Source: Armatimonadota bacterium
GTDB taxonomy: Bacteria > Armatimonadota > UBA5829 > DSUL01
DNA: 64,000 bases
NCBI GenBank assembly: GCA_025998755.1
Contig: AP024674.1
Location: 876,467 to 940,466, forward strand
Direction: 5' to 3'
The stretch's first letter is position 1; each line of letters begins with the position of its first letter. Under the pieces are notes generated by a model. That model saw only the letters and a program-made list of their open reading frames with translations, did not search any database and was not told the DNA's origin. Both the position numbers and the translations under genes were made by a program. Below, in pieces: positions 1 to 64,000 of the stretch.

Positions 1-1264
1 GATGCTGAAACGGGGCGAGATGCCCATCTATGAGCCGGGACTGGAAGAGATGGTGTCCCGAAACGTGGAGGATGGCCGCCTGTCGTTCACGACCGACATC
101 GTGGAAGCGGTGAAACGCTCCGAAGTGGTTTTCATAGCGGTGGGAACTCCCCCGAGAGAGGACGGCCAGGCGGATCTGTCCGGCGTGGAGGCCGTGGCGA
201 AAACCATCGCTAAGGGTCTGAACGGCTACAAGGTCATCGTGAACAAGAGCACGGTGCCGGTCGGGACGGGCGACCTGGTGCGGCGGATCATCGAGCAGCA
301 TCGCGAGAACGGCCAGGATTTCGATGTCGTCAGCAATCCTGAGTTCCTGCGGGAAGGCTCCGCCATCAATGACACGCTCTACCCGGACCGGGTGGTGATC
401 GGGGCCCCCACCCAGACAGTGGCGATGAAGATTCTGGAGCTGTATGCTCCGCTTGAACGCCCGATGATCATCACCGACGTGTATTCCGCGGAAATGATCA
501 AATACGCCTCCAATGCGTTCCTTGCCACAAAGATCTCATTCATCAACAGCATAGCAAACATCTGCGAGCGCGCCGGCGCGGACGTGGTCCAGGTGATGAA
601 GGGCATGGGCTATGACCGACGTATCGGACCGGACTTCCTCCAGGCCGGGCTGGGTTACGGCGGCAGTTGCTTCGGGAAGGATGCCAGCTGTCTGTATCAC
701 ACGGCGGCCAAGCTGGGGTATGATTTCAACCTGCTCGGCGCAGTGATGGAGGTCAACGAGAAGCAAGCCATTCGGTTCGTGGACAGGCTGGTGGACGTGC
801 TCGGCGGCGTGTCCGGCCGGACGATCGGCATTCTGGGACTGGCGTTCAAGCCGAACACGGACGACATGCGGGACGCCAAGAGCATCGAGGTCATCGGGCG
901 TCTGCTTTCGCTGGGAGCGTCGGTTAAGGCATACGATCCCATCGCAATGGAAAACTGCCGGGCCATCTTCCCGCAGATAACTTACTGCAAGAACGCCTAT
1001 GAAGTGGCGGAGGGCGCAGACGCCCTGATGCTGGTGACAGAGTGGAACGAGTTCAAGTTCCTTGCGCTGGAGAAGATCCGTGACCTGATGCGTCAGCCCG
1101 TATTTTTCGACGGCCGCAACCTCTATGATCCGGCCCGCATGGTGCGTTTGGGCTTCGACTATCATTGTATCGGCCGCTCGCCTCGCTTGTGGAAGAACGT
1201 GGGTGAGGCACAGAACGGACACGCTCAACTGCCGGCCGAAACGGCCGCCAGAGCGTGCGCCTGA
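1..1264 (+). CDS. ugd: UDP-glucose 6-dehydrogenase (N-terminus lies upstream of window)
   Basis: ORF open to window edge; motifs GTPPREDGQADLS, NKSTVPVGT, GGSCFGKD (catalytic Cys region), LAFKPNTDD typical of UDP-glucose/GDP-mannose dehydrogenase family. Confidence 0.85.
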   Translation, partial: MLKRGEMPIYEPGLEEMVSRNVEDGRLSFTTDIVEAVKRSEVVFIAVGTPPREDGQADLSGVEAVAKTIAKGLNGYKVIVNKSTVPVGTGDLVRRIIEQHRENGQDFDVVSNPEFLREGSAINDTLYPDRVVIGAPTQTVAMKILELYAPLERPMIITDVYSAEMIKYASNAFLATKISFINSIANICERAGADVVQVMKGMGYDRRIGPDFLQAGLGYGGSCFGKDASCLYHTAAKLGYDFNLLGAVMEVNEKQAIRFVDRLVDVLGGVSGRTIGILGLAFKPNTDDMRDAKSIEVIGRLLSLGASVKAYDPIAMENCRAIFPQITYCKNAYEVAEGADALMLVTEWNEFKFLALEKIRDLMRQPVFFDGRNLYDPARMVRLGFDYHCIGRSPRLWKNVGEAQNGHAQLPAETAARACA

Positions 1265-2196
1265 TGGTGATTTGGGAGCCAGAGAGAGCTGATATGCAAG
1301 TTCTGGGAGTAGTAGGCAATCCGCACTATGAAGCGGGGCTGTCCTATCTGGATCAGGGGCAGCTGGAAATGGCCATCATCGAGCTCGGCAAGGTGGCAAG
1401 CGGAGCCGCGGGGGCCACGCGCGGGCAGATGAAGCTGGCGCGTTTTCATCTGGGTCAGGCGCATCAGCAGCTTGCTGAGCGCCATATCCAAAGGCATCAG
1501 TGGACGGCCGCGGAGGAGCACCTGAGGGAGGCCCTGCAGATCAATCCGCATTATCCGGACTTGCACTATCAGCTGGCGCGAGTGCTGTGCTCCACGGACC
1601 GGCTTCCGGAGGCACTCAAAGCCGTGCGTCAGGCGCTCGCCCTTAATGCTCGCTACGCGCGTGCCATTGCGCTGGAGGCCCTTATACTTTATCGCCAGGG
1701 AGAGCGCGAGACCGCGCTGAGCCGGGCCCGGGAAAGCGTGGAGATTGAACCTGCCCTGGACTCCAATGCGCTGCGGGATGCCCAGGACCGGAATGCTGCG
1801 GGTGATTATGAGGGCGCCGCCGCCAGCCTGGCGGCGATGGCTGAAACATCCGTGGACGAACTCGCGGACCTGCTTCGCTCCGCCAGGGAGAAACTGAAGG
1901 CGGGAGCCATTGCAGAGGCTGAGAACTTTGCAAGAGAGGCGGTGCGTCTCAGCCCGGATTACCCCGACGTGCGGAATGTTATGGGACAGGTGCACCTTGC
2001 GAAGGGAGAGCATCTGCACGCGGTGAATGAGTTCAAGACGGCACTTCAGAAGAACCCCGTGTTCCTGGCCGCCGTCATCAACCTGGGCCGCGCGTGCAGA
2101 GCCATGGGCAATGAGGACGCCGCAAGGGATGCTTTCCGCAAGGCCCTGGTGATTGATCCGGACAACGAGGAGGTCCGCGAGCTCCTATCGCAGTAG
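1255..2196 (+). CDS. tetratricopeptide (TPR) repeat protein
   Basis: Repeated ~34-aa helical units (ALQINPHYPDLHYQLARV, AVRLSPDYPDVRNVMGQV, ALQKNPVFLAAVINLGRA); start ATG 1255 or ATG 1294 uncertain. Confidence 0.6.
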   Translation: MRLMVIWEPERADMQVLGVVGNPHYEAGLSYLDQGQLEMAIIELGKVASGAAGATRGQMKLARFHLGQAHQQLAERHIQRHQWTAAEEHLREALQINPHYPDLHYQLARVLCSTDRLPEALKAVRQALALNARYARAIALEALILYRQGERETALSRARESVEIEPALDSNALRDAQDRNAAGDYEGAAASLAAMAETSVDELADLLRSAREKLKAGAIAEAENFAREAVRLSPDYPDVRNVMGQVHLAKGEHLHAVNEFKTALQKNPVFLAAVINLGRACRAMGNEDAARDAFRKALVIDPDNEEVRELLSQ

Positions 2197-2273
2197 ACAG
2201 TTGCCAGGCTGAATACGGCGGGTTTTCGCAGGACGGGCGGGCGTTCGAAGTCGAGCGTGTTGACCCGTCCTGC

Positions 2274-3350
2274 TTGGCGCGTACGGGTTGGCTATGCACC
2301 CCTCACGGGCGTATTGAGACGCCTGCCTTCATGCCTGTGGCCACTCAGGGGACAGTGAAGGCCATGACGACGGAAGAGGTCTGGGACATTGGCTACCGGC
2401 TCATCCTGGCGAACACCTACCACCTTTACCTGCGTCCGGGAACGGAAGTCCTGCGTAAGGCCGGCGGGTTGCGTGGCCTGATGAAATGGCAAGGGGCGTT
2501 GCTGACGGACAGCGGAGGCTATCAGGTCTTTAGCCTGTCCGCCATCCGCAAGATCTCGGACGATGGTGTAATGATCCGCAGCTACATTGACGGCTCGCCT
2601 CACCATTTCACCCCGGAAAAGGTGCTGGACATACAGCGCGCCATCGGATCGGACATCGCCATGGTTCTGGACGTCTGCCCTCCTTATGGGGCCCCGCATG
2701 CCGAGGTTTCCAGGGCCGTGGACCTGACGGTTTCCTGGGCTGAGCGCTCTGCGGCGGCACGCGACGGGATTGCTCTGGTGTTTGGCATTGTACAGGGTGG
2801 ACCGTTCGAGGACCTTCGCCGGCGCTGTGCGGAAAAAATCTGCGATATCGGATTCGACGGCTATGCCATCGGTGGTGTGTCCGTGGGAGAACCGCCGCCG
2901 GAGGCTTACCGCATCGTGGAGTTGACGGCTCCTCTGTTGCCGGTGGACAAACCTCGTTATCTCATGGGCATGGGGACTCCACTGGATATCCTCAATGGCA
3001 TCGAGCGGGGGGTGGATCTCTTTGACTGCGTATTGCCGACCCGACTGGGCCGCAACGGCAGTGTGTATACATCCAGAGGACGGCTGAATCTGAAAAACGC
3101 TCGTTTTGCGGACGATCTGGGGCCAGTGGATCCGGATTGCTGTTGCCCCACGTGCAGCAAGTATTCCGCGGCTTACCTGCGTCATCTTTACAAGGCGGAA
3201 GAGATCCTTGCAGCCCGGCTCGCAACGATGCATAACCTTTGGCTTTACCACGATCTGGTCCGGCGAGCCCGCGAGGCCATCCGCCGGGGAGAGTTTCCGG
3301 CGTTCAAAGCTTCCGTCGAACAGGCGATGACAGCGGCGGATCAGGAGTGA
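2274..3350 (+). CDS. tgt: queuine tRNA-ribosyltransferase
   Basis: Motifs ETPAFMPVATQGTVKAMT, LILANTYHLYLRPG, DSGGYQVFSL and zinc site CCCPTCSKY; TTG 2274 is the first in-frame start, true N-terminus uncertain. Confidence 0.85.
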   Translation: MARTGWLCTPHGRIETPAFMPVATQGTVKAMTTEEVWDIGYRLILANTYHLYLRPGTEVLRKAGGLRGLMKWQGALLTDSGGYQVFSLSAIRKISDDGVMIRSYIDGSPHHFTPEKVLDIQRAIGSDIAMVLDVCPPYGAPHAEVSRAVDLTVSWAERSAAARDGIALVFGIVQGGPFEDLRRRCAEKICDIGFDGYAIGGVSVGEPPPEAYRIVELTAPLLPVDKPRYLMGMGTPLDILNGIERGVDLFDCVLPTRLGRNGSVYTSRGRLNLKNARFADDLGPVDPDCCCPTCSKYSAAYLRHLYKAEEILAARLATMHNLWLYHDLVRRAREAIRRGEFPAFKASVEQAMTAADQE

Positions 3351-3500
3351 GTGCCTGGTGAGCCGGTGTTTGGCGATCATGAGAGCGGGGCATCATAAAA
3401 ACGCGACGTTGTAGGAGACTGTGAGAGGAAAATCGCCCAACGAGGGAGCTGGGCGAGCGATACTGCTATCCGCCTTTGGGCTTCGGGGAGCCGCGGCAAT

Positions 3501-4220
3501 ATGGAAGTCGGTCAGAACGAAGGCATCTCCACAGGCCAGAAGCTGCGGAAGGCACGAGAGCAGAAGCAGCTTGCGCTTGAAGATATTGCACGACAGACCC
3601 GGATCCGCAAGGAGTTTCTTGAGGCGCTGGAAGAGGAGCGGCTGGACGCCTTTCCGGGCGCCGTGTATGCCCGGGCCTTCCTGCGGGAATACTCCGCCTT
3701 TCTGGGGCTGGACGGAGAGGATCTGGTGGCGTCCATGTTTCCTGAGAGCCAGCCCAAATCAGAAGGCTCCCCTGTTGCCTCTTCCTTTTCCCGCAAGAGC
3801 ACACCTGTGCCCCTGGTGGCGGTCGCGCTGTTAGCGGCTGCCGTGGTCGTCGGAGCGGTCTTGCTACGGCCGGCGCTCAATGTGGCGCCGTCTTCACCCC
3901 AAGTGGAGCCGGCACCGCAATCGCCGCCTGGAACTTGCGCTCCGTTGGATGTCGAAAGCAACGCCACAGTTAGCGGAGTCCGGCTGCGCATTCGCGCCGA
4001 GGCCCCATGCTGGATGCGCATCCAGTCTGGGGGACGGGTGCTCTATGAAGGCACTCTGCGCACCGGTGATTCGGTGCATTTCGCTTCACGCGAGGCCATC
4101 GTCCTGCTAGCCGGAAATGCGGGGGCTCTCCGTGTCCGGCACAACGAGGGAACTGAAGAGGTTCCGGGAAAATACGGTGAGGTCATCACGAGGGTCTTTG
4201 AACCGGCTAATGCCGATTGA
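3501..4220 (+). CDS. rodZ: RodZ-like cytoskeleton protein (HTH + TM + DUF4115-like domain)
   Basis: N-terminal XRE-type HTH (QKLRKAREQKQLALEDIARQTRI), one TM segment (PVPLVAVALLAAAVVVGAVLL), C-terminal beta-rich domain ending RVRHNEGTEEVPG. Confidence 0.6.
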   Translation: MEVGQNEGISTGQKLRKAREQKQLALEDIARQTRIRKEFLEALEEERLDAFPGAVYARAFLREYSAFLGLDGEDLVASMFPESQPKSEGSPVASSFSRKSTPVPLVAVALLAAAVVVGAVLLRPALNVAPSSPQVEPAPQSPPGTCAPLDVESNATVSGVRLRIRAEAPCWMRIQSGGRVLYEGTLRTGDSVHFASREAIVLLAGNAGALRVRHNEGTEEVPGKYGEVITRVFEPANAD

Positions 4221-4253
4221 CCTGCGAAACCGGGCATCTGAGAAACGGTCCAA

Positions 4254-5270
4254 ATGAGGGATATCTCGATGTGCTTAACCGTGAGAATTGTTCTGTCTGC
4301 CGTACTTTTGGCTCTTGTGGCGCCTTCCGCGCAAGGTCAGATTCTCGCCCACGATAGCGGCCAGATGGAGGAACTCGCCGATGTGGATACAGCAGGAATC
4401 TCCGTGCGCTTTCACTCCCCCTCAGAGGCCGACCTCACCGCATTCCAGTTTTACGGGTGTCGAGGAGGCGAGGGCGGCTCCCCTGCAGACTCGTTTTTCG
4501 TGAGATTAAAGGACGGTGAGGGAAACCTTCTCAGGGAGCTGGAGAAGCCTCTTTGGAATATCGGCGCAGGACGGGCGCTTTGGCAGACGGTTTCCATCAG
4601 CCCGCCCGTACGGGTGAACGGCGACTTCGAGATCCACGTTGCGGCTGATCCGCGCGCCGCAGCCTCCCTGCGGGTGGGACGCGACGGTCCAACTGACTCA
4701 GGACGCTGGATGGTTCGGGCTCATCTGCTGGATCCTTCGCGCGCTCCGGAACGTTCCGCCGCTAGGGGTCGCACGCGGCCGACCTCTGAGGGATCTACGG
4801 CCGCCCCGCGGGAGATCACGAAAGCTGCCGCGGAAAACCAGCCGCGGCGACTGATGGCCGCGCCTTCCCCTACCTCTCAGGGCGTTCTGGCCTATCGCGA
4901 CCAGCACCGGCGCTTGAGTTTTCCTCGCAAGCCGCCGCCGATCCCTCCCGGCTGCGGCAGGGTGGATATCCACTGGGATGCAGCGCCGGCGACGGTCGAG
5001 TTGAGCTATGTCGGAAAGCCGCCCCGGATACTGGAGGGGCTGGATGTCCGCCGTCTGGTTGTGGACTTTCCCGTCCCTGAACCGGGGCTTTTCGAAGTGA
5101 CCGTGAGGAAGGAGGGGTACCGCCCCGAATCACGGCGCTTCCTGGTATCGGCTGGCAGCAGGCACGAATGGCACATCCGGCTCCGAAGCGCCTCTGAGAC
5201 GGATGGTCGGGGAGAAAATCCGGGTCCGGAAGTTCCTCCTGTGGTGATTGAGGAGCTCGTCCAGCCCTGA
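4254..5270 (+). CDS. hypothetical secreted protein
   Basis: Signal peptide (IVLSAVLLALVAPSAQG); coding-like composition; antisense ORFs look non-coding; no family recognised. Confidence 0.5.
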   Translation: MRDISMCLTVRIVLSAVLLALVAPSAQGQILAHDSGQMEELADVDTAGISVRFHSPSEADLTAFQFYGCRGGEGGSPADSFFVRLKDGEGNLLRELEKPLWNIGAGRALWQTVSISPPVRVNGDFEIHVAADPRAAASLRVGRDGPTDSGRWMVRAHLLDPSRAPERSAARGRTRPTSEGSTAAPREITKAAAENQPRRLMAAPSPTSQGVLAYRDQHRRLSFPRKPPPIPPGCGRVDIHWDAAPATVELSYVGKPPRILEGLDVRRLVVDFPVPEPGLFEVTVRKEGYRPESRRFLVSAGSRHEWHIRLRSASETDGRGENPGPEVPPVVIEELVQP

Positions 5271-5276
5271 TGCGCT

Positions 5277-5957
5277 TCAACCGACCGGACGCCGGAAGAC
5301 GGCGCGGACGGGACTGCCATCGCTACCCGTGATTCTGAGCGGCAGGCAGATCAGCTCCCACCATCCCGGCTCGACATCCGTCAGGTCCAATCCCTCCACC
5401 GGAATAACGCCCGCCCGCAGCAGGGTTCTGTGCACCACCGGCTCGGGAGGCCGAAAGCGCTCCACGGAAAGGTAGTCAATACCCACCAGACGGATCTCCC
5501 GGCTCGCGATCCACTGCGCCGCGTCGGGGGAGAGGTGTGCGTAGTCGCGTGTGAACTGCCGCCGGTGCATCAAGTTTCGGGTGGTGTTAGCCGTGCGCAG
5601 GACCAGCCGCTCGCAGTTGTCGGGAACCTCTTCTAGGTTCGGCGGTTCAACAGGTCCCGTCACCGTCTCCAGGTTCAACACGTATGCCGGACCACACAGT
5701 ACCTCCAGTGGAAGCTGTTCTACTGCGGAACCTGCCGGGAGGAAGTGGCAAGGAGCATCGAGATGCGTGCCTGTGTGCACGGAAAGCGCAATCCGCGTGA
5801 TATTGCAGGAATCTCCTGCATCAAAGCTGGCGATGCGTTCGACCGAGACGGGGGGGTCTGTCTCCCAGACGGGGGTCAGGCCGCCGAGGGGAACCGTGGC
5901 GTCGACATAGCAAAAACTTCTATGGCTCTCCTTGTCCAAACTGTTAATATTTCTCAA
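5277..5957 (-). CDS. cyclase family protein (kynurenine formamidase-like)
   Basis: HxGTHxDxPxH motif (SVHTGTHLDAPCHF); overlaps the anti-sigma gene by 14 nt (same strand). Confidence 0.7.
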   Translation of the reverse strand: MRNINSLDKESHRSFCYVDATVPLGGLTPVWETDPPVSVERIASFDAGDSCNITRIALSVHTGTHLDAPCHFLPAGSAVEQLPLEVLCGPAYVLNLETVTGPVEPPNLEEVPDNCERLVLRTANTTRNLMHRRQFTRDYAHLSPDAAQWIASREIRLVGIDYLSVERFRPPEPVVHRTLLRAGVIPVEGLDLTDVEPGWWELICLPLRITGSDGSPVRAVFRRPVG

Positions 5958-6189
5958 GAAGGGCCCGGACTTTAGCCTTCAGTTCTTCCGGGCACTTTTC
6001 GCCGCGGCCTTCTTCCCGTACCCGCTGCCAAAGGAGCGCCTCGAACGCGAATCTGCTGCAACAGTGGCGGCAGAGATCCAGGTGGACCTCCACTTCCTCC
6101 AGCGACGCCGCTGGACCCTCCCTGTCCAGGTAATCGTAAAGGCGGCTGACGGCTTCAGCGCAGTTGATCTGCCTAACTCGATGCGACAT
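5944..6189 (-). CDS. anti-sigma factor (zf-HC2 type)
   Basis: 81-aa protein with HxxxCxxC motif (HLDLCRHCC); overlaps 3' end of the ECF sigma gene by 17 nt. Confidence 0.65.
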
Positions 6190-6748
6190 ATCCCATTTCG
6201 CGAGCTTGTTCGTAGAGAAACTTCTGTAGCAGCTTCCTACCGCGGTACAATCTGGACCGAACCGTGCCGATGGGAATGCCCAGGATGTCTGCTATCTCCT
6301 GGTAAGCCAGACCTTCGATGGCATTCAGGACCACCACCAGGCGGAACTCCTCCGGAAGACGGTCTATGGCCGCCATGATATCCTCGTGCAGGAACCTGTT
6401 GAGCACCTGCATCTCCGGATCGCTCGCCGATTCGCTTTGCCGTCGGACCTCGCTGAGGAAGTAGAAATCTTCTACATCCGGCAGGTCCACGCGTTCCGGT
6501 TCCTTTGACTTTTTGCGGTAGCCGTTGATGAAGGTGTTTGTCAATATCCGGAACAACCACGCCTTTATATTGGTTCCGGACTGGAACTGGTGGAAATTGC
6601 GGAACGCGAGCAAGACCGTCTCCTGGACCAGGTCTTCGGCGTCGGAGGAGTTTCGCGTCATCCTCAGCGCCGCGGAGTAGAGACTGTCGAGAAGTGGAAG
6701 GACCAGCTCTTCGAACTCTTTTTTGGCTGCTGTGTCGGATCCGGTCAT
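6173..6748 (-). CDS. RNA polymerase ECF-type sigma-70 factor
   Basis: Region 2 ([30 protein letters not shown]) and region 4 HTH ([21 protein letters not shown]); ORF-track start 6886 treated as N-terminal extension, ATG at 6748 chosen. Confidence 0.8.
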
Positions 6749-6976
6749 TGGGAACTGCTTCTGTCTTCGATAAGGCAGCCGGGCCATTTCCGCCCGGGGT
6801 GCGCCGGCGCCGTGCAGTATACTTCGTAAGTTCGCGCTCTGTCCAATGAACGGCGCGTCATCGTGCCGCAGGGAAGCCGACGCCAATCAATACGCGATTA
6901 CCCCGGGATACCGTTTCGGTAAACATTCCGGTGCCCAGGCCGAGAATCATCGCCGTGCGAATGGAGTGAATAGGAC

Positions 6977-7507
6977 TTGACAGACGACATGTTTCCTGTC
7001 TATTGCCGCTTTTGCCGGGCGCAGATTTCGGCTGGAGCCCGCACCTGCCCGCGCTGCGGGAAGCCCCAGGGACTGCAACCATCCTCGCCGCCCCCTGCCA
7101 CGGCGGAGCCGGCGCGCCCCGCGCCGGGTGCGGGACCTCCAGAATCAGCGGCAGCGCCAGCCGCAGCTGCTGCATGCCCTTACTGCAGGGTCTCCATTAC
7201 GCCTGGAGACTATTTTTGCCGTGCCTGCGGGAAAGCACTTGCCCCGGGATTGACTGATCCCGCCAAATCGGCGGCGGCAGCCGCCTATGGAACTGCCGGG
7301 CTCCTGAGCGTTCTGATGTGTTTTCCACCGGGCGGCATTATTCTTGGCATTTTGGCTGTGGCCAAGGGAGCTCGCGGCCTGGGACTGGCCAGTATTGTGG
7401 CAGGAGTCGGGATGATGGCGGTCGTGATTCTTCTCTACGCCGCGGCGCTTGGGCGTGTTCTGTCGGCCGTTCCGTCATTGGCGCCCTTTACGGATTTGAT
7501 GCCGTGA
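6977..7507 (+). CDS. zinc-ribbon domain membrane protein
   Basis: Two CxxC...CxxC zinc ribbons (CRFCRA...CPRCG; CPYCRV...CRACG), Pro/Ala-rich linker, two C-terminal TM helices; start TTG 6977 or ATG 6989. Confidence 0.5.
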   Translation: MTDDMFPVYCRFCRAQISAGARTCPRCGKPQGLQPSSPPPATAEPARPAPGAGPPESAAAPAAAAACPYCRVSITPGDYFCRACGKALAPGLTDPAKSAAAAAYGTAGLLSVLMCFPPGGIILGILAVAKGARGLGLASIVAGVGMMAVVILLYAAALGRVLSAVPSLAPFTDLMP

Positions 7508-7551
7508 TACAATCCGATGGGAACCGCGCGGGATATCCAGATGTCAGGTAT

Positions 7552-7937
7552 CATGCAGGTGTCGAGCGGCCGGCGGGCGCGCAAAGCCGTGGCGATGCGC
7601 GTCTGCAGGAAAGTCCGGGCACCGCAGGGCAGGGTGCCGGATAACGTCCGGAGTGCCGGCGCTGACCGGCATATGGAAAGTGCCACAGAAAAGAAAACTC
7701 CCAAGGCAACCGGTTGCTGCCGGATTGCCCGGAAAAGCTGAAACGGTGGTGTAAGAGACCACCAGATCCGCCGAGAGGTGGATGCTGGGTAAACCCCACC
7801 CGGTGCAAGGCAGAGGAGGGCCCGCATTCCGTTGCCCGCGGGGGCTCTCCGACAGACGCCGCTTGAGCTCCGGCGCAAGCCGGAGTCCAGACAGATGGCC
7901 GCATAAAACAGAACCCGGCTTACGGACACCTGCTGAG
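7552..7937 (+). ncRNA. rnpB: RNase P RNA, bacterial type A
   Basis: Conserved blocks GGAAAGTCCGGGC, CAGGGTGCCGGATAACGTCCGG, GGGTAAACCCCACCCGGTGCAAGG, ACAGAACCCGGCTTAC; P1 pairing gcaggtgtc (7555-7563) with gacacctgc (7925-7933); ends approximate (+/- 5 nt). Confidence 0.85.
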
Positions 7938-7980
7938 GGGGCCGCCCGGCTACACGACGGGGCGGCCCTTGAACTGTTTG
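7938..7980 (+). terminator. stem-loop immediately 3' of rnpB
   Basis: gggccgccc (7939-7947) / gggcggccc (7960-7968) 9-bp GC stem followed by ttgaactgtttg. Confidence 0.4.
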
Positions 7981-8000
7981 AGAAGGAGGTTGCGCTTCAG

Positions 8001-8597
8001 TTGGAAAATGCCAGGTTGAAGAGACAGATCGACTTCGTCCGTCAGATGGATCGCCTGAAAAATGTTTTTCGTCAGACCCTGCTGATGGACGGGACGCGCC
8101 ATGAAAACGATGCAGAGCACTCCTGGCATGTTTGTTTGATGGCAATACTTCTACACGAATATGCCGGTTCCGCGGACCTGGATGTTCTCCGGGTTGTCAA
8201 AATGCTCCTCGTGCACGATATCGTGGAGATAGAAGCGGGCGACACGTACTGCTACGATGAGGAAGCGCACCGCGACAAGGCCGCACGAGAAAACGCAGCC
8301 GCGGACCATCTGTTCGGGCTGCTCCCTGAAGATCAGGCCGCGCAGGTGCGCGCGCTGTGGGAGGAGTTCGAAGCGATGCAGACTCCTGAGGCGCGATTCG
8401 CGGCGGCGCTGGACCGTCTTCAGCCTCTGCTACATAACTATTACACGAAAGGGGAAGCCTGGCGCAGGCACGGAGTCCGCCGCAGCCAGGTTCTGAAGCG
8501 CAACGCTCACATCCGGGAGGGTGCCCCCAAACTCTGGGCGTTTGCGGAGGAGCTGATTGCAGAGTCGGTCCGGAAGGGTTATCTGGCAGATGGCTGA
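8001..8597 (+). CDS. HD-domain phosphohydrolase (YfbR-like 5'-deoxynucleotidase family)
   Basis: HD signature HENDAEHSWHV ... LLVHDIVEIEAGD; TTG 8001 preceded by aaggagg (7983-7989); ORF-track start 7782 would overlap rnpB. Confidence 0.65.
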   Translation: MENARLKRQIDFVRQMDRLKNVFRQTLLMDGTRHENDAEHSWHVCLMAILLHEYAGSADLDVLRVVKMLLVHDIVEIEAGDTYCYDEEAHRDKAARENAAADHLFGLLPEDQAAQVRALWEEFEAMQTPEARFAAALDRLQPLLHNYYTKGEAWRRHGVRRSQVLKRNAHIREGAPKLWAFAEELIAESVRKGYLADG

Positions 8598-8670
8598 GGC
8601 TCTTGTCAGAGGACTCGGGCTGCAATTTGGCTAATAGAGGTTTCTGCCGAAAGGCGAAACGGAGGCGTGA

Positions 8671-9690
8671 ATGGTTCGCACAAATGTTCTCATCGTGCTG
8701 GCGATGACCGCTGCGGTCGTCGCAGGGTGCGGGTCCCGAGAACCGGCGGGAGAAGGAGCCGGCAAACAGGGCGCCGGCAGCGAAAAATACACCATCGCTG
8801 TCATCCCGAAAGGCACCACGCATGAATTCTGGAAGTCCGTCCACGCCGGGGCCGTGAAAGCGTCTCGCGAGACGGGCGTTGAGGTCATCTGGAAGGGGCC
8901 GCTCAAGGAGGACGACCGGGAGGCGCAAATCGCAGTCGTCGAGAATTTCGTCACCCGCGGGGTATCGGGCATCGTTCTTGCTCCACTGGACGATACAGCC
9001 CTGCGTCCGGCTGTTTCGAACGCGGTCCGCTCAGATATCCCCGTCGTAATCATTGACTCCGACCTTCAGGGTGAGGAACATATCAGCTTCGTCGCCACCG
9101 ACAACTATAAAGGCGGTCAGTTGGCAGGCCAGGAGATGGCCCGGCTGCTGAACGGGAAAGGGCGCATCGTGGTGCTCCGCTATCAGGAGGGCTCCGCCAG
9201 CACCACAAATCGCGAGAAGGGTTTTCTGGATGAGATAGCGCGGCACCCGGGGATCCAGGTGGTCAGCGCCAACCAGTACGGCGGAGCCACCACGGAGTCG
9301 GCCTACCGGGCCAGCGAGAATCTGCTCGCCCCGCTGAAAAAGGGCGGGAAACTGGTCATTGACGGCATCTTCTGCCCCAACGAGTCCACCACGTTCGGAA
9401 TGCTGCGCGCGCTGCAGGACTCCAAGCTGGCCGGAACGGTGCGATTCGTCGGTTTCGACTCTTCGGAGAAGCTGGTCCAGGCACTCTCGTCGGGAGAGAT
9501 TGACGCTCTGGTTCTGCAGGATCCCTTCAAGATGGGTTATCTCGGCGTCAAAACTCTGGTGGACCACCTGAACGGCAAGGAAGTTCCCCGCCGGGTGGAC
9601 ACCGGGGTGACGCTGGTCACTCGCCAGAACATGCAGCAGCCTGAGATCCAGCAACTGCTGAAGCCCGATCTGGACCAGTGGCTGAAGTAG
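8671..9690 (+). CDS. sugar ABC transporter substrate-binding lipoprotein (ribose/monosaccharide type)
   Basis: Lipobox (LAMTAAVVAGCGS), periplasmic binding protein type-I features (YTIAVIPKGTTHEFW, GIVLAPLDD); ggagg RBS before ATG. Confidence 0.8.
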   Translation: MVRTNVLIVLAMTAAVVAGCGSREPAGEGAGKQGAGSEKYTIAVIPKGTTHEFWKSVHAGAVKASRETGVEVIWKGPLKEDDREAQIAVVENFVTRGVSGIVLAPLDDTALRPAVSNAVRSDIPVVIIDSDLQGEEHISFVATDNYKGGQLAGQEMARLLNGKGRIVVLRYQEGSASTTNREKGFLDEIARHPGIQVVSANQYGGATTESAYRASENLLAPLKKGGKLVIDGIFCPNESTTFGMLRALQDSKLAGTVRFVGFDSSEKLVQALSSGEIDALVLQDPFKMGYLGVKTLVDHLNGKEVPRRVDTGVTLVTRQNMQQPEIQQLLKPDLDQWLK

Positions 9691-9721
9691 TTCTTACCCC
9701 GTTCTTCGGAAAGGGTTCGCG

Positions 9722-10678
9722 GTGAAGGCCACCGGACTGGGGTGGCTGGGGCCCGTCGCCGGGTTGGCGGGTGTGTATCTGCTGTTCGCCCTGATCGGCC
9801 CGGAGTCGTTCCACTCAGCGCGCAACGTGGAGCAGATCCTCCGTCAAACCGCCATTGTCGGGGTGGCCGCGCTGGGGATGACGCTGGTAATCATCTCGGG
9901 TGGCATAGATCTCTCAGTGGGGTCTGTCATCGCGCTGACCACGGTGATCGTAGCGGCTCTGTTGGGGAAGGATGCTCCTCCAATCGCCGCGGCTGCCGTT
10001 GGTATTGTGGCGGCATCGCTCTGCGGTCTGCTTAACGGAGTGCTCATCGCCGGGCTGCGTGTGGTGCCATTCATTGTGACGCTGGGCACCCTGCTTGTAG
10101 TGCGCGGCGCAGCTAAAGGGCTGGCGGGCGAGCAGAAAATAGATGCCCCCCTCACCTGGCTGGCGGATCTGCTGGCTGCGCTACGGCCTGAGCAGAAGTG
10201 GATGCTGGTTCCTGCGGGCGTCTGGGTGATGCTGTTGCTCGCGCTGCTGGTCTCGCTGCTGCTCCGCCGTACCCGACTGGGCCGACATATCTTCGCCGTG
10301 GGCTCCAATGAGCTGGCTGCTCACCTCAGCGGCGTTCCGGTGGCAAGGGTGAAGGTGGCTGTCTATACCCTTGCCGCGGTATTCGCGGGAGCGGCTGGAG
10401 TATTGCAGTTTTCCCGCCTGACCGTGGGCGATCCCACGGTGGCGTCGGGGCTGGAGCTGGACGTCATCGCCGCGGTGGTCATAGGTGGAGGCAGCCTATC
10501 CGGTGGCGAAGGATCCGTCCTGGGCAGCATCGTGGGTGCCCTCATTATGACAGTAATCCGCAGCGGCTGCTCCCAGATGGGCCTGCCCAACTGGGTACAG
10601 GAGATCGTCACCGGCGGGATCATCGTCCTGGCCGTGGCGCTGGACCGCATGCGTCAGAGGCGGCTTGTACGAGCCTGA
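9722..10678 (+). CDS. sugar ABC transporter permease (RbsC-like)
   Basis: Multi-TM protein with RbsC-type N-terminus (FHSARNVEQILRQTAIVGVAALGMTLVIISGGIDLSVGSV); GTG start. Confidence 0.8.
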   Translation: MKATGLGWLGPVAGLAGVYLLFALIGPESFHSARNVEQILRQTAIVGVAALGMTLVIISGGIDLSVGSVIALTTVIVAALLGKDAPPIAAAAVGIVAASLCGLLNGVLIAGLRVVPFIVTLGTLLVVRGAAKGLAGEQKIDAPLTWLADLLAALRPEQKWMLVPAGVWVMLLLALLVSLLLRRTRLGRHIFAVGSNELAAHLSGVPVARVKVAVYTLAAVFAGAAGVLQFSRLTVGDPTVASGLELDVIAAVVIGGGSLSGGEGSVLGSIVGALIMTVIRSGCSQMGLPNWVQEIVTGGIIVLAVALDRMRQRRLVRA

Positions 10679-10684
10679 TTCGCT

Positions 10685-11962
10685 TTATCCGCTCTCGGCT
10701 GCTTCCTGCAAGGCTGCCAGGCGCTCCAGGCACTCAACCGTGGATCGTATTGTATGGTAATTGATCTTCCACTCGTGTCCCAGATAATCCCAGATAACAC
10801 GGTTGTCCGGCCCTAGGAGCGCATACCATTCTCCCACCCGGTGATTGATGACGTAGTCGAATACGAACCGGTGGACATTTCGGTAAGCTTCCCAGAAGCG
10901 CAAGTCCCCGAACCGCTGGACGCCGTCCAGCATAGCGATCAGCGTCTCCGCCTGTTGCCAGAACTCTTTGTTGCGTTCGCGCGCCGGGCCCGCGTGCGGA
11001 CCTTCGCACCAAACGCCGCCAAGCTGCCAGTCCAGACCAAACTCCAGACAGTGCTCGTACAGGCGGCGGACCTTCGGATAGTAATGTGCCTGGTCCGCTC
11101 CCAACACATCCACCGCCCACGTCGTCAGCCAGCCCAGCTCTACGTTGTGGCCGTAGGAGGTGTTGTCCAGAGGGCGACCTTCCGGATCGTCCACCTCGCG
11201 GTCCGAACCCCAGACATTCTTCAAGATGATGGCGCGCAGGGGATGGAAATTCGGTGTGAACTGGGGGATCCCCGTTCCGTGCTCCGGGTGAAGCATCCGC
11301 GAATAGATGAGCTCCAGCACCTCCAGGGCACGCCTGCGATGGATATGATGGCCGGAGGCGGCGAAAAGATTGGTGAACGCCTCCATCAGGTGCATATGAA
11401 CGTCCAGCGACTTACGGTCTCCCCCGTAAGCGCCCGGGGGCGTGTGGCGCCAGTCTTCCTCAAAGAACTCGTAGTAGCCCCCGTGCAGAACGTCCGCAGC
11501 GCGGTCCTGGAGCAGATCGAACGTCCGGCAAGCCCACTCCAGAGCCGCCGCGTCCCCAGTGGCCCGATAGAACTCGGCGAAAGCGTAAATGACGAAGCTG
11601 TGCCCGTAAACGATCTTCTTGCGATCGAGCGGCTTCCCGTCCCGCTCGGCAGTCCAGAACCAGCCGCCGTGTGTTTCATCCCAGAAGTGTCGGATGACGA
11701 ACTGCACTCCCTGACGGCCTCGCTCCAGAAACGCTCCTTCACCGTAGCCTTTCCTGTGAGCCAGGGAGTAGCTGAAGATCATCCTGGCCTGGCAGAGCAG
11801 GGTTTTGACGGTCTCACCGGTGGGATTGCCGTCGCGGTCGAAGTAGGTGAGGAACCCGCCGTATTCTTCGTCCACGCCATGCTTCAACCAGAAAGGAAGG
11901 AGCTCGTCCTCCAGGTGCGAGCGGACTTCCACAAGGTGCTGCCGGATCTCTTCTGCCGTCAT
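10685..11962 (-). CDS. N-acylglucosamine 2-epimerase (AGE) family protein
   Basis: AGE-family (alpha/alpha)6 motifs (LPFWLKHGVDEEYGGFLTYFDRDGNP, TLLCQARMIFSYSLAH, HNVELGWL). Confidence 0.8.
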   Translation of the reverse strand: MTAEEIRQHLVEVRSHLEDELLPFWLKHGVDEEYGGFLTYFDRDGNPTGETVKTLLCQARMIFSYSLAHRKGYGEGAFLERGRQGVQFVIRHFWDETHGGWFWTAERDGKPLDRKKIVYGHSFVIYAFAEFYRATGDAAALEWACRTFDLLQDRAADVLHGGYYEFFEEDWRHTPPGAYGGDRKSLDVHMHLMEAFTNLFAASGHHIHRRRALEVLELIYSRMLHPEHGTGIPQFTPNFHPLRAIILKNVWGSDREVDDPEGRPLDNTSYGHNVELGWLTTWAVDVLGADQAHYYPKVRRLYEHCLEFGLDWQLGGVWCEGPHAGPARERNKEFWQQAETLIAMLDGVQRFGDLRFWEAYRNVHRFVFDYVINHRVGEWYALLGPDNRVIWDYLGHEWKINYHTIRSTVECLERLAALQEAAESG

Positions 11963-12090
11963 TGCAGGTGGGCTCCAGAGGCGCGCCGATATGGTTGAAA
12001 GCTAGGGGCGGCCTCGACTATGATACACGGGCGCCTGCTGAAGGCGCCGTGCTTCTTCGACGCTCTTTCGCGGTGATTTTTCTCAGGCAT

Positions 12091-13993
12091 ATGACCCGTC
12101 ACGAATTGGAATCTCTTCTGCAGGATATCCGCCGTACGCGCATCGCTGTACTGGGTGATTACTGTCTGGACGTCTACTGGTTCATCAACATGTCCCGCAG
12201 CGAGCAGTCTGTCGAGACCGGATTGGACACGCTGCCCGTACAATGGCAAAGGTGCTCGCTGGGGGGAGCCGGAAACGTGGTGAACAACTTGGTAGACCTC
12301 GGATGCGGTCAGGTGGCAGCGTTCGGCGTGGTGGGGTCCGATCCCTGGGGTCACGAGATGTTGCGCCTCCTCCAGGAGAAAGGAGTGGACGTTGATGGTC
12401 TGCTCACGGAGTCTGAGAACTGGGCCACATTGACCTACATAAAACCGCATATCGCGGACACCGAGCAGCAGCGGATAGATTTTGGGAATTTTAACTCTCT
12501 GCCTTCTGAGCGGAGCACCGAGTTGCTCTCGAAGCTGGAGGCGCGCCTTGGGCAGTTCGATGTTGTCGTCGTGAACCAGCAGGTGCTGCAGGGGATTCAC
12601 ACGGACGAGTTCCGCCAAGGCCTTCGTAGCCTCATCCGCCGCCATCCGGAAACGGTTTTCATTGTGGATAGCAGGCACTGGAGCTCCGAATACCCGGAGA
12701 CCGTTTTGAAGGTTAATGATCGGGAAGCCTTGAGGCTATGCGGGCGGGAGACGCCGCCGGGCGCGCTTGTCGTGCGCGAAGAGGCGCTGGCGGCGGCATC
12801 GGAGTTGCACCAAAGGACAGGCAAGACCGTGTTCGTCACGCGGGGAGAACGTGGATGCGTGGTCTGCCACTCAGGCGGCACCGAGGAGATTCCGGGTATT
12901 CAGGTCCTTTCTCGGACGGATCCCGTAGGCGCCGGGTGACAGCTTCCTCGCAGGGGCGGCGGCGGCGCTGGCCGCGGGGCGTCCCCCGGGACAGGCGGCT
13001 TTGCTCGGGAACTTCGCGGCCTCTGTCACGGTGCGCAAGCTCCGGCAGACAGGCACCGCTTCGCCTGCAGAGATTCTGGAGGTGGGGTCAGACCCGGACT
13101 ATGTCTACTTCCCGGAGCTTGCCGAAGATATCCGCCGAGCGCGCTACCTTCCCGGGACAGAATTCGAAGTCGTGACGCAGATCCCGGAAGGATTCCGCCC
13201 GACTCACGCCATCTTTGACCATGACGGCACCATCTCCACCCTCCGGCAGGGGTGGGAGGGGATTATGGAGCCGATGATGGTGCGCGCGGTCCTCGGGCCG
13301 CGCTTCGAGGGCGCCGATGAGTCGCTATACCACCGTGTGCTGGACCGCGTGCGGGAGTTCATAGACAAGACCACGGGTGTGCAGACCATCACCCAGATGC
13401 AGATGCTCATTGACATTGTCCGGGAGTTCGGATGCGTACCGGAGGAGGAGATTCTGGACGCGGCCGGGTACAAGGCGATCTACAACGAGGATCTGATGAA
13501 GATGGTCCGCGGCCGGGTGGCCAAACTCCAACGGGGCGAGCTGTCGGTGGAAGACGTTACTGTCAAGAACGCGCCAGCCTTTCTGGAGCGGCTGCATGCT
13601 GCAGGAGTCAAGCTGTACCTCGCCAGCGGCACCGACCAGCGCGACGTGGAGGAAGAGGCGGCGGCGCTGGGCTATGCGCATCTGTTCGAAGGCCGCATCT
13701 ACGGCAGCGTGGGTGATCCCGGGGCGGAGGCCAAGCGCCTGGTGCTGGAACGCATAATGAGGGACATTGAGGGCGCTCCACGCGCCGGACTGGTCACTTT
13801 CGGCGACGGCCCGGTAGAGATCCGCGAGACACGTAAGCGCGGAGGGCTGGCTGTGGGGGTCGCAAGCGACGAGGTGCGCCGCTACGGAGCGAATCTCTCG
13901 AAGCGCCCCAGACTGATCCGGGCAGGGGCCGACGTGGTCATTCCCGACTTCTCGCAGATGAACCTTCTCCTGCAGCTGCTGGGGGCCGCCTGA
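12091..13993 (+). CDS. PfkB-family carbohydrate kinase fused to HAD-superfamily hydrolase domain (apparent +1 frameshift near 12934-12937)
   Basis: N-terminal ribokinase-like domain resembling HldE domain I (IAVLGDYCLDVYWF, SLGGAGNVVNNLVDLG); frame switches at ccgggtga so that DPVGAG continues as DSFLAGAAAALAAG...LGNFAASVTV (kinase C-terminal motifs); downstream HAD motifs FDHDGTIS, LYLASGT, FGDGPVE. ORF track splits this as 11962..12939 and 13001..13993. Confidence 0.55.
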
Positions 13994-13994
13994 G

Positions 13995-15105
13995 ATGCGC
14001 CCTGAGCCTCTCGACCGCAGCCGCGTGCGCTTCCGTCCTCTTGCCGAGCGTGCGAACAAGGTCCAGATCGAGCGCGATGCCGTTCCTCTGGACGCCGAGC
14101 CAGAGAATCTGTCAGAGCTGGCATGGAAAGTGGCGCGGGAGACTGCCTCGCGGATCCTCGCCGCGCGTGCAGAAGACCGGCCTGTCATGCTGGCGTTCGG
14201 TGCGCACAGCATCAAGAACGGGCTCGGCCCGCTCCTTGCGCACCTCATCCGGAAAGGGTGGGTCACCCACCTGGCCACCAACGGCGCGGCCATCATCCAC
14301 GACTGGGAGTTCGCTTATCAGGGCGCGTCCAGCGAGGACGTCCGCGGAGGTGTCGCCCGGGGTGAATTCGGGAACTGGCAGGAGACAGGCTTCTACATCA
14401 ACCTTGCCATCAACGCGGGAGCGTGGCAGGGCAGGGGTTACGGCGAGTCGGTCGGCGCCTTCATCAGCAACGAAGGGCTGGTGCTGCCTTCGGAAGACCA
14501 ACTGCAGCGGGAGGTTCGGGAACGCCTCTCCAGCGATCCGGCGCAAGCGGCGGCAGCAGCGGATTTGCTGTCCCTGGTACGCTTTTTCTCTCTGCCGCCA
14601 GGCCCGATGTCCGTAGCCGCATCCCTGGAAGCGCTTCAGTCTCCAGGCGGCGGCTTTCGAGCTTGGCTTGCCTCTCACGGGGCATCCCATGTTTGGTCAC
14701 GACATCATCTACAACCATCCCATGAACTGCGGCGCTTGCATCGGGCGGGCTGCGCAGCGGGATTTCCTGACATTTGCCGGCGCGGTAAGCCGGCTTGAGG
14801 GAGGGGTATATCTCTCAATAGGATCGGCGGTCATGTCGCCGATGGTTTTCGAGAAATCCTTCTCGATGGCTCAGAACCTGGCGCTTCAGCGGGGTGAGCC
14901 CATCCGCAATCATTTCATCACGGTAGTGGACCTCGCGGAAAGCCGCTGGGACTGGAGCAAAGGCGAGCCGCCGGAGAGCTCGCCGGATTACTACATTCGA
15001 TTCTGCAAGAGTTTCAGCCGGATGGGCGGAGAGCTTCGGTACGCCAGCGCTGACAATAGAGACTTCCTGCTGGCTCTCACCGCCTCGCTGGAGGGCCGGG
15101 CCTGA
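13995..15105 (+). CDS. deoxyhypusine synthase-like protein (apparent frameshift around 14600-14660)
   Basis: By-eye similarity to deoxyhypusine synthase: MLAFGAHSIKNGLGPLLAHLIRKGWVTHLATNGAAIIHD vs FLGYTSNLISSG...VDVLVTTAGGVEED; second frame carries LPLTGHPMFGHDIIYNH resembling PALTDGSLGDMIFFH. ORF track splits as 13995..14798 and 14668..15105. Confidence 0.45.
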
Positions 15106-15107
15106 CG

Positions 15108-16343
15108 GTGGGCTCACGAATGCATCAGGTTGTGAAGGGGGTAAAAGTCTGGGGGACTCCCGATCCCGAGGCTGTAGACCAGATGGTGCGATGCCGCAGT
15201 GTCGGCAGCGTGGCGGATGCGGCATTGATGGCGGACCATCACAAGGGGTATTCGCAGCCTATCGGTGGGGTTGTTGCGTATCTCGAGCACGTCAGTCCGT
15301 CAGGGGTTGGCTATGACATCGCCTGCGGCAACAAGGCCGTGCGCACTGACCTCAAGCTCCGGGACGTCCAGCCTCGCCTGCACAAGATCCTGGACCGCAT
15401 CCAGTCGGAGATCTCCTTTGGCATCGGACGCAAGAACCCGGACCCGGTAGATCACGAACTGTTCGAGTCCGATACGTGGCGGGAGGTTCCCGAGCTTTTG
15501 AGCCTGAAAAAGCTGGCCTATCAGCAGCTTGGGACGGTTGGCGCGGGTAACCACTTCGTGGATATCCTGGTGGAGCCGGAGACGGAGGACATCTGGGTGG
15601 CGGTGCATTTCGGCAGTCGCGGCTTCGGGCACAAGACCGCCACCGGATTCCTGAACCTGGCGAAGAACCGCCCTTTCGACGCCAAAGCCCCTGGCGAGCA
15701 TATGGACCAGCCTCCGACGATCATTCCTGCGCGCAGCCCGCTGGGAGAGGCTTACATTGCAGCAATGAAGCTTGCCGGACGGTATGCTTACGCTGGGCGG
15801 GATATCGTCACGGATCAGGTGCTTCGCATTCTGGAGGCCCGGAGCACCTTCGAAGTGCATAATCACCACAACTTTGCCTGGAGGGAGAAGATCCCCACCG
15901 GAGATCTGGCGGGTCAGGAAGCGTGGGTGGTGCGGAAGGGCGCGACACCTTGTTTCCCCGGCCAGCTTGGGTTTATCGGGGGTTCGATGGGCGATATCTC
16001 GGTCATTGTCCGGGGCAAGGAGTCGGCGGAATCGCGTGAGGCACTCTATTCGACGGTCCACGGCGCAGGGCGGGTCATGAGCCGTACCCAGGCGGCAGGA
16101 AAGATGAACTGGCGCACCAAACAGCGCACGGGCGGAAAGATCAGCCGTCGGGAGATGGAAGAGGCGGTCCGCCGATTCGGGGTGGAGCTTCGCGGAGCTG
16201 GAACGGACGAAGCCCCGATGGTTTACCGCAAGCTGGAAACCGTGCTGGACGCGCATCGGGACACGCTGGAGATCCTGCACGTGCTGCGGCCCATCGGCGT
16301 GGTGATGGCCGGCGAGGACGAATACGACCCCTACAAGGACTGA
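15108..16343 (+). CDS. rtcB: RNA ligase RtcB (3'-phosphate/5'-hydroxyl RNA-splicing ligase)
   Basis: RtcB motifs MADHHKGYSQPIGGV, GYDIACGN, GAGNHFVDIL, HFGSRGFGH; GTG 15108 (or ATG 15120) start 2 nt after upstream stop. Confidence 0.85.
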   Translation: MGSRMHQVVKGVKVWGTPDPEAVDQMVRCRSVGSVADAALMADHHKGYSQPIGGVVAYLEHVSPSGVGYDIACGNKAVRTDLKLRDVQPRLHKILDRIQSEISFGIGRKNPDPVDHELFESDTWREVPELLSLKKLAYQQLGTVGAGNHFVDILVEPETEDIWVAVHFGSRGFGHKTATGFLNLAKNRPFDAKAPGEHMDQPPTIIPARSPLGEAYIAAMKLAGRYAYAGRDIVTDQVLRILEARSTFEVHNHHNFAWREKIPTGDLAGQEAWVVRKGATPCFPGQLGFIGGSMGDISVIVRGKESAESREALYSTVHGAGRVMSRTQAAGKMNWRTKQRTGGKISRREMEEAVRRFGVELRGAGTDEAPMVYRKLETVLDAHRDTLEILHVLRPIGVVMAGEDEYDPYKD

Positions 16344-16532
16344 CTGCCGCCGTGCCCCCCTCCTCTGGTGTGGCGCGGCCGGGAACTCCGGGATAACCTG
16401 CTTCTGTTGCAAGAAACAGCGACGCCGGGCCGTCTCATGGGCGGCAAAGGCTAAGCTCTACCCGAACATTAGCCATTTTCAACCGCCCCCGAACTCAACG
16501 GGCCGGTATCGAGGAACTGGCGCAGGAAGACT

Positions 16533-17959
16533 ATGGACATCAAGGCTCTGGCTGAGAGCGAATACAAATACGGTTTCGTCACGGACATAGAGGCGGAGAC
16601 TCTACCGAAAGGGCTCAATGAGGACATCATCCGGCGCATCTCCGAGCTGAAGGGCGAGCCGGATTTTATGCTTCAGTGGCGCCTGAAGGCTTACCGGCAC
16701 TGGCTGACTATGGAAGAGCCGCGGTGGCCGAACGTGCGCATCTCGCCCATTGACTACAACGATATCATCTACTACTCCGCTCCGGTGCAGAAGAAGGCGC
16801 TGGATAGCCTGGACCAGGTGGATCCGCAGCTTCTGGAGACGTTCGAGAAGCTGGGCATCCCCCTATCAGAGCAGAAGCGTCTGGCTGGGGTGGCGGTGGA
16901 TGCAGTGTTCGACAGTGTCTCTGTAGCCACTACCTTCCAGGAGGAGCTGCTGAAGTACGGTATCATCTTCTGCCCCATTTCGGAGGCCATCAAGTGCCAC
17001 CCGGAGCTGGTGGAAAAGTATCTGGGAAGCGTAGTGCCGTACACGGATAACTTCTATGCGGCCCTGAACTCCGCCGTCTTCAGCGACGGATCGTTTTGCT
17101 ATATCCCGAAGGGCGTCCGCTGCCCGATGGAGCTTTCCACTTATTTCCGTATCAACACGGCCGGTTCGGGACAGTTCGAGCGGACACTGTTGATTGCGGA
17201 TGAAGGCAGCTACGTCAGCTATCTGGAAGGCTGCACAGCTCCTCGCCGCGACGAGAATCAGCTGCACGCCGCCGTGGTGGAGTTGATCGCCCTGAAGGAT
17301 GCGGAGATCAAGTATTCCACGGTGCAGAACTGGTACTCTGGCGATGCGGAGGGCCGGGGCGGCATCTATAACTTCGTGACCAAGCGGGGCAAATGCGCGG
17401 GTGAGAACTCCAAGATCTCTTGGACACAGGTGGAGACCGGCTCCGCCATCACCTGGAAGTATCCCAGCTGCATCCTTCAGGGGGATAACTCGGTCGGGGA
17501 ATTCTACTCGGTGGCGCTCACCACGAACCACCAGCAGGCCGACACCGGGACCAAGATGATCCACATCGGCCGCAACACCCGGAGCACCATTGTCTCGAAA
17601 GGCATCTCGGCCCGGTTCGGCCAGAACTCATACCGCGGGCTGGTGAAGGTGCTGCCGCGCGCCGAGAACGCCCGCAACTACACCCAGTGCGACTCGATGC
17701 TTATCGGGGATAAGTGCGGTGCGCATACGTTTCCTTACATCGAGGTGCAGAACAACACGGCCCGCGTGGAGCACGAGGCGTCCACGTCCAAGATCAGCGA
17801 GGAGCAGCTGTTCTACTGCCGCCAGCGAGGACTCTCGGCGGAGGACGCGGTCTCGATGGTCATCAACGGTTTCTGCAAGGAAGTCTTCCGCGAGCTGCCG
17901 ATGGAGTTCGCGGTTGAGGCTACCAAGCTGCTTCAGGTCAGTCTGGAAGGGAGTGTCGG

Positions 17960-17963
<4 letters not shown>
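16533..17963 (+). CDS. sufB: Fe-S cluster assembly protein SufB
   Basis: 476-aa SufB-type sequence ([27 protein letters not shown] ... [29 protein letters not shown]). Confidence 0.9.
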
Positions 17964-18772
<809 letters not shown>

Positions 18773-18814
18773 AGCTGTCAACCCGGGTGCTGTCAAGAAA
18801 GGTGTCATCCGACA

Positions 18815-20158
18815 TTGCCAGGAACTGATTCAAGCGTCAAGCAGGATCTGTCCCCTCATCTGGAATGGCTGGAGAGCTTCCATCGCTCGTCCGGCCCCGT
18901 GGCTCCAGTCATCGCGGAGTTGCGGGGAAAGGGGCGCCGCGCCCTTGCGGAGAAGGGCTTCCCCACACGCCGGAATGAGGACTGGAAATACACAGACGTT
19001 TCCGGTCTGGCGCGTCGTGTCTTCCTGCCCGTCGCGAGCGGTCTGGGAAGGAAGCTGACGGAAGGAGAGATTTTCCCCTTCCTTTATGAGTCGCCGGAGT
19101 GGCCGCGGCTCGTCTTTGTGGATGGCAGGTTCGATCGGGAGCTTTCTTCTCTGCCCGGCGTCGTGCCGGGGCTCGTTGTGGCCAGTCTGGCGGAGGGGCT
19201 TGCCGGAGGATGCGGTAGCTTCGAGCGGTGCCTCGGGCAGCTTGCGCGCCCGGAGTTCAGCGGATTCACCGCCCAGAACAGCGCGGCTCTTCGCGAAGGA
19301 GCCTTCATCCGCGTAGCAGCCGGGGCGAAGGTGGAGCCGCCGTTGCATCTGCTCTTCCTTGCCACCCAGGAGGGCGCCGGAAGTTACCTTCGCAACCTGA
19401 TCATCGTGGAAGAGGGTGCGGCGGTCACGTTCGTGGAGACCTATGCCTCTCTGGAGTGCGGCGACTATTTCACGAATACAGTTTCAGAGATCTTTGCCGG
19501 GCGCGATGCCGTCGTGGACTGCTACAGGCTTCAGATGGAGTCCCCATCCGCGTTCCACGTGTCGCACGTGGAGGCGCATCAGGAGGAGGGAAGCCGGGTC
19601 TCCTTCACGACCGTCAACACTGGGGGCTTGCTCGTCCGCAATGATCTGAATGTTCTCTTGGCGGGTGAGCGCTGCGAGGCGACTCTAAATGGCCTCACCC
19701 TGGTGGATGGCGACCGCCACGTGGACAACCATACCGCCATTGACCACGCCAGTCCCAACTGCGAAAGCCATGAGCTGTACAAGGCGGTGCTCGACGGGCG
19801 CTCGCGCTCTGTCTTCAATGGCAAGATCTTCGTGCGCCCGGGCGCTCAGAAGACAGACGCCAAGCAGACCAACAGGAGTCTGATGCTCTCGCCTCTCGCG
19901 ACGGTTAACACCAAGCCGCAGCTTGAGATCTTCGCGGATGACGTGAAATGCACACACGGAGCGACCGTAGGGCAGCTGCGGGACGAGGAGATCTTTTACC
20001 TCCGCAGCCGCGGGATGAGCGAAGATACCGCCCGTCAACTATTGACTTACGGCTTCGCTAACGACATTGTGGAGAAGATTCGCGTGGAGCCTGTCCGGGC
20101 CTTCCTGGATCGCGTCCAAATGGCCACGCTGCACACATCGTTTGTTTCAGAGGGCTGA
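18815..20158 (+). CDS. sufD: Fe-S cluster assembly protein SufD
   Basis: SufD-type sequence (TRRNEDWKYTDVSGL, FVRPGAQKTDAKQTNRSLMLS, GATVGQLRDEEIFYLRSRGM) between sufC and sufS; TTG start approximate. Confidence 0.85.
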   Translation: MPGTDSSVKQDLSPHLEWLESFHRSSGPVAPVIAELRGKGRRALAEKGFPTRRNEDWKYTDVSGLARRVFLPVASGLGRKLTEGEIFPFLYESPEWPRLVFVDGRFDRELSSLPGVVPGLVVASLAEGLAGGCGSFERCLGQLARPEFSGFTAQNSAALREGAFIRVAAGAKVEPPLHLLFLATQEGAGSYLRNLIIVEEGAAVTFVETYASLECGDYFTNTVSEIFAGRDAVVDCYRLQMESPSAFHVSHVEAHQEEGSRVSFTTVNTGGLLVRNDLNVLLAGERCEATLNGLTLVDGDRHVDNHTAIDHASPNCESHELYKAVLDGRSRSVFNGKIFVRPGAQKTDAKQTNRSLMLSPLATVNTKPQLEIFADDVKCTHGATVGQLRDEEIFYLRSRGMSEDTARQLLTYGFANDIVEKIRVEPVRAFLDRVQMATLHTSFVSEG

Positions 20159-20161
20159 GAG

Positions 20162-21424
20162 ATGCCGCCGTCCACCGTTCAACAGGGTCTGCAGTTCCCG
20201 GCCACAGGGTTCGACGTCTACCGCACACGTCAGGAGTTTCCCATCCTGAACCAGTTCGTGCGCGGCAAGCCGTTGATCTATCTGGACAATGCGGCCACCA
20301 CCCAGAAGCCGAACACGGTGCTCTGCGGCCTGAACCAGTTCTACGGCTGCTGCAACTCGAATATTCACCGGGGTGTGCACTTCCTCAGCGAACTGGCCAC
20401 CCGTCAGTACGAGGACGCCCGTCTGAACGCGCAGACGTTTCTGAACGCCCGCTCTCACCGGGAGATCATCTTCGTGCGCGGCGCAACCGAGGGGATAAAC
20501 CTGGTCGCCTACAGCTACGGCCGGGCGTTTCTGAAGGAGGGGGATGAGATCATCATCTCCGCCATGGAGCACCATGCGAACATCGTTCCCTGGCAGGTGG
20601 TGTGCGAGCAGACGGGAGCCAGGTTGCGCGTCGTTCCCATCAACGATGATGGCGAATTCCTGATGGAGGAGTATGAGAAGCTCCTCAGCGAACGCACGAA
20701 GATTGTCAGCGTCGTGCATATTTCAAATGCCCTGGGCACGGTGAATCCGGTGAAGGAGATCGTGCGCAAAGCGCATGAGGCGGGGGCCGTGGCGCTGGTG
20801 GACGGAGCGCAGTCGGTGGCGCACATTCCGGTGGACGTTCAGGACCTGGAGTGCGATTTCTTCGTTTTCTCGGGACACAAGCTGTTCGGACCCACAGGAA
20901 TTGGCATTCTCTACGGCCGGGAATCCCTGCTGGAGCGCATGCCGCCCTATCAGACCGGGGGAGATATGATTCTGTCGGTCACCTTCGAGAAAACGGTTTA
21001 CAATGATCTGCCCTACAAGTTTGAGGCCGGCACCCCCAACATCGGAGGAGCAATTGCCCTTTCTCCCGCTCTGGACTTCGTCCGCAGCGTGGACCTGCGC
21101 AAGGTCGCTCCGTACGAGGACGCCCTGCTCAAGTATGCCACGGAAAGACTCCTGGAGATTCCCGGTCTGCGGATCATTGGCAACGCGCGAGAGAAAGCGG
21201 CGGTCATCTCCTTCGTCATGGACTGCGCGCATCCGCACGATATCGGGACCATTCTGGACAGCGAGGGTATCGCCATCCGCACCGGCCACCACTGCGCTCA
21301 GCCCGTGATGCAGCGTTTCGGCGTTCCGGCGACAGCAAGGGCGTCTTTTGCGCTGTATAATACGCCCGAGGACGTTGACGCTCTGGTGAAGGGGCTGCAG
21401 AAAGTGGTCGAGGTATTCGGTTAA
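20162..21424 (+). CDS. sufS: cysteine desulfurase SufS (class V aminotransferase)
   Basis: Motifs IYLDNAATTQKP, SGHKLFGPTGIGILYG, RTGHHCAQP. Confidence 0.9.
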   Translation: MPPSTVQQGLQFPATGFDVYRTRQEFPILNQFVRGKPLIYLDNAATTQKPNTVLCGLNQFYGCCNSNIHRGVHFLSELATRQYEDARLNAQTFLNARSHREIIFVRGATEGINLVAYSYGRAFLKEGDEIIISAMEHHANIVPWQVVCEQTGARLRVVPINDDGEFLMEEYEKLLSERTKIVSVVHISNALGTVNPVKEIVRKAHEAGAVALVDGAQSVAHIPVDVQDLECDFFVFSGHKLFGPTGIGILYGRESLLERMPPYQTGGDMILSVTFEKTVYNDLPYKFEAGTPNIGGAIALSPALDFVRSVDLRKVAPYEDALLKYATERLLEIPGLRIIGNAREKAAVISFVMDCAHPHDIGTILDSEGIAIRTGHHCAQPVMQRFGVPATARASFALYNTPEDVDALVKGLQKVVEVFG

Positions 21425-21867
21425 TGGCGGATTTGCGGGAGCTGTACCAGGAGGTCATTCTCGACCACAACAAGAGTCCCCGGAACTTCGGAAAGCTGGA
21501 AAGTCCCACGCACCAGGCCGAGGGTTACAATCCCCTTTGCGGGGACCACTACTGGGTGTATCTCACCGTCACCGACGGCGTTATCTCGGACATCGCGTTC
21601 GAAGGTTCCGGCTGTGCAATCTCCAAGGCTGCCGCATCCCTGATGACCTCTCTTCTGAAAGGTAAGCCTGTCTCCGATGCGGAAAAGCTTTTCGAGCGCT
21701 ATCGCGCTATGGTTACCGGGCAGGGTGGGGGCGACCCTGCAGAAATGGGCAGGCTTGTGGTTTTCTCTGAGGTCAAGAACTATCCAACCCGCATCAAGTG
21801 CGCCGTTCTTCCCTGGCATACGCTGCACGCGGCTCTCTCGGGCGAACAGACGGCCAGCACGGAGTAG
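21424..21867 (+). CDS. sufU: SUF system Fe-S scaffold/sulfur acceptor SufU (NifU-like)
   Basis: Motifs NPLCGDHYWVYL, FEGSGCAISKAAAS, KCAVLPWHTLHAAL; start overlaps sufS stop (TAATG). Confidence 0.85.
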   Translation: MADLRELYQEVILDHNKSPRNFGKLESPTHQAEGYNPLCGDHYWVYLTVTDGVISDIAFEGSGCAISKAAASLMTSLLKGKPVSDAEKLFERYRAMVTGQGGGDPAEMGRLVVFSEVKNYPTRIKCAVLPWHTLHAALSGEQTASTE

Positions 21868-21876
21868 CAGACCCCT

Positions 21877-22989
21877 TCATTTCTTCAGCTCCTCTGCGGG
21901 GGGCTCTCGCTCCACATAGATTCTCAGTGCTAAGAGGCTCTGCTCAAGCATGCCTTTCTCGTCGTCGGAGATAAGCACCAGACTCCAGCTTCCATCGGCG
22001 AGTCTGGGGCCAAGCGCCATTCCTTCGAAGTTGTTCGGGGCTTCCAATCCAAATCTCTTTTGCCAGAGCAGCGTCTTACGCACAGCAGTAAACGCCCGCC
22101 CTTTTAAGCCATCCGTCATTTCACTCACATCGGAGGCCTCCTTCAGATCCAGAAGAAAAAGCCGGGAGGTAAACACTGGCACGTCGGCGATCAGGAGCCG
22201 CTGCACATCGAGCGCCCGTTCCAGAGCCAGCAGGCGGCCGGCAGGCAAACATGCGAGGGCCACCAATCCGCTTCGCTCCCGGCTGTGTCCTTTCGGCGGG
22301 CGCGCGCCTACGGGTTCCGTAGGGTAGGCATACTGTGCGGCGGGCTGCAGGTCCGGGCCGAACTGAAGCAGCCGCACGAGGCTCCCGGAGTCTACCATGG
22401 ACGGCTCACCGTCGGCCGGAAGTGCCTCTTCATTCGCTGTCCAAAAGTTCCGGCTATCGGGATCCCAGGCGAGCGCCTCAAACCCCAGGTTAGGGCGCCG
22501 GGTACGGAAGATGGGAGGAATCTCCAACTCGCGGACCATCTTGCCGCGCCGCGAAGGGCTGCCTTCCACGAGCTGGAACTGGCGGATTGTGGGGCCGGTC
22601 TCGTCTGCAATCCAGAGCGTGCCGTCGCGATTATCCCAGACAATGTCTTCGCAGTCCGCCCCGTGATCCAGCTCGATACGTTCGACCACGCGGGCTTCCT
22701 TTACCGCCCCGGTGCGCTCATCCAGCCGCACGTTCAACCGGAACACAGCCGGACGGGTGTCCGAGACGGCGTAAAATGTTTCCAGGCCATCGCCCTCGCT
22801 GGATGGCCCCCCCCAGGTCAAGCCACTCAGCTCGTGGGCTTCCAGTGCGCCTGAGTCAAGCAAAAACTTCCCCGCCGCCTCCACGCGAATCGGGGGTGGC
22901 TCCTGAGTGATGGCGGCCCGTGTGGCCGCTGTCATTGCGGGTGGCGGCGTTAGCGATAGCGTCAGGAGAATGGCAGTAAATGTGCGCAT
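21877..22989 (-). CDS. hypothetical secreted protein (possibly phytase-like/beta-propeller)
   Basis: Signal peptide (MRTFTAILLTLSLTPPPAMTAA); coding-like; family call tentative. Confidence 0.45.
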   Translation of the reverse strand: MRTFTAILLTLSLTPPPAMTAATRAAITQEPPPIRVEAAGKFLLDSGALEAHELSGLTWGGPSSEGDGLETFYAVSDTRPAVFRLNVRLDERTGAVKEARVVERIELDHGADCEDIVWDNRDGTLWIADETGPTIRQFQLVEGSPSRRGKMVRELEIPPIFRTRRPNLGFEALAWDPDSRNFWTANEEALPADGEPSMVDSGSLVRLLQFGPDLQPAAQYAYPTEPVGARPPKGHSRERSGLVALACLPAGRLLALERALDVQRLLIADVPVFTSRLFLLDLKEASDVSEMTDGLKGRAFTAVRKTLLWQKRFGLEAPNNFEGMALGPRLADGSWSLVLISDDEKGMLEQSLLALRIYVEREPPAEELKK

Positions 22990-23067
22990 TTTGACTGCTG
23001 AACGGAAGCGGGGCCCGGCATAGACGCTCCGAGCCCCGCTAAGGCCGGCCGGACCTGGCCCGCTTGT

Positions 23068-24399
23068 TCAAACGATCCAGGGCTTGCGCTGAGGGCGGGC
23101 CATCAAGGCGTTTGCTTCCGGGTCGTCAACGAACTCTTCTTTCTTCGGGTCCCAGCGAAGCTCACGCCCATGCAATCGCAGGCAGATGTTGGCCAGATGA
23201 CAGACCGTCACGGAGCGGTGCCCGATCTCAGCATCGCAAATGGGCTGCTTCCGGCTGCGGATACAGTCGAGGAAATTCTGCCCGTGATCGTCCGACACAT
23301 ACAGCCTTTCCGCATTGGCAGGGAGCGGATCGTTCGGAAGCCTCTCATCGCTCGCTCTGATCTGTCCCCGCGAAACGAATATGGAGCCCTCCTCGCCGAT
23401 GAAGTTGACTCCGTTTTCTCCCTGATTCGTGCAGCGCAGCGTCACCCCGTTGGCATACTTGAACTCCAGGTCGAACTCAGGAAACGTATTGAAGCAGCTC
23501 GGACCCAGAACCGCGGGATATTTCCCGGACCCGTGGACGGACACGGGGCCTGAACGGTCCATGCCCAACGCCCACTGAGCGATGTCGTTGTGATGCGCGC
23601 CCCAGTCGGTCAGCATGCCGCCGGAGTACTCCATCCACCACCTGAAGTCACGATGACACCGCTCCGGTATGTAGGGTGTCCAGCGCGCCGGCCCCAGCCA
23701 CATGTTCCAGTCCAGGTCGCTCGGCGCCCGCTGCACCTGAAAGGGGCCTCCGTTGGGTCCGGTGGGGAGGTGCGTTGAAACGAGTTTCAGTCTGCCCAGA
23801 CGCCCGTTCCGGACGAGCTCGCAGGCCAGGCGGAACTTTGCGTCCGAGCGCTGCTGGCTGCCGGTCTGGAACACCCTGCCCGTCTCACGCCAGACTTTGA
23901 CCAGCTTTTTGCCTTCATCAATGGTCAGCGTGAGGGGTTTCTCGCAGTATACATCCTTGCCTGCCTTCATGGCGGCGATGCAGATGTAGGCGTGCCAGTG
24001 ATCCGGGGTGCCGATGACCACAGCGTCAACATTGCGGTCCGCCAGCAGGTCGCGGAAGTCGCGGTATCCCTTGCAGTCCGGGCCGAACAGGTCGCAGGCC
24101 TCTTTCAGGTGGGTGGCGTCCACATCGCAGGCGGCCACTACTTTAACCCCTTCCTTGCTGGCCAGATTGCGGGTGACGTTTAGGCCCATGTGGTAGCCCT
24201 TCTTACTTCCTCCAGGACCGATCACCCCGATCTGGATCGTGTCGTTCCTGGCGATTCGGCGGGGACGCGCCGCAGCAGCCTCCGCACTGGCCGCGCGTGC
24301 TTCACGGGCGAACCAGGCCGGAAGCGATGCCAGCGTAAAACCGGCGGCGCTCTTTGCTAGGAAATCCCGGCGGGAAATCTCGTCGGATCCCCGACTCAT
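23068..24399 (-). CDS. Gfo/Idh/MocA family oxidoreductase with twin-arginine (Tat) signal
   Basis: Tat motif SRRDFLAKSAAGFTLASLPAWFA; Rossmann GxGxxG IGVIGPGG; ATG at 24399 preceded by ggagga; ORF-track start 24564 treated as extension. Confidence 0.75.
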   Translation of the reverse strand: MSRGSDEISRRDFLAKSAAGFTLASLPAWFAREARAASAEAAAARPRRIARNDTIQIGVIGPGGSKKGYHMGLNVTRNLASKEGVKVVAACDVDATHLKEACDLFGPDCKGYRDFRDLLADRNVDAVVIGTPDHWHAYICIAAMKAGKDVYCEKPLTLTIDEGKKLVKVWRETGRVFQTGSQQRSDAKFRLACELVRNGRLGRLKLVSTHLPTGPNGGPFQVQRAPSDLDWNMWLGPARWTPYIPERCHRDFRWWMEYSGGMLTDWGAHHNDIAQWALGMDRSGPVSVHGSGKYPAVLGPSCFNTFPEFDLEFKYANGVTLRCTNQGENGVNFIGEEGSIFVSRGQIRASDERLPNDPLPANAERLYVSDDHGQNFLDCIRSRKQPICDAEIGHRSVTVCHLANICLRLHGRELRWDPKKEEFVDDPEANALMARPQRKPWIV

Positions 24400-24581
24400 T
24401 TGGTTTTCCTCCGTCTTGAAGAAATATCTCCCTGAAGCCGACAGGCACCCGATTGGTGCCTTTGAGGGTGCATTATAGCTCCCCTGCTTGCAGTCCTCCC
24501 TCGTGGAGGCCACCTCGGAGAGGTGTCGGGTCATACGCCGATCACCATGACAGGCTCGCCGCAAGCCCGAAATTAGATATC

Positions 24582-26249
24582 TCAGGACAGTCCCACTACC
24601 TGACCGTCCACCAACTGCATGTTCTCTGCCGCCGGCCGCGGCGGTAGGCCGGGCATTGTCATGATGGTACCGGTGTAGATGACCACGAAACCGGCCCCGG
24701 CGGAAACCCTGGCATCCCGGACTGTGAGCCGGAAGCCCGAGGGGCGTCCCAAAAGGAGAGGATCGTCCGAAAGGGAATTTTGGGTCTTCGCCATGCAGAC
24801 CGGCAACCCGCCAAAGCCCAGGCGGGTTATCAGCGCCAGCTTCTTTTCCGCTTCCAGCGTAAACACCACCCGGTCCGCTCCGTAAACCTGCTTGGCGATT
24901 GTTTCGACCTTCTCCTCAATGGGACGGTCCAGATCGTACAGGAATCGGAAGTGGGGTGGCCGGTTTGAAATGGTCGCCAGCACGGCTCGGGCCAGGTCTT
25001 CGGCTCCTTCGCCTCCGCGCTTCCAGTGGTCCGCCAGCGCAACGCATATTCCACGCTCCCGGCAGCGGTCCACCAACAGCGAAAGCTCTTCTTCTGAATC
25101 GGATTTGAACCTGTTGACCGCAACGACAGGGGGCACGCCGTGAAGCTCCACGTTCTCGCAGTGCTTCCAAAGGTTATCCAGCCCCCGCTCCAGCGCCGCC
25201 GTATCCGGTTGCGCCAGCCGATCCTTGGCGGCTCCCCCGTGCATCTTCAGAGCGCGCACCGTCGCCACCACCACCGCACACGCGGGAGTCAGGCTGGCCG
25301 TGCGGCACTTGATGTTGAAGAATTTTTCCGCCCCCAGATCGCTCCCGAACCCGGCCTCCGTGATTACATAATCCGCCAGCTTCAGGGCCAGCCGAGTGGC
25401 GATGACGGAGCTGCATCCGTGCGCTATGTTGCCGAATGGACCCCCGTGGACGAACGCCGGAGTCCCTTCCAGTGTCTGAACCAGGTTGGGCTTGATGGCA
25501 TCCCTGAGCAGCACGGCCATCGCCCCCGAGGCTTTCAGCGCCTCTGCGGTGACCGGGTTTCCCTGCCGGTCCAGGGCGACAACGATCCTGGCAAGACGCT
25601 GTTTCAGGTCCTCAAGGTCCGTGGCCAGGCACAGCAGGGCCATCACCTCGCTTGCGGTCGTAATGTCGAAGCCCGTCTGCCGGGGGAGGCCATTCGCCCG
25701 CCCCCCCAGGCCGGTCACGATCTCCCGCAGCGAGCGGTCGTTCATATCTATGACCCGGCGCCACATCACCTCGTAAGGGTCTATGTTGAAGGCGTCACCC
25801 CGGTGGATATGGTTGTCCAGGAGTGCGGACAGCAGGTTATGCGCCGATGTGATGGCGTGGAAATCGCCGTTGAAGTGCAGGTTGATGTCCACCATCGGGA
25901 TGACCTGCGCGTAGCCGCCGCCGGTGGCACCTCCTTTCAGCCCGAAGCACGGCCCCAGGCTCGGTTCCCGGATGGCGATGCATGCGGAGTGGCCCAGACG
26001 GCGCAGGGCGTCGCCGAGGCCGATGGTCGTCGTGGTCTTGCCTTCGCCCGCCGGTGTGGGGGTAATACCCGTCACGAGGATGAGCCTGCCGTCTGGGCGG
26101 TCCGCGAAGCGATGGATAGCATCCATCGTCACTTTGGCCTTTACCGGCCCGTAAAGCTCGATGTCTGTCTCCGCAAGGCCCAGACGCCCCGCTACCGCTG
26201 TAATCGGCTCGGGAACGGCCTGCTGGGCTATTTCAACGTCAGTCAGCAT
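24582..26249 (-). CDS. fhs: formate--tetrahydrofolate ligase
   Basis: Motifs PTPAGEGKTTTTIGL, EPSLGPCFGLKGGATGGGY, NLHFNGDFHAIT. Confidence 0.9.
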   Translation of the reverse strand: MLTDVEIAQQAVPEPITAVAGRLGLAETDIELYGPVKAKVTMDAIHRFADRPDGRLILVTGITPTPAGEGKTTTTIGLGDALRRLGHSACIAIREPSLGPCFGLKGGATGGGYAQVIPMVDINLHFNGDFHAITSAHNLLSALLDNHIHRGDAFNIDPYEVMWRRVIDMNDRSLREIVTGLGGRANGLPRQTGFDITTASEVMALLCLATDLEDLKQRLARIVVALDRQGNPVTAEALKASGAMAVLLRDAIKPNLVQTLEGTPAFVHGGPFGNIAHGCSSVIATRLALKLADYVITEAGFGSDLGAEKFFNIKCRTASLTPACAVVVATVRALKMHGGAAKDRLAQPDTAALERGLDNLWKHCENVELHGVPPVVAVNRFKSDSEEELSLLVDRCRERGICVALADHWKRGGEGAEDLARAVLATISNRPPHFRFLYDLDRPIEEKVETIAKQVYGADRVVFTLEAEKKLALITRLGFGGLPVCMAKTQNSLSDDPLLLGRPSGFRLTVRDARVSAGAGFVVIYTGTIMTMPGLPPRPAAENMQLVDGQVVGLS

Positions 26250-27735
26250 TGTCTCTCCCTGTTGCGCGGTCCTTCACAGATGTTTCCTGCGCTTCGACGC
26301 GGCGTCCTGCCTTTCGGGCACGGCCTGTCTTTGTATCGGGCTTCGAGAAAAGCTGCTTCAGCCAGAGCGGGGTGATCAACGTGGTGACGACCACCATGAC
26401 CACAATGGCGGAATAGATGGATGAGGAGATGACAGGCTCTCCGCCCAGCACAAGCGCGGCGCCTATGCTTGCGAAGATAAGCCCCACCTCCCCGCGGGGA
26501 ATCATTCCTACGCTGACGATCAGCCGGTTTACCCCCTTCTGAACGACTGCCAGCCCGCAGACCATCTTTCCAACAATGGCGGCGGCAACCAGAGCAGCGG
26601 CAAGCCCCAGAACGGAAACGTCACCGAAGGATCTCAGGTCCACGTGGAGACCCATTACCACGAAGAAGACAGGTACAAAGATGGCTCCCAGGGGCTGGAT
26701 CACCTCTTCCAGCGGGCGCTCTCCCCGGACGCGGAAGCGTTCGAAGTGCCGGGGCTCCAGAATAAGTCCGGCCGCGAATGCACCGACGATCGGAGCGAGG
26801 CCCACCAGACCGGCAAGCCCTGCAAGAACGAAACAAATGGACACACTGACCGCCAACATGACTCCGGGAACGCGCATTCCCGACATGAGATTCATCAGAG
26901 GACGCGCCGCGATGCTGCCCACTGCCAGCGCTGCCGCCAGAAACAGCGTAGCTTTTCCAAGGATAATCGCCACTTGCCCTATGGAGATTCCGCCGTCTCC
27001 ACCCCGGTTGGCCGCTGCGATGACGCCGCTGACTACTGCAAGCACCACCAGCCCCAGGACATCGTCAATGACCGCCGCCCCGAGGATGATTCGAGCTTCC
27101 TTCGTCTGCGTCTTGTTCAGGTCTTTCAGGACTCTGGCGGTGATGCCGACGCTCGTGGCACAGAGGGTCGCTCCCAGGAAGACATGCGCCAGCGGCAGTT
27201 CCTCTGGTAGAAGAAGGACACCGACGAAATAGCCGAGGACCATCGGCGCGACAACGCCGGCGACTGCCGCCAAAAGGGAACTGAAACCCACCTCCAGCAG
27301 ATCGCGCATCTTGGACTCAAGCCCGACCTCGAAAAGCAGCAAAATGACGCCCACCTGCGCCGCGATGTTCAGCGGAACACTTGTCTTCAGAATGTCAAAG
27401 GCGTGCCATCCCAGCAAGGAGAGGTTTCCCAAAACGACGCCGACAGCAAGCTCACCGAGGACCGCAGGCTGACCTTTTCTCTCCACCAACTCGGCCCCGA
27501 TCTTGGCAGCCACCAGCACCACCGCCAATTCCAGAAGAAGGGGCAGGATCTCACGCTCGGCCTCCCGGGTGGCTTCTTCCTCAGTCAGTGTATGCCCGTG
27601 CAGGGTCTGACTGTGCTCTGCTCCCCGAGACGCGGGAGGAGACGGGGTGGGACCGGAAATCACGTCAGCCCGCCCTGCTGCGGCGACGGCAAGCGCAGCA
27701 GCCGCCACGAGTAAAAAACGTCGCACCTTGGACAA
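26239..27735 (-). CDS. cation:proton antiporter (sodium/hydrogen exchanger family)
   Basis: Multi-TM protein with exchanger-type N-terminal helix (LLLELAVVLVAAKIGAELVERKGQPAVLGELAVGVVLGN); stop overlaps fhs start by 11 nt. Confidence 0.75.
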   Translation of the reverse strand: MSKVRRFLLVAAAALAVAAAGRADVISGPTPSPPASRGAEHSQTLHGHTLTEEEATREAEREILPLLLELAVVLVAAKIGAELVERKGQPAVLGELAVGVVLGNLSLLGWHAFDILKTSVPLNIAAQVGVILLLFEVGLESKMRDLLEVGFSSLLAAVAGVVAPMVLGYFVGVLLLPEELPLAHVFLGATLCATSVGITARVLKDLNKTQTKEARIILGAAVIDDVLGLVVLAVVSGVIAAANRGGDGGISIGQVAIILGKATLFLAAALAVGSIAARPLMNLMSGMRVPGVMLAVSVSICFVLAGLAGLVGLAPIVGAFAAGLILEPRHFERFRVRGERPLEEVIQPLGAIFVPVFFVVMGLHVDLRSFGDVSVLGLAAALVAAAIVGKMVCGLAVVQKGVNRLIVSVGMIPRGEVGLIFASIGAALVLGGEPVISSSIYSAIVVMVVVTTLITPLWLKQLFSKPDTKTGRARKAGRRVEAQETSVKDRATGRDNAD

Positions 27736-27952
27736 ATCCTGCTATCCTATGGGTATCAGATTAAGCGCGGAGCCGGGACAGGGCCCGCTGCAAGGGACCG
27801 GACCAGGCAGTATCTTACTCGAATCTCCATCCCTTCCGCACACAGCACGGACGCACTCTGCGTGTGTTGCAGGCAGTGTCACTTGCGGGAACAATCTATC
27901 CGGTCGCCCACCAGTGCGCGCACATATTACAGAAGAAAACGAGGTGCGGAGT

Positions 27953-28867
27953 TTGGAGTACAGGATTCTGGGCAGAACAGGTCTTCGGGTATCGGTCATC
28001 GGGCTGGGAGCGCTCGAGGTGGGCCGGCCGTGGGGGATCCGTGGGGAGGGGGATACGGGGCAACCACCCTCTGAGAGGGAGGCGCTTCAGTTCCTGAACC
28101 ACGTGCTGGATAGCGGTATCAACTTCATCGATACGGCAGCTGCATACTGGGCCAGTGAGGAGCGGATCGGGAAGGCGCTTTCGTCCCGGCGGGATGAGTT
28201 CATCCTTGCCACGAAATGGGGAGAATGGTGCGATGAGAGTGGTTCCGTCTACGACTACTCGCCATCGGCGATGTGGAAATTCCTTGAAGAAAGCCTCCGT
28301 AAGCTCCGCACGGACGTAATTGATGTCTATCAGATTCACTCCGCGCCGCTGGAGGTGATTCAGCGGGGAGATGCCCTTGCCGAGATGCAGAAAGCCCGCG
28401 ATCAGGGCAAGGTGCGTTTTCTGGGGTGCTCTTGCGGCGAGCAAGAAGCGCTGGCCGCCATCGAGTGCGGAGGATTCGACACCATCCAGGTCAGTTACAG
28501 TCTGCTGGACCTTACCATGGAGGAGAGCGTCCTGCCGGCGGCTCTGACTTCTGGGGTTGGGGTGATCATCAAGGACGGTCTGGCGGCGGGGCGGTTGACT
28601 CAGAAGGTGCAGCGGTTGGGGGATGAACACACGGAGCTAAAGCACAGGGTGGAGGTCTTCCGGGATCTTGCAGGCGCGTGGGGTATGAGTCTGCCCGAGA
28701 TGGCCCTTCGTTTCGTCCGCGCGAATCCGGCTGTGTCCACCATCATCGTGGGCACGCGGTCCCGTATCCATCTTGCGGAAAACCTCCGGGCAGCGGAAGG
28801 CGCTCCCCTCTCGGAGGAACAGATGGCCACGCTGCGGCGTTACCTCAGCGCGCCGCACCAAGCCTGA
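27953..28867 (+). CDS. aldo/keto reductase
   Basis: Canonical N-terminus EYRILGRTGLRVSVIGLG and INFIDTAAAY motif; TTG 27953 chosen because ORF-track start 27647 overlaps the divergent antiporter gene. Confidence 0.8.
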   Translation: MEYRILGRTGLRVSVIGLGALEVGRPWGIRGEGDTGQPPSEREALQFLNHVLDSGINFIDTAAAYWASEERIGKALSSRRDEFILATKWGEWCDESGSVYDYSPSAMWKFLEESLRKLRTDVIDVYQIHSAPLEVIQRGDALAEMQKARDQGKVRFLGCSCGEQEALAAIECGGFDTIQVSYSLLDLTMEESVLPAALTSGVGVIIKDGLAAGRLTQKVQRLGDEHTELKHRVEVFRDLAGAWGMSLPEMALRFVRANPAVSTIIVGTRSRIHLAENLRAAEGAPLSEEQMATLRRYLSAPHQA

Positions 28868-28891
28868 ACCGGCTGCCCGCCGCTCGTTGCC

Positions 28892-29719
28892 ATGGATGGC
28901 TGGCGTCCGGGGATTTCCGTTGAAAACTGGAGCGTCTGGGTTTCTTCCTGCCGTCCGGCTCGAGTTGTCGGCGCTCTTGCTGCGTTGCTTGTCCTTCTTG
29001 TTCCGGCGCCCCTTGAAAGGGGCGTCCTCCCTCCCGGAGTAGTTGAATCGCGCGTGCTCCTGCGACGGGCACAACTGCTGGAAGCGCGCCCACGTCGCCG
29101 GGCTTATCACCCGCCGCACGTTGTCAAGGTCTGGATGGTGGAGCACCGCGGCAGGGTTTTCCGGTGCATCCAGCTCCCGCGATGCGAGCACTTGGAGGCC
29201 ATCCTCTCGCTGGACTGGAACGGCCAGACGCTGGAACAGGCCAAAAAACGGCACGGAGGCGTAGCCGCGTGCACCGACGGCTTCATTCACAGCCGCAACC
29301 TTACTCCGGCGGATTTCCTCCAGACGAACGGCCGCCGCCTTTCGCGCGCGCTCACGGGGCGTTGGATGCTTGTCATCCAGCAGAGCGGGGCGCTGGACAT
29401 TCACGGCAACTATTTCCTGGTGAAGGGCAAGGAGGGTGTCACGGCCGCAGCCCTGGGCCAGAGGCTGGTGCCTCTCGCGTATGACGGTTTCTCCAAAGCG
29501 TTCATGAACCGGGTTACCGACAGGATGGGCATAGGCATGACGAATCATCACATCTTCATCGCCGCCGGCCGTTCAGATATCTGGCGCTTCTCGAAGCTTT
29601 TCAGTGAAGTGCTTCACTGTAAGGTGGCCATCAACACGGACGGCGGTCACGTGGTGCGGGGACGGTCGTCCACACACATCGTGTTCAGGTGGAAGAGTCC
29701 ACAGCCGATAACCAGGTGA
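28892..29719 (+). CDS. hypothetical protein
   Basis: Coding-like ORF whose antisense ORF is Arg-rich junk; no confident family (NTDGGH motif loosely reminiscent of phosphodiester glycosidases). Confidence 0.35.
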   Translation: MDGWRPGISVENWSVWVSSCRPARVVGALAALLVLLVPAPLERGVLPPGVVESRVLLRRAQLLEARPRRRAYHPPHVVKVWMVEHRGRVFRCIQLPRCEHLEAILSLDWNGQTLEQAKKRHGGVAACTDGFIHSRNLTPADFLQTNGRRLSRALTGRWMLVIQQSGALDIHGNYFLVKGKEGVTAAALGQRLVPLAYDGFSKAFMNRVTDRMGIGMTNHHIFIAAGRSDIWRFSKLFSEVLHCKVAINTDGGHVVRGRSSTHIVFRWKSPQPITR

Positions 29720-30672
29720 GAGCGATTCACGAGGAGGAACCTGTGCTGTTCACACGTCACCCCGCCAATCCTGTCCTAGGGCCTTCAGATCTCTGGTGGG
29801 AATACAGAGCCACTTTCAACTGCGCCGCAGCCGAAAAAGACGGGCGCGTCTACCTGCTATATCGCGCGATCGGCGACGATCCCCTCTCGCGCCTGGGACT
29901 GGCCGTCTCGGAAGACGGCGTGCTTTTCGAGCGATATAATCTGCCGGTTTTCGAGGGCGATCCTGACAATCCCTGGGAAAGGCTGGGAGTAGAGGACCCG
30001 CGCGCAACGTTTCTAGACGGGACTTTCTACGTCACCTACGTCGCCGCCTCGGTGTATCCCGCCGGCCATCCGCGGCCGGCATTCAGTTTCGGAGCGCCCT
30101 GGCGAACACGGGTCTGTCTGGCCGCGACGGACGATCTCCAGAACTATCGCCGCTTGGGAGTCATTCTGCCCGATTCGGACAATAAAGACGTTGTGCTATT
30201 CCCGGAGAAGATCCGCGGGCGCTACTGCCTGATGCACCGGGAATACCCGGATATGTGGGTGGCATTTTCTGAAGACCTCATTCACTGGACGGACCATCGC
30301 CGCATTCTGTCTCCCCGGCCTGGTTACTGGGACTGCAATCGCATCGGGGCCGGAGCCCCGCCATTCAAGACGGAACTGGGGTGGGTGGAGATCTACCACG
30401 GCGTCGACGACGATCGCCGGTATATGGCGGGAATCGCGCTGCTTGATCTGGAAGATCCTTCCCGTGTCATCGGGCGATCAGCGGAGCCGCTCCTTGTGCC
30501 CTCAGAATGGTATGAGTGTGAGGGGCTGGTCCCGAATGTCTGCTTCCCGAGCGGTGTAATCGAGCGGGACGGGGTATTCTATGTCTACTACGGCGCCGCT
30601 GACAGATATGTGGCGCTGGCCACCGTCTCAAGAAAGGACCTGCTGGACTACCTGGCCCGCCTGAGAGAGTAA
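29689..30672 (+). CDS. glycoside hydrolase family 130 protein (putative beta-mannoside phosphorylase)
   Basis: GH130-type motifs ([52 protein letters not shown]). Confidence 0.7.
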
Positions 30673-30716
30673 GAAGCGGCCAGCGTGAAGGCACCGGCGG
30701 TCAGGAGGCGTCCGAT

Positions 30717-32792
30717 ATGTCCACCGGTGAGGCTGCCGGCACAAAGAAACCCAACCGCCTGGCGGGGGAGACAAGCCCTTATCTCTTGCAGCACGCGTTC
30801 AATCCCGTTGACTGGTATCCGTGGGGAGAGGAGGCGTTCCGCGCAGCACGTGAACGCGATGTTCCCATCTTCCTTTCCATCGGCTACAGCACCTGCCACT
30901 GGTGCCACGTGATGGAGCGGGAGAGCTTTGAGAACGAAGAGACTGCCCGGATCCTGAACGAACATTTCGTCAGCATCAAGGTGGACCGCGAGGAGCGGCC
31001 GGACATCGACGAAGTCTATATGCAGGCGGCGCAGCTCCTGACCGGTGCCGGCGGCTGGCCTCTGAGTGTCTTTCTGACCCCGGATCTGCGCCCCTTTTAC
31101 GCTGGTACCTATTTCCCCCCCATTGATGCCTACGGCCGGCCGGGATTTCCGCGATTGCTTCAGGCGATAGCTCAGGCCTACCGTGAGCGTAGAGAGGATG
31201 TCGAAGCTAGTTGCTCTGATCTGAGCCAGGCTATAGTCCAGTCTCTGACCGGGCTAGAGCGTCCCGGTGACGTTGGCCTCGGAACGGTGCGAGAGGCAGG
31301 CCGCGAGATCCTGTCCACGTTGGACCCAGTTTTCGGGGGCTTCGGGAGCGCCCCGAAGTTTCCACCATGCTTTGCGCTCCAGCTCCTGCTGCGAGAGTAT
31401 CACCGCTGCGGCGAAACTTCGTTCCTGGACGCAGTCTCGTTGACGTTGGACCGGATGACGCAGGGAGGCATTTTCGATCACATCGGCGGCGGATTCCATC
31501 GCTATTCCACCGATCGCCAGTGGTTGGTGCCGCACTTTGAGAAGATGCTTTACGACAACGCGCTCATCCCGCTCGTGCTATTGGAGGGGTGGCAGGTGAC
31601 AAAGCGCGAGCAGTGGGCGGAGGCCGCGGCGCGGACGCTAGACTTTGTGCTGCGCGAACTGACCGGTTCCCACGGCGGTTTCCTGAGCGCTCTGGATGCG
31701 GACAGTGAGGGCGAAGAGGGCAGGTTCTACGTATGGACACCCGAAGAGGTGAAATCTGCTCTCGGGGAACGCGATGGAGAGTTGTTTTGCCTTGCCTACG
31801 GCATAACGCCTGAGGGAAATTTCGAACACGGGCGCAGCATCCCCCACCTGCAGAAGGATCTGGAGACGCTTGCGAGTGAGCTTGGCCTGGACCCGGACGG
31901 ATTCAAGCGGGACATTGCGCGAATGCGAGAGATCCTTCTCAACATACGTTCGCGAAGAGTTCCTCCACACCTGGACGACAAGGTTAACGTTTCCTGGAAC
32001 GGGCTGATGATCCGCACCCTTGCATTCGCTGCGCGAGTATTGGACCGACCGGGTTATCTGGACGGGGCGCGCCGTGCGGCCTCGTTCATCCTCGATGAGG
32101 TTCTCACAGACGGCGGACTTGCTCACTCCTGGCGCGATGGCCGGGCCGCGTTGCCCGCTTTCCAGGAAGACTATGCTTGCCTGCTGTTGGGGCTTGTGGA
32201 ACTCTATCAGGCGGACTTCGATGTGCGCTGGCTAAACGAGGCTGAGCGCTTGGGCGATGAAATGATCTCTCTCTTCCTGGACCGGGAGGGTGGGGGGTTT
32301 TACTCATCGCGTAAGTCCCACGAAACCCCGCTGGTGCGAAGCAAAAGTCCAACCGATGGTGTGACGCCATCCGGCAACTCGGCGGCGGCTCTCGCGCTCG
32401 CACGGCTGGGGAGGCTGCTAGGTCGGCAGGATTTCCTGGAAATCGCCAATCAGACCGTTCAGACTTTCGGCCAAGCGGCAGCTCGCGCGCCCCGGGCATT
32501 CGAGCATCTGCTGATCGCTGTGGACTATCTGGAGACCCCCTCGCAGGAGATTGTGCTTGCAGGCGATCCGGATACCTCGGAGTGGGCGGATCTGCGCGCC
32601 GTTACGGGATCCCTGTTTCTGCCCTGGAGCGTGCTCGCCTTTGCCGCCGGAACAGAAGACGACCCCGCTCCTGCGCGCGGCAAAATGGCGTCGGATAGGC
32701 GCGCAACGGCTTATGTCTGCCGGGACTTTGCCTGCCGGGCCCCCGTGTGCACAGCCTCGGATCTGGAGGCAGCGCTGACCGCGAGGGATTAG
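30717..32792 (+). CDS. thioredoxin-domain protein (DUF255/YyaL family, AGE-like C-terminal domain)
   Basis: N-terminal [22 protein letters not shown]...[20 protein letters not shown] signature of DUF255 family. Confidence 0.8.
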
Positions 32793-32798
32793 CGTGGC

Positions 32799-33326
32799 TT
32801 AATTTCTGCCGGGCGGGGTCTGGCGCGGTGGAGAGGCGCCCGTCGGCCTCTCATTCCGCACTTCCACCCGCCCGTCCATCCGCAGGATCAGAACGACCCT
32901 CTGCTGCCCCGCAGGCGCGTGCATGTCGCAGCGGATGACCGCCGCTTCCGGGGGAGTGGCATCGGTGGGACGGAAGTAACGGTATCCGGCTGGTTTCTTT
33001 TCATTCTTGTCTGTGGGGCACCGCAGCACGCTGTCCGTCTTGAGGAAGTCCGGATAGAGCATCTCCAGCTTCTCTGGATAACTCCGGTGCCTGTTGTGAT
33101 ATCGCTGAAGCGCGGCTCCCAGCTCGATCAGATTCCGCCGACAGGTCTCCACTTCCATCCACGAGCGGTACAACCGCGAAAGCGACCCGTCCCGGGACGA
33201 AACTGCGAGAAACAGCAGAACTGCCAACACACATAGAAGCAGCGCCGCAAGGCAGCCGATGCAGGCCATGGACCGCCCGGCGGACCGAATGGGGGGAACG
33301 CCGGGTCTCTCTTCGCGACTGGACAA
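32799..33326 (-). CDS. hypothetical membrane-anchored protein
   Basis: Single N-terminal TM (MACIGCLAALLLCVLAVLLFLAV) followed by soluble domain; antisense ORF non-coding-like. Confidence 0.45.
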   Translation of the reverse strand: MSSREERPGVPPIRSAGRSMACIGCLAALLLCVLAVLLFLAVSSRDGSLSRLYRSWMEVETCRRNLIELGAALQRYHNRHRSYPEKLEMLYPDFLKTDSVLRCPTDKNEKKPAGYRYFRPTDATPPEAAVIRCDMHAPAGQQRVVLILRMDGRVEVRNERPTGASPPRQTPPGRN

Positions 33327-33472
33327 AAGCGACCTCCGTCAAGTTGCCTGGGTCAGGCAGACCCCGTGCATCATAATCGGATGAGCTTTGCAGGGTCAAG
33401 ACAGGGAAACGGCACAACATCAAGCAACATTGGGTTGGGTCGGGAGGTCGGGGCGGGTATAACCCTGTAGCG

Positions 33473-33502
33473 TTGCCGGAGAGAAACTAAATCGGCAATA
33501 AT
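33473..33502 (+). promoter_or_regulatory. candidate sigma70-type promoter for sbtA
   Basis: TTGCCG (33473-33478), 18-nt spacer, AATAAT (33497-33502), about 45 nt upstream of sbtA start. Confidence 0.25.
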
Positions 33503-33548
33503 TCTGCAGGCTGTCCGGCGCGATTCACATAACCGGAGCGGGATACTC

Positions 33549-34484
33549 TTGGACCCTGTCATCCTGTTTTTCATTCTCGGTCTGGCAGCCGGGGCTGCGA
33601 AGGCGGACCTTCGCCTGCCGCCGGCCATCTATGATTTCCTCAGCGCTTATCTTCTGCTGGCCATCGGGCTCAAGGGAGGAATCGAGCTGTCGACCCAGTC
33701 GCTCGGTCCACTCATCCCGAAAGTGATCGTGGTGATGTTTCTGGCCTCTCTTCTTCCTCTCCTGGCTTATCCGGTACTGCGCCTCTTGGGACGGCTGGGC
33801 CAGGCGGACGCGGCATCGGTCGCCGCGCATTACGGGTCCGTCAGCGTTGGCACGTATGCCGTCGCGGTGGCCTTTCTATCTGCGCGCAGCATGTCCCACG
33901 AGAGCTATATGCCCCTTTTTCTTGCCCTGATGGAGATGCCAGCCATTGTTGTCGGCATTCTTCTGGCCAGGGGGATCACACGGGAAGTGCGTTGGGGTCG
34001 CCTGTTGCATGAAGTGTTCCTTGGGAAAGCTGTTGTGCTGCTGAGTGGCGGGTTACTGATCGGATGGGCGGCAGGCCCTGATGGATTCTCGTCGCTGGAA
34101 GCGTTTTACGGTGGTCTTTTCCGCGGCCTGCTCAGTCTGTTTCTGCTGGAGATGGGACTGCTCTGCGCCGGCCAAATCGGGGCGCTCCGAGGGGTGGGGG
34201 CGTTCCTTGTGGCATTCGGCATCCTGACGCCGGTGGTGTTTGGCCTGCTGGGATGTGCGGCGGGCACGCTGTTGATGAACCTGTCCGCAGGCGGTGCTGC
34301 GCTGCTTGGTGTACTGGCCGCCAGCGCATCGTATATCGCGGTGCCTGCAGCGATGCGCATCTCCGTTCCCGAGGCCAATCCGGCCATCTCGCTGGCGGCA
34401 GCACTGGGAGTTACGTTTCCGTTCAATGTCACCCTAGGAATACCCCTCTACGTTCGAATGGCGCAGTGGATGGCACGGTTCTAG
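33549..34484 (+). CDS. sbtA: sodium-dependent bicarbonate transporter family permease (SbtA/DUF897)
   Basis: N-terminus DPVILFFILGLAAGAAKADLRLPPAIYDFLSAYLLLAIGLKGG matches SbtA family; ~10 TM; TTG start with ggagcggg RBS. Confidence 0.75.
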   Translation: MDPVILFFILGLAAGAAKADLRLPPAIYDFLSAYLLLAIGLKGGIELSTQSLGPLIPKVIVVMFLASLLPLLAYPVLRLLGRLGQADAASVAAHYGSVSVGTYAVAVAFLSARSMSHESYMPLFLALMEMPAIVVGILLARGITREVRWGRLLHEVFLGKAVVLLSGGLLIGWAAGPDGFSSLEAFYGGLFRGLLSLFLLEMGLLCAGQIGALRGVGAFLVAFGILTPVVFGLLGCAAGTLLMNLSAGGAALLGVLAASASYIAVPAAMRISVPEANPAISLAAALGVTFPFNVTLGIPLYVRMAQWMARF

Positions 34485-34496
34485 GAAGGATTATCA

Positions 34497-34799
34497 GTGA
34501 GCACATTCCAGGCCAAACTTGTCACAATCATCACCGAGGCTCTTTTGGAAGAGGAGCTGACGCAGCGCCTTGTGGAGCTTGGGGCCACAGGCTACACCAT
34601 CTCGGATACGCGAGGGAGGGGGCATCGGGGCATCCGAGACGCCGGTTGGGAGCACGGCGCAAATATCCGCGTGGAGGTTCTCTGCGAGGAAGAGGTGGCC
34701 CGGCGCATCGCGGCGTTCCTTGTTGAGAACTATTACAGAGACTATGCAATGGTCGTTTTCATAGACACTGTGGAGGTTCTCCGTGAAAACCGTTTCTGA
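34497..34799 (+). CDS. sbtB: PII-like signalling protein SbtB
   Basis: 100-aa PII fold signature ([39 protein letters not shown]); GTG start 12 nt after sbtA stop. Confidence 0.75.
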
Positions 34800-35319
34800 A
34801 CAGGCCGCCACTGAATCCTCCGGCGTCCAGCCCCTCGTGGGCGTGATCATGGGCTCCAAATCGGACTGGGAGACTATGCGCCACGCATCAGAGACTCTGG
34901 AGCGGCTAGGGGTGCCGCACGAGGTCCGCGTGGTGTCCGCCCACAGAACGCCCGATGAGATGCGCCGCTATGCTACTGAGGCAAAGGCAAGAGGACTTCA
35001 GGTCATCATCGCCGGCGCGGGCGGGGCGGCCCATCTGCCGGGAATGACGGCTGCGTTCACCACGCTGCCCGTGCTGGGCGTCCCCGTTCAGACCAGCGCA
35101 CTGAACGGCATGGACTCGCTGCTTTCCATCGTCCAGATGCCCGGCGGCATCCCCGTTGGAACACTGGCGATCGGCAGGGCAGGGGCGGTGAATGCCGCTC
35201 TCCTGGCGGCGGCCATTCTGGCGCTTACACGCCGCGAGCTTCAAAGCAGGCTGGAAGAGCTGCGCGAACAGACAGCCCGCGAGGTGCTATCGTGTCCGGA
35301 TCCTCGCCTCCCCGGGTGA
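34783..35319 (+). CDS. purE: 5-(carboxyamino)imidazole ribonucleotide mutase
   Basis: Motifs [38 protein letters not shown]; GTG start overlaps sbtB 3' end by 17 nt. Confidence 0.9.
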
Positions 35320-36401
35320 GAACGGTCGGTATTCTTGGCGGGGGGCAGTTGGCCAGGATGTTGGCTCTGGCCGGCATTCCTCTGGGGCTGCGCTTCGTGT
35401 TCGCTTCTCCTCAGCCCGGAGAGTGCGCCTTCGAACTGGGCCGAGCCGTCGTAGCGGACTGGCGCAGCTTGGAGTCGGAACCAGGTGTTCTGGAGGAGGC
35501 AGATGTCGTCACTTGGGAATTCGAGAATATCTCGCTGCGCGCGTTGAGGCGGCTGCAGAAAATTCTGCCGGTGTTTCCCTCCCCGGAGATTCTGGCCGTC
35601 AAGCAAGATAGACTGCGGGAAAAGGAGGTATTCCGAAGCCTTGGCATTCCCACGGCGGATTTCGTGCCTGTAGATACTATTGAGGATGCGAGCCGAGCTT
35701 TTGAGATCCTCGGCAACCCGCTGGTGCTGAAGACGCGATCTCACGGGTATGACGGCAAGGGCCAGGTGGTGGCAAAGGATTTCGTGGATCTCGAACAAGC
35801 GGTCTCGCGCGGTGGGCATCTTCTGGCGGAGCAATTCGTGCAGTTCGATCGCGAACTCTCAGTGGTGGGCGTGAGAACGACCGATGGATGCCACAGCTTC
35901 TATCCCGTGACGGAAAACATCCACAGAGAAGGGATCCTCAGGGTATCGCGCTGCCGGCCAGACGATCCGAAATGGGGCGAGGCAACGGAATATACCCGGC
36001 GTTTGATGGATTACTTTGGCTACACAGGAGTGCTGGCGATCGAGTTTTTTGAGAAGGACGGCGGGCTGTTGGCGAACGAGTTTTCTCCCCGCGTTCATAA
36101 CACCGGCCACTGGACCATTGAAGGTGCGGAGACAAGTCAGTTCGAGAATCACTTGCGGGCTGTGGTGGGGTGGGAGCCGGGCAGCACCGCTCCCGTTGCC
36201 AGTGCCGCGATGGTGAACTGCATTGGACACCTGCCGGCCCCGGAAGATGTTGCCCGGATTCCCGGTGCGCACCTCCATATTTACGGAAAGGCGATCCGGC
36301 CGCGCCGGAAGGTGGGGCACGTAACCGTTCGAGCGGAGTCCCAGGCGGTGTTGGAGGAACGCCTGCAAGCAGTCGGCCGCCTGCTCAATGAGGCGATATA
36401 G
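35292..36401 (+). CDS. purK: N5-carboxyaminoimidazole ribonucleotide synthase
   Basis: ATP-grasp enzyme with [15 protein letters not shown]-terminus; overlaps purE by 28 nt. Confidence 0.85.
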
Positions 36402-36435
36402 GAAGCCGGAATAGCCGCTGCTACCTTCAAGGATA

Positions 36436-36466
36436 GAGGCCCGGGCGTTATCCGTCCCCGGGCCTC
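36436..36466. terminator. GC-rich hairpin between purK and tRNA-Ala (possible bidirectional terminator)
   Basis: gaggcccggg (36436-36445) pairs with cccgggcctc (36457-36466), 11-nt loop. Confidence 0.3.
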
Positions 36467-36473
36467 ATCCAAA

Positions 36474-36549
36474 TGGTGGAGCTGAGCGGATTCGAACCGC
36501 CGACCTCTTCCGTGCGAAGGAAGCGCTCTCCCAACTGAGCCACAGCCCC
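36474..36549 (-). tRNA. tRNA-Ala (anticodon CGC)
   Basis: Reverse complement GGGGCTGTGGCTCAGTTGGGAGAGCGCTTCCTTCGCACGGAAGAGGTCGGCGGTTCGAATCCGCTCAGCTCCACCA folds as cloverleaf: G3:U70 Ala identity pair, anticodon loop TTCGCAC, T-loop TTCGAAT, encoded CCA. Confidence 0.9.
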
Positions 36550-36728
36550 GTTCGCGCTGCCGGCCTCCCGCCCGGACACGCCAATTGCCGAGAACGACGT
36601 GTCCCGTTCAGCGGGGCTACGGGCAATGGCTGACAGCCGGCATTTCACCGAAACACCGCTTCAGCCTTCTTTACGCAGACTATTATAGCACACAGTCATC
36701 AGCCCGCCAGCGGGGGCTTTCCTGGAGC

Positions 36729-38171
36729 CTACTCACCTTGGCCGAGAGTGAACCCGGGCTCTCCATCATAAGAATACAGGTTTTCCGTTTTGATGATATC
36801 AAGCCCGGCATCCGTCAGGCATCCCAGAAGCTCCAGACATTTTCGGTAGCTTTCGGCCGACTGGTGGAAGCGGAACCGGCATCTCCAGTGGTCAGTGCAG
36901 AAAGTCTCGGGCAGACCCTCAGGATACACCTTCACACCTCGGTTGGTGATCAGCGACAGCTCGGTTCCGGGTGGGGCGGCGGCAAGCAGCTTGCTCGCAA
37001 GGGTCTCCGCATTCCGGCCCGCTTCATTCCAGAACAGGAAGACATCTATCCCCACCAGTTCCCGCACTGCGGCGGACGGATGGGAAAGCGAGACAGCCAC
37101 CGGCGTATTGCGATACTGGACAGGGGTAAGCTTTCTCGGTTCCTTTCCCAGTCTTGCAATCACTGCGTCGGCGAACGCTGCGGTTCCAACTTCATCCGCA
37201 CTCAGGCCCACTCTGTAGATATCCGGGGTGTGGATACCATCCTCAATCGTACAGAGCCAGGCGTTTTTAACGGTCTGGGCGGTTTCGCCCAGGCCCAGAT
37301 GAACCAGCATCTGGGTTGCGGCGATCAACAGCCCCGATGGATTGGCTACACCCCGGCCTGCAATATCCGGAGCGGAGCCGTGCACCGCCTCGAACATGGC
37401 CGCCTGCTCTCCGATGTTGGCTGACGCGGCAAGTCCGATGGAGCCTGTCAGTTGAGCCGCGATGTCTGAAAGGATATCCCCATACAGGTTGAGCGTCACG
37501 ATGACATCAAATGTCTCGGGGCTTGCCGCCAGCCGGGCAGAGCCGATGTCAATGATCATGTGATCGCTTTCGATGTCCGGGTACTCCGTGGAGATCTCGT
37601 CGAACACCCGATGAAACAGGCCGTCCGTGAGCTTCATGATGTTGTCTTTCGTCATACAGGTGACACGGCGGCGGCCAAAGGCGCGGGCATATTCGAAAGC
37701 GAAGCGGACGATCTTTTCGCATCCGGGCCGCGATACCAGCTTCAGAACCTGGGTGACCTCGGGGGTCTGTCGGTGCTCGATCCCGGCGTACAGGTCCTCT
37801 TCATTCTCCCGGATAATAACTAGGTTCATCCCCGGGTGAGGGGATGCAATGAAGGGGCTATACGCCTTGCACGGCCTGACGTTAGCGAACAGATTCAGGG
37901 TCTTGCGGATCGTGACATTGACGCTCTTGAAGCCCTTTCCCTGAGGCGTTGTCACAGGGCCTTTCAGCAGACACCCGGCGGCTCGGATCTTGTCCCAGGC
38001 ATCGGGGGATACGCCCGAAGTGATGCCGCGGCGATAGACGCTCTCGCCGAGCTCCAGAAAATCGTAATCCAGAGGAGCATCGGCCGCGTCCAGAATCCGC
38101 AGCACGGCTTCCGTGATCTCCGGGCCGATGCCATCACCGGGCGCCACCACACACCTTTTCCTGTCGCTCAT
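36729..38171 (-). CDS. isocitrate dehydrogenase (isocitrate/isopropylmalate dehydrogenase family, with ~130-aa C-terminal extension)
   Basis: Motifs VVAPGDGIGPEI, NLFANVRP, CMTKDNIMKLTDGLF, NLYGDILSDIAAQLTGSIGLAASANIG. Confidence 0.7.
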   Translation of the reverse strand: MSDRKRCVVAPGDGIGPEITEAVLRILDAADAPLDYDFLELGESVYRRGITSGVSPDAWDKIRAAGCLLKGPVTTPQGKGFKSVNVTIRKTLNLFANVRPCKAYSPFIASPHPGMNLVIIRENEEDLYAGIEHRQTPEVTQVLKLVSRPGCEKIVRFAFEYARAFGRRRVTCMTKDNIMKLTDGLFHRVFDEISTEYPDIESDHMIIDIGSARLAASPETFDVIVTLNLYGDILSDIAAQLTGSIGLAASANIGEQAAMFEAVHGSAPDIAGRGVANPSGLLIAATQMLVHLGLGETAQTVKNAWLCTIEDGIHTPDIYRVGLSADEVGTAAFADAVIARLGKEPRKLTPVQYRNTPVAVSLSHPSAAVRELVGIDVFLFWNEAGRNAETLASKLLAAAPPGTELSLITNRGVKVYPEGLPETFCTDHWRCRFRFHQSAESYRKCLELLGCLTDAGLDIIKTENLYSYDGEPGFTLGQGE

Positions 38172-38308
38172 GACGATACTCTTCCTTTTATCTTGATAGT
38201 TAGAATTCCTGAAAAGCTTAGGCCCTCATCAGGCCGGCGTCGACAGCAGTAAACGCTTTCCTGCCGCTCCTTTGTTCCGAGAGACGGCACAGAGCAAGCC
38301 GGAGGACT

Positions 38309-39769
38309 TCATCCGAGGAACCGTCTGCGCAGAGCAGCCTGCAAAAGAAGATCGGCGACCTTGGCAGTCTGACCGGCTTCAAGCGACTCGCAGATCCTGC
38401 GCGTCAGCAGCACGTGCTCCTCGTCGGGCTCCCATTTCAGCCCGGCGTGCACGACTGCAGCCTGCAGATCCTGCGTCAGGAACGGGCTTTCCGGATCGGT
38501 GTAACGCAGCGCATCCGTCAGCTTCGCGCGGAACGAGGGATAGACGGAATCGAGGAACTCCAGATCCCGATCGCTTAACGACTCAAGTCCGAGGAGCTCC
38601 GGAGGGCAACCCAGGGAATACAGTGCGCAGGTGAAGGAGATGGCCCGCGGCAAGCTCACTCCGTCCAGTTCCCGCGCATATCCGAACAGTCCTATGTGGA
38701 GCTTGCGTGCCCGCCGTGGCGGAACGAATCTTGCTACCGCGTTAATGGACGGAGCAAGCTGGACGACCCGGCGGCGGTAAGCGCTGCTGTACGCCTGGAT
38801 GAGTGCCTGGGCGCGTCCCGGATCCACGGGAACGGGGGCTCCAATGGTTCTGTCTTTCAGAAAGGCGCAGGCTTGGCTTACCTCGGACACAGGATAATCG
38901 AACTTGAATGCTGACTGAATGGTGAAGGTCACCACGCTGGGATACTCCGCGCTGACGCGCTCCACCGTGCGCGGGCTAAGGCCGCCCCGGAACGGCGCTG
39001 AACCCATGCCTATGATAGGGCACAGGGGAATTCCTCTCTTCTGGCCAGTTTCATACAGTTGCTGCAGGGCCACCTTGTTGGCGAGCGCTGCGGCGGCCAG
39101 ACCGTAGTTCATCGCGGTGTCGGATCGCGCAAGGAACACCCGCTGATACTCCACATCCTTCCCGTCCAGATATTCCGTCAGGATTTCGCCGGCCCTGAGC
39201 ATTGTGGGAATGTCCTCAAACAGCGGGATGACATTGATTCGCGCCGGCCCAAAGTCACCGATCCACTGCGCCACCGTGATGTCCCCTTCTCGCACCGGCC
39301 TAAGCTGCCGCGCAATGATGAAGTCTTCGTAGTATTTGAAGACTCGGTTCAGGCAGCCAGCGGAGGTGGTCATAGGGAGGATCACCTCGAAGATCGGCGG
39401 TGGGGCGTCATCCCCGTAAAAGGCCCGGGCGGCGTCGAAAGACCGCGGAATGCTTTCCAGCGTCTCCAGGAGAATCTTGGCCTCGGCGCGCTCAACGGAC
39501 GGGTTCGGCACGCGAACAGTGAGCCGTAGATCCCGCCCCAGCACGTTCTGCCGGAAGAACTCCGGATAGAACGTGAGAAGTTTTTTCACCACGTGCGGGT
39601 CAATCTCTTTTCCCTCGACGTCCCACATCTGCTCATCGCAACCCAGATGCGAGTAGCAGTAGAACGCCTCGCGGATCTCGTCTTCTCCTGCCAGGACGGG
39701 GGAGGATGCGAAGAAGGGAACAGAAGCGTTATCGGGGTGTTGCGTGCTCATGCACCGCGAAACATTCAT
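38309..39769 (-). CDS. phosphoenolpyruvate carboxylase, archaeal type (PepcA-like)
   Basis: Hallmark N-terminus MSTQHPDN; ~500 aa; ATG 39769 preceded by ggag; ORF-track start 39832 treated as extension. Confidence 0.75.
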   Translation of the reverse strand: MNVSRCMSTQHPDNASVPFFASSPVLAGEDEIREAFYCYSHLGCDEQMWDVEGKEIDPHVVKKLLTFYPEFFRQNVLGRDLRLTVRVPNPSVERAEAKILLETLESIPRSFDAARAFYGDDAPPPIFEVILPMTTSAGCLNRVFKYYEDFIIARQLRPVREGDITVAQWIGDFGPARINVIPLFEDIPTMLRAGEILTEYLDGKDVEYQRVFLARSDTAMNYGLAAAALANKVALQQLYETGQKRGIPLCPIIGMGSAPFRGGLSPRTVERVSAEYPSVVTFTIQSAFKFDYPVSEVSQACAFLKDRTIGAPVPVDPGRAQALIQAYSSAYRRRVVQLAPSINAVARFVPPRRARKLHIGLFGYARELDGVSLPRAISFTCALYSLGCPPELLGLESLSDRDLEFLDSVYPSFRAKLTDALRYTDPESPFLTQDLQAAVVHAGLKWEPDEEHVLLTRRICESLEAGQTAKVADLLLQAALRRRFLG

Positions 39770-40062
39770 CGTGAACAATCTCCAGAAGGGGCGTGCGTAT
39801 TTGTGGCACCAGCGCAGTTCAGGGACGGTCAATCACGGCAGTATACCCCGAAAGAAAGCGTCCTGGTGTCCAGCGGAGAACCTGTCACCGGCGAAGCAGT
39901 GCACACCGGGGCAGGTTGTTGCGGCGTATGACGTGATTGAAATCCGCCCTTGCGAGCAGTGGAGGAGGAAGGCGGCTGGGCAGTGGAGGGCCCAAATTTG
40001 TGCTGGGGGACGAGCGAGGTAAGCTGATAGCCAAACTTTTTGAAATCCCTACGGAAAAAGTC

Positions 40063-40091
40063 TTGCGAGGCAGCAAAAGATATGTTACTCT
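40063..40091 (+). promoter_or_regulatory. candidate sigma70-type promoter of the glycan locus
   Basis: TTGCGA (40063-40068), 17-nt spacer, TACTCT (40086-40091), directly upstream of the palindromic operator. Confidence 0.3.
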
Positions 40092-40093
40092 GA

Positions 40094-40115
40094 GGTGTGG
40101 GAGCGCTCCCACACC
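40094..40115 (+). promoter_or_regulatory. perfect 22-bp palindrome, LacI-family operator candidate
   Basis: ggtgtgggagc|gctcccacacc; core GTGGGAGCGCTCCCAC resembles the symmetric lac operator TGTGAGCGCTCACA; half-site tgtgggagc repeated at 40117-40125; 30 nt upstream of the first gene of the locus. Confidence 0.45.
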
Positions 40116-40144
40116 CTTGTGGGAGCAGAGAAGGAGAGGGCCGT

Positions 40145-42958
40145 ATGCTCCGTGCTACGGCCCCGGAAGCGATGTGGCGTATTCTGCTGGTCGCCATAGT
40201 GGCAGCAGCGCCGTGCGGACCTCTAGCCGCCGCACTGCTGGCGAATGCCGGGTTCGAGGCCGGAGACGGAGCCACGCCTCCAGATCCCCTTTACTGGACA
40301 GAGTACGGTCCGGACCTGACCGGCGAACGCTCTTCTGTCTTCAAGCGCTTGGGAGGATGGGCGGCAAAGCGTTGGACGGGCGGCGACCATCAGGAGTACG
40401 GATATTATCAGGACTTCCCGGCGATCCCGGGCAGAGAGTATCGTCTTGCCGCCTGGCTTCACAGCCCGCCCTCGGACGCGCTGTCTGGCTCCAGCTATGC
40501 GTGTCTGAAACTCGAGTTCCTGTCACCAGGCGGCGCGATGCTGCTCCAACGGGAGAGCCTCCGTCTCACCTCATCCAACGCTGGGTTCGAGGAGTATCTG
40601 GTCACAGCGGTGGCACCTCCGGGGGCCACAAAAGGTCGGGTGGTCTACGCTGTAGGCGCGGGTGCCGCACCGCACGGCGGTGCGGCCTACTGCGACGACG
40701 TCACGCTCGAAGATCTGGGACCGCTGCCCACATCCGACGACGCGTTGCTGGAAGAGCTCCAGAAAAGGGCCTTCCGTTTCTTCTGGGACGAGGCAGGGCC
40801 GCTGGGGCTCATTAAAGACCGGGCAGGCAACTTCCGGCAAGACCGATACCAGCACTCCAGCATCGCATCCGTGGGATTTGGGCTGGCGGCGATCTGCGTG
40901 GCCGAGGGGCGGGGCTGGGTGTCACGGGAGCAGGCTCGTCAGCGCATCGCGCTGACGCTGGATACCCTGGCTACGAAGGTTCCCAGGCAGCACGGATTCT
41001 TGCCCCATTTCCTGGATGCACGAACCGGGCAGCCATCCCCGGGAACGGAATACTCCGCCATTGATACGGCAATCCTGCTCTACGGAGCGCTGTTTGCCGG
41101 GTCCTGGTTCGAGGATCGATACGGAGACGCTTCCATTCGGGAGGCGGCTGAGGCTCTGTACCACGCAGTCCAATGGCCTGTTCTGCATTCGGGCAGCACC
41201 GTTTACAGCGAATACTGGATGATGGATCTGCTGGCCATCGGCTCGCCAACATATCCGCTCCCGCCCTCCGTGTGGAACGCGTTCAGCCGCAACTTCCAGG
41301 ACAATCTGGCCACGCGCCCGGCCGACCGGTCATATCCCAGGTTTTTCTACCCGGTGCTGTTTGTGCACCAGTATCCGCAGCTTTTCCTGGATATGCGGTT
41401 CCGGCGCGACGTCCATACTGTGGACTTGACCTATTTCGAGAGCACCCGGAACCACACTTTTTCGAACAGGCAGTACTGCATTGATCACTCCGTGTCCGCC
41501 GGGTTTGCGCATCCCCGCTTCCAGACCTACTCGGAGCATTGTTGGGGACTGACCGCCGGGGATGGCCCGGACGGATACCGGGACTATGGCGAGGCGCTTC
41601 CCTGGCTGCCGGAGCCGCAGAGCACCTGGCTTCTGGACGGGACCGTCCTGCCGCACGCCGCCGGTGGGTCTGTGGCCTTCGCTCCAGAGGTCTGTATCCC
41701 TGCGCTGCGCCGGATGGCGCAGACATATGGACACCGCATCTGGGGGCGTTACGGTTTTTCGGATGCCTTCAACGTGGACCGGAACTGGTGGGCGGAAGAT
41801 GTCATCGGTATAGACCTGGGCGCCATATTCCTGAGCATCGAGAACTATCGCAGTGGCGGCATCTGGCGGTGGACGATGCGAATCCCAGCCATCCGCCGCG
41901 CGCTGGCGCGGACGGGGTTCGTCGACGAGCGGCAGGCCGCGGTGGAGGATTTCGACTCCGCACCTCTTGGGGTCTGGGGATCCGGTTGCGAGAGCGATTG
42001 GGGAACGGGACACCTGTCATATGAGGAAATCGGGAGCACAGGCCAACTGCCAGGCGGCCGCGTTGCACGAATAACGGCGAGTGTGGCTGGAGGCGGAGCT
42101 GGAATCTGTCTTGGGTCGCTGGATTTGACCTACGCTGACGTCTTGAGCTTCTTCATCCGCGGGCAACGGGGTGGGGAGCGCATCACTCTGGTGCTGCGCG
42201 ATTGCGATGGACGGGAATCTGCCGTTGCGCTGACGGAGGAGCACCTATGGCAGCGCAGCATAGGCACGGACTGGCAGACTGTTTCTGTGCCGCTCAGCGC
42301 TTTCGACGGCATCCGCAGACCGTGCGCAGAGCGGCTGGCATTCCTGCTGCAGGAACCGGGGTCGGTCTGGGTTGACGGAGTGGCGTTCACCGGTGCGCAT
42401 CCAGATGCTCCGGCCGTGCCACTCCCCAGTCCCGGTTATGTGCGCAACCTTCCTCCCGGAGTATCTGTCACTCTCGAAAACCTTGTCGTAACGGACGACT
42501 TCGGAGCGTTTTTCTACGCCGCTCGGCCGGATCGCGCATCAGGAATACGCATTCAGCCGGGCGGCGGCTTCACGCCGGGGGAGCGCATTTCAGTCCGTGG
42601 AACCGTGGGGAGTGCAGATGAGGAGCCGGCGGTCTTCGCGACAGCGGTCTCCCGGCAGGGCAGGGTGTTGCCCCTTGAGCCGGTCGGGATGAAGTTGGCT
42701 GGTATAGGCAATAACCGCCCCGATCCCCTGGGACTGCGGGTTCGCTCCTGGGGTCAGGTGTCCGGTCTCGAACAGGATGGATTCCGTCTCCGGGACGGTT
42801 CCGGACGGGAGCTGGCGGTCGTCGCGCCCTCTCTTCCGAAGCCGGCTCCCGGAGCATTTGTCATTGTCACAGGTGTCGCGGGGCGCCGGGTTGCAGCGCA
42901 GGGTCCCCAACCGGTGCTGCGAATCCGGTCTCCGTGGGACATTGAGGTAGTGCAGTAG
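40145..42958 (+). CDS. secreted multi-domain glycoside hydrolase: N-terminal carbohydrate-binding module + (alpha/alpha)6 GH144/DUF3131-like catalytic domain (putative endo-beta-1,2-glucanase)
   Basis: Signal peptide (WRILLVAIVAAAPCGPLAAALLA); CBM4/9-like segment (NAGFEAGDG...YCDDVTLE); catalytic-domain motifs HGFLPHFLD and YGFSDAFNVDRNWWAEDVIGIDLGAIFLSIENYRSGG; ATG 40145 preceded by aaggagagg. Confidence 0.65.
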   Translation: MLRATAPEAMWRILLVAIVAAAPCGPLAAALLANAGFEAGDGATPPDPLYWTEYGPDLTGERSSVFKRLGGWAAKRWTGGDHQEYGYYQDFPAIPGREYRLAAWLHSPPSDALSGSSYACLKLEFLSPGGAMLLQRESLRLTSSNAGFEEYLVTAVAPPGATKGRVVYAVGAGAAPHGGAAYCDDVTLEDLGPLPTSDDALLEELQKRAFRFFWDEAGPLGLIKDRAGNFRQDRYQHSSIASVGFGLAAICVAEGRGWVSREQARQRIALTLDTLATKVPRQHGFLPHFLDARTGQPSPGTEYSAIDTAILLYGALFAGSWFEDRYGDASIREAAEALYHAVQWPVLHSGSTVYSEYWMMDLLAIGSPTYPLPPSVWNAFSRNFQDNLATRPADRSYPRFFYPVLFVHQYPQLFLDMRFRRDVHTVDLTYFESTRNHTFSNRQYCIDHSVSAGFAHPRFQTYSEHCWGLTAGDGPDGYRDYGEALPWLPEPQSTWLLDGTVLPHAAGGSVAFAPEVCIPALRRMAQTYGHRIWGRYGFSDAFNVDRNWWAEDVIGIDLGAIFLSIENYRSGGIWRWTMRIPAIRRALARTGFVDERQAAVEDFDSAPLGVWGSGCESDWGTGHLSYEEIGSTGQLPGGRVARITASVAGGGAGICLGSLDLTYADVLSFFIRGQRGGERITLVLRDCDGRESAVALTEEHLWQRSIGTDWQTVSVPLSAFDGIRRPCAERLAFLLQEPGSVWVDGVAFTGAHPDAPAVPLPSPGYVRNLPPGVSVTLENLVVTDDFGAFFYAARPDRASGIRIQPGGGFTPGERISVRGTVGSADEEPAVFATAVSRQGRVLPLEPVGMKLAGIGNNRPDPLGLRVRSWGQVSGLEQDGFRLRDGSGRELAVVAPSLPKPAPGAFVIVTGVAGRRVAAQGPQPVLRIRSPWDIEVVQ

Positions 42959-43014
42959 GCTTGGTGTGCTACGGCGCTCGTGCGTGCGCACCTTGCAGAA
43001 AGGAGAGGATGCTG

Positions 43015-44695
43015 ATGAGGAGCTGCAAAGGGCTTATCTGGATGACGCTGCTGGCGCTGGCAGTCTCCCTGCCTGCGGCGGCTGAGAATCTGTTGCTGAA
43101 CCCCAGCTTCGAAGTGGATCCGGTGGAAGACGGGCTGGCGGCCGGCTGGGCGAAGTATCGCTCTGGCGATGGCATTGATGGCTGGCTGAAGCCGTGGTCC
43201 GGCCCGGAGAACGACTGGGTGGCTGTCATTGGCCAATGGCAGCCCGGGCAGTGGGCGTTCTGGGGACAGAGTGCGCCCTGCGTTCCCGGCCGGATCGTCA
43301 CCTTCCGGGCCTGGAGCGGCGGCTTCCCCGGGTTCAACGGCTCCACGAAGGTGAAGCTGGAGTTCTACTATCCGAACCAGGAAGGGGGCACGATGGCCAT
43401 CTCCACGCCGGAGAGCTCATCCATCACGGGACCGCACGGGTGGCGTTTGCAGGAGGTGTCCGTGGTGGTCCCTCCACAGGCCATCCGGGTGCGCGCGATG
43501 CTCTGGGTGGACGGAGCTCCATCAGCACCGGCCAGCGGAAGCGCCAAGTTCGATGACGCCTGGCTGGAGACAGACGGGATCCCGCCGCGAGTGACTCCCG
43601 GCGAGGTCAACGGGCTCCCGGACAACACTCTGGTATGGCTGAAGTGGCCGGTTGTGGTGAAGGACAACGGAAGCGACGAAACCCGCACCGACTGCTACGT
43701 GACGGGATACGGCCGCGAGGGTACCTGCAGGGTGGTATCGTCGAATCCCATTCTCAGCAACGGGGGTACCGGTTGCGGTCCGACCGGGTGTTATGCTCCA
43801 CGTGCTTGGCACCGTTCAAACGGTGAACGGCGAAAAACGCGTGAACGCCATAGACATCGTTCCCACCAACTGGGACGGGCCGTGGCCCAGGCAGATCGGC
43901 ATGACATCCAAGTCCATGGCACTCCCACCGAACCCGTCCGGGCAGATTGTCCGGCTCGTCGGAAACGTCAGCAGCACGACTCCCGACAAGAGCTTTGTCT
44001 ATGTGGATGACGGGGCGAACGTGCCGGGCGAGGCTGGGTACACCGGTGTCAGGGTTCCCTATCCGGGCAGTCCAGATGACTATCCGGCCATCGGAGACAC
44101 AGTCGCAGCTACCGGTGTGCTTTGGCTGGAGCCAGGAGCTGGCGGACAGCGTTATCCCGTTCTGTATACCCGCCGCGCCACGGATTTCAGCATCATCAAC
44201 ATTGGCAGCGGGGGCATCGGGCGCAACCTCCTGCTGAATCCCGGCTTCGAAGAAGGTCCTGCGAACTGGGAGCGATCACCTCAGAGCGTGGCCCCGGAGC
44301 GCTGGGCGGCCCGTTCCGGAAGCTGGGGCATGGCGTTCTACGCGTGGGATACCTACGAGCAGGTCTTTGTCGGCCAGAGGGTGCGCAACATCGTGCCCGG
44401 AGCCTCTTACTCCTTCAGCGCCTACATCCTGAAGGAGGTCAACCACGTGGGCAACGTGGTTATGGAGGTTCACTGGTTCGATGCGGACGGTAACGAGATT
44501 CTCCCTGCGGTAGAAGTCCCTGCCGCCGCGGGCACCACTTGGCAGCAGTTCACTGTACCGGTTGTCGCCCCGGCCGGGGCCGCCGAGGGGAGTTTCGTAA
44601 TCCGGAACGTGGATCACGAACCTGCTCCGCCGCCCGGGCAGCTTCAGGCAGTGATGATTGACGACGTGGTGGTGAAGATGACCGCCACGCCCTGA
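43015..44695 (+). CDS. secreted protein with two CBM4/9-like carbohydrate-binding modules (apparent frameshift at G5 run 43762-43766)
   Basis: Signal peptide (LIWMTLLALAVSLPAAA); NLLLNPSFEVDPVEDG and NLLLNPGFEEGPANWE module starts; reading frame changes near cgggggtacc. ORF track shows 42961..44010 and 43793..44695. Confidence 0.5.
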
Positions 44696-44863
44696 TCAGT
44701 GTTGGAAAAGCTTCGGGAAGCGCGCCGTGGTCAGCTACAACGTTCGCGGCGCGCCTCCCGGGAAGATCGGCGAGTTATTCGCCGGAACAGCAGAAGCAGA
44801 CCTTCCGGAGCGTTGCAGCGCTCAGGGAGCTGCAAGTCTCAACGAGACAAGGAGGAAAGACAG

Positions 44864-45628
44864 ATGGGTAAGTGGTTCTGGCTCTGCTCGCTGGCACTGG
44901 TCCTTGGTGTCAGTTGCGCGGCGAACGCTTACGGGCCGGTCAGCTCCATTGATTCGGCCAAGGTCTATCAGTACGTGTGGCAGGACGATCCGGACTCCAC
45001 TCTGACGGTGGTGAACAACTATCCGTCCTATATCAGCTTCCGCGATGAGAACCTGGACGGCGACGGTCAGGGCGGGGAGTATGCCAACCGGCACGTCTGG
45101 AGGTTCTCCGCGGACGGTGGGTCAACTCCTTTCGAGTTCGGCAACACCACCTATTTCGAGTACTTCGTGGACGTGAAGGTGCAGGGCGACCCCACGACGG
45201 GGAAGCATCACGAAGCGGGCATCTTCTTCGACTATCGAGGCTGGGACGGCGTTCTGATGGTGAAGACCAACGGAGAGATCGCCGCCTTCGGCTATGTCCT
45301 TCCGTTTTATGCCTTCTTGGATCCGTACACCCCCGGCGACTGGATCCGTATCGGGGTGAAGTATTTCCAGGATCCCGGAGACGGCAAGAACAAGATCCGG
45401 TATTACGCGGGCTCCGCGCAGAGCCCCGCTCTGGCATTCGGAAACCTGGAGGGGGGCATCATTGACGGAACGACCATCGGGGGCTACGGACAGTTCCAGA
45501 TCGCTCCCGGGGTCCAGTCCAACTTCGGCATGGCGGAGTGGGGCAACATTCACATTGTGCCGGAACCGGCGTCGCTTCTGGTGCTGGCCGCCGGCGTGGC
45601 AGGCATGGCCCTGCGCCGCAGGCGCTAG
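44864..45628 (+). CDS. PEP-CTERM sorting domain protein (exosortase substrate)
   Basis: Signal peptide (WFWLCSLALVLGVSCAANA) and C-terminal VPEPASLLVLAAGVAGMALRRRR (PEP motif, TM helix, Arg cluster); aaggagg RBS. Confidence 0.7.
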   Translation: MGKWFWLCSLALVLGVSCAANAYGPVSSIDSAKVYQYVWQDDPDSTLTVVNNYPSYISFRDENLDGDGQGGEYANRHVWRFSADGGSTPFEFGNTTYFEYFVDVKVQGDPTTGKHHEAGIFFDYRGWDGVLMVKTNGEIAAFGYVLPFYAFLDPYTPGDWIRIGVKYFQDPGDGKNKIRYYAGSAQSPALAFGNLEGGIIDGTTIGGYGQFQIAPGVQSNFGMAEWGNIHIVPEPASLLVLAAGVAGMALRRRR

Positions 45629-45793
45629 TGCTCCGGCAGGGGGGACGGCCGGTCCCGTCCGACCGTCCCTCCTGAACGCCCGGCGCCGTTCAGGAATGCC
45701 GCCACTGCTCCACGACCGCCCCTGCGAAGCTGAGACGCCTCTGGCAACCGTCCGGGATGAGGACGGTTGCAGATCACAGGCGGAGGCTCAACA

Positions 45794-46483
45794 ATGAACC
45801 GCAAGGCATTCACGCTTATTGAACTGCTGGTGGTGATCGCCATCATCGCGATCCTGGCTGCCATCCTGTTCCCGGTTTTCACCCGGGCCCGAGAGAGCAG
45901 CAAAAGGTCGGCCTGTCTGTCCAACTGCAAGCAGCTCGCTTCTGCAATGCAGATGTACATTGATGACTGGAAAGGCCGCTTCCCGTCGTTCACGTATAGT
46001 GAGCAGTGGAAGCAGCTGGAGCCGCAGAATATCGTCTCCTACACAAAGAGCGAAGATGTCTTTCACTGCCCTGGCGCTACGGATATCAATAGCGCCCGGG
46101 TTCCGCCGCGAAACGCCAGCGAAAACTGGAAGAACTACTTCGGCCGGAATATGGGCAGCCCGGCTCAGTGGAAGTGGACGGACTACAAGATGATGGACAA
46201 CGGGTATCTGCCAGGAATGAGCGCCTCTGAAGTGCGCTCGCCCGTGTGGCTGGTGGTCTGTATTGACAACACGGACTGGTGGCCGCGGCATCCACGAGGC
46301 ACGGCTGCGAAAAATTACAACGATGGAGGGAGCAATCTGGCGTTCCTGGACGGACACGCGGCGTATTTTCCGAAGGAACGCTACAACGACGGCAACAAGC
46401 GATCCGGTCCCGATGTGGACGACGCAGGAGCCACTCCTTTCTGGAACTGGGGGCTTCCCCGGGATTACTGGATTCCGGAATGA
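45794..46483 (+). CDS. prepilin-type N-terminal cleavage/methylation domain protein (DUF1559-like)
   Basis: N-terminus [29 protein letters not shown]; C-terminal [15 protein letters not shown] (H-X9-DG-like); ggagg RBS. Confidence 0.8.
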
Positions 46484-47772
46484 TCCCTGTGCTGTTGGCA
46501 TTGATGCTCGCGGGAACCGCCGCGGCGGGAGGCGAGCTGCGAGATGACCGCAGCTACCTGATCCAGGTTGCTCGCGAGACGTGGCGCTACTTTGAAGAGT
46601 GCCGCGACCCGGTATCCGGCCTGGTCTGGGATCACTGCGGGGAGACTGGCGCTGAAGGTCGGGGAGAGTATACCAGCCCCACGAATATCGCCCTAGACCT
46701 CACCTCGACGCTTGCGGCGATGGACCTCGGCATCATCACGCGGCAGCAGGCACAGGAGCGCATCGAAACGATTGTCGGCACACTTCAAAAGCTGGATCGG
46801 TACCGGGGGTTTTTCTTCAATTTTTATGAAACTGCCACGCTGAAGCCGACAGTACGCTTCCTTTCTTTTGTGGACAACGGCTGGCTGACCCTGGCGCTTC
46901 TGGCCGTCCGGCAGGAGTTTCCGGGAGATATGGGGGAGCGGGCCACCGCCATATTGAACAGCCAGGACTATGCATTCTTTTATGACCGGAAGGCCGGTTT
47001 GATGTATCACGGGTTCCATACGGATCGCAGGGGGATCCGCTACGGCCACTATGCTATCTTTTGCTCCGAACCCCGGGCGGCATCGCTTCTGGCCATCTCT
47101 CGCGGCGATGTGCCGGTGGAGCACTGGTTCCGGATGGAGAGAGCGCGTCCGGCCGAGGGGAAGGATTACAGGAAAGGAGAGATGCGCCGTTACTGCGGCG
47201 TCGACGTCCAGGAGAGCTACTTCGTCTACCGCGGTGTGCCCGTTGTGCCCAGCTGGGGCGGAAGCATGTTCGAGTTTTTGATGCCATCCCTGTTCATTGA
47301 CGAGTCCAGGTATGCGCGCACCAGTCTGGCCGAAAACAATCGCCGCGCCGTAGATGCGCAGATTGCGTTTGCCGCGGAGAGGGGAATGCCTGCCTGGGGA
47401 CTGTCGCCGTGCGCCAATCCGGCTGGCGGATATGGAGAGTACGGCGCTGCACCCATCGGGGTACAGGGGTATGCAGAGGGCGTAGTGACCCCGCACGCCT
47501 CGTTTCTGGCACTGGAGATCCGCCCTGCAGAGTCGCTGGCCAACATCCGGAAAATGGAACAGCTGTATGCCATCCGTGGTCACTACGGGTTCCGGGACTC
47601 TGTGGACACGTCTTCCGGCCGGGTAGCCAGTGTGTATCTGGCGCTTGACCAGGGCATGATCCTCACCGCCATCGGCAACTATCTGACGGGCGGCTCGATC
47701 CGCCGGCGCGTTATGCGGGATCCATCCATGAAGAAGGCTACCAGGATTCTTGCAATGGAGCGCTTTTTCTGA
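46480..47772 (+). CDS. secreted GH144/DUF3131-like (alpha/alpha)6 glycoside hydrolase, second copy
   Basis: Signal peptide ([18 protein letters not shown]); motifs SFVDNGWL and YGFRDSVD...[21 protein letters not shown] paralogous to the 40145..42958 catalytic domain; start overlaps upstream stop (ATGA). Confidence 0.65.
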
Positions 47773-47791
47773 AGGAAATGGGGCAAGGAAA

Positions 47792-48853
47792 GTGGCTGCT
47801 TCCAGAACACCACCGAACATCTTCGACGTGGCCCGTCGGGCGGGGGTTTCCAAGTCCACGGTTTCGCGCGTTCTGAACGGGTCGGATCGCGTGAGCGAAG
47901 CCTCCCGACAGGCGGTTCTCCGGGCAATGGAAGACCTCGGCTTTCGGCCGAACAGCGCCGCCAGGCGTCTTGCAGGCTCGGCGGACCGGCGCATTGGTCT
48001 GTTGCTGCCTTTTTTCGGAAGCATGTTCTCATCCTTTTACGTGTATGAGATCATCCGTGGGGTGGGTCAGGTGGTTTCGGAACGCGATACGGAACTGCTG
48101 CTCCATTTTCAGCACGAAGACCGCAATGGACATAACCTCCGGCGGCGTTTGACAGCCAATGGTGCGCTTGGCGGATGGGTCATCGCAGATGAAATGGTGG
48201 ACGACGGGCTACTGGAAGAGGTTCGCGAGGCTGGAATCCCCTTTGTGTTGCTGAACAGAGAGTCCTCCGTTCCGTGGTCTTCCTGGGCCACAGTGGATAA
48301 CCGGGGCGCCGCAGAGGCAGTTGTGGAATATCTCGTTTCTCTCGGACACACGTTTATCGCCACGCTGACTGGTCCGCTTCACCAGCCTCCCGCCCGGGAG
48401 CGCCTGGAAGGCTTCCAAGCGGCGATGGCTGCGCGGGGTCTTGAGGTTCCGGATGGTTGGGTGGCCCGCTGCGACTTTCAGCGGCAGCTGGCAGCGGAAG
48501 AGACAGTCAGAATGCTTCGAGAACGTCCCCGTCCGACGGCTATCTTTGCGGCGTCGGACCTGATGGCCGCCGGCGCATATGAGGCTGCCTCGTCGCTTGG
48601 GTTGCGGATCCCGGAGGATCTCTCGGTGGTGGGCTTCGACGACGACTTCATTGCGGCTCAGTTGATTCCCCGCCTGACTACGGTCCGCCAGCCCCTCCAG
48701 GATGCGGCGCGGGCGGCCACATCCTGGTTGCTGGATCATCTGGAAGAAAGAAACGGACAACCGCTACGTGTGAGATTGCCGGCTTTTCTGGTGGAACGCG
48801 ACTCCTGTGCGCCGCCCTCCCGGGCGGACAACAGCAAGGGGAGCAGACCATGA
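47792..48853 (+). CDS. LacI-family transcriptional regulator
   Basis: N-terminal HTH NIFDVARRAGVSKSTVSRVLNG plus periplasmic-binding-like sugar-binding domain; GTG 47792 chosen, TTG 47750 possible. Confidence 0.8.
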   Translation: MAASRTPPNIFDVARRAGVSKSTVSRVLNGSDRVSEASRQAVLRAMEDLGFRPNSAARRLAGSADRRIGLLLPFFGSMFSSFYVYEIIRGVGQVVSERDTELLLHFQHEDRNGHNLRRRLTANGALGGWVIADEMVDDGLLEEVREAGIPFVLLNRESSVPWSSWATVDNRGAAEAVVEYLVSLGHTFIATLTGPLHQPPARERLEGFQAAMAARGLEVPDGWVARCDFQRQLAAEETVRMLRERPRPTAIFAASDLMAAGAYEAASSLGLRIPEDLSVVGFDDDFIAAQLIPRLTTVRQPLQDAARAATSWLLDHLEERNGQPLRVRLPAFLVERDSCAPPSRADNSKGSRP

Positions 48854-51243
48854 ACGCCGCGGTCGCGGGGAGGTTGAGTGCAGCCGGGCGGACCCGCTTC
48901 GGTCATTTCTCGGAAGACGGCAGGGAATTCGTCATCCGCCGGCCAGACACTCCGCGGCCCTGGGTGAACGTTCTGTGCAACGACGATCCGGGATACGGGT
49001 GCATTTGGAGCCAGGCGGGAGGTGGTTATAGCTGGCTGGTCAACGCGGAGTTGAACCGGATCACCTTCTGGCAGCAGGACCTGATCCGGGATGACCGTGG
49101 GCGTTTTATCTATCTGCAGGATGCCCGGACCGGCGAGCTCTGGTCGGCCGGGTACCAGCCTGTCCGGCGGAAGCCCGAAGCCTTCGAATGCCGCCATGGG
49201 GCGGGCTACTCCGTCCTTAGCTCCCAGAACTCGGGCGTTCTCAGCCGGTTGACGGTCTTTGTGCCGCCGGCAGCGCCGCTGGAGGTCTGGCTGCTGGAGG
49301 TTGCAAACTTCTCGGGAGCCCCGCGCGATATCCTGGTTACCAGCTATCTGGAATGGTGCCTGGGCACAGCGCACGACACTCACCGGGAGTTCCATCGCAT
49401 CTTCATAGAAACGGAGTTCATCCGAGAACGCAGCGCCATCTTGGCGCGCAAGCGTCTGTGGGCCATCCCAAACGCCCTGGGCCAGGGATGGAACCGCAAC
49501 TGGGAGGGAACGGCATTTCACGCTTGCTCCCTACCCGTCGCCGCGTTCGAGTGCGACCGGGAGGTGTTTGTCGGGAGATACGGTTCTCTGGAATCGCCTG
49601 CCGCTTTGACTAACGGGCGGATGGCGGGGACCAGCGGACGATGGGGGGATCCCATCGCATCCCTTCAGGCCCCCCTCCGCTTGGGACCGGGTGAGTCGGC
49701 GGAGTTGGTCTTCGTTCTGGGCGCAGCCAATAGCGACGCAGTTGCGTTGTCTCTGGCGGAGCAGTACTGCAACGTCAAGCGTGCGGCCGAGGCGCTCCGC
49801 GAAACTCAGCTATGGTGGAGAAACCGTCTGGATGGCTACTCGGCCGAGACCCCGGACCCGGGACTGAATGCTCTGCTTAATACTTGGCTCCGCTATCAGG
49901 CCATGGCGGGGCGCCTCTGGGGGCGCAGCGGATACTATCAACCGGGCGGGGCATACGGCTTCCGTGATCAGCTACAAGACAGCCTGGTCTTCCTGCCGAC
50001 AGAGCCGGATCGGACCCGCCGTCAGATCCTGCTGCACGCGGCACACCAGTTCTCTGCCGGGCACGTGTTCCACTGGTGGCAGCCGATCGCCGAGTCCGGC
50101 GCGCACAGCAGGTTTTCAGACGATCTCCTCTGGCTACCGTTTGCGGTGCTGGCCTATATCCGGGAGACCGGCGACACGGCCATCCTGAATTTTCAAGCGC
50201 CTTTTGTGGACGGCCCTTCGGATACCATCCGGAACCACTGCGAGCGCGCGCTCGATCTGGCCCTGTCCCGAAGGAGTCCCCGTGGCCTGCCGCTCATGGG
50301 CGAGGGGGACTGGAACGATGGCCTTTCGGCGGTCGGCTGGGAGGGTAAAGGCGAATCGGTATGGGTGGGACATTTTCTGTGCTATCTCCTTCCGCGCTGG
50401 GCGGAGCTGGCCAGGACCGTGGGTGACGGCGAGCGCGCGGCACAGTACCTGCAGGCGGCCCAAGACCTGCAGGCTGCCATCAACAGGTGGGCCTGGGACG
50501 GCCAGTGGTATTTCCGGGCGACCTGCGACGATGGGACGGTGATCGGCGGCAGTGCGTGCAATGAAGGCCAGATATTCCTGAACGCTCAAACATGGTCGAT
50601 CATCGCCGGGGTCTGCCCTCCCGAGCGCCGTAGGCAACTTATGCGGACGGTCCGGGACCGGCTCTATACGGCAGCCGGGCCGGTGCTGCTCCGTCCGGCA
50701 TACACCGTGCCGGATGAACGGATTGGATACCTCACCCGTTACGCTCCCGGGGTGCGGGAGAACGGGGGTGTGTATCTCCACGCGGCAACGTGGGCGATCT
50801 GGGCCGAGTGCCTGCTCGGCCGCGCAGAGCAAGCCTGGAGACTTGTTCAGAGCATCTCTCCTTGCATTCGTGCACTGGACGCTGAACTGTACCGCGCCGA
50901 GCCATACGTAACGCCCGGGAACATCGATGGCCCGGACTCGCCGCACTTCGGGCGCGGGGGGTGGACGTGGTACACCGGATCGGCCGCCTGGCTGTTCCGG
51001 GTGGTTGCGGAGTGGTTGCTGGGAGTCCGTCCCGCCAGGGAAGGACTGCGAGTTGCCCCCTGCATCCCTGAGGACTGGGACGGTTTTCGGGTGTACCGTC
51101 GCTTCCGTGGAGCGGGCTACCAGATCGCTGTTTCCAGAAATGGTGAGGGGGGGAAGCTTATGGTGGACGGCCGCCCTGTTGCAGGGGACATTGTGCCAGC
51201 ATTCCACGACGGGAAAGACCATCAGGTCGAACTCCTGTTGTAG
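48850..51243 (+). CDS. glycoside hydrolase family 94 phosphorylase (cellobiose/oligoglucan phosphorylase type)
   Basis: N-terminus FGHFSEDGREFVIRRPDTPRPWVNVLCND typical of GH94; 797 aa; start overlaps LacI stop. Confidence 0.8.
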   Translation: MNAAVAGRLSAAGRTRFGHFSEDGREFVIRRPDTPRPWVNVLCNDDPGYGCIWSQAGGGYSWLVNAELNRITFWQQDLIRDDRGRFIYLQDARTGELWSAGYQPVRRKPEAFECRHGAGYSVLSSQNSGVLSRLTVFVPPAAPLEVWLLEVANFSGAPRDILVTSYLEWCLGTAHDTHREFHRIFIETEFIRERSAILARKRLWAIPNALGQGWNRNWEGTAFHACSLPVAAFECDREVFVGRYGSLESPAALTNGRMAGTSGRWGDPIASLQAPLRLGPGESAELVFVLGAANSDAVALSLAEQYCNVKRAAEALRETQLWWRNRLDGYSAETPDPGLNALLNTWLRYQAMAGRLWGRSGYYQPGGAYGFRDQLQDSLVFLPTEPDRTRRQILLHAAHQFSAGHVFHWWQPIAESGAHSRFSDDLLWLPFAVLAYIRETGDTAILNFQAPFVDGPSDTIRNHCERALDLALSRRSPRGLPLMGEGDWNDGLSAVGWEGKGESVWVGHFLCYLLPRWAELARTVGDGERAAQYLQAAQDLQAAINRWAWDGQWYFRATCDDGTVIGGSACNEGQIFLNAQTWSIIAGVCPPERRRQLMRTVRDRLYTAAGPVLLRPAYTVPDERIGYLTRYAPGVRENGGVYLHAATWAIWAECLLGRAEQAWRLVQSISPCIRALDAELYRAEPYVTPGNIDGPDSPHFGRGGWTWYTGSAAWLFRVVAEWLLGVRPAREGLRVAPCIPEDWDGFRVYRRFRGAGYQIAVSRNGEGGKLMVDGRPVAGDIVPAFHDGKDHQVELLL

Positions 51244-51288
51244 CTACAGCGCGCCCCTGATGCGGAGTTGAGAAACGTGTCGGTTCTA

Positions 51289-51318
51289 TTGACGGGGCTT
51301 CCGCCTTCGCCCTATAAT
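51289..51318 (+). promoter_or_regulatory. near-consensus sigma70 promoter
   Basis: TTGACG (51289-51294), 18-nt spacer, TATAAT (51313-51318); about 55 nt upstream of the 51377 start with gggaggagaagggg RBS. Confidence 0.45.
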
Positions 51319-51376
51319 CTCGCCGCCGGCTGCGGCCCAAAGGCTGCGATTGAGACCGGGAGGAGAAGGGGCTGAA

Positions 51377-52075
51377 ATGAACCTTAAGACTGCGAAGCGC
51401 GCAGGGCTGAGCCTGGCGCTGCTCATCCTCGTATGCGAAGCTGCTGTGGCATACAGCATCGTGAACGTGCCCACTGCCAACCAGGCGGCTTTGCGGGAAG
51501 TTAACCTTGCCTACTACAGCATGTCTGTGGACAGGCTGCCGGTCACGCACAAGGACATCATCATTATCTACTCCACGGTAGCGCCGAACCTCGAGGTGGA
51601 GTACTTCCACATCAATATCAACAAGGGGGCTCCCTCGCAGAATCTGGTGAACGCCAGCTACAGGTTGGTGAGCGAAACGGCGCAGATCCCGGACGTAGTG
51701 GTGGGCGCCAAGAATATCTTCGAGGACGACCACTCGCCCAATCCCGATGAGCAGAAGCGCTCCTATTACATCGCCACCGCAAAGACCCTGAACCCGCCGA
51801 AGCCGGGAGCCGCCTGGCAGCCCGTGGTGCGTCTGCACGTGAACTACGGCACCCGGGAGCACAGGGGACTGTTCGGTGGTGTCCAGATCGCGGTCACGCC
51901 GCAGCTGGGGATCGCGGCAATGAAGTTCTCCAGCTCACCCTATGTGGACACCTTTTTCGGCAACTCGATGGAATATGCCGTCGTTTACTCGCTCGGGAAA
52001 GGGCGTCCCACGCTGAAGGCGGGCACTCTGGGCCGCCACGAATGGGTGGGACTGGATTACAGCATCTTCTTCTGA
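51377..52075 (+). CDS. hypothetical exported protein, possible outer-membrane beta-barrel
   Basis: Signal peptide (LSLALLILVCEAAVA), alternating beta-strand-like pattern, C-terminal aromatic residues (YSIFF). Confidence 0.5.
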   Translation: MNLKTAKRAGLSLALLILVCEAAVAYSIVNVPTANQAALREVNLAYYSMSVDRLPVTHKDIIIIYSTVAPNLEVEYFHININKGAPSQNLVNASYRLVSETAQIPDVVVGAKNIFEDDHSPNPDEQKRSYYIATAKTLNPPKPGAAWQPVVRLHVNYGTREHRGLFGGVQIAVTPQLGIAAMKFSSSPYVDTFFGNSMEYAVVYSLGKGRPTLKAGTLGRHEWVGLDYSIFF

Positions 52076-52172
52076 AGTAGCTGTCTCTTGCACCCTGGCT
52101 CCGCGAAACAGCCACCTTGCCTTCCGGGAGGCTTGCGCGGATCCATTTGTTCCCGGGAAAGGATCTTCTGGA

Positions 52173-53735
52173 GTGAGTTGTCCGGACTTGCGCATTGCGG
52201 CGGCTTTGCTGATCGCCGCAGCAGTTCCCGTGGTTCTCCCGCTACCAGTGACGGCTGACGTGAGGACCGCGGCGCTGTTCTCCGACGGGGCCGTGCTTCA
52301 GAGGCAGCGGCCCGTTCCGGTGTGGGGATGGGGCGACGAGGGTGAGAATGTTACCGTCCACTTCAACGGACAGCAAAAATCAACAACCGTCCGGGGAGGC
52401 AGGTGGATGGTTCGGCTGGATCCGATGGAGGCGGGAGGTCCGTTTACCCTTACGATTCGCGGCCGCAACACCGTGGAAGTGCGGGATGTGCTGGTGGGCG
52501 AGGTCTGGGTGTGCAGCGGGCAGTCGAACATGCAGTGGCCCATGAAGCTGTCTGACATGCCGGAGCCGGATACCATCCAGAAGTCCGCAGACCCGCAAAT
52601 GCGCCTGTTTACCGTGCCTCGGCGCGCAGCGGACACGCCGCAGTCCGATGTGCAGTCGCGTTGGGAACCTTGCGATCCCTCCACGGTGCCAGATTTCTCT
52701 GCCGTTGGCTATTTCTTCGGACGAATGTTGAGAAAAGAGCTTGGTGTGCCGGTTGGCCTTATAAGTACTAACTACGGGGGCACCCCTGCCCAGGCGTGGA
52801 CAAGTTGTCCGGTGCTTCGGTTCGATCCGCTTCTCCGCAACCTGCTGGAACGCCAAGAGAAGGCTGTCGCCGAATATCCTGCCAGGCTGGCCGAGTGGCG
52901 CAGGGTGATGGATGCGCATCGGCAGGAGGTGGAGAAGGCCCGACAGGAGGGCCGCGAGCCCCCGCGTCCGCCCGCTCAGCCGCAGAATCCGGCAGAGTCT
53001 CCGCAGAGGCCCTGTGGTCTTTACAACGCGATGATCGCACCCCTCATCCCCTATGCCATCCGGGGCGTCATTTGGTATCAGGGCGAATCCAACGCGGGAG
53101 AAGCGTGGCTGTACCGCAGGCTGTTTCCGGCGATGATCCGCAACTGGCGCGCCAACTGGGGACAGGGAGACTTTCCGTTCCTGTTCGTGCAACTTGCTCC
53201 CTATACCAAGATCAAGCCGGAGCCCGGCGACAGTAAATGGGCGGAGCTCCGGGAGGCCCAGCTTCTGACCGCTCTAAACGTGCCGAACACGGCGATGGCG
53301 GTCATCACGGATCTTGGTGACGAGGACGATATTCATCCTAAGCGCAAGGCGCCCGTCGGAGAGCGACTGGCCCTCGCCGCGCTTGCGAAGGCTTACGGGC
53401 GGAACGTGGAGTATTCCGGGCCCGTATACCGGACAATGCAGACCGAAGGAAGCCGCGTGCGGCTAAGTTTCGACCACGCGGAGGGGGGCCTAGTGGTCCA
53501 CGGTGACCGCCTGACCGGGTTTACCATCGCCGGAGCGGACGGTCGCTTTGTGAATGCGCAAGCGCGTGTGGAAGGCAACCAGGTCATCGTGTGGAGCCCA
53601 CAGGTCCCCAGACCGGCCGCCGTGCGCTTCGGGTGGGCGGATTATCCTGTTGTGAATCTCTACAACAGGGCCGGTCTTCCCGCCTCACCGTTCCGGACGG
53701 ATGACTTCTTGATGGTGACTGGGCCGCGCAGCTAG
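52173..53735 (+). CDS. sialate O-acetylesterase-like carbohydrate esterase (SASA domain)
   Basis: Signal peptide; motifs LFSDGAVLQRQRPVPVWGWG, WVCSGQSNMQWPM, VIWYQGESNAGEAW. Confidence 0.75.
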   Translation: MSCPDLRIAAALLIAAAVPVVLPLPVTADVRTAALFSDGAVLQRQRPVPVWGWGDEGENVTVHFNGQQKSTTVRGGRWMVRLDPMEAGGPFTLTIRGRNTVEVRDVLVGEVWVCSGQSNMQWPMKLSDMPEPDTIQKSADPQMRLFTVPRRAADTPQSDVQSRWEPCDPSTVPDFSAVGYFFGRMLRKELGVPVGLISTNYGGTPAQAWTSCPVLRFDPLLRNLLERQEKAVAEYPARLAEWRRVMDAHRQEVEKARQEGREPPRPPAQPQNPAESPQRPCGLYNAMIAPLIPYAIRGVIWYQGESNAGEAWLYRRLFPAMIRNWRANWGQGDFPFLFVQLAPYTKIKPEPGDSKWAELREAQLLTALNVPNTAMAVITDLGDEDDIHPKRKAPVGERLALAALAKAYGRNVEYSGPVYRTMQTEGSRVRLSFDHAEGGLVVHGDRLTGFTIAGADGRFVNAQARVEGNQVIVWSPQVPRPAAVRFGWADYPVVNLYNRAGLPASPFRTDDFLMVTGPRS

Positions 53736-53799
53736 GCCGGCATCTGTGCGGCCGCCGGACACACAGTCTGGCGGCCGCTCCGTCTTTCCGCCGGTGTCC

Positions 53800-54501
53800 T
53801 CACGGAAGATGACGGGTGGTGGGGCAGCGCCGCCACGCGTCCAGCCTCCTGAAGCCCTCGGCATAATCCACTCCGCAAGCCAGACCCCGGAAGCGTCCCT
53901 GCACGCGGATCATATCCAGGATGTCAATCCCGTCGTGGTCCTTCAGCCACCGGACCTGACTCTGATGGCAGTTCATCATAGCGAGCTTATCTTCGATGAC
54001 TTCCGTGATGTCCACGTATTCCGTCGGAATGAACGCCGCGCCGGCCAGGCTGTCCATATAGTAAAGGGGCGGGATCCCGTCCGTCCGCTCGTGAGCGGTC
54101 TCCACGTGGGGCAGGGAGGCCATGAATGAGCTCACGAAAACCAGTTCCGAAACGATCCGGTGATCCAGATGATAGTCGTCGGGGTTGTGCGTGATGACCA
54201 CATCGGGACGCGCCTGTCGCATCATATCAATGAACATCATCCGGGTCGCGTGGTCGTGGTAAATGAACTCGTCGTGGATATCCAGCCAGATTAGCTCTGC
54301 CCCGCAGACTCTGGCGGATGCTTCGGCTTCCTTTTTGCGTATCTCTTTCAACTCCGGTGGGGGAATGACCATGTGACCCTGCTCGCCGTTAGTGGCGACG
54401 CAGATGACCACCTGGTGTCCCTCCCGGGCGTAGCGCAGCAACGTTCCGGCGCACAGGATCTCGATATCATCGGGGTGGGCGCCCACAGCCAGTATTCTCA
54501 A
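53800..54501 (-). CDS. PIG-L/LmbE family N-acetylglucosaminyl deacetylase
   Basis: N-terminus MRILAVGAHPDDIEILCAGT and HNPDDYHLDH zinc-site motif. Confidence 0.8.
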   Translation of the reverse strand: MRILAVGAHPDDIEILCAGTLLRYAREGHQVVICVATNGEQGHMVIPPPELKEIRKKEAEASARVCGAELIWLDIHDEFIYHDHATRMMFIDMMRQARPDVVITHNPDDYHLDHRIVSELVFVSSFMASLPHVETAHERTDGIPPLYYMDSLAGAAFIPTEYVDITEVIEDKLAMMNCHQSQVRWLKDHDGIDILDMIRVQGRFRGLACGVDYAEGFRRLDAWRRCPTTRHLP

Positions 54502-54578
54502 CGTCGTGCATCCTCCTTCTTGTGTCTCTCGTGCCAGCCCGCAATGCCAGCCAATAGCTCAGGCCGGCACGGGAAAAC

Positions 54579-55559
54579 CTAGTCGTAGATACCCTCGCGT
54601 CGCCACACGTCCAGAATGAGCTCATAGCGAGACAGGCGCATTCCAGTGTAGATGCAGTTGCTGGTGGAGAAAATGTAGCCGTAGCCGGGCATTCCGTGGC
54701 GCAGGGCGTAACGGGCGGACTCGACACAGTCTTCGTCCGTTCCTGTGTCCAGCAGTCCGCAGTTCACGTTGCCAATCAGGCACAACCGTTGACCGTAAAG
54801 CCGCTTCACCTCCGCGATGTCCACTCCCGCCTGGGGATCAAGGGAATGCAGCGCGTGAGGACCGGCTTCCACGAGTTGATCAATGATGGGCATGATATTC
54901 CCGTCGGTGTGCTTTATGGTGTAGAACCCCATCTCCCTATAGCCCATGATGATCTGCTTCAGATACGGCGCCACAAACTCCGCGAACTGATCCGGACTGA
55001 GGAAGGGACCCGAATTCAGGCAGTAGTCCGAACAGAGGGCGAAGCCGTCCAAGCAGCCGTGTTCCCGCAGAACACGTGCTCGCTCCAGTGCCGCGTCCAC
55101 CATTCTCGAAGCCTCGTCCTTGATGCCTGCAGGATCGTCCGCAATCCGGTAGCTGAATTCCACCATCCGATCCCCCGGCGGTATGCCGTAGGTAGCGTCG
55201 CCATGGAGCATCAGGAAATACTTTAGACCGGACCGTTGACGGATGACATCCAGGAGCCGCCGCGTTTCATCAAGGTCGCCAGGGTTCGGGTGCACGAAGA
55301 TCGCATCGTGCTGAAAGCGCTCAGCAGTGGCGATGAAGACGTCGGCCATATCCTGTCGATGTAGCTGGCGCTCCTTCTCCTGCATCTGATCCCACTGCCC
55401 GTAAGCCCGGTGCAGGGGATGCACCTTCCCGAACGCTTCCATGGTGAGGAAAAAGACCAGCTCGAAATGCGGCACGCGCCCCTTGAGAGGCCTGCGCTCT
55501 AGCGCGGCAATGAAACGTTCACGCGGCATAAAGTCCTGGCCGACCGTTGTGTCCTGCAA
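54579..55559 (-). CDS. uroporphyrinogen decarboxylase (URO-D)-like family protein
   Basis: URO-D-like TIM-barrel sequence features across 326 aa; sits inside a sugar-type operon, so not assigned to heme synthesis. Confidence 0.6.
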   Translation of the reverse strand: MQDTTVGQDFMPRERFIAALERRPLKGRVPHFELVFFLTMEAFGKVHPLHRAYGQWDQMQEKERQLHRQDMADVFIATAERFQHDAIFVHPNPGDLDETRRLLDVIRQRSGLKYFLMLHGDATYGIPPGDRMVEFSYRIADDPAGIKDEASRMVDAALERARVLREHGCLDGFALCSDYCLNSGPFLSPDQFAEFVAPYLKQIIMGYREMGFYTIKHTDGNIMPIIDQLVEAGPHALHSLDPQAGVDIAEVKRLYGQRLCLIGNVNCGLLDTGTDEDCVESARYALRHGMPGYGYIFSTSNCIYTGMRLSRYELILDVWRREGIYD

Positions 55560-55586
55560 TTGATCTCCTTGGTTGCGACAAACCGC

Positions 55587-56324
55587 CTAGAGATAATGGA
55601 TCCTGTCGCGGTACTGCTCCAGCAGACGCGCGTTGTATTCGTCGCCTCCGTCCAGATTGGCGCTCCTGAAGACTGGCGGCTCAATGCCCCTCGCAAGGCA
55701 GATCTCCACCACCTCGACTGTGAGCGCATTCACCAGGGCGATCCCAGTGAGCGAAGAGAGGGGACCAATCCGCTGAGGGCATCCGGGAACCTCCACGGCC
55801 GCGTCTCCGACAGGCGCTCCGTTGTCCAGGACAACGTCACACAGGTCCGGCAGCTTGAGTCCCGAGGAGTCGCGACTTGATACCGCCGACGAATATGCAA
55901 CCGAGGTCACTCCGATGACCTTAATCTGCTGCTCGCGGGCTGCGCGCGCCATATCCACAACCACCGGGTTCCGGCCGGATGTGGAGGCGATGATCAGGAC
56001 ATCTCCGGCCGACGCAGGCGATGAGAGGAGCAGCTCCCGCCCGAGTCCCGGAATCCTTTCGAATCGCGAGGTGGCCGTCACGGGTCGGACGGAAAGGTTC
56101 ATTCCGTGAGGATAGATAGGGTTGACCAGCATCAATCCGCCGGTCCGATACACCATCTCTTCCGCAATCATGAACGAGTGGCTGGCCCCGAATGCGAACA
56201 GGCTGTTTCCCTGGGCAATAGCATCAGCAATGATGCAGGCAGCCTTGTGAAGATTGTCTTTCTGCCCTGTCCGAATCTTCTGCAAAGCTCCGGCGGCCGC
56301 GTCAAAATAGCTCTCCATCGGCAT
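55587..56324 (-). CDS. SIS-domain sugar-phosphate isomerase-like protein
   Basis: SIS fold features (NSLFAFGASHS, DVLIIASTSGRNPVVVDMARAAREQQIKVIGVTS). Confidence 0.65.
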   Translation of the reverse strand: MPMESYFDAAAGALQKIRTGQKDNLHKAACIIADAIAQGNSLFAFGASHSFMIAEEMVYRTGGLMLVNPIYPHGMNLSVRPVTATSRFERIPGLGRELLLSSPASAGDVLIIASTSGRNPVVVDMARAAREQQIKVIGVTSVAYSSAVSSRDSSGLKLPDLCDVVLDNGAPVGDAAVEVPGCPQRIGPLSSLTGIALVNALTVEVVEICLARGIEPPVFRSANLDGGDEYNARLLEQYRDRIHYL

Positions 56325-56328
56325 AAGG

Positions 56329-57066
56329 TCAGTAGCCCCTCTCGTTGTAGCGCTGAAGGCACTGCTCGTAATGGGCCGGACCCTCAGGACGGTTCACGCT
56401 TACGAAGACCGTGGGCGGGTCGCCCTCTGCCGCCATCTTCTCCATCACCGTCCCCCAGAGCATCCAGCCCAGGACGGTCATCGCCACGCCGGAGAGAGGA
56501 ATGGCTTTGACCTCCAGTCCCGGAACGTCCACGCAGGCATCCCCGTAAGGAACGCCGATATCCAGCACAATATCCGCAGCATCGCCCAGCTTCTTGCCGG
56601 ACGGATGCTGGGACTCTACGCGCGACGAATACTCCTTTGAGACCAGGGCAATAACGCTGACACCCTTCTTCTGGCACGCCAGCGCCATCTCCACGGCCTG
56701 ACGGCTCCTGCCAGATACCGAGGACAGCAACATCACGTCGCCTGCCTTCAAAGGGCTCTGTGAGACCGCAAAGCGGACGCGAGCCAGATCGGAGTCAGGG
56801 TCAGAAGAACGTTGCTGTCGGATGCAGTCGGGCAGCGGGGCCTGGAGGCTTATCGCAAAGGAGAACCGCTGGACCGCCGCCAACCCGCCTGCTCGATTGA
56901 TGAAATCTCCTTCCGTCCCGTGCCCGATGTTATGGCAGAATACGGCGCCGCCGGAACGGAGCGCCTGGACCACCAGATCCGCGGCGCGGTTTACCTGCTC
57001 CATCTGGGTGGATCCAAGGAAATCCAGAAGCTCCCGCACCCGATCCAGATACATCAGAGCCACCAT
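56329..57066 (-). CDS. SIS-domain sugar-phosphate isomerase-like protein (paralog)
   Basis: Paralogous to 55587..56324 (GAVFCHNIGHG, DVMLLSSVSGRSRQAVEMALACQKKGVSVIALVS); ATG 57066 preceded by aggggga. Confidence 0.65.
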   Translation of the reverse strand: MVALMYLDRVRELLDFLGSTQMEQVNRAADLVVQALRSGGAVFCHNIGHGTEGDFINRAGGLAAVQRFSFAISLQAPLPDCIRQQRSSDPDSDLARVRFAVSQSPLKAGDVMLLSSVSGRSRQAVEMALACQKKGVSVIALVSKEYSSRVESQHPSGKKLGDAADIVLDIGVPYGDACVDVPGLEVKAIPLSGVAMTVLGWMLWGTVMEKMAAEGDPPTVFVSVNRPEGPAHYEQCLQRYNERGY

Positions 57067-57070
57067 AGCG

Positions 57071-58084
57071 TCATCCCCCTTGTGCCGCGGGCAGCGCTTC
57101 ACGAAAGAGCTCGCCAGCGGTATTGAGCAACCTGGCTCGCCGTGCGGGATAGTCTTCTACAGAGATCTCCCTGAGAATGACCAGCGCAGCCCCGATCACG
57201 GGTGGCTGTCTGACCTGCACGACCTCCAGAGCCGGAGCTTGCTCCGCGAGAACCGCCTTCACATGCTCAGCGTAAAGACGCGAGTTCGCCCCCACACCGC
57301 CCGACAGAGCCACCGTGCACGGCGTGGCGATCAGGCCGACGCTTTCGGCGGCGTCCCGGATGGTCTGGGCGAGATCGGCGGCTGCCGACTGGAGGATCCT
57401 CAGAGCGATGGAATCTCCCTTTTCGGCTTCCTGGTCCACGATGCGCGCCAGGGCCGCGATCTCCGCCCGGTCTCTGCGTTCCAGCGAATAATCCACAAGC
57501 CTCCACCCGGACTCCTCCGGCGATTCCCCGGTGCAGGCCCGGTAGACCGGCTCGGCCAGCGACGTGCGGCGCCTCTCCGACCACCCGGAGCAGGCTGCGG
57601 CCCTCATGGCCTCACGCCCGATCTGATAACCTCCCCCGTGGTCGCCCAGCTCCGGTCCAAGACCGTCCAGTAACACATCTCTCCCCTCAGGCGAACGCGC
57701 ATAGACCAACGCTCCAGTCCCCGCGATGGCCACGATTCCCCATTGCATTCCAGCCAACTCCATAGGGCAATCCTGCTCGCGGACCGCGTGCCACATCGTT
57801 TGAAAGGAGCCTTGCAACGGCTCGATGGGCGGGCCGAGATCGGGGGAAACGTTGTGGTGCAGGAACGCCGGCCTTGAATCCGCCAGGGCCTGTTTGACCG
57901 CACGCTCAAGACTGCGACGGCTACGTCCGGATCCGCTCACCCCCCGGCCACCTTCCGGGTCCTCTATTCCGCTTCGTCCCACAGCGATGGCCGTTCCGTC
58001 CAGCTGGCACAGCAGCGCATCACACTTGCTGCCTCCTCTATCCACTGCGAGGACAAACGTACCGATTTCAGGATGTGCCTTCAT
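57071..58084 (-). CDS. BadF/BadG/BcrA/BcrD-type ATPase (N-acetylglucosamine kinase-like)
   Basis: N-terminal phosphate-1 motif VLAVDRGGSKCDALL and ASKHA-fold features (VAIAGTG, TVALSGGVG). Confidence 0.75.
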   Translation of the reverse strand: MKAHPEIGTFVLAVDRGGSKCDALLCQLDGTAIAVGRSGIEDPEGGRGVSGSGRSRRSLERAVKQALADSRPAFLHHNVSPDLGPPIEPLQGSFQTMWHAVREQDCPMELAGMQWGIVAIAGTGALVYARSPEGRDVLLDGLGPELGDHGGGYQIGREAMRAAACSGWSERRRTSLAEPVYRACTGESPEESGWRLVDYSLERRDRAEIAALARIVDQEAEKGDSIALRILQSAAADLAQTIRDAAESVGLIATPCTVALSGGVGANSRLYAEHVKAVLAEQAPALEVVQVRQPPVIGAALVILREISVEDYPARRARLLNTAGELFREALPAAQGG

Positions 58085-58326
58085 GGACGCCTTTTCCCGC
58101 TGAGCCTAAAACTCGTTGACCGGACCGCCCCAGAGTTCGTCCCGGCGGCACTGCTCCTCCTGCTGCAGTTTGGCGTATCTGCCAGGCCCATTGTCAGGCA
58201 AGAACGCGCAAAACCTGAAAACTCCCGGCTTTTTGCCGTTACTTGGGAGGTAGCAGTGTGTTACAACACCTGTAAACCGAGTCCAGAACCAGCGAGAGGA
58301 ATGGGAAACCCTTGCCTTCTGCCAGA

Positions 58327-59106
58327 ATGATGTTTGAGATGACCGTCCGCGATGTGGAGGAAGGTCTGCGGCAGACGCAGACCATCATTGTCCCGGTCGG
58401 CATCCTGGAACAGCACGGCTACCACTTGCCCCTGAGTGTGGATATTCACAACGCTGTGGAACTTGCGCGGCGCGCATCCGAACGGACCGGCTGCTTCGTG
58501 GCCCCTCCCGTCCACTATAACTTTTCCGGGGGAAGCCTCCCCGGTACGATCAACATCAGCCCGCCGGTGTTCTCGCTGATGCTGATGGACATCCTGCAAA
58601 GCCTTGTGATGCAGGGGTTCCGCAGGATCCTTCTGCTTCTCGGGCACGCTGGCTCGGAAAGTCAGGCAGCGGCCCGAGACGCGGCCCATCATTTGCAGCG
58701 GCTGCGGCCACCGGTGCCGGGGCTGGTGATCTGCGTTGTTCCCTTCACGGAGCTATCTCCCACCATCCAGCAGGCGATGAACGATGGCGATTATCACGCG
58801 GGATTCTATGAGACATCCCTGATGCTCTACTGGAAGCCCGAGATGGTCCGCTTGGATCTGGCGGCGATGGATGAGCCGTCGGTAGCGGAGATGATGCGCC
58901 GGGATCCGGACGCTTATGCCATAGCAGAGAAACGGACGGCCAGCCCATTCGAAGTACCGCGGGTGTTTCAGGATCCGCGGATTAGGGTGGGGGTGATGGG
59001 GGACTACACCGGAGCCAGCGCCGAGGTGGGAGAAAAGATCGCGGGAGAATGCGTGGATGCGCTTGAATCCATCATCCGCCTGATGGAGGAGGGAGGGGTG
59101 GCATGA
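58327..59106 (+). CDS. creatininase-family amidohydrolase
   Basis: Motifs IIVPVGILEQHGYHLPLSVD and LLLLGHAGSES; ATG 58327 chosen (TTG 58312 possible). Confidence 0.75.
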   Translation: MMFEMTVRDVEEGLRQTQTIIVPVGILEQHGYHLPLSVDIHNAVELARRASERTGCFVAPPVHYNFSGGSLPGTINISPPVFSLMLMDILQSLVMQGFRRILLLLGHAGSESQAAARDAAHHLQRLRPPVPGLVICVVPFTELSPTIQQAMNDGDYHAGFYETSLMLYWKPEMVRLDLAAMDEPSVAEMMRRDPDAYAIAEKRTASPFEVPRVFQDPRIRVGVMGDYTGASAEVGEKIAGECVDALESIIRLMEEGGVA

Positions 59107-60149
59107 TCCGTTGGGGGATTATCGGGTGTGGAGGCATAGCGCGAAGGCGTGTGCTGCCTGCCAGGACGGACATGCGATCCACCCGCTTCGTCGCGGTAAT
59201 GGACGCAGATCCGGATGTGACCCGGGATGTCGCGGAGGAGACCGGTACGCGCGCCTGTTTCAGCTTGGAAGAGATCCTCGATGACCCAGAAATTCAGGCG
59301 GTCTACATCGCTACGCCGGTCCATCTTCACCATCCTCAGGCTCTATTGGCCGCCGTCAAAGGCAAGCACGTCCTGCTCGAGAAGCCTCTTGCGCTGAATG
59401 TGGAACAGGGTCGGGAAGTCGTGGAAACCTTCGAGCGCAAAGGCCTTCTGCTGATGGAAGGCTATATGATGAAGTTCCACTCTCTCAACGGACGGGCAGC
59501 AGAAATGGTTGCCCGCGGAGATCTGGGAAAACCCGTCTTCCTGCGCGCGCAGCTGACCTGCTGGTACCCTGAGATTCCGGGCGCCTGGAGGCAGGATCCC
59601 TCACTTGGCGGCGGAGGGGCACTGATGGACATGGCCACGCACCTTTTCGACCTGCTGGAGGAGATCTCTGGCTCCTCCATTGTGGAGGTGACAGCGCTAG
59701 TCGCCACTCAAACGTTCTCGTACCCCGTGGAGGATAGTTCCGTGACGCTGCTTGGTTTCCAGAATGGAGCCTTCGGGGTTGTGGAGGCTTTTTACAACAT
59801 TCCGGATGTGGCGGCTCAAGGGCGGTTAGAGGTCTACGGAACGCAAGGTTCGATCCTGGCAGAGGGAACGATCGGGCAGGATCCGGGGGGCTCAATGCAT
59901 GCTTTCCTGAGTCCGTCGGAAAAGGGGTACGACGCTCTTCAGCAACGCGCGCCGTCTGACCTGCGGCGGCAAGTCATCATCGCACCTCCCGTAAATATGT
60001 ACGCTGCCGAGTTCGATTACTTTTCCGAATGTATCGCCGACGGTCGCCCTCCAGCCAAAAGCTCCGGCAGGCAGGGGCTGCATATTCTGGAGGTGGCTCG
60101 CGCAGCGTATGAGAGCGCGCGCACGGGACGGGCTGTCTGTCTCAGTTGA
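59103..60149 (+). CDS. Gfo/Idh/MocA family oxidoreductase
   Basis: N-terminus MIRWGIIGCGGIARRRVLPA and EKPLALNVEQ motif; ATG overlaps upstream stop (ATGA). Confidence 0.8.
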   Translation: MIRWGIIGCGGIARRRVLPARTDMRSTRFVAVMDADPDVTRDVAEETGTRACFSLEEILDDPEIQAVYIATPVHLHHPQALLAAVKGKHVLLEKPLALNVEQGREVVETFERKGLLLMEGYMMKFHSLNGRAAEMVARGDLGKPVFLRAQLTCWYPEIPGAWRQDPSLGGGGALMDMATHLFDLLEEISGSSIVEVTALVATQTFSYPVEDSSVTLLGFQNGAFGVVEAFYNIPDVAAQGRLEVYGTQGSILAEGTIGQDPGGSMHAFLSPSEKGYDALQQRAPSDLRRQVIIAPPVNMYAAEFDYFSECIADGRPPAKSSGRQGLHILEVARAAYESARTGRAVCLS

Positions 60150-60165
60150 ACACAAAAGGAAGAAG

Positions 60166-60205
60166 CACACAAAAAACCGGCCGCACCGTCTAGATGCGGC
60201 CGGTT
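60166..60205 (-). terminator. rho-independent terminator (for the minus-strand Spy-like gene; possibly bidirectional)
   Basis: Hairpin ccggccgca (60177-60185) / tgcggccgg (60195-60203) with 9-nt loop; on the minus strand it is followed by TTTTTTGTGTG (plus 60166-60176). Confidence 0.55.
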
Positions 60206-60226
60206 CTCATAAGTTCTGATGCCGAG

Positions 60227-60967
60227 TTACGGGCTGGTCGGGCGAGACCATCCCTGCCACGCTCGTGCGCGCTGCTCGAACTGCCTACGCTGCTCCGGGG
60301 TGAACACGCTCATCACCTGCTCATGCGTCTGAGTTCGGATCTCCTGCACGCGGAGGGCCCTCTCCTGAGCCGTCAGGTTCGGATCAGCCATCACGGCAGC
60401 CACCTGCCGGGCGCCGTCCTGCCGGATCTGCCGGATCCGCTCCTGCTGCTCTGCTGTGAGCTGCACCCCGGGAACCAGGCCGGACATCCCATAACCGGCT
60501 CCCAACCAGGCAGCGCCCGGCCCGATGCCCCGGCCTGCTCCGCGGCCCATTCCAGCACCCCGTCCGAGGCCGGCACCGCAAGGACCGCGGCCTAGACCAA
60601 CACCGGGAGCTGCGCCCGGCCAGCGGCTCTGGAATTGCTGGCGCTGCTCAGGTGTCAGGACGTTCATCACCCGCTCATGACCCTCCTGACGCACCTTCGC
60701 AATCTCGGCGGCGATCTGCTCGGGCGTCAAGGAGCTGTCCCAGCGGATCTGCTGCACCCGCTGCATCGTCTCGGAGCGGATCTGGGCCACCTGCCGCTCC
60801 TGTTCCGGCGTCAGCTGCACACCGGGAACCAAACCGATGGCAGCTGCCCCCCGGCCGCCACCGCGCCCGGCGCCGCCGCGCCACCCCTGTGCATCGGCCT
60901 GAAGGGCCAATGACGCAACCATCGCGGCTGCCGCAAATACCATAAGAATGGTCGCAATTCTCGTCAT
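60227..60967 (-). CDS. periplasmic Spy/CpxP-like LTXXQ-motif protein (tandem duplicated)
   Basis: Signal peptide (ILMVFAAAAMVASLALQA); LTPEQ/LTAEQ motifs in two repeated modules separated by Gly/Arg-rich linker; ATG 60967 preceded by ggagga. Confidence 0.65.
   Translation of the reverse strand: MTRIATILMVFAAAAMVASLALQADAQGWRGGAGRGGGRGAAAIGLVPGVQLTPEQERQVAQIRSETMQRVQQIRWDSSLTPEQIAAEIAKVRQEGHERVMNVLTPEQRQQFQSRWPGAAPGVGLGRGPCGAGLGRGAGMGRGAGRGIGPGAAWLGAGYGMSGLVPGVQLTAEQQERIRQIRQDGARQVAAVMADPNLTAQERALRVQEIRTQTHEQVMSVFTPEQRRQFEQRARAWQGWSRPTSP
60287..60833. repeat. intragenic tandem duplication (~190 bp units, ~355 bp period) within the Spy-like gene
   Basis: Units ~60287-60480 and ~60641-60833 align visibly (ctgctc...gttcatcacc.gctcatg ... 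ctgcac.ccgggaacca). Confidence 0.5.
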
Positions 60968-61087
60968 CTCCGGTATCCTCCGCCTTTCGCTTACCGAACC
61001 ATCATGTGTCATCAGGTTTAGATGACTCACCTAAGCTGTGTCTTCACGGGATAAGACGACAGCCGCCTCGGTTTCATTCAATGTTTT

Positions 61088-62296
61088 TCAGGGGTCTACG
61101 TCTTGGAGCACTTCCGGCGGCAAAAGGTCCGTGGTGAGCAACCGAGCTTCGGGGTCGGCCAGCACGCACGCTCTCTCGATCACATTTTCCAGCTCCCGCA
61201 CATTGCCAGGCCACCGGTAGGCCGTCAGGGCATCCAGGAACTCCTGAGAAGCCCCCTCGATCTTGCGTCCTTCTTCAGGTGCGTATTTGCGGATAAAGTG
61301 GTCCACAAGCAGGGGAATGTCTTCCGTGCGCTCGCGGAGAGGAGGAAGGTCTATCTGGACTACCTTGAGCCGGAAGTAGAGGTCCTCGCGGAACTCTCCC
61401 TTCTCCACCAGCTTCGCCAGGTCCTGGTTCGTGGCTGTGATCAACCTGACATCCACGCGGATGGTCTTGTTGCCCCCCACGCGCTCGAACTCACGCTCCT
61501 GAAGCACCCGCAGCAGCTTGCGCTGCACCTCCATCGGAATGTCACCGATCTCGTCTAGGAAAAGCGTCCCTTTGTGCGCCAGCTCAAAGCGTCCAATCTT
61601 CTGGGACAGCGCACCGGTGAAGGCACCTTTCTCGTGACCGAAAAGCTCGCTCTCCAGCAGGTTCTCGGACAGAGCGATGCACGCAACCGCCACAAAGTTC
61701 TCCGACGCGCGAGGGCTGTTGAAGTGAAGAGCCCGGGCGATCAGCTCCTTACCGGTTCCACTCTCCCCGCGGATGAGGACGGAAGCCCGGGACTGGGCCA
61801 CCCGTTCCACCAGGTCGAACACCTCCCGCATCTTTGGGGACTGTCCCACGATGTTGTCAAAACGGTAAGACTGCTTCAGTTTTTCACGGACGCCCGTGTC
61901 CGGAGACTCCAGTTCCCGGCGCTCGATGGCCTTTCGCACCAGAACCTTCAAGTCGTCTATGTCGAAAGGCTTGGTGACGTAGTCGAAGGCGCCCAGGCGC
62001 ATCGCATCCACAGCCGTGCGGATGGTCCCGTGAGCGGTAATCATCACAACGGAGACACGGGGGTTGGTCTCCCGGACAACCTCCAGAAGCTCCACACCGT
62101 TGATGTCCGGCATGATCAGGTCGCTGATCAGAACATCCGTGTCCCGGTTGGCCTTCAACAGCTCCAGCGCCTTTCTGCCGTTCTCGGCCGTGAATACCTG
62201 ATAGCCCTCCCGCTGGAACGTGGCTTCCAGCACGCGACGGATGTTCGGCTCGTCGTCCGCGATCAGAATGGTTCCGGCTTTGGCGTTCTCCGGCAA
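61088..62296 (-). CDS. sigma54-dependent response regulator (receiver + AAA+ domain, no C-terminal HTH)
   Basis: Receiver [15 protein letters not shown]...[12 protein letters not shown]; AAA+ motifs [30 protein letters not shown]; only ~33 aa follow GNVRELEN; TTG 62296 chosen because the ORF-track N-terminus overlaps the kinase gene. Confidence 0.7.
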
Positions 62297-62391
62297 GTGT
62301 TTTCCCCCAAGGTCAGACTCGCCGCCGATGTGCGGCGTGGTTATCCTCCGGCCAACATTATCGGCAAAGCGTGCCCCTGCTGCGCAGCGTC

Positions 62392-63990
62392 TCACGCCCG
62401 TTCCATCAGATCGGGCGGCGCAGGCTCGTGCTGCTGAAGCAAAGACGGCGCTGGTCCCCTGACAGGAAGGTGTATCCGGAAGAGCGATCCTTCTCCCTCG
62501 GCAGACTCTACGGCGATATGCCCTCCGTGGTTCTGGATGATCTTCTGGACCACTGGCAGGCCGAGCCCGGTGCCTTTCACTTTTGTCGTGAAGAACGGTG
62601 TGAAAATCCGCTCCAGGCGGTCCGACGGGATTCCGCAGCCCGTGTCGCGCACCCACAGCTCCACGCTCTCCGGCCAATCGGCCGAAGGACGCGCCCCGAG
62701 TTCCAGTGTGCCACCGTCCGGCATCGCCTGGATGGCGTTCAGGATCAGGTTCAGAAGCACCTGCTCTAGCTGCTTGACATCCGCCAGGAAGAGGGGTGTT
62801 CCTTCCTGGACGGCTACGGCGCAATCAATGCCTGCCTGTTCCAGTTGCGCGGCCACGCGCGAGCGCCCTCGCTCAAGGAGCTCAAGCGCCCTGACCTCCG
62901 ACACTTCCAGCTTCAAGGGACGAGCGAAGTCCAGGAACTCGCTTGCGATCCGGTTGAGCCCATCCACCTCCTCGATGATGATGTTGAGGAACTCCCGGTC
63001 GGCGGGGTCGGTAAGCTCGGAGTTGAGGAACTGCGCCGCTCCTTTAATGGATGAAAGTGGGTTGCGCAGCTCGTGCGCAATGCTTGCCGCAAGCTGACCG
63101 ATGGCGGCCAGCTCTCCCATGCGGCGTACCTCTTCCTGCATCCGCACTTGCCGGGTCATGTCCTCGAACACGATAACGAGTCCCAGCGGCTCGCCATCCG
63201 TATTTCTGAGCTGCGAAGAACTTAGTGAAATGTGAAGCTGCGATTCCGGCCCGCTCTTCAGGGTGAGGACGATGCCCCGCTCTGGTGGCGCGCCGTCCAG
63301 AACGCGCGCTAGGGACGCCTCCAGAGTGGCCAGGTCCGAAGGAGCTATCTCGAAGCGCTCCAGCACCTCGGTGAACGTGACTCCCAAAGTAGCGGAAGTT
63401 TCGATTCCCAGGATCTCCTCCGCCGCACGGTTCCAACTCACAACCCGACCCGAGCTGTCCAGCGTCACCACTCCTGCCGGCACGCTGGACAGGATGTTAT
63501 CGGTGTAGGTGGTCAGTGCAGTCAAAGCTTCCAGGCCGCGGTAGATGGATGCGGCCTGCGACGCAATGACTGAGAGCACCCGCAGATGGTCTTCCGTATA
63601 GACGTTGGGCGAGCGGCTGTGGACACTGAGGACCCCCACGACTTCGTCTTGCACCATCAGGGGAATGGCCATGACGGACCGCAGCAGCGGGTCGCGCGCC
63701 ACCTCCGCGAATCGCGCATCCTTCTGGATGTCCGGCAGGACCACTGCTTTGCGCTCGTGCACCGCCCAGCGCGCCAGACGGTAACCCCCTGAGCTGTCCC
63801 CGGCCTGTCCCGTGCGCATCTGCAGAGCGCCGGACTCCGGATCCACCGTCCAGATGAAGCACTCGTCGCATTCCACCAGATCCCGCACGATGGCCACGAT
63901 GCTAGCAAGCGCTTCGTCAAGGTTGGCGGCGGTGCTGATTCGCTGGGAAAGCTCATACAACGCGGAGAGCTCCAGCACCTTCTCGCGCAT
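62392..63990 (-). CDS. cytoplasmic sensor histidine kinase (GAF-PAS-HisKA-HATPase)
   Basis: H-box [18 protein letters not shown] boxes [14 protein letters not shown] and [17 protein letters not shown]; no TM segments seen; start within 10 nt of window end. Confidence 0.8.
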
Positions 63991-64000
63991 GCGGCGTTCA

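Follow-up and report, generated by a model that had tools for sequence, protein, structure and literature searches.

One end of the window, which is the whole 64-kb stretch of DNA analysed here, carries a sensor kinase gene, a response regulator gene and a gene for a secreted LTXXQ protein in that order on one strand, with these features:

62392..64000, minus strand: sensor histidine kinase gene, 3' part (last 535 codons and stop of a 1088-codon gene)
62297..62391, minus strand: kinase-regulator spacer, 95 bp, read directly; Shine-Dalgarno-like GGGGGA at 62303-62308
61088..62296, minus strand: gene for the response regulator/sigma-54 activator without a DNA-binding domain; 402 aa, most likely TTG start, TGA stop at 61088-61090
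61925..62272, minus strand: receiver (REC) domain, residues 9-124 (Pfam Response_reg, E 3e-31)
62120-62122, minus strand: codon of the phospho-acceptor Asp59 in the receiver domain
61352..61852, minus strand: sigma-54 interaction AAA+ domain, residues 149-315 (Pfam Sigma54_activat, PF00158, E 4e-73)
61745-61768, minus strand: Walker A motif GESGTGKE, residues 177-184
61610-61627, minus strand: GAFTGA loop, residues 224-229
61550-61555, minus strand: Walker B DE, D248-E249
61100..61336, minus strand: AAA+ lid domain, residues 321-399 (Pfam AAA_lid_14, profile positions 1-77 of 87)
60968..61087, minus strand: spacer 3' of the regulator stop, 120 bp; no HTH coding capacity, no GG-N10-GC
60227..60967, minus strand: LTXXQ gene (Spy/CpxP/ZraP-like); secreted product of 246 aa, internally duplicated (Pfam LTXXQ, Metal_resist)
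60171..60203, minus strand: intrinsic terminator; GC-rich hairpin with an 11-bp core and a U6 run, 24 nt past the LTXXQ stop

The regulator gene most likely starts at the TTG at 62296, which is preceded by the GGGGGA, and the protein cluster with 99% identity to the regulator (P0001) also has 402 residues. An alternative in-frame GTG at 62395 gives a regulator of 435 residues with an unchanged C-terminus; the Logan gene call begins at the upstream GTG, and on a 99%-identical contig (L005) the spacer between kinase and regulator was called as 94 bp. At the other end of the gene, the ATG of the next gene lies at 60967, so that the distance from the regulator stop is exactly the 120 bp given by the sequence-only reading.

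Pfam annotation bore out the earlier description of the regulator as a receiver joined to a sigma-54 AAA+ domain with a GAFTGA loop, and added the lid. In two alignments (A1 and A2, of 16 and 66 sequences), receiver residues D14, D15, D59, T87 and K109 are invariant, as are Walker A, Walker B and the conserved arginines. The AF2 model of the regulator (pLDDT 78, falling below 50 at residues 129-137 of the linker) has only a short tail past the lid, and Foldseek matched it to the AAA+ domains of ZraR, FleQ and NtrC1 with a TM score of 0.91 and an rmsd of ~2 Å, the best match being 1ny5; the best solved relative is the receiver plus ATPase construct of Aquifex NtrC1 (E 1e-108). With both Walker motifs, the GAFTGA loop and the fold of ATPase and lid all present, the protein is a member of the bEBPs, or sigma-54 activators (clade-6 AAA+), and it also has what marks group 5 among them, namely a receiver with a phospho-acceptor Asp (D59) and a cognate kinase, here encoded directly upstream. 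The named equivalogs of the NtrC family (AtoC, NtrC, PrsR, ZraR, GlrR and LuxO) were rejected, as the NCBIfam cut-off over the full-length profile was reached for none (score/cut-off for AtoC 496/714, NtrC 463/559, PrsR 405/503 and ZraR 374/760), and all of these matches stop at profile position ~370-393 of 441-469. PEP-CTERM proteins and exosortase genes occur nearby, for which reason PrsK/PrsR, the regulator of the PEP-CTERM box, was considered and, with a score under the NCBIfam cut-off, set aside.

The sequence-only reading had placed both genes within 61088-63990, but the kinase gene is cut by the edge of the window. Its frame is still open at base 64000, the residues ERR precede the ATG at 63990, and the first residue of the fragment aligns with position 638 of an orthologue of 1183 aa. 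A further contig (L089) is 100% identical to window positions 50227-64000 and extends 6,967 bp beyond; the kinase that it encodes has 1088 aa, with four GAF domains, a PAS domain, HisKA (His862) and HATPase. Of these 1088 residues the window therefore encodes just the last 535, in which Pfam detected PAS, HisKA and HATPase_c and the GAF domain that is the fourth of the full protein, and the ATG at 63990 is the internal Met557 rather than the gene start. The full kinase has no transmembrane segment, given that its maximum 19-residue hydropathy is 1.52. Thus the earlier view of the kinase as soluble stands, while its description as a GAF-PAS sensor was incomplete. Of the 16 distinct related loci whose neighbourhood was read, 14 have a gene for a GAF-containing PAS-HisKA-HATPase kinase immediately upstream of the regulator gene; in L003 and L004 a radical-SAM gene sits between the two. 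The two-component system is real and intact.

The regulator ends shortly beyond the lid. The GNVRELEN motif of the lid starts at 61207 and 31 residues follow it (about 33 had been claimed); TPDLLP is the last conserved lid motif, and the protein stops 9 residues beyond. P393 is invariant even when HTH-bearing relatives are included, and these run on for ~65 residues more. Pfam found no HTH_8 (PF02954) in the regulator, although the same domain was detected in three HTH-bearing relatives used as a positive control (E 1e-13 to 1e-18). A search of all six frames of the window with an HMM made from 57 HTH tails, those of related activators, gave no remnant of an HTH, and its best match (E 0.13) was to an unrelated ORF. 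Among the nearest clusters in three Armatimonadota lineages, all proteins (120/120 in each) are of 347-431 aa and lack PF02954, and the position of the stop is constant to within a few residues across these 360 clusters. On genome contigs, loci of the Armatimonadota type run 30-37 aa beyond GNVREL and loci from other phyla 78-132 aa, with a clear HTH; the closest relatives outside Armatimonadota (45-55% identity) all have HTH_8. Fimbriimonadaceae MAGs also encode the tail-less activator.

That a sequencing frameshift or a recent truncation took away the HTH, leaving an artefact or a pseudogene, is an explanation to which the short length of the regulator lends itself, and nothing else does. 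An independent assembly agrees at every position over 13.8 kb (100% identity), the stop is fixed across the 360 clusters, no frame holds an HTH remnant, and past the 120 bp a gene with its own signal peptide begins at once, so that for practical purposes this explanation is refuted. A split gene is rejected on the same six-frame search with the 57-tail HMM, and the frameshift concealing a C-terminal HTH that the sequence-only reading had allowed for is likewise excluded. Its central claim, that there is no Fis-type HTH and no room for one, was upheld by Pfam, by the six-frame search and in 360/360 clusters. The absence of the HTH is genuine and natural, and the same design is kept throughout Armatimonadota (at least three lineages examined). 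One consequence is a systematic annotation error, in which such proteins bear the label "Fis family" or "DNA-binding NtrC family" without having that domain.

Evidence for sigma-54 itself comes from the regulator, from published genomes and from related loci. The gene rpoN was not found within the 64-kb window, nor in the Armatimonadota-type related loci examined. The genome paper on Fimbriimonas ginsengisoli lists rpoD, rpoE and fliA as its only sigma genes, and this list without rpoN is what could be cited for a lineage devoid of sigma-54, in which the AAA+ ATPase would have some other substrate. Such a sigma-54-independent role is highly improbable. In relatives of 47-99% identity, four residues of the GAFTGA loop (F226, T227, G228 and A229) never vary and G224 is nearly invariant, and the only role known for this loop is contact with sigma-54. 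Furthermore, two Armatimonadota genomes, those of Chthonomonas calidirosea and Ca. Nitrosymbiomonas proteolyticus, are listed with an rpoN that has all three domains, and a conserved predicted sigma-54 promoter adjoins the orthologous regulator gene in two Chthonomonadales loci. These promoters, TGGCAC-N5-TTGCA in L092 (11/11 to the sigma-54 consensus) and TGGCAC-N5-ATGCA in L017 (10/11), lie 24-31 nt past the stop of the orthologous regulator and upstream of an orthologous REC-PilZ gene, in spacers that are otherwise unconserved. At the rate from a 286-kb scan, the chance expectation of such a promoter is ~1e-3 per spacer. The predicted promoter is limited to these two loci and is missing from loci with a different downstream gene. 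Together with the two listed rpoN genes, it makes a lack of rpoN in this genome, the other refutation named by the sequence-only reading, unlikely.

Neither the window nor the additional 7 kb of L089 gave a convincing sigma-54 promoter. A consensus scan of the window allowing up to two mismatches gave 57 matches against 67 expected, a scored scan that took gene context into account gave no intergenic site above 8/11, the spacer 3' of the regulator contains no sigma-54 motif, and none was seen ahead of the kinase gene, either in L089 or in its orthologues. A perfect site is found upstream of a PEP-CTERM/DUF6777 gene in one locus (L015), but this remains anecdotal because motifs do not exceed Markov expectation over the 286 kb of Armatimonadota DNA scanned (5 matches versus 6.2 expected, first-order Markov).

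The LTXXQ gene is probably the last gene of the kinase-regulator transcription unit. The fold predicted for the RNA of the terminator behind it has -33.7 kcal/mol and a z-score of -4.6, and none of 200 shuffled sequences was as stable. The product gave weak Spy/CpxP matches in NCBIfam. Sigma-54-dependent control of this gene could be imagined as the main job of the system, which would then be an envelope-stress module resembling ZraP-ZraS-ZraR of E. coli, in which a sigma-54 two-component system stands beside a gene for a periplasmic protein of the LTXXQ family and the activator, ZraR, controls that gene, zraP. In keeping with this idea, the LTXXQ gene lies 120 bp downstream of the regulator on the same strand, and the ZraR and ZraS profiles occur among the NCBIfam matches. 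However, the scores are far under cut-off (374 versus 760 for ZraR, 232 versus 479 for ZraS), and ZraS is a sensor located in the membrane and ZraR carries an HTH, whereas the window kinase has no transmembrane or periplasmic part and the regulator no HTH. zraP is transcribed divergently from its own sigma-54 promoter, whereas the window LTXXQ gene is co-oriented and its 120-bp spacer is devoid of GG-N10-GC. In addition, the LTXXQ gene adjoins the system only in relatives at least 98% identical (L005, L009 and L089), and none of the more distant orthologous loci has it. Without a membrane sensor or a GG-N10-GC motif before the LTXXQ gene, the analogy was rejected, and a module of this kind is very unlikely.

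We propose, with a probability of about 0.72, that the regulator belongs with CtcC and FlgR in "group 5", as a sigma-54 activator that is controlled by phosphorylation, needs no enhancer and acts from solution. The cytoplasmic kinase, with its four GAF domains, PAS, HisKA and HATPase, would phosphorylate Asp59 of the regulator; phosphorylation would lift the inhibition of the ATPase by the receiver domain, a negative control of the kind found in NtrC1, DctD and CtcC, and allow the ring to assemble; and the ring would touch sigma-54 in closed promoter complexes by way of its GAFTGA loops, leading to the open complex. Having no Fis-type HTH, the activator would not be tethered to an upstream enhancer and may instead engage the sigma-54 holoenzyme from solution, a view suggested by its architecture and by the experiments on FlgR and CtcC. 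Enhancer-independent activation has been shown experimentally for FlgR of Helicobacter pylori, and in CtcC, which has no DNA-binding domain, the ATPase domain alone activates sigma-54 promoters and the receiver domain is inhibitory. We infer that this genome encodes sigma-54 and that the activator governs a regulon.

The activator might instead not work alone but form mixed rings with a separate DNA-binding protein, or be recruited by one, and so depend on enhancers through its partner. HTH-less activators that need an HTH-bearing paralogue are known, as with FleT of Cereibacter sphaeroides, which works with FleQ, and the genomes concerned are free-living and of several Mb (contigs of 2.6-6.1 Mb), in contrast to those of Chlamydia and Helicobacter, which are reduced. 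Against a partner, the window and 332 kb of related loci contain neither a second PF00158-type gene nor an EBP-type HTH. None of the 80 best genome loci carries an HTH-bearing activator labelled as Armatimonadota, which is weak evidence, as this sample is biased towards orthologues. In the first part of the EBP-count table of PMC12316311, neither Chthonomonas nor the KEGG codes ccz and npy occur. We consider dependence on a partner unlikely, and action from solution without one remains our preferred reading.

The regulator is an undescribed member of a known and uncommon class, of which CtcC and FlgR are members, and is neither an error nor a new mechanism. Activators without a DNA-binding domain have so far been studied mainly in Helicobacter and Campylobacter, Chlamydia and Cereibacter, and form a small special group in reviews; here this architecture proves to be fixed in Armatimonadota, a free-living phylum, across three lineages at least. 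This widens the range known for enhancer-independent sigma-54 control and offers candidate natural targets. It is interesting to speculate that Armatimonadota have no sigma-54 activator other than the tail-less regulator, or that it is the ancestral one, although we regard this as rather doubtful. If it were so, the whole sigma-54 regulon would answer to one input, as an enhancer-independent switch under a cytoplasmic kinase with several GAF domains, enhancer-less sigma-54 control would not be merely a by-product of genome reduction in pathogens, and natural promoters such as that of the Chthonomonadales REC-PilZ gene would be tractable for the study of specificity without DNA tethering.

Reviews recognize activators of the response regulator type without a DNA-binding domain (bEBP group 5, or type Ic), with FlgR and CtcC as examples, in line with the statement of the sequence-only reading that HTH-less activators are known but uncommon; "uncommon" is fair because only two of the 150 best representatives of 50%-identity clusters (P0144 and P0195) are shorter than 420 aa. 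Among the known systems closest to the present one is CtcB/CtcC of C. trachomatis, an AtoS/AtoC-like two-component pair in which a receiver and a sigma-54 AAA+ domain without a DNA-binding domain are controlled by phosphorylation, and both CtcC and the window regulator score best against AtoC-type models. CtcB is likewise without a membrane anchor; unlike CtcB, the window kinase has four GAF domains. CtcC belongs to the reduced genome of an obligate intracellular organism, whereas Armatimonadota are free-living, with contigs of up to 6 Mb. Loss of the HTH independently of CtcC is plausible, since the closest HTH-bearing relatives (~55% identity) span many phyla.

FlgS/FlgR of H. pylori is similar in that FlgR is a receiver plus AAA+ activator without a DNA-binding domain and the kinase FlgS is cytoplasmic. 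The window regulator is nevertheless not FlgR, because it scores 344 bits against a cut-off of 750 with the FlgR model of NCBIfam and because its GAFTGA loop is canonical, whereas in epsilonproteobacterial FlgR the G5 of this loop is changed to D; the window locus also differs in having no flagellar gene context. FleT shares the lack of a DNA-binding domain but has no regulatory domain, whereas the window regulator has a complete receiver and its own kinase. Among solved structures the closest is that of NtrC1 of A. aeolicus (PDB 1NY5 and 4L4U), to which residues 9-381 of the window regulator align with a linker of almost equal length. The consensus of the regulator family in this linker, ERRxLxxENxxLRxQL, is similar to the coiled-coil linkers of activators under negative control (NtrC1 and the DctD/NtrC4 type). 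Unlike in NtrC1, the linker in the sub-clade of the window regulator contains Pro, in an 11-letter stretch where the model is of low confidence, and native NtrC1 has the C-terminal HTH, with which it binds enhancers, that the window regulator lacks.

The regulator, a receiver-AAA+ protein, lacks a Fis-type helix-turn-helix (HTH), and four independent lines of evidence show this absence to be real. The gene and its landmarks are as follows, in window positions.

61088-62296, minus strand: regulator gene, 402 aa
62296, minus strand: TTG start codon, GGGGGA six bases before it
61768, 61627 and 61207, minus strand: Walker A, GAFTGA and GNVREL, from a motif search
61088-61090, minus strand: stop codon

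An alternative in-frame GTG at 62395, the start chosen by one gene caller, overlaps the kinase stop and adds 33 non-conserved residues. The sequence-only reading had described receiver and AAA+ domains with GAFTGA, an end about 33 aa past GNVRELEN and a 120 bp gap to the next gene. Pfam and the motif positions agree: 31 residues follow GNVRELEN, exactly 120 bp separate the stop from the ATG (60967) of the next co-oriented gene, and Pfam finds a receiver, a sigma-54 interaction domain (E 4e-73), an AAA+ lid and nothing else, hence no Fis-type HTH. Receiver residues D14, D15, D59, T87 and K109 are invariant in alignments of 16 and 66 sequences, as are Walker A, the GAFTGA loop, Walker B and several arginines.

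The missing domain is not explained by a frameshift: an independent assembly, the longer contig L089, is identical to the window (100% over 13,774 bp), a profile of the HTH tails present in 57 related activators detected no HTH remnant when run over the window in six frames (the top hit, E 0.13, fell in an unrelated ORF), and the short length is conserved. Three HTH-bearing relatives served as positive controls, and Pfam detected HTH_8 in each of them, at E 1e-13 to 1e-18. PF02954, the Fis-type HTH, occurs in none of the 120 database clusters that best match the window protein (63-99% identity, 392-431 aa), nor in the best 120 each for the Fimbriimonadaceae-type (386-411 aa) and Chthonomonadales-type (347-429 aa) orthologues. 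When tail lengths were compared in 80 loci from species-representative genomes, all Armatimonadota-type proteins ended 30-37 residues past GNVREL, and all relatives from other phyla (45-55% identity) had 78-132 residues more and a clear Fis-type HTH. The last column conserved in all aligned proteins is Pro393, in the motif TPDLLP; Armatimonadota proteins stop 9-15 residues beyond it and the others run on for about 65. Proteins under 420 aa account for 2 of the best 150 50%-identity representatives (library of 1.8 billion proteins), which, with the short length throughout the Armatimonadota clusters, indicates from sequence comparison an architecture uncommon in general and fixed in the phylum; the earlier statement that HTH-less activators are known but uncommon is borne out by this count and by reviews that define the class. 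Public names of the matches include 'sigma-54-dependent Fis family transcriptional regulator' (NCBI) and 'DNA-binding NtrC family response regulator' (JGI), and a Fis-type DNA-binding domain is present in none of those so named (best 120 clusters for each of the three orthologue types). Contigs L028 and L037, from MAGs assigned to 'Archangium gephyra' and 'Methyloversatilis discipulorum', encode Fimbriimonadaceae-type tail-less regulators, that of L028 being almost identical to the Armatimonadetes bacterium Uphvl-Ar2 regulator; these assignments are probably bin contamination.

The partner kinase had been read as a soluble GAF-PAS sensor starting at ATG 63990. Solubility holds, no membrane segment being found (maximum 19-residue hydropathy 1.52), but the start does not, since the frame is open through the final base of the window and residue 1 of the window fragment aligns with residue 638 of a 1183-aa orthologue. 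The GAF-PAS description was partial: L089, which runs 6,967 bp past the window, supplies the whole gene, encoding 1088 aa with four GAF stretches and the following domains.

Residues 720-839: PAS
Residues 854-913: HisKA (His862)
Residues 960-1067: HATPase

The number of GAF domains in orthologous kinases is one (Fimbriimonadaceae type, 503 aa), two or four. In 14 of the 16 distinct related loci whose neighbourhood was read, the kinase gene immediately precedes that of the regulator; in L003/L004, one sub-lineage, a B12-binding radical-SAM gene (8562-9869) lies between the two. This adjacency points to a conserved unit of cytoplasmic GAF(n)-PAS kinase and tail-less activator amid variable surrounding genes. 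In L003/L004 a c-di-AMP synthase operon (cdaA-ybbR-glmM) comes after the regulator. Past the window end, a 480-bp region (L089 4830-5309) separates the kinase gene from a divergent epimerase-ileS-dksA-lspA-lgt cluster and holds an extended -10-like element, TGATATAAT, some 300 nt ahead of where the kinase starts; a 76%-identical locus, L001, shows the same synteny.

The other window genes considered are these.

60227-60967, minus strand: LTXXQ (Spy/CpxP/ZraP-like) secreted protein by Pfam, co-oriented with the regulator
33549-34484, plus strand: SbtA-like Na+/bicarbonate transporter
34497-34799, plus strand: 100-aa P-II family protein, forming an SbtA/SbtB-like pair with the transporter
44699-45628, plus strand: protein with a C-terminal PEP-CTERM sorting signal (VPEPASLLVLAAGVAGMALRRRR)

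A strong hairpin and U-run terminator follows the LTXXQ gene, which adjoins the system in relatives with 98% identity or more and in no others. Its product is an internal tandem duplication of two modules, each with a Gly/Arg-rich stretch (GRGGGRG... or GLGRGAGMGRGAGRG...), GLVPGVQLT(P/A)EQ and two more LTxxQ-like motifs. A weak GG-N10-GC motif, CGGCAATAATTCTGCA (33493-33508; 8/11, within chance), lies about 40 nt upstream of the SbtA-like gene. In L006 and L007, the orthologous regulator has exosortase (EpsH/EpsI) genes nearby.

No rpoN was found in the window or in Armatimonadota-type related loci. A 2025 survey reports full-length RpoN (AID-CBD-DBD) in Chthonomonas calidirosea (CCALI_01002) and Ca. 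Nitrosymbiomonas proteolyticus (NPRO_10960); the sigma genes given in the genome paper on Fimbriimonas ginsengisoli are rpoD, rpoE and fliA only. Consensus scans of the window and of L089 yielded no convincing sigma-54 promoter, and motif counts across 286 kb of Armatimonadota DNA were at chance level. Two sites were found in the two Chthonomonadales loci in which an orthologous REC-PilZN-PilZ (YcgR-like) gene follows the regulator.

L092 9249-9264, coding strand: sigma-54 consensus promoter, TGGCACGGATGTTGCA, 11/11
L017 11258-11273, coding strand: sigma-54 consensus promoter, TGGCACAAAATATGCA, 10/11

Both lie 24-31 nt past the regulator stop, upstream of the REC-PilZ gene; the two regulators share about 71% identity, and outside the site the spacer is unconserved. 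At the background rate of the 286-kb count (~1.1e-5 per strand-position), ~0.001-0.002 sites are expected per spacer. Loci with other genes after the regulator lack the site, and two of them share a sigma-70-like TTGACA-N17-TAGAAT instead. At sequence level, the two sites are good evidence for the use of sigma-54 promoters in the phylum, beside an orthologue of the activator, and they make the REC-PilZN-PilZ gene a candidate direct target, with hints of a link to c-di-GMP signalling. The 71 kb available of the window lineage contain no REC-PilZ orthologue, so the promoter evidence does not extend to that lineage. Where the gene for a large FlgD_ig-domain protein comes after the regulator, in L091 and L093, a conserved sigma-70-like promoter (TTGACAGAAT...TGGTAGAAT) lies ahead of that gene (L091 9246-9275, L093 ~5490-5520). 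A perfect TGGCAC-N5-TTGCA (L015 2488-2503) lies 7.5 kb away from the regulator and 52 nt upstream of a gene whose DUF6777 product bears a PEP-CTERM signal; one perfect site in 286 kb arises by chance in ~25% of simulations. TGGAACCAGTATTGCC (9/11), in the 270-bp kinase-regulator spacer of L095 (3931-3946; also L096 3700-3715), 55 nt before the regulator start, may reflect autoregulation in that lineage; L091 and L093 do not conserve it.

Among solved structures, the receiver-plus-ATPase construct of Aquifex NtrC1 comes closest (E 1e-108, residues 9-381 aligned). An AlphaFold model (mean pLDDT 78) comprises receiver, helical linker, ATPase and lid, then a short tail only; in structure, its two-domain unit is best matched by NtrC1, NtrC4, NtrX and LuxO, and the ATPase alone by ZraR and FleQ (TM 0.91, rmsd about 2 Å). 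Beyond domain identification, we infer that the GAF and PAS domains would sense signals that set autophosphorylation of His862, and that phosphotransfer to Asp59 would lift receiver inhibition of ring assembly, a reading of NtrC1/DctD type suggested by how CtcC behaves, by the family consensus linker and by a linker nearly as long as that of NtrC1. Because the regulator has no domain to bind an enhancer, the ATPase ring would contact the sigma-54 holoenzyme straight from solution.

We found no publication linking Armatimonadota with sigma-54 activators. The system is an undescribed, phylum-wide member of an already known class, a solid and tidy result unsurprising to a specialist. Its most interesting point is whether this is the sole activator: if so in free-living Armatimonadota genomes, a single global switch, independent of enhancers, would make up the sigma-54 regulon. 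No NCBIfam equivalog cut-off was reached (AtoC 496 vs 714, NtrC 463 vs 559, PrsR 405 vs 503, FlgR 344 vs 750), and all profile matches end ahead of the HTH part. A ZraPSR-type system was rejected, the LTXXQ neighbour notwithstanding, and identity with FlgR was likewise rejected because the loop variant differs and the model score falls short. Among known HTH-less activators, the architecture fits the class that reviews define as bEBP group 5 (response regulator domain, no D domain; FlgR, CtcC), or type Ic, and by analogy the system probably works like CtcB/CtcC of Chlamydia and FlgS/FlgR of Helicobacter.
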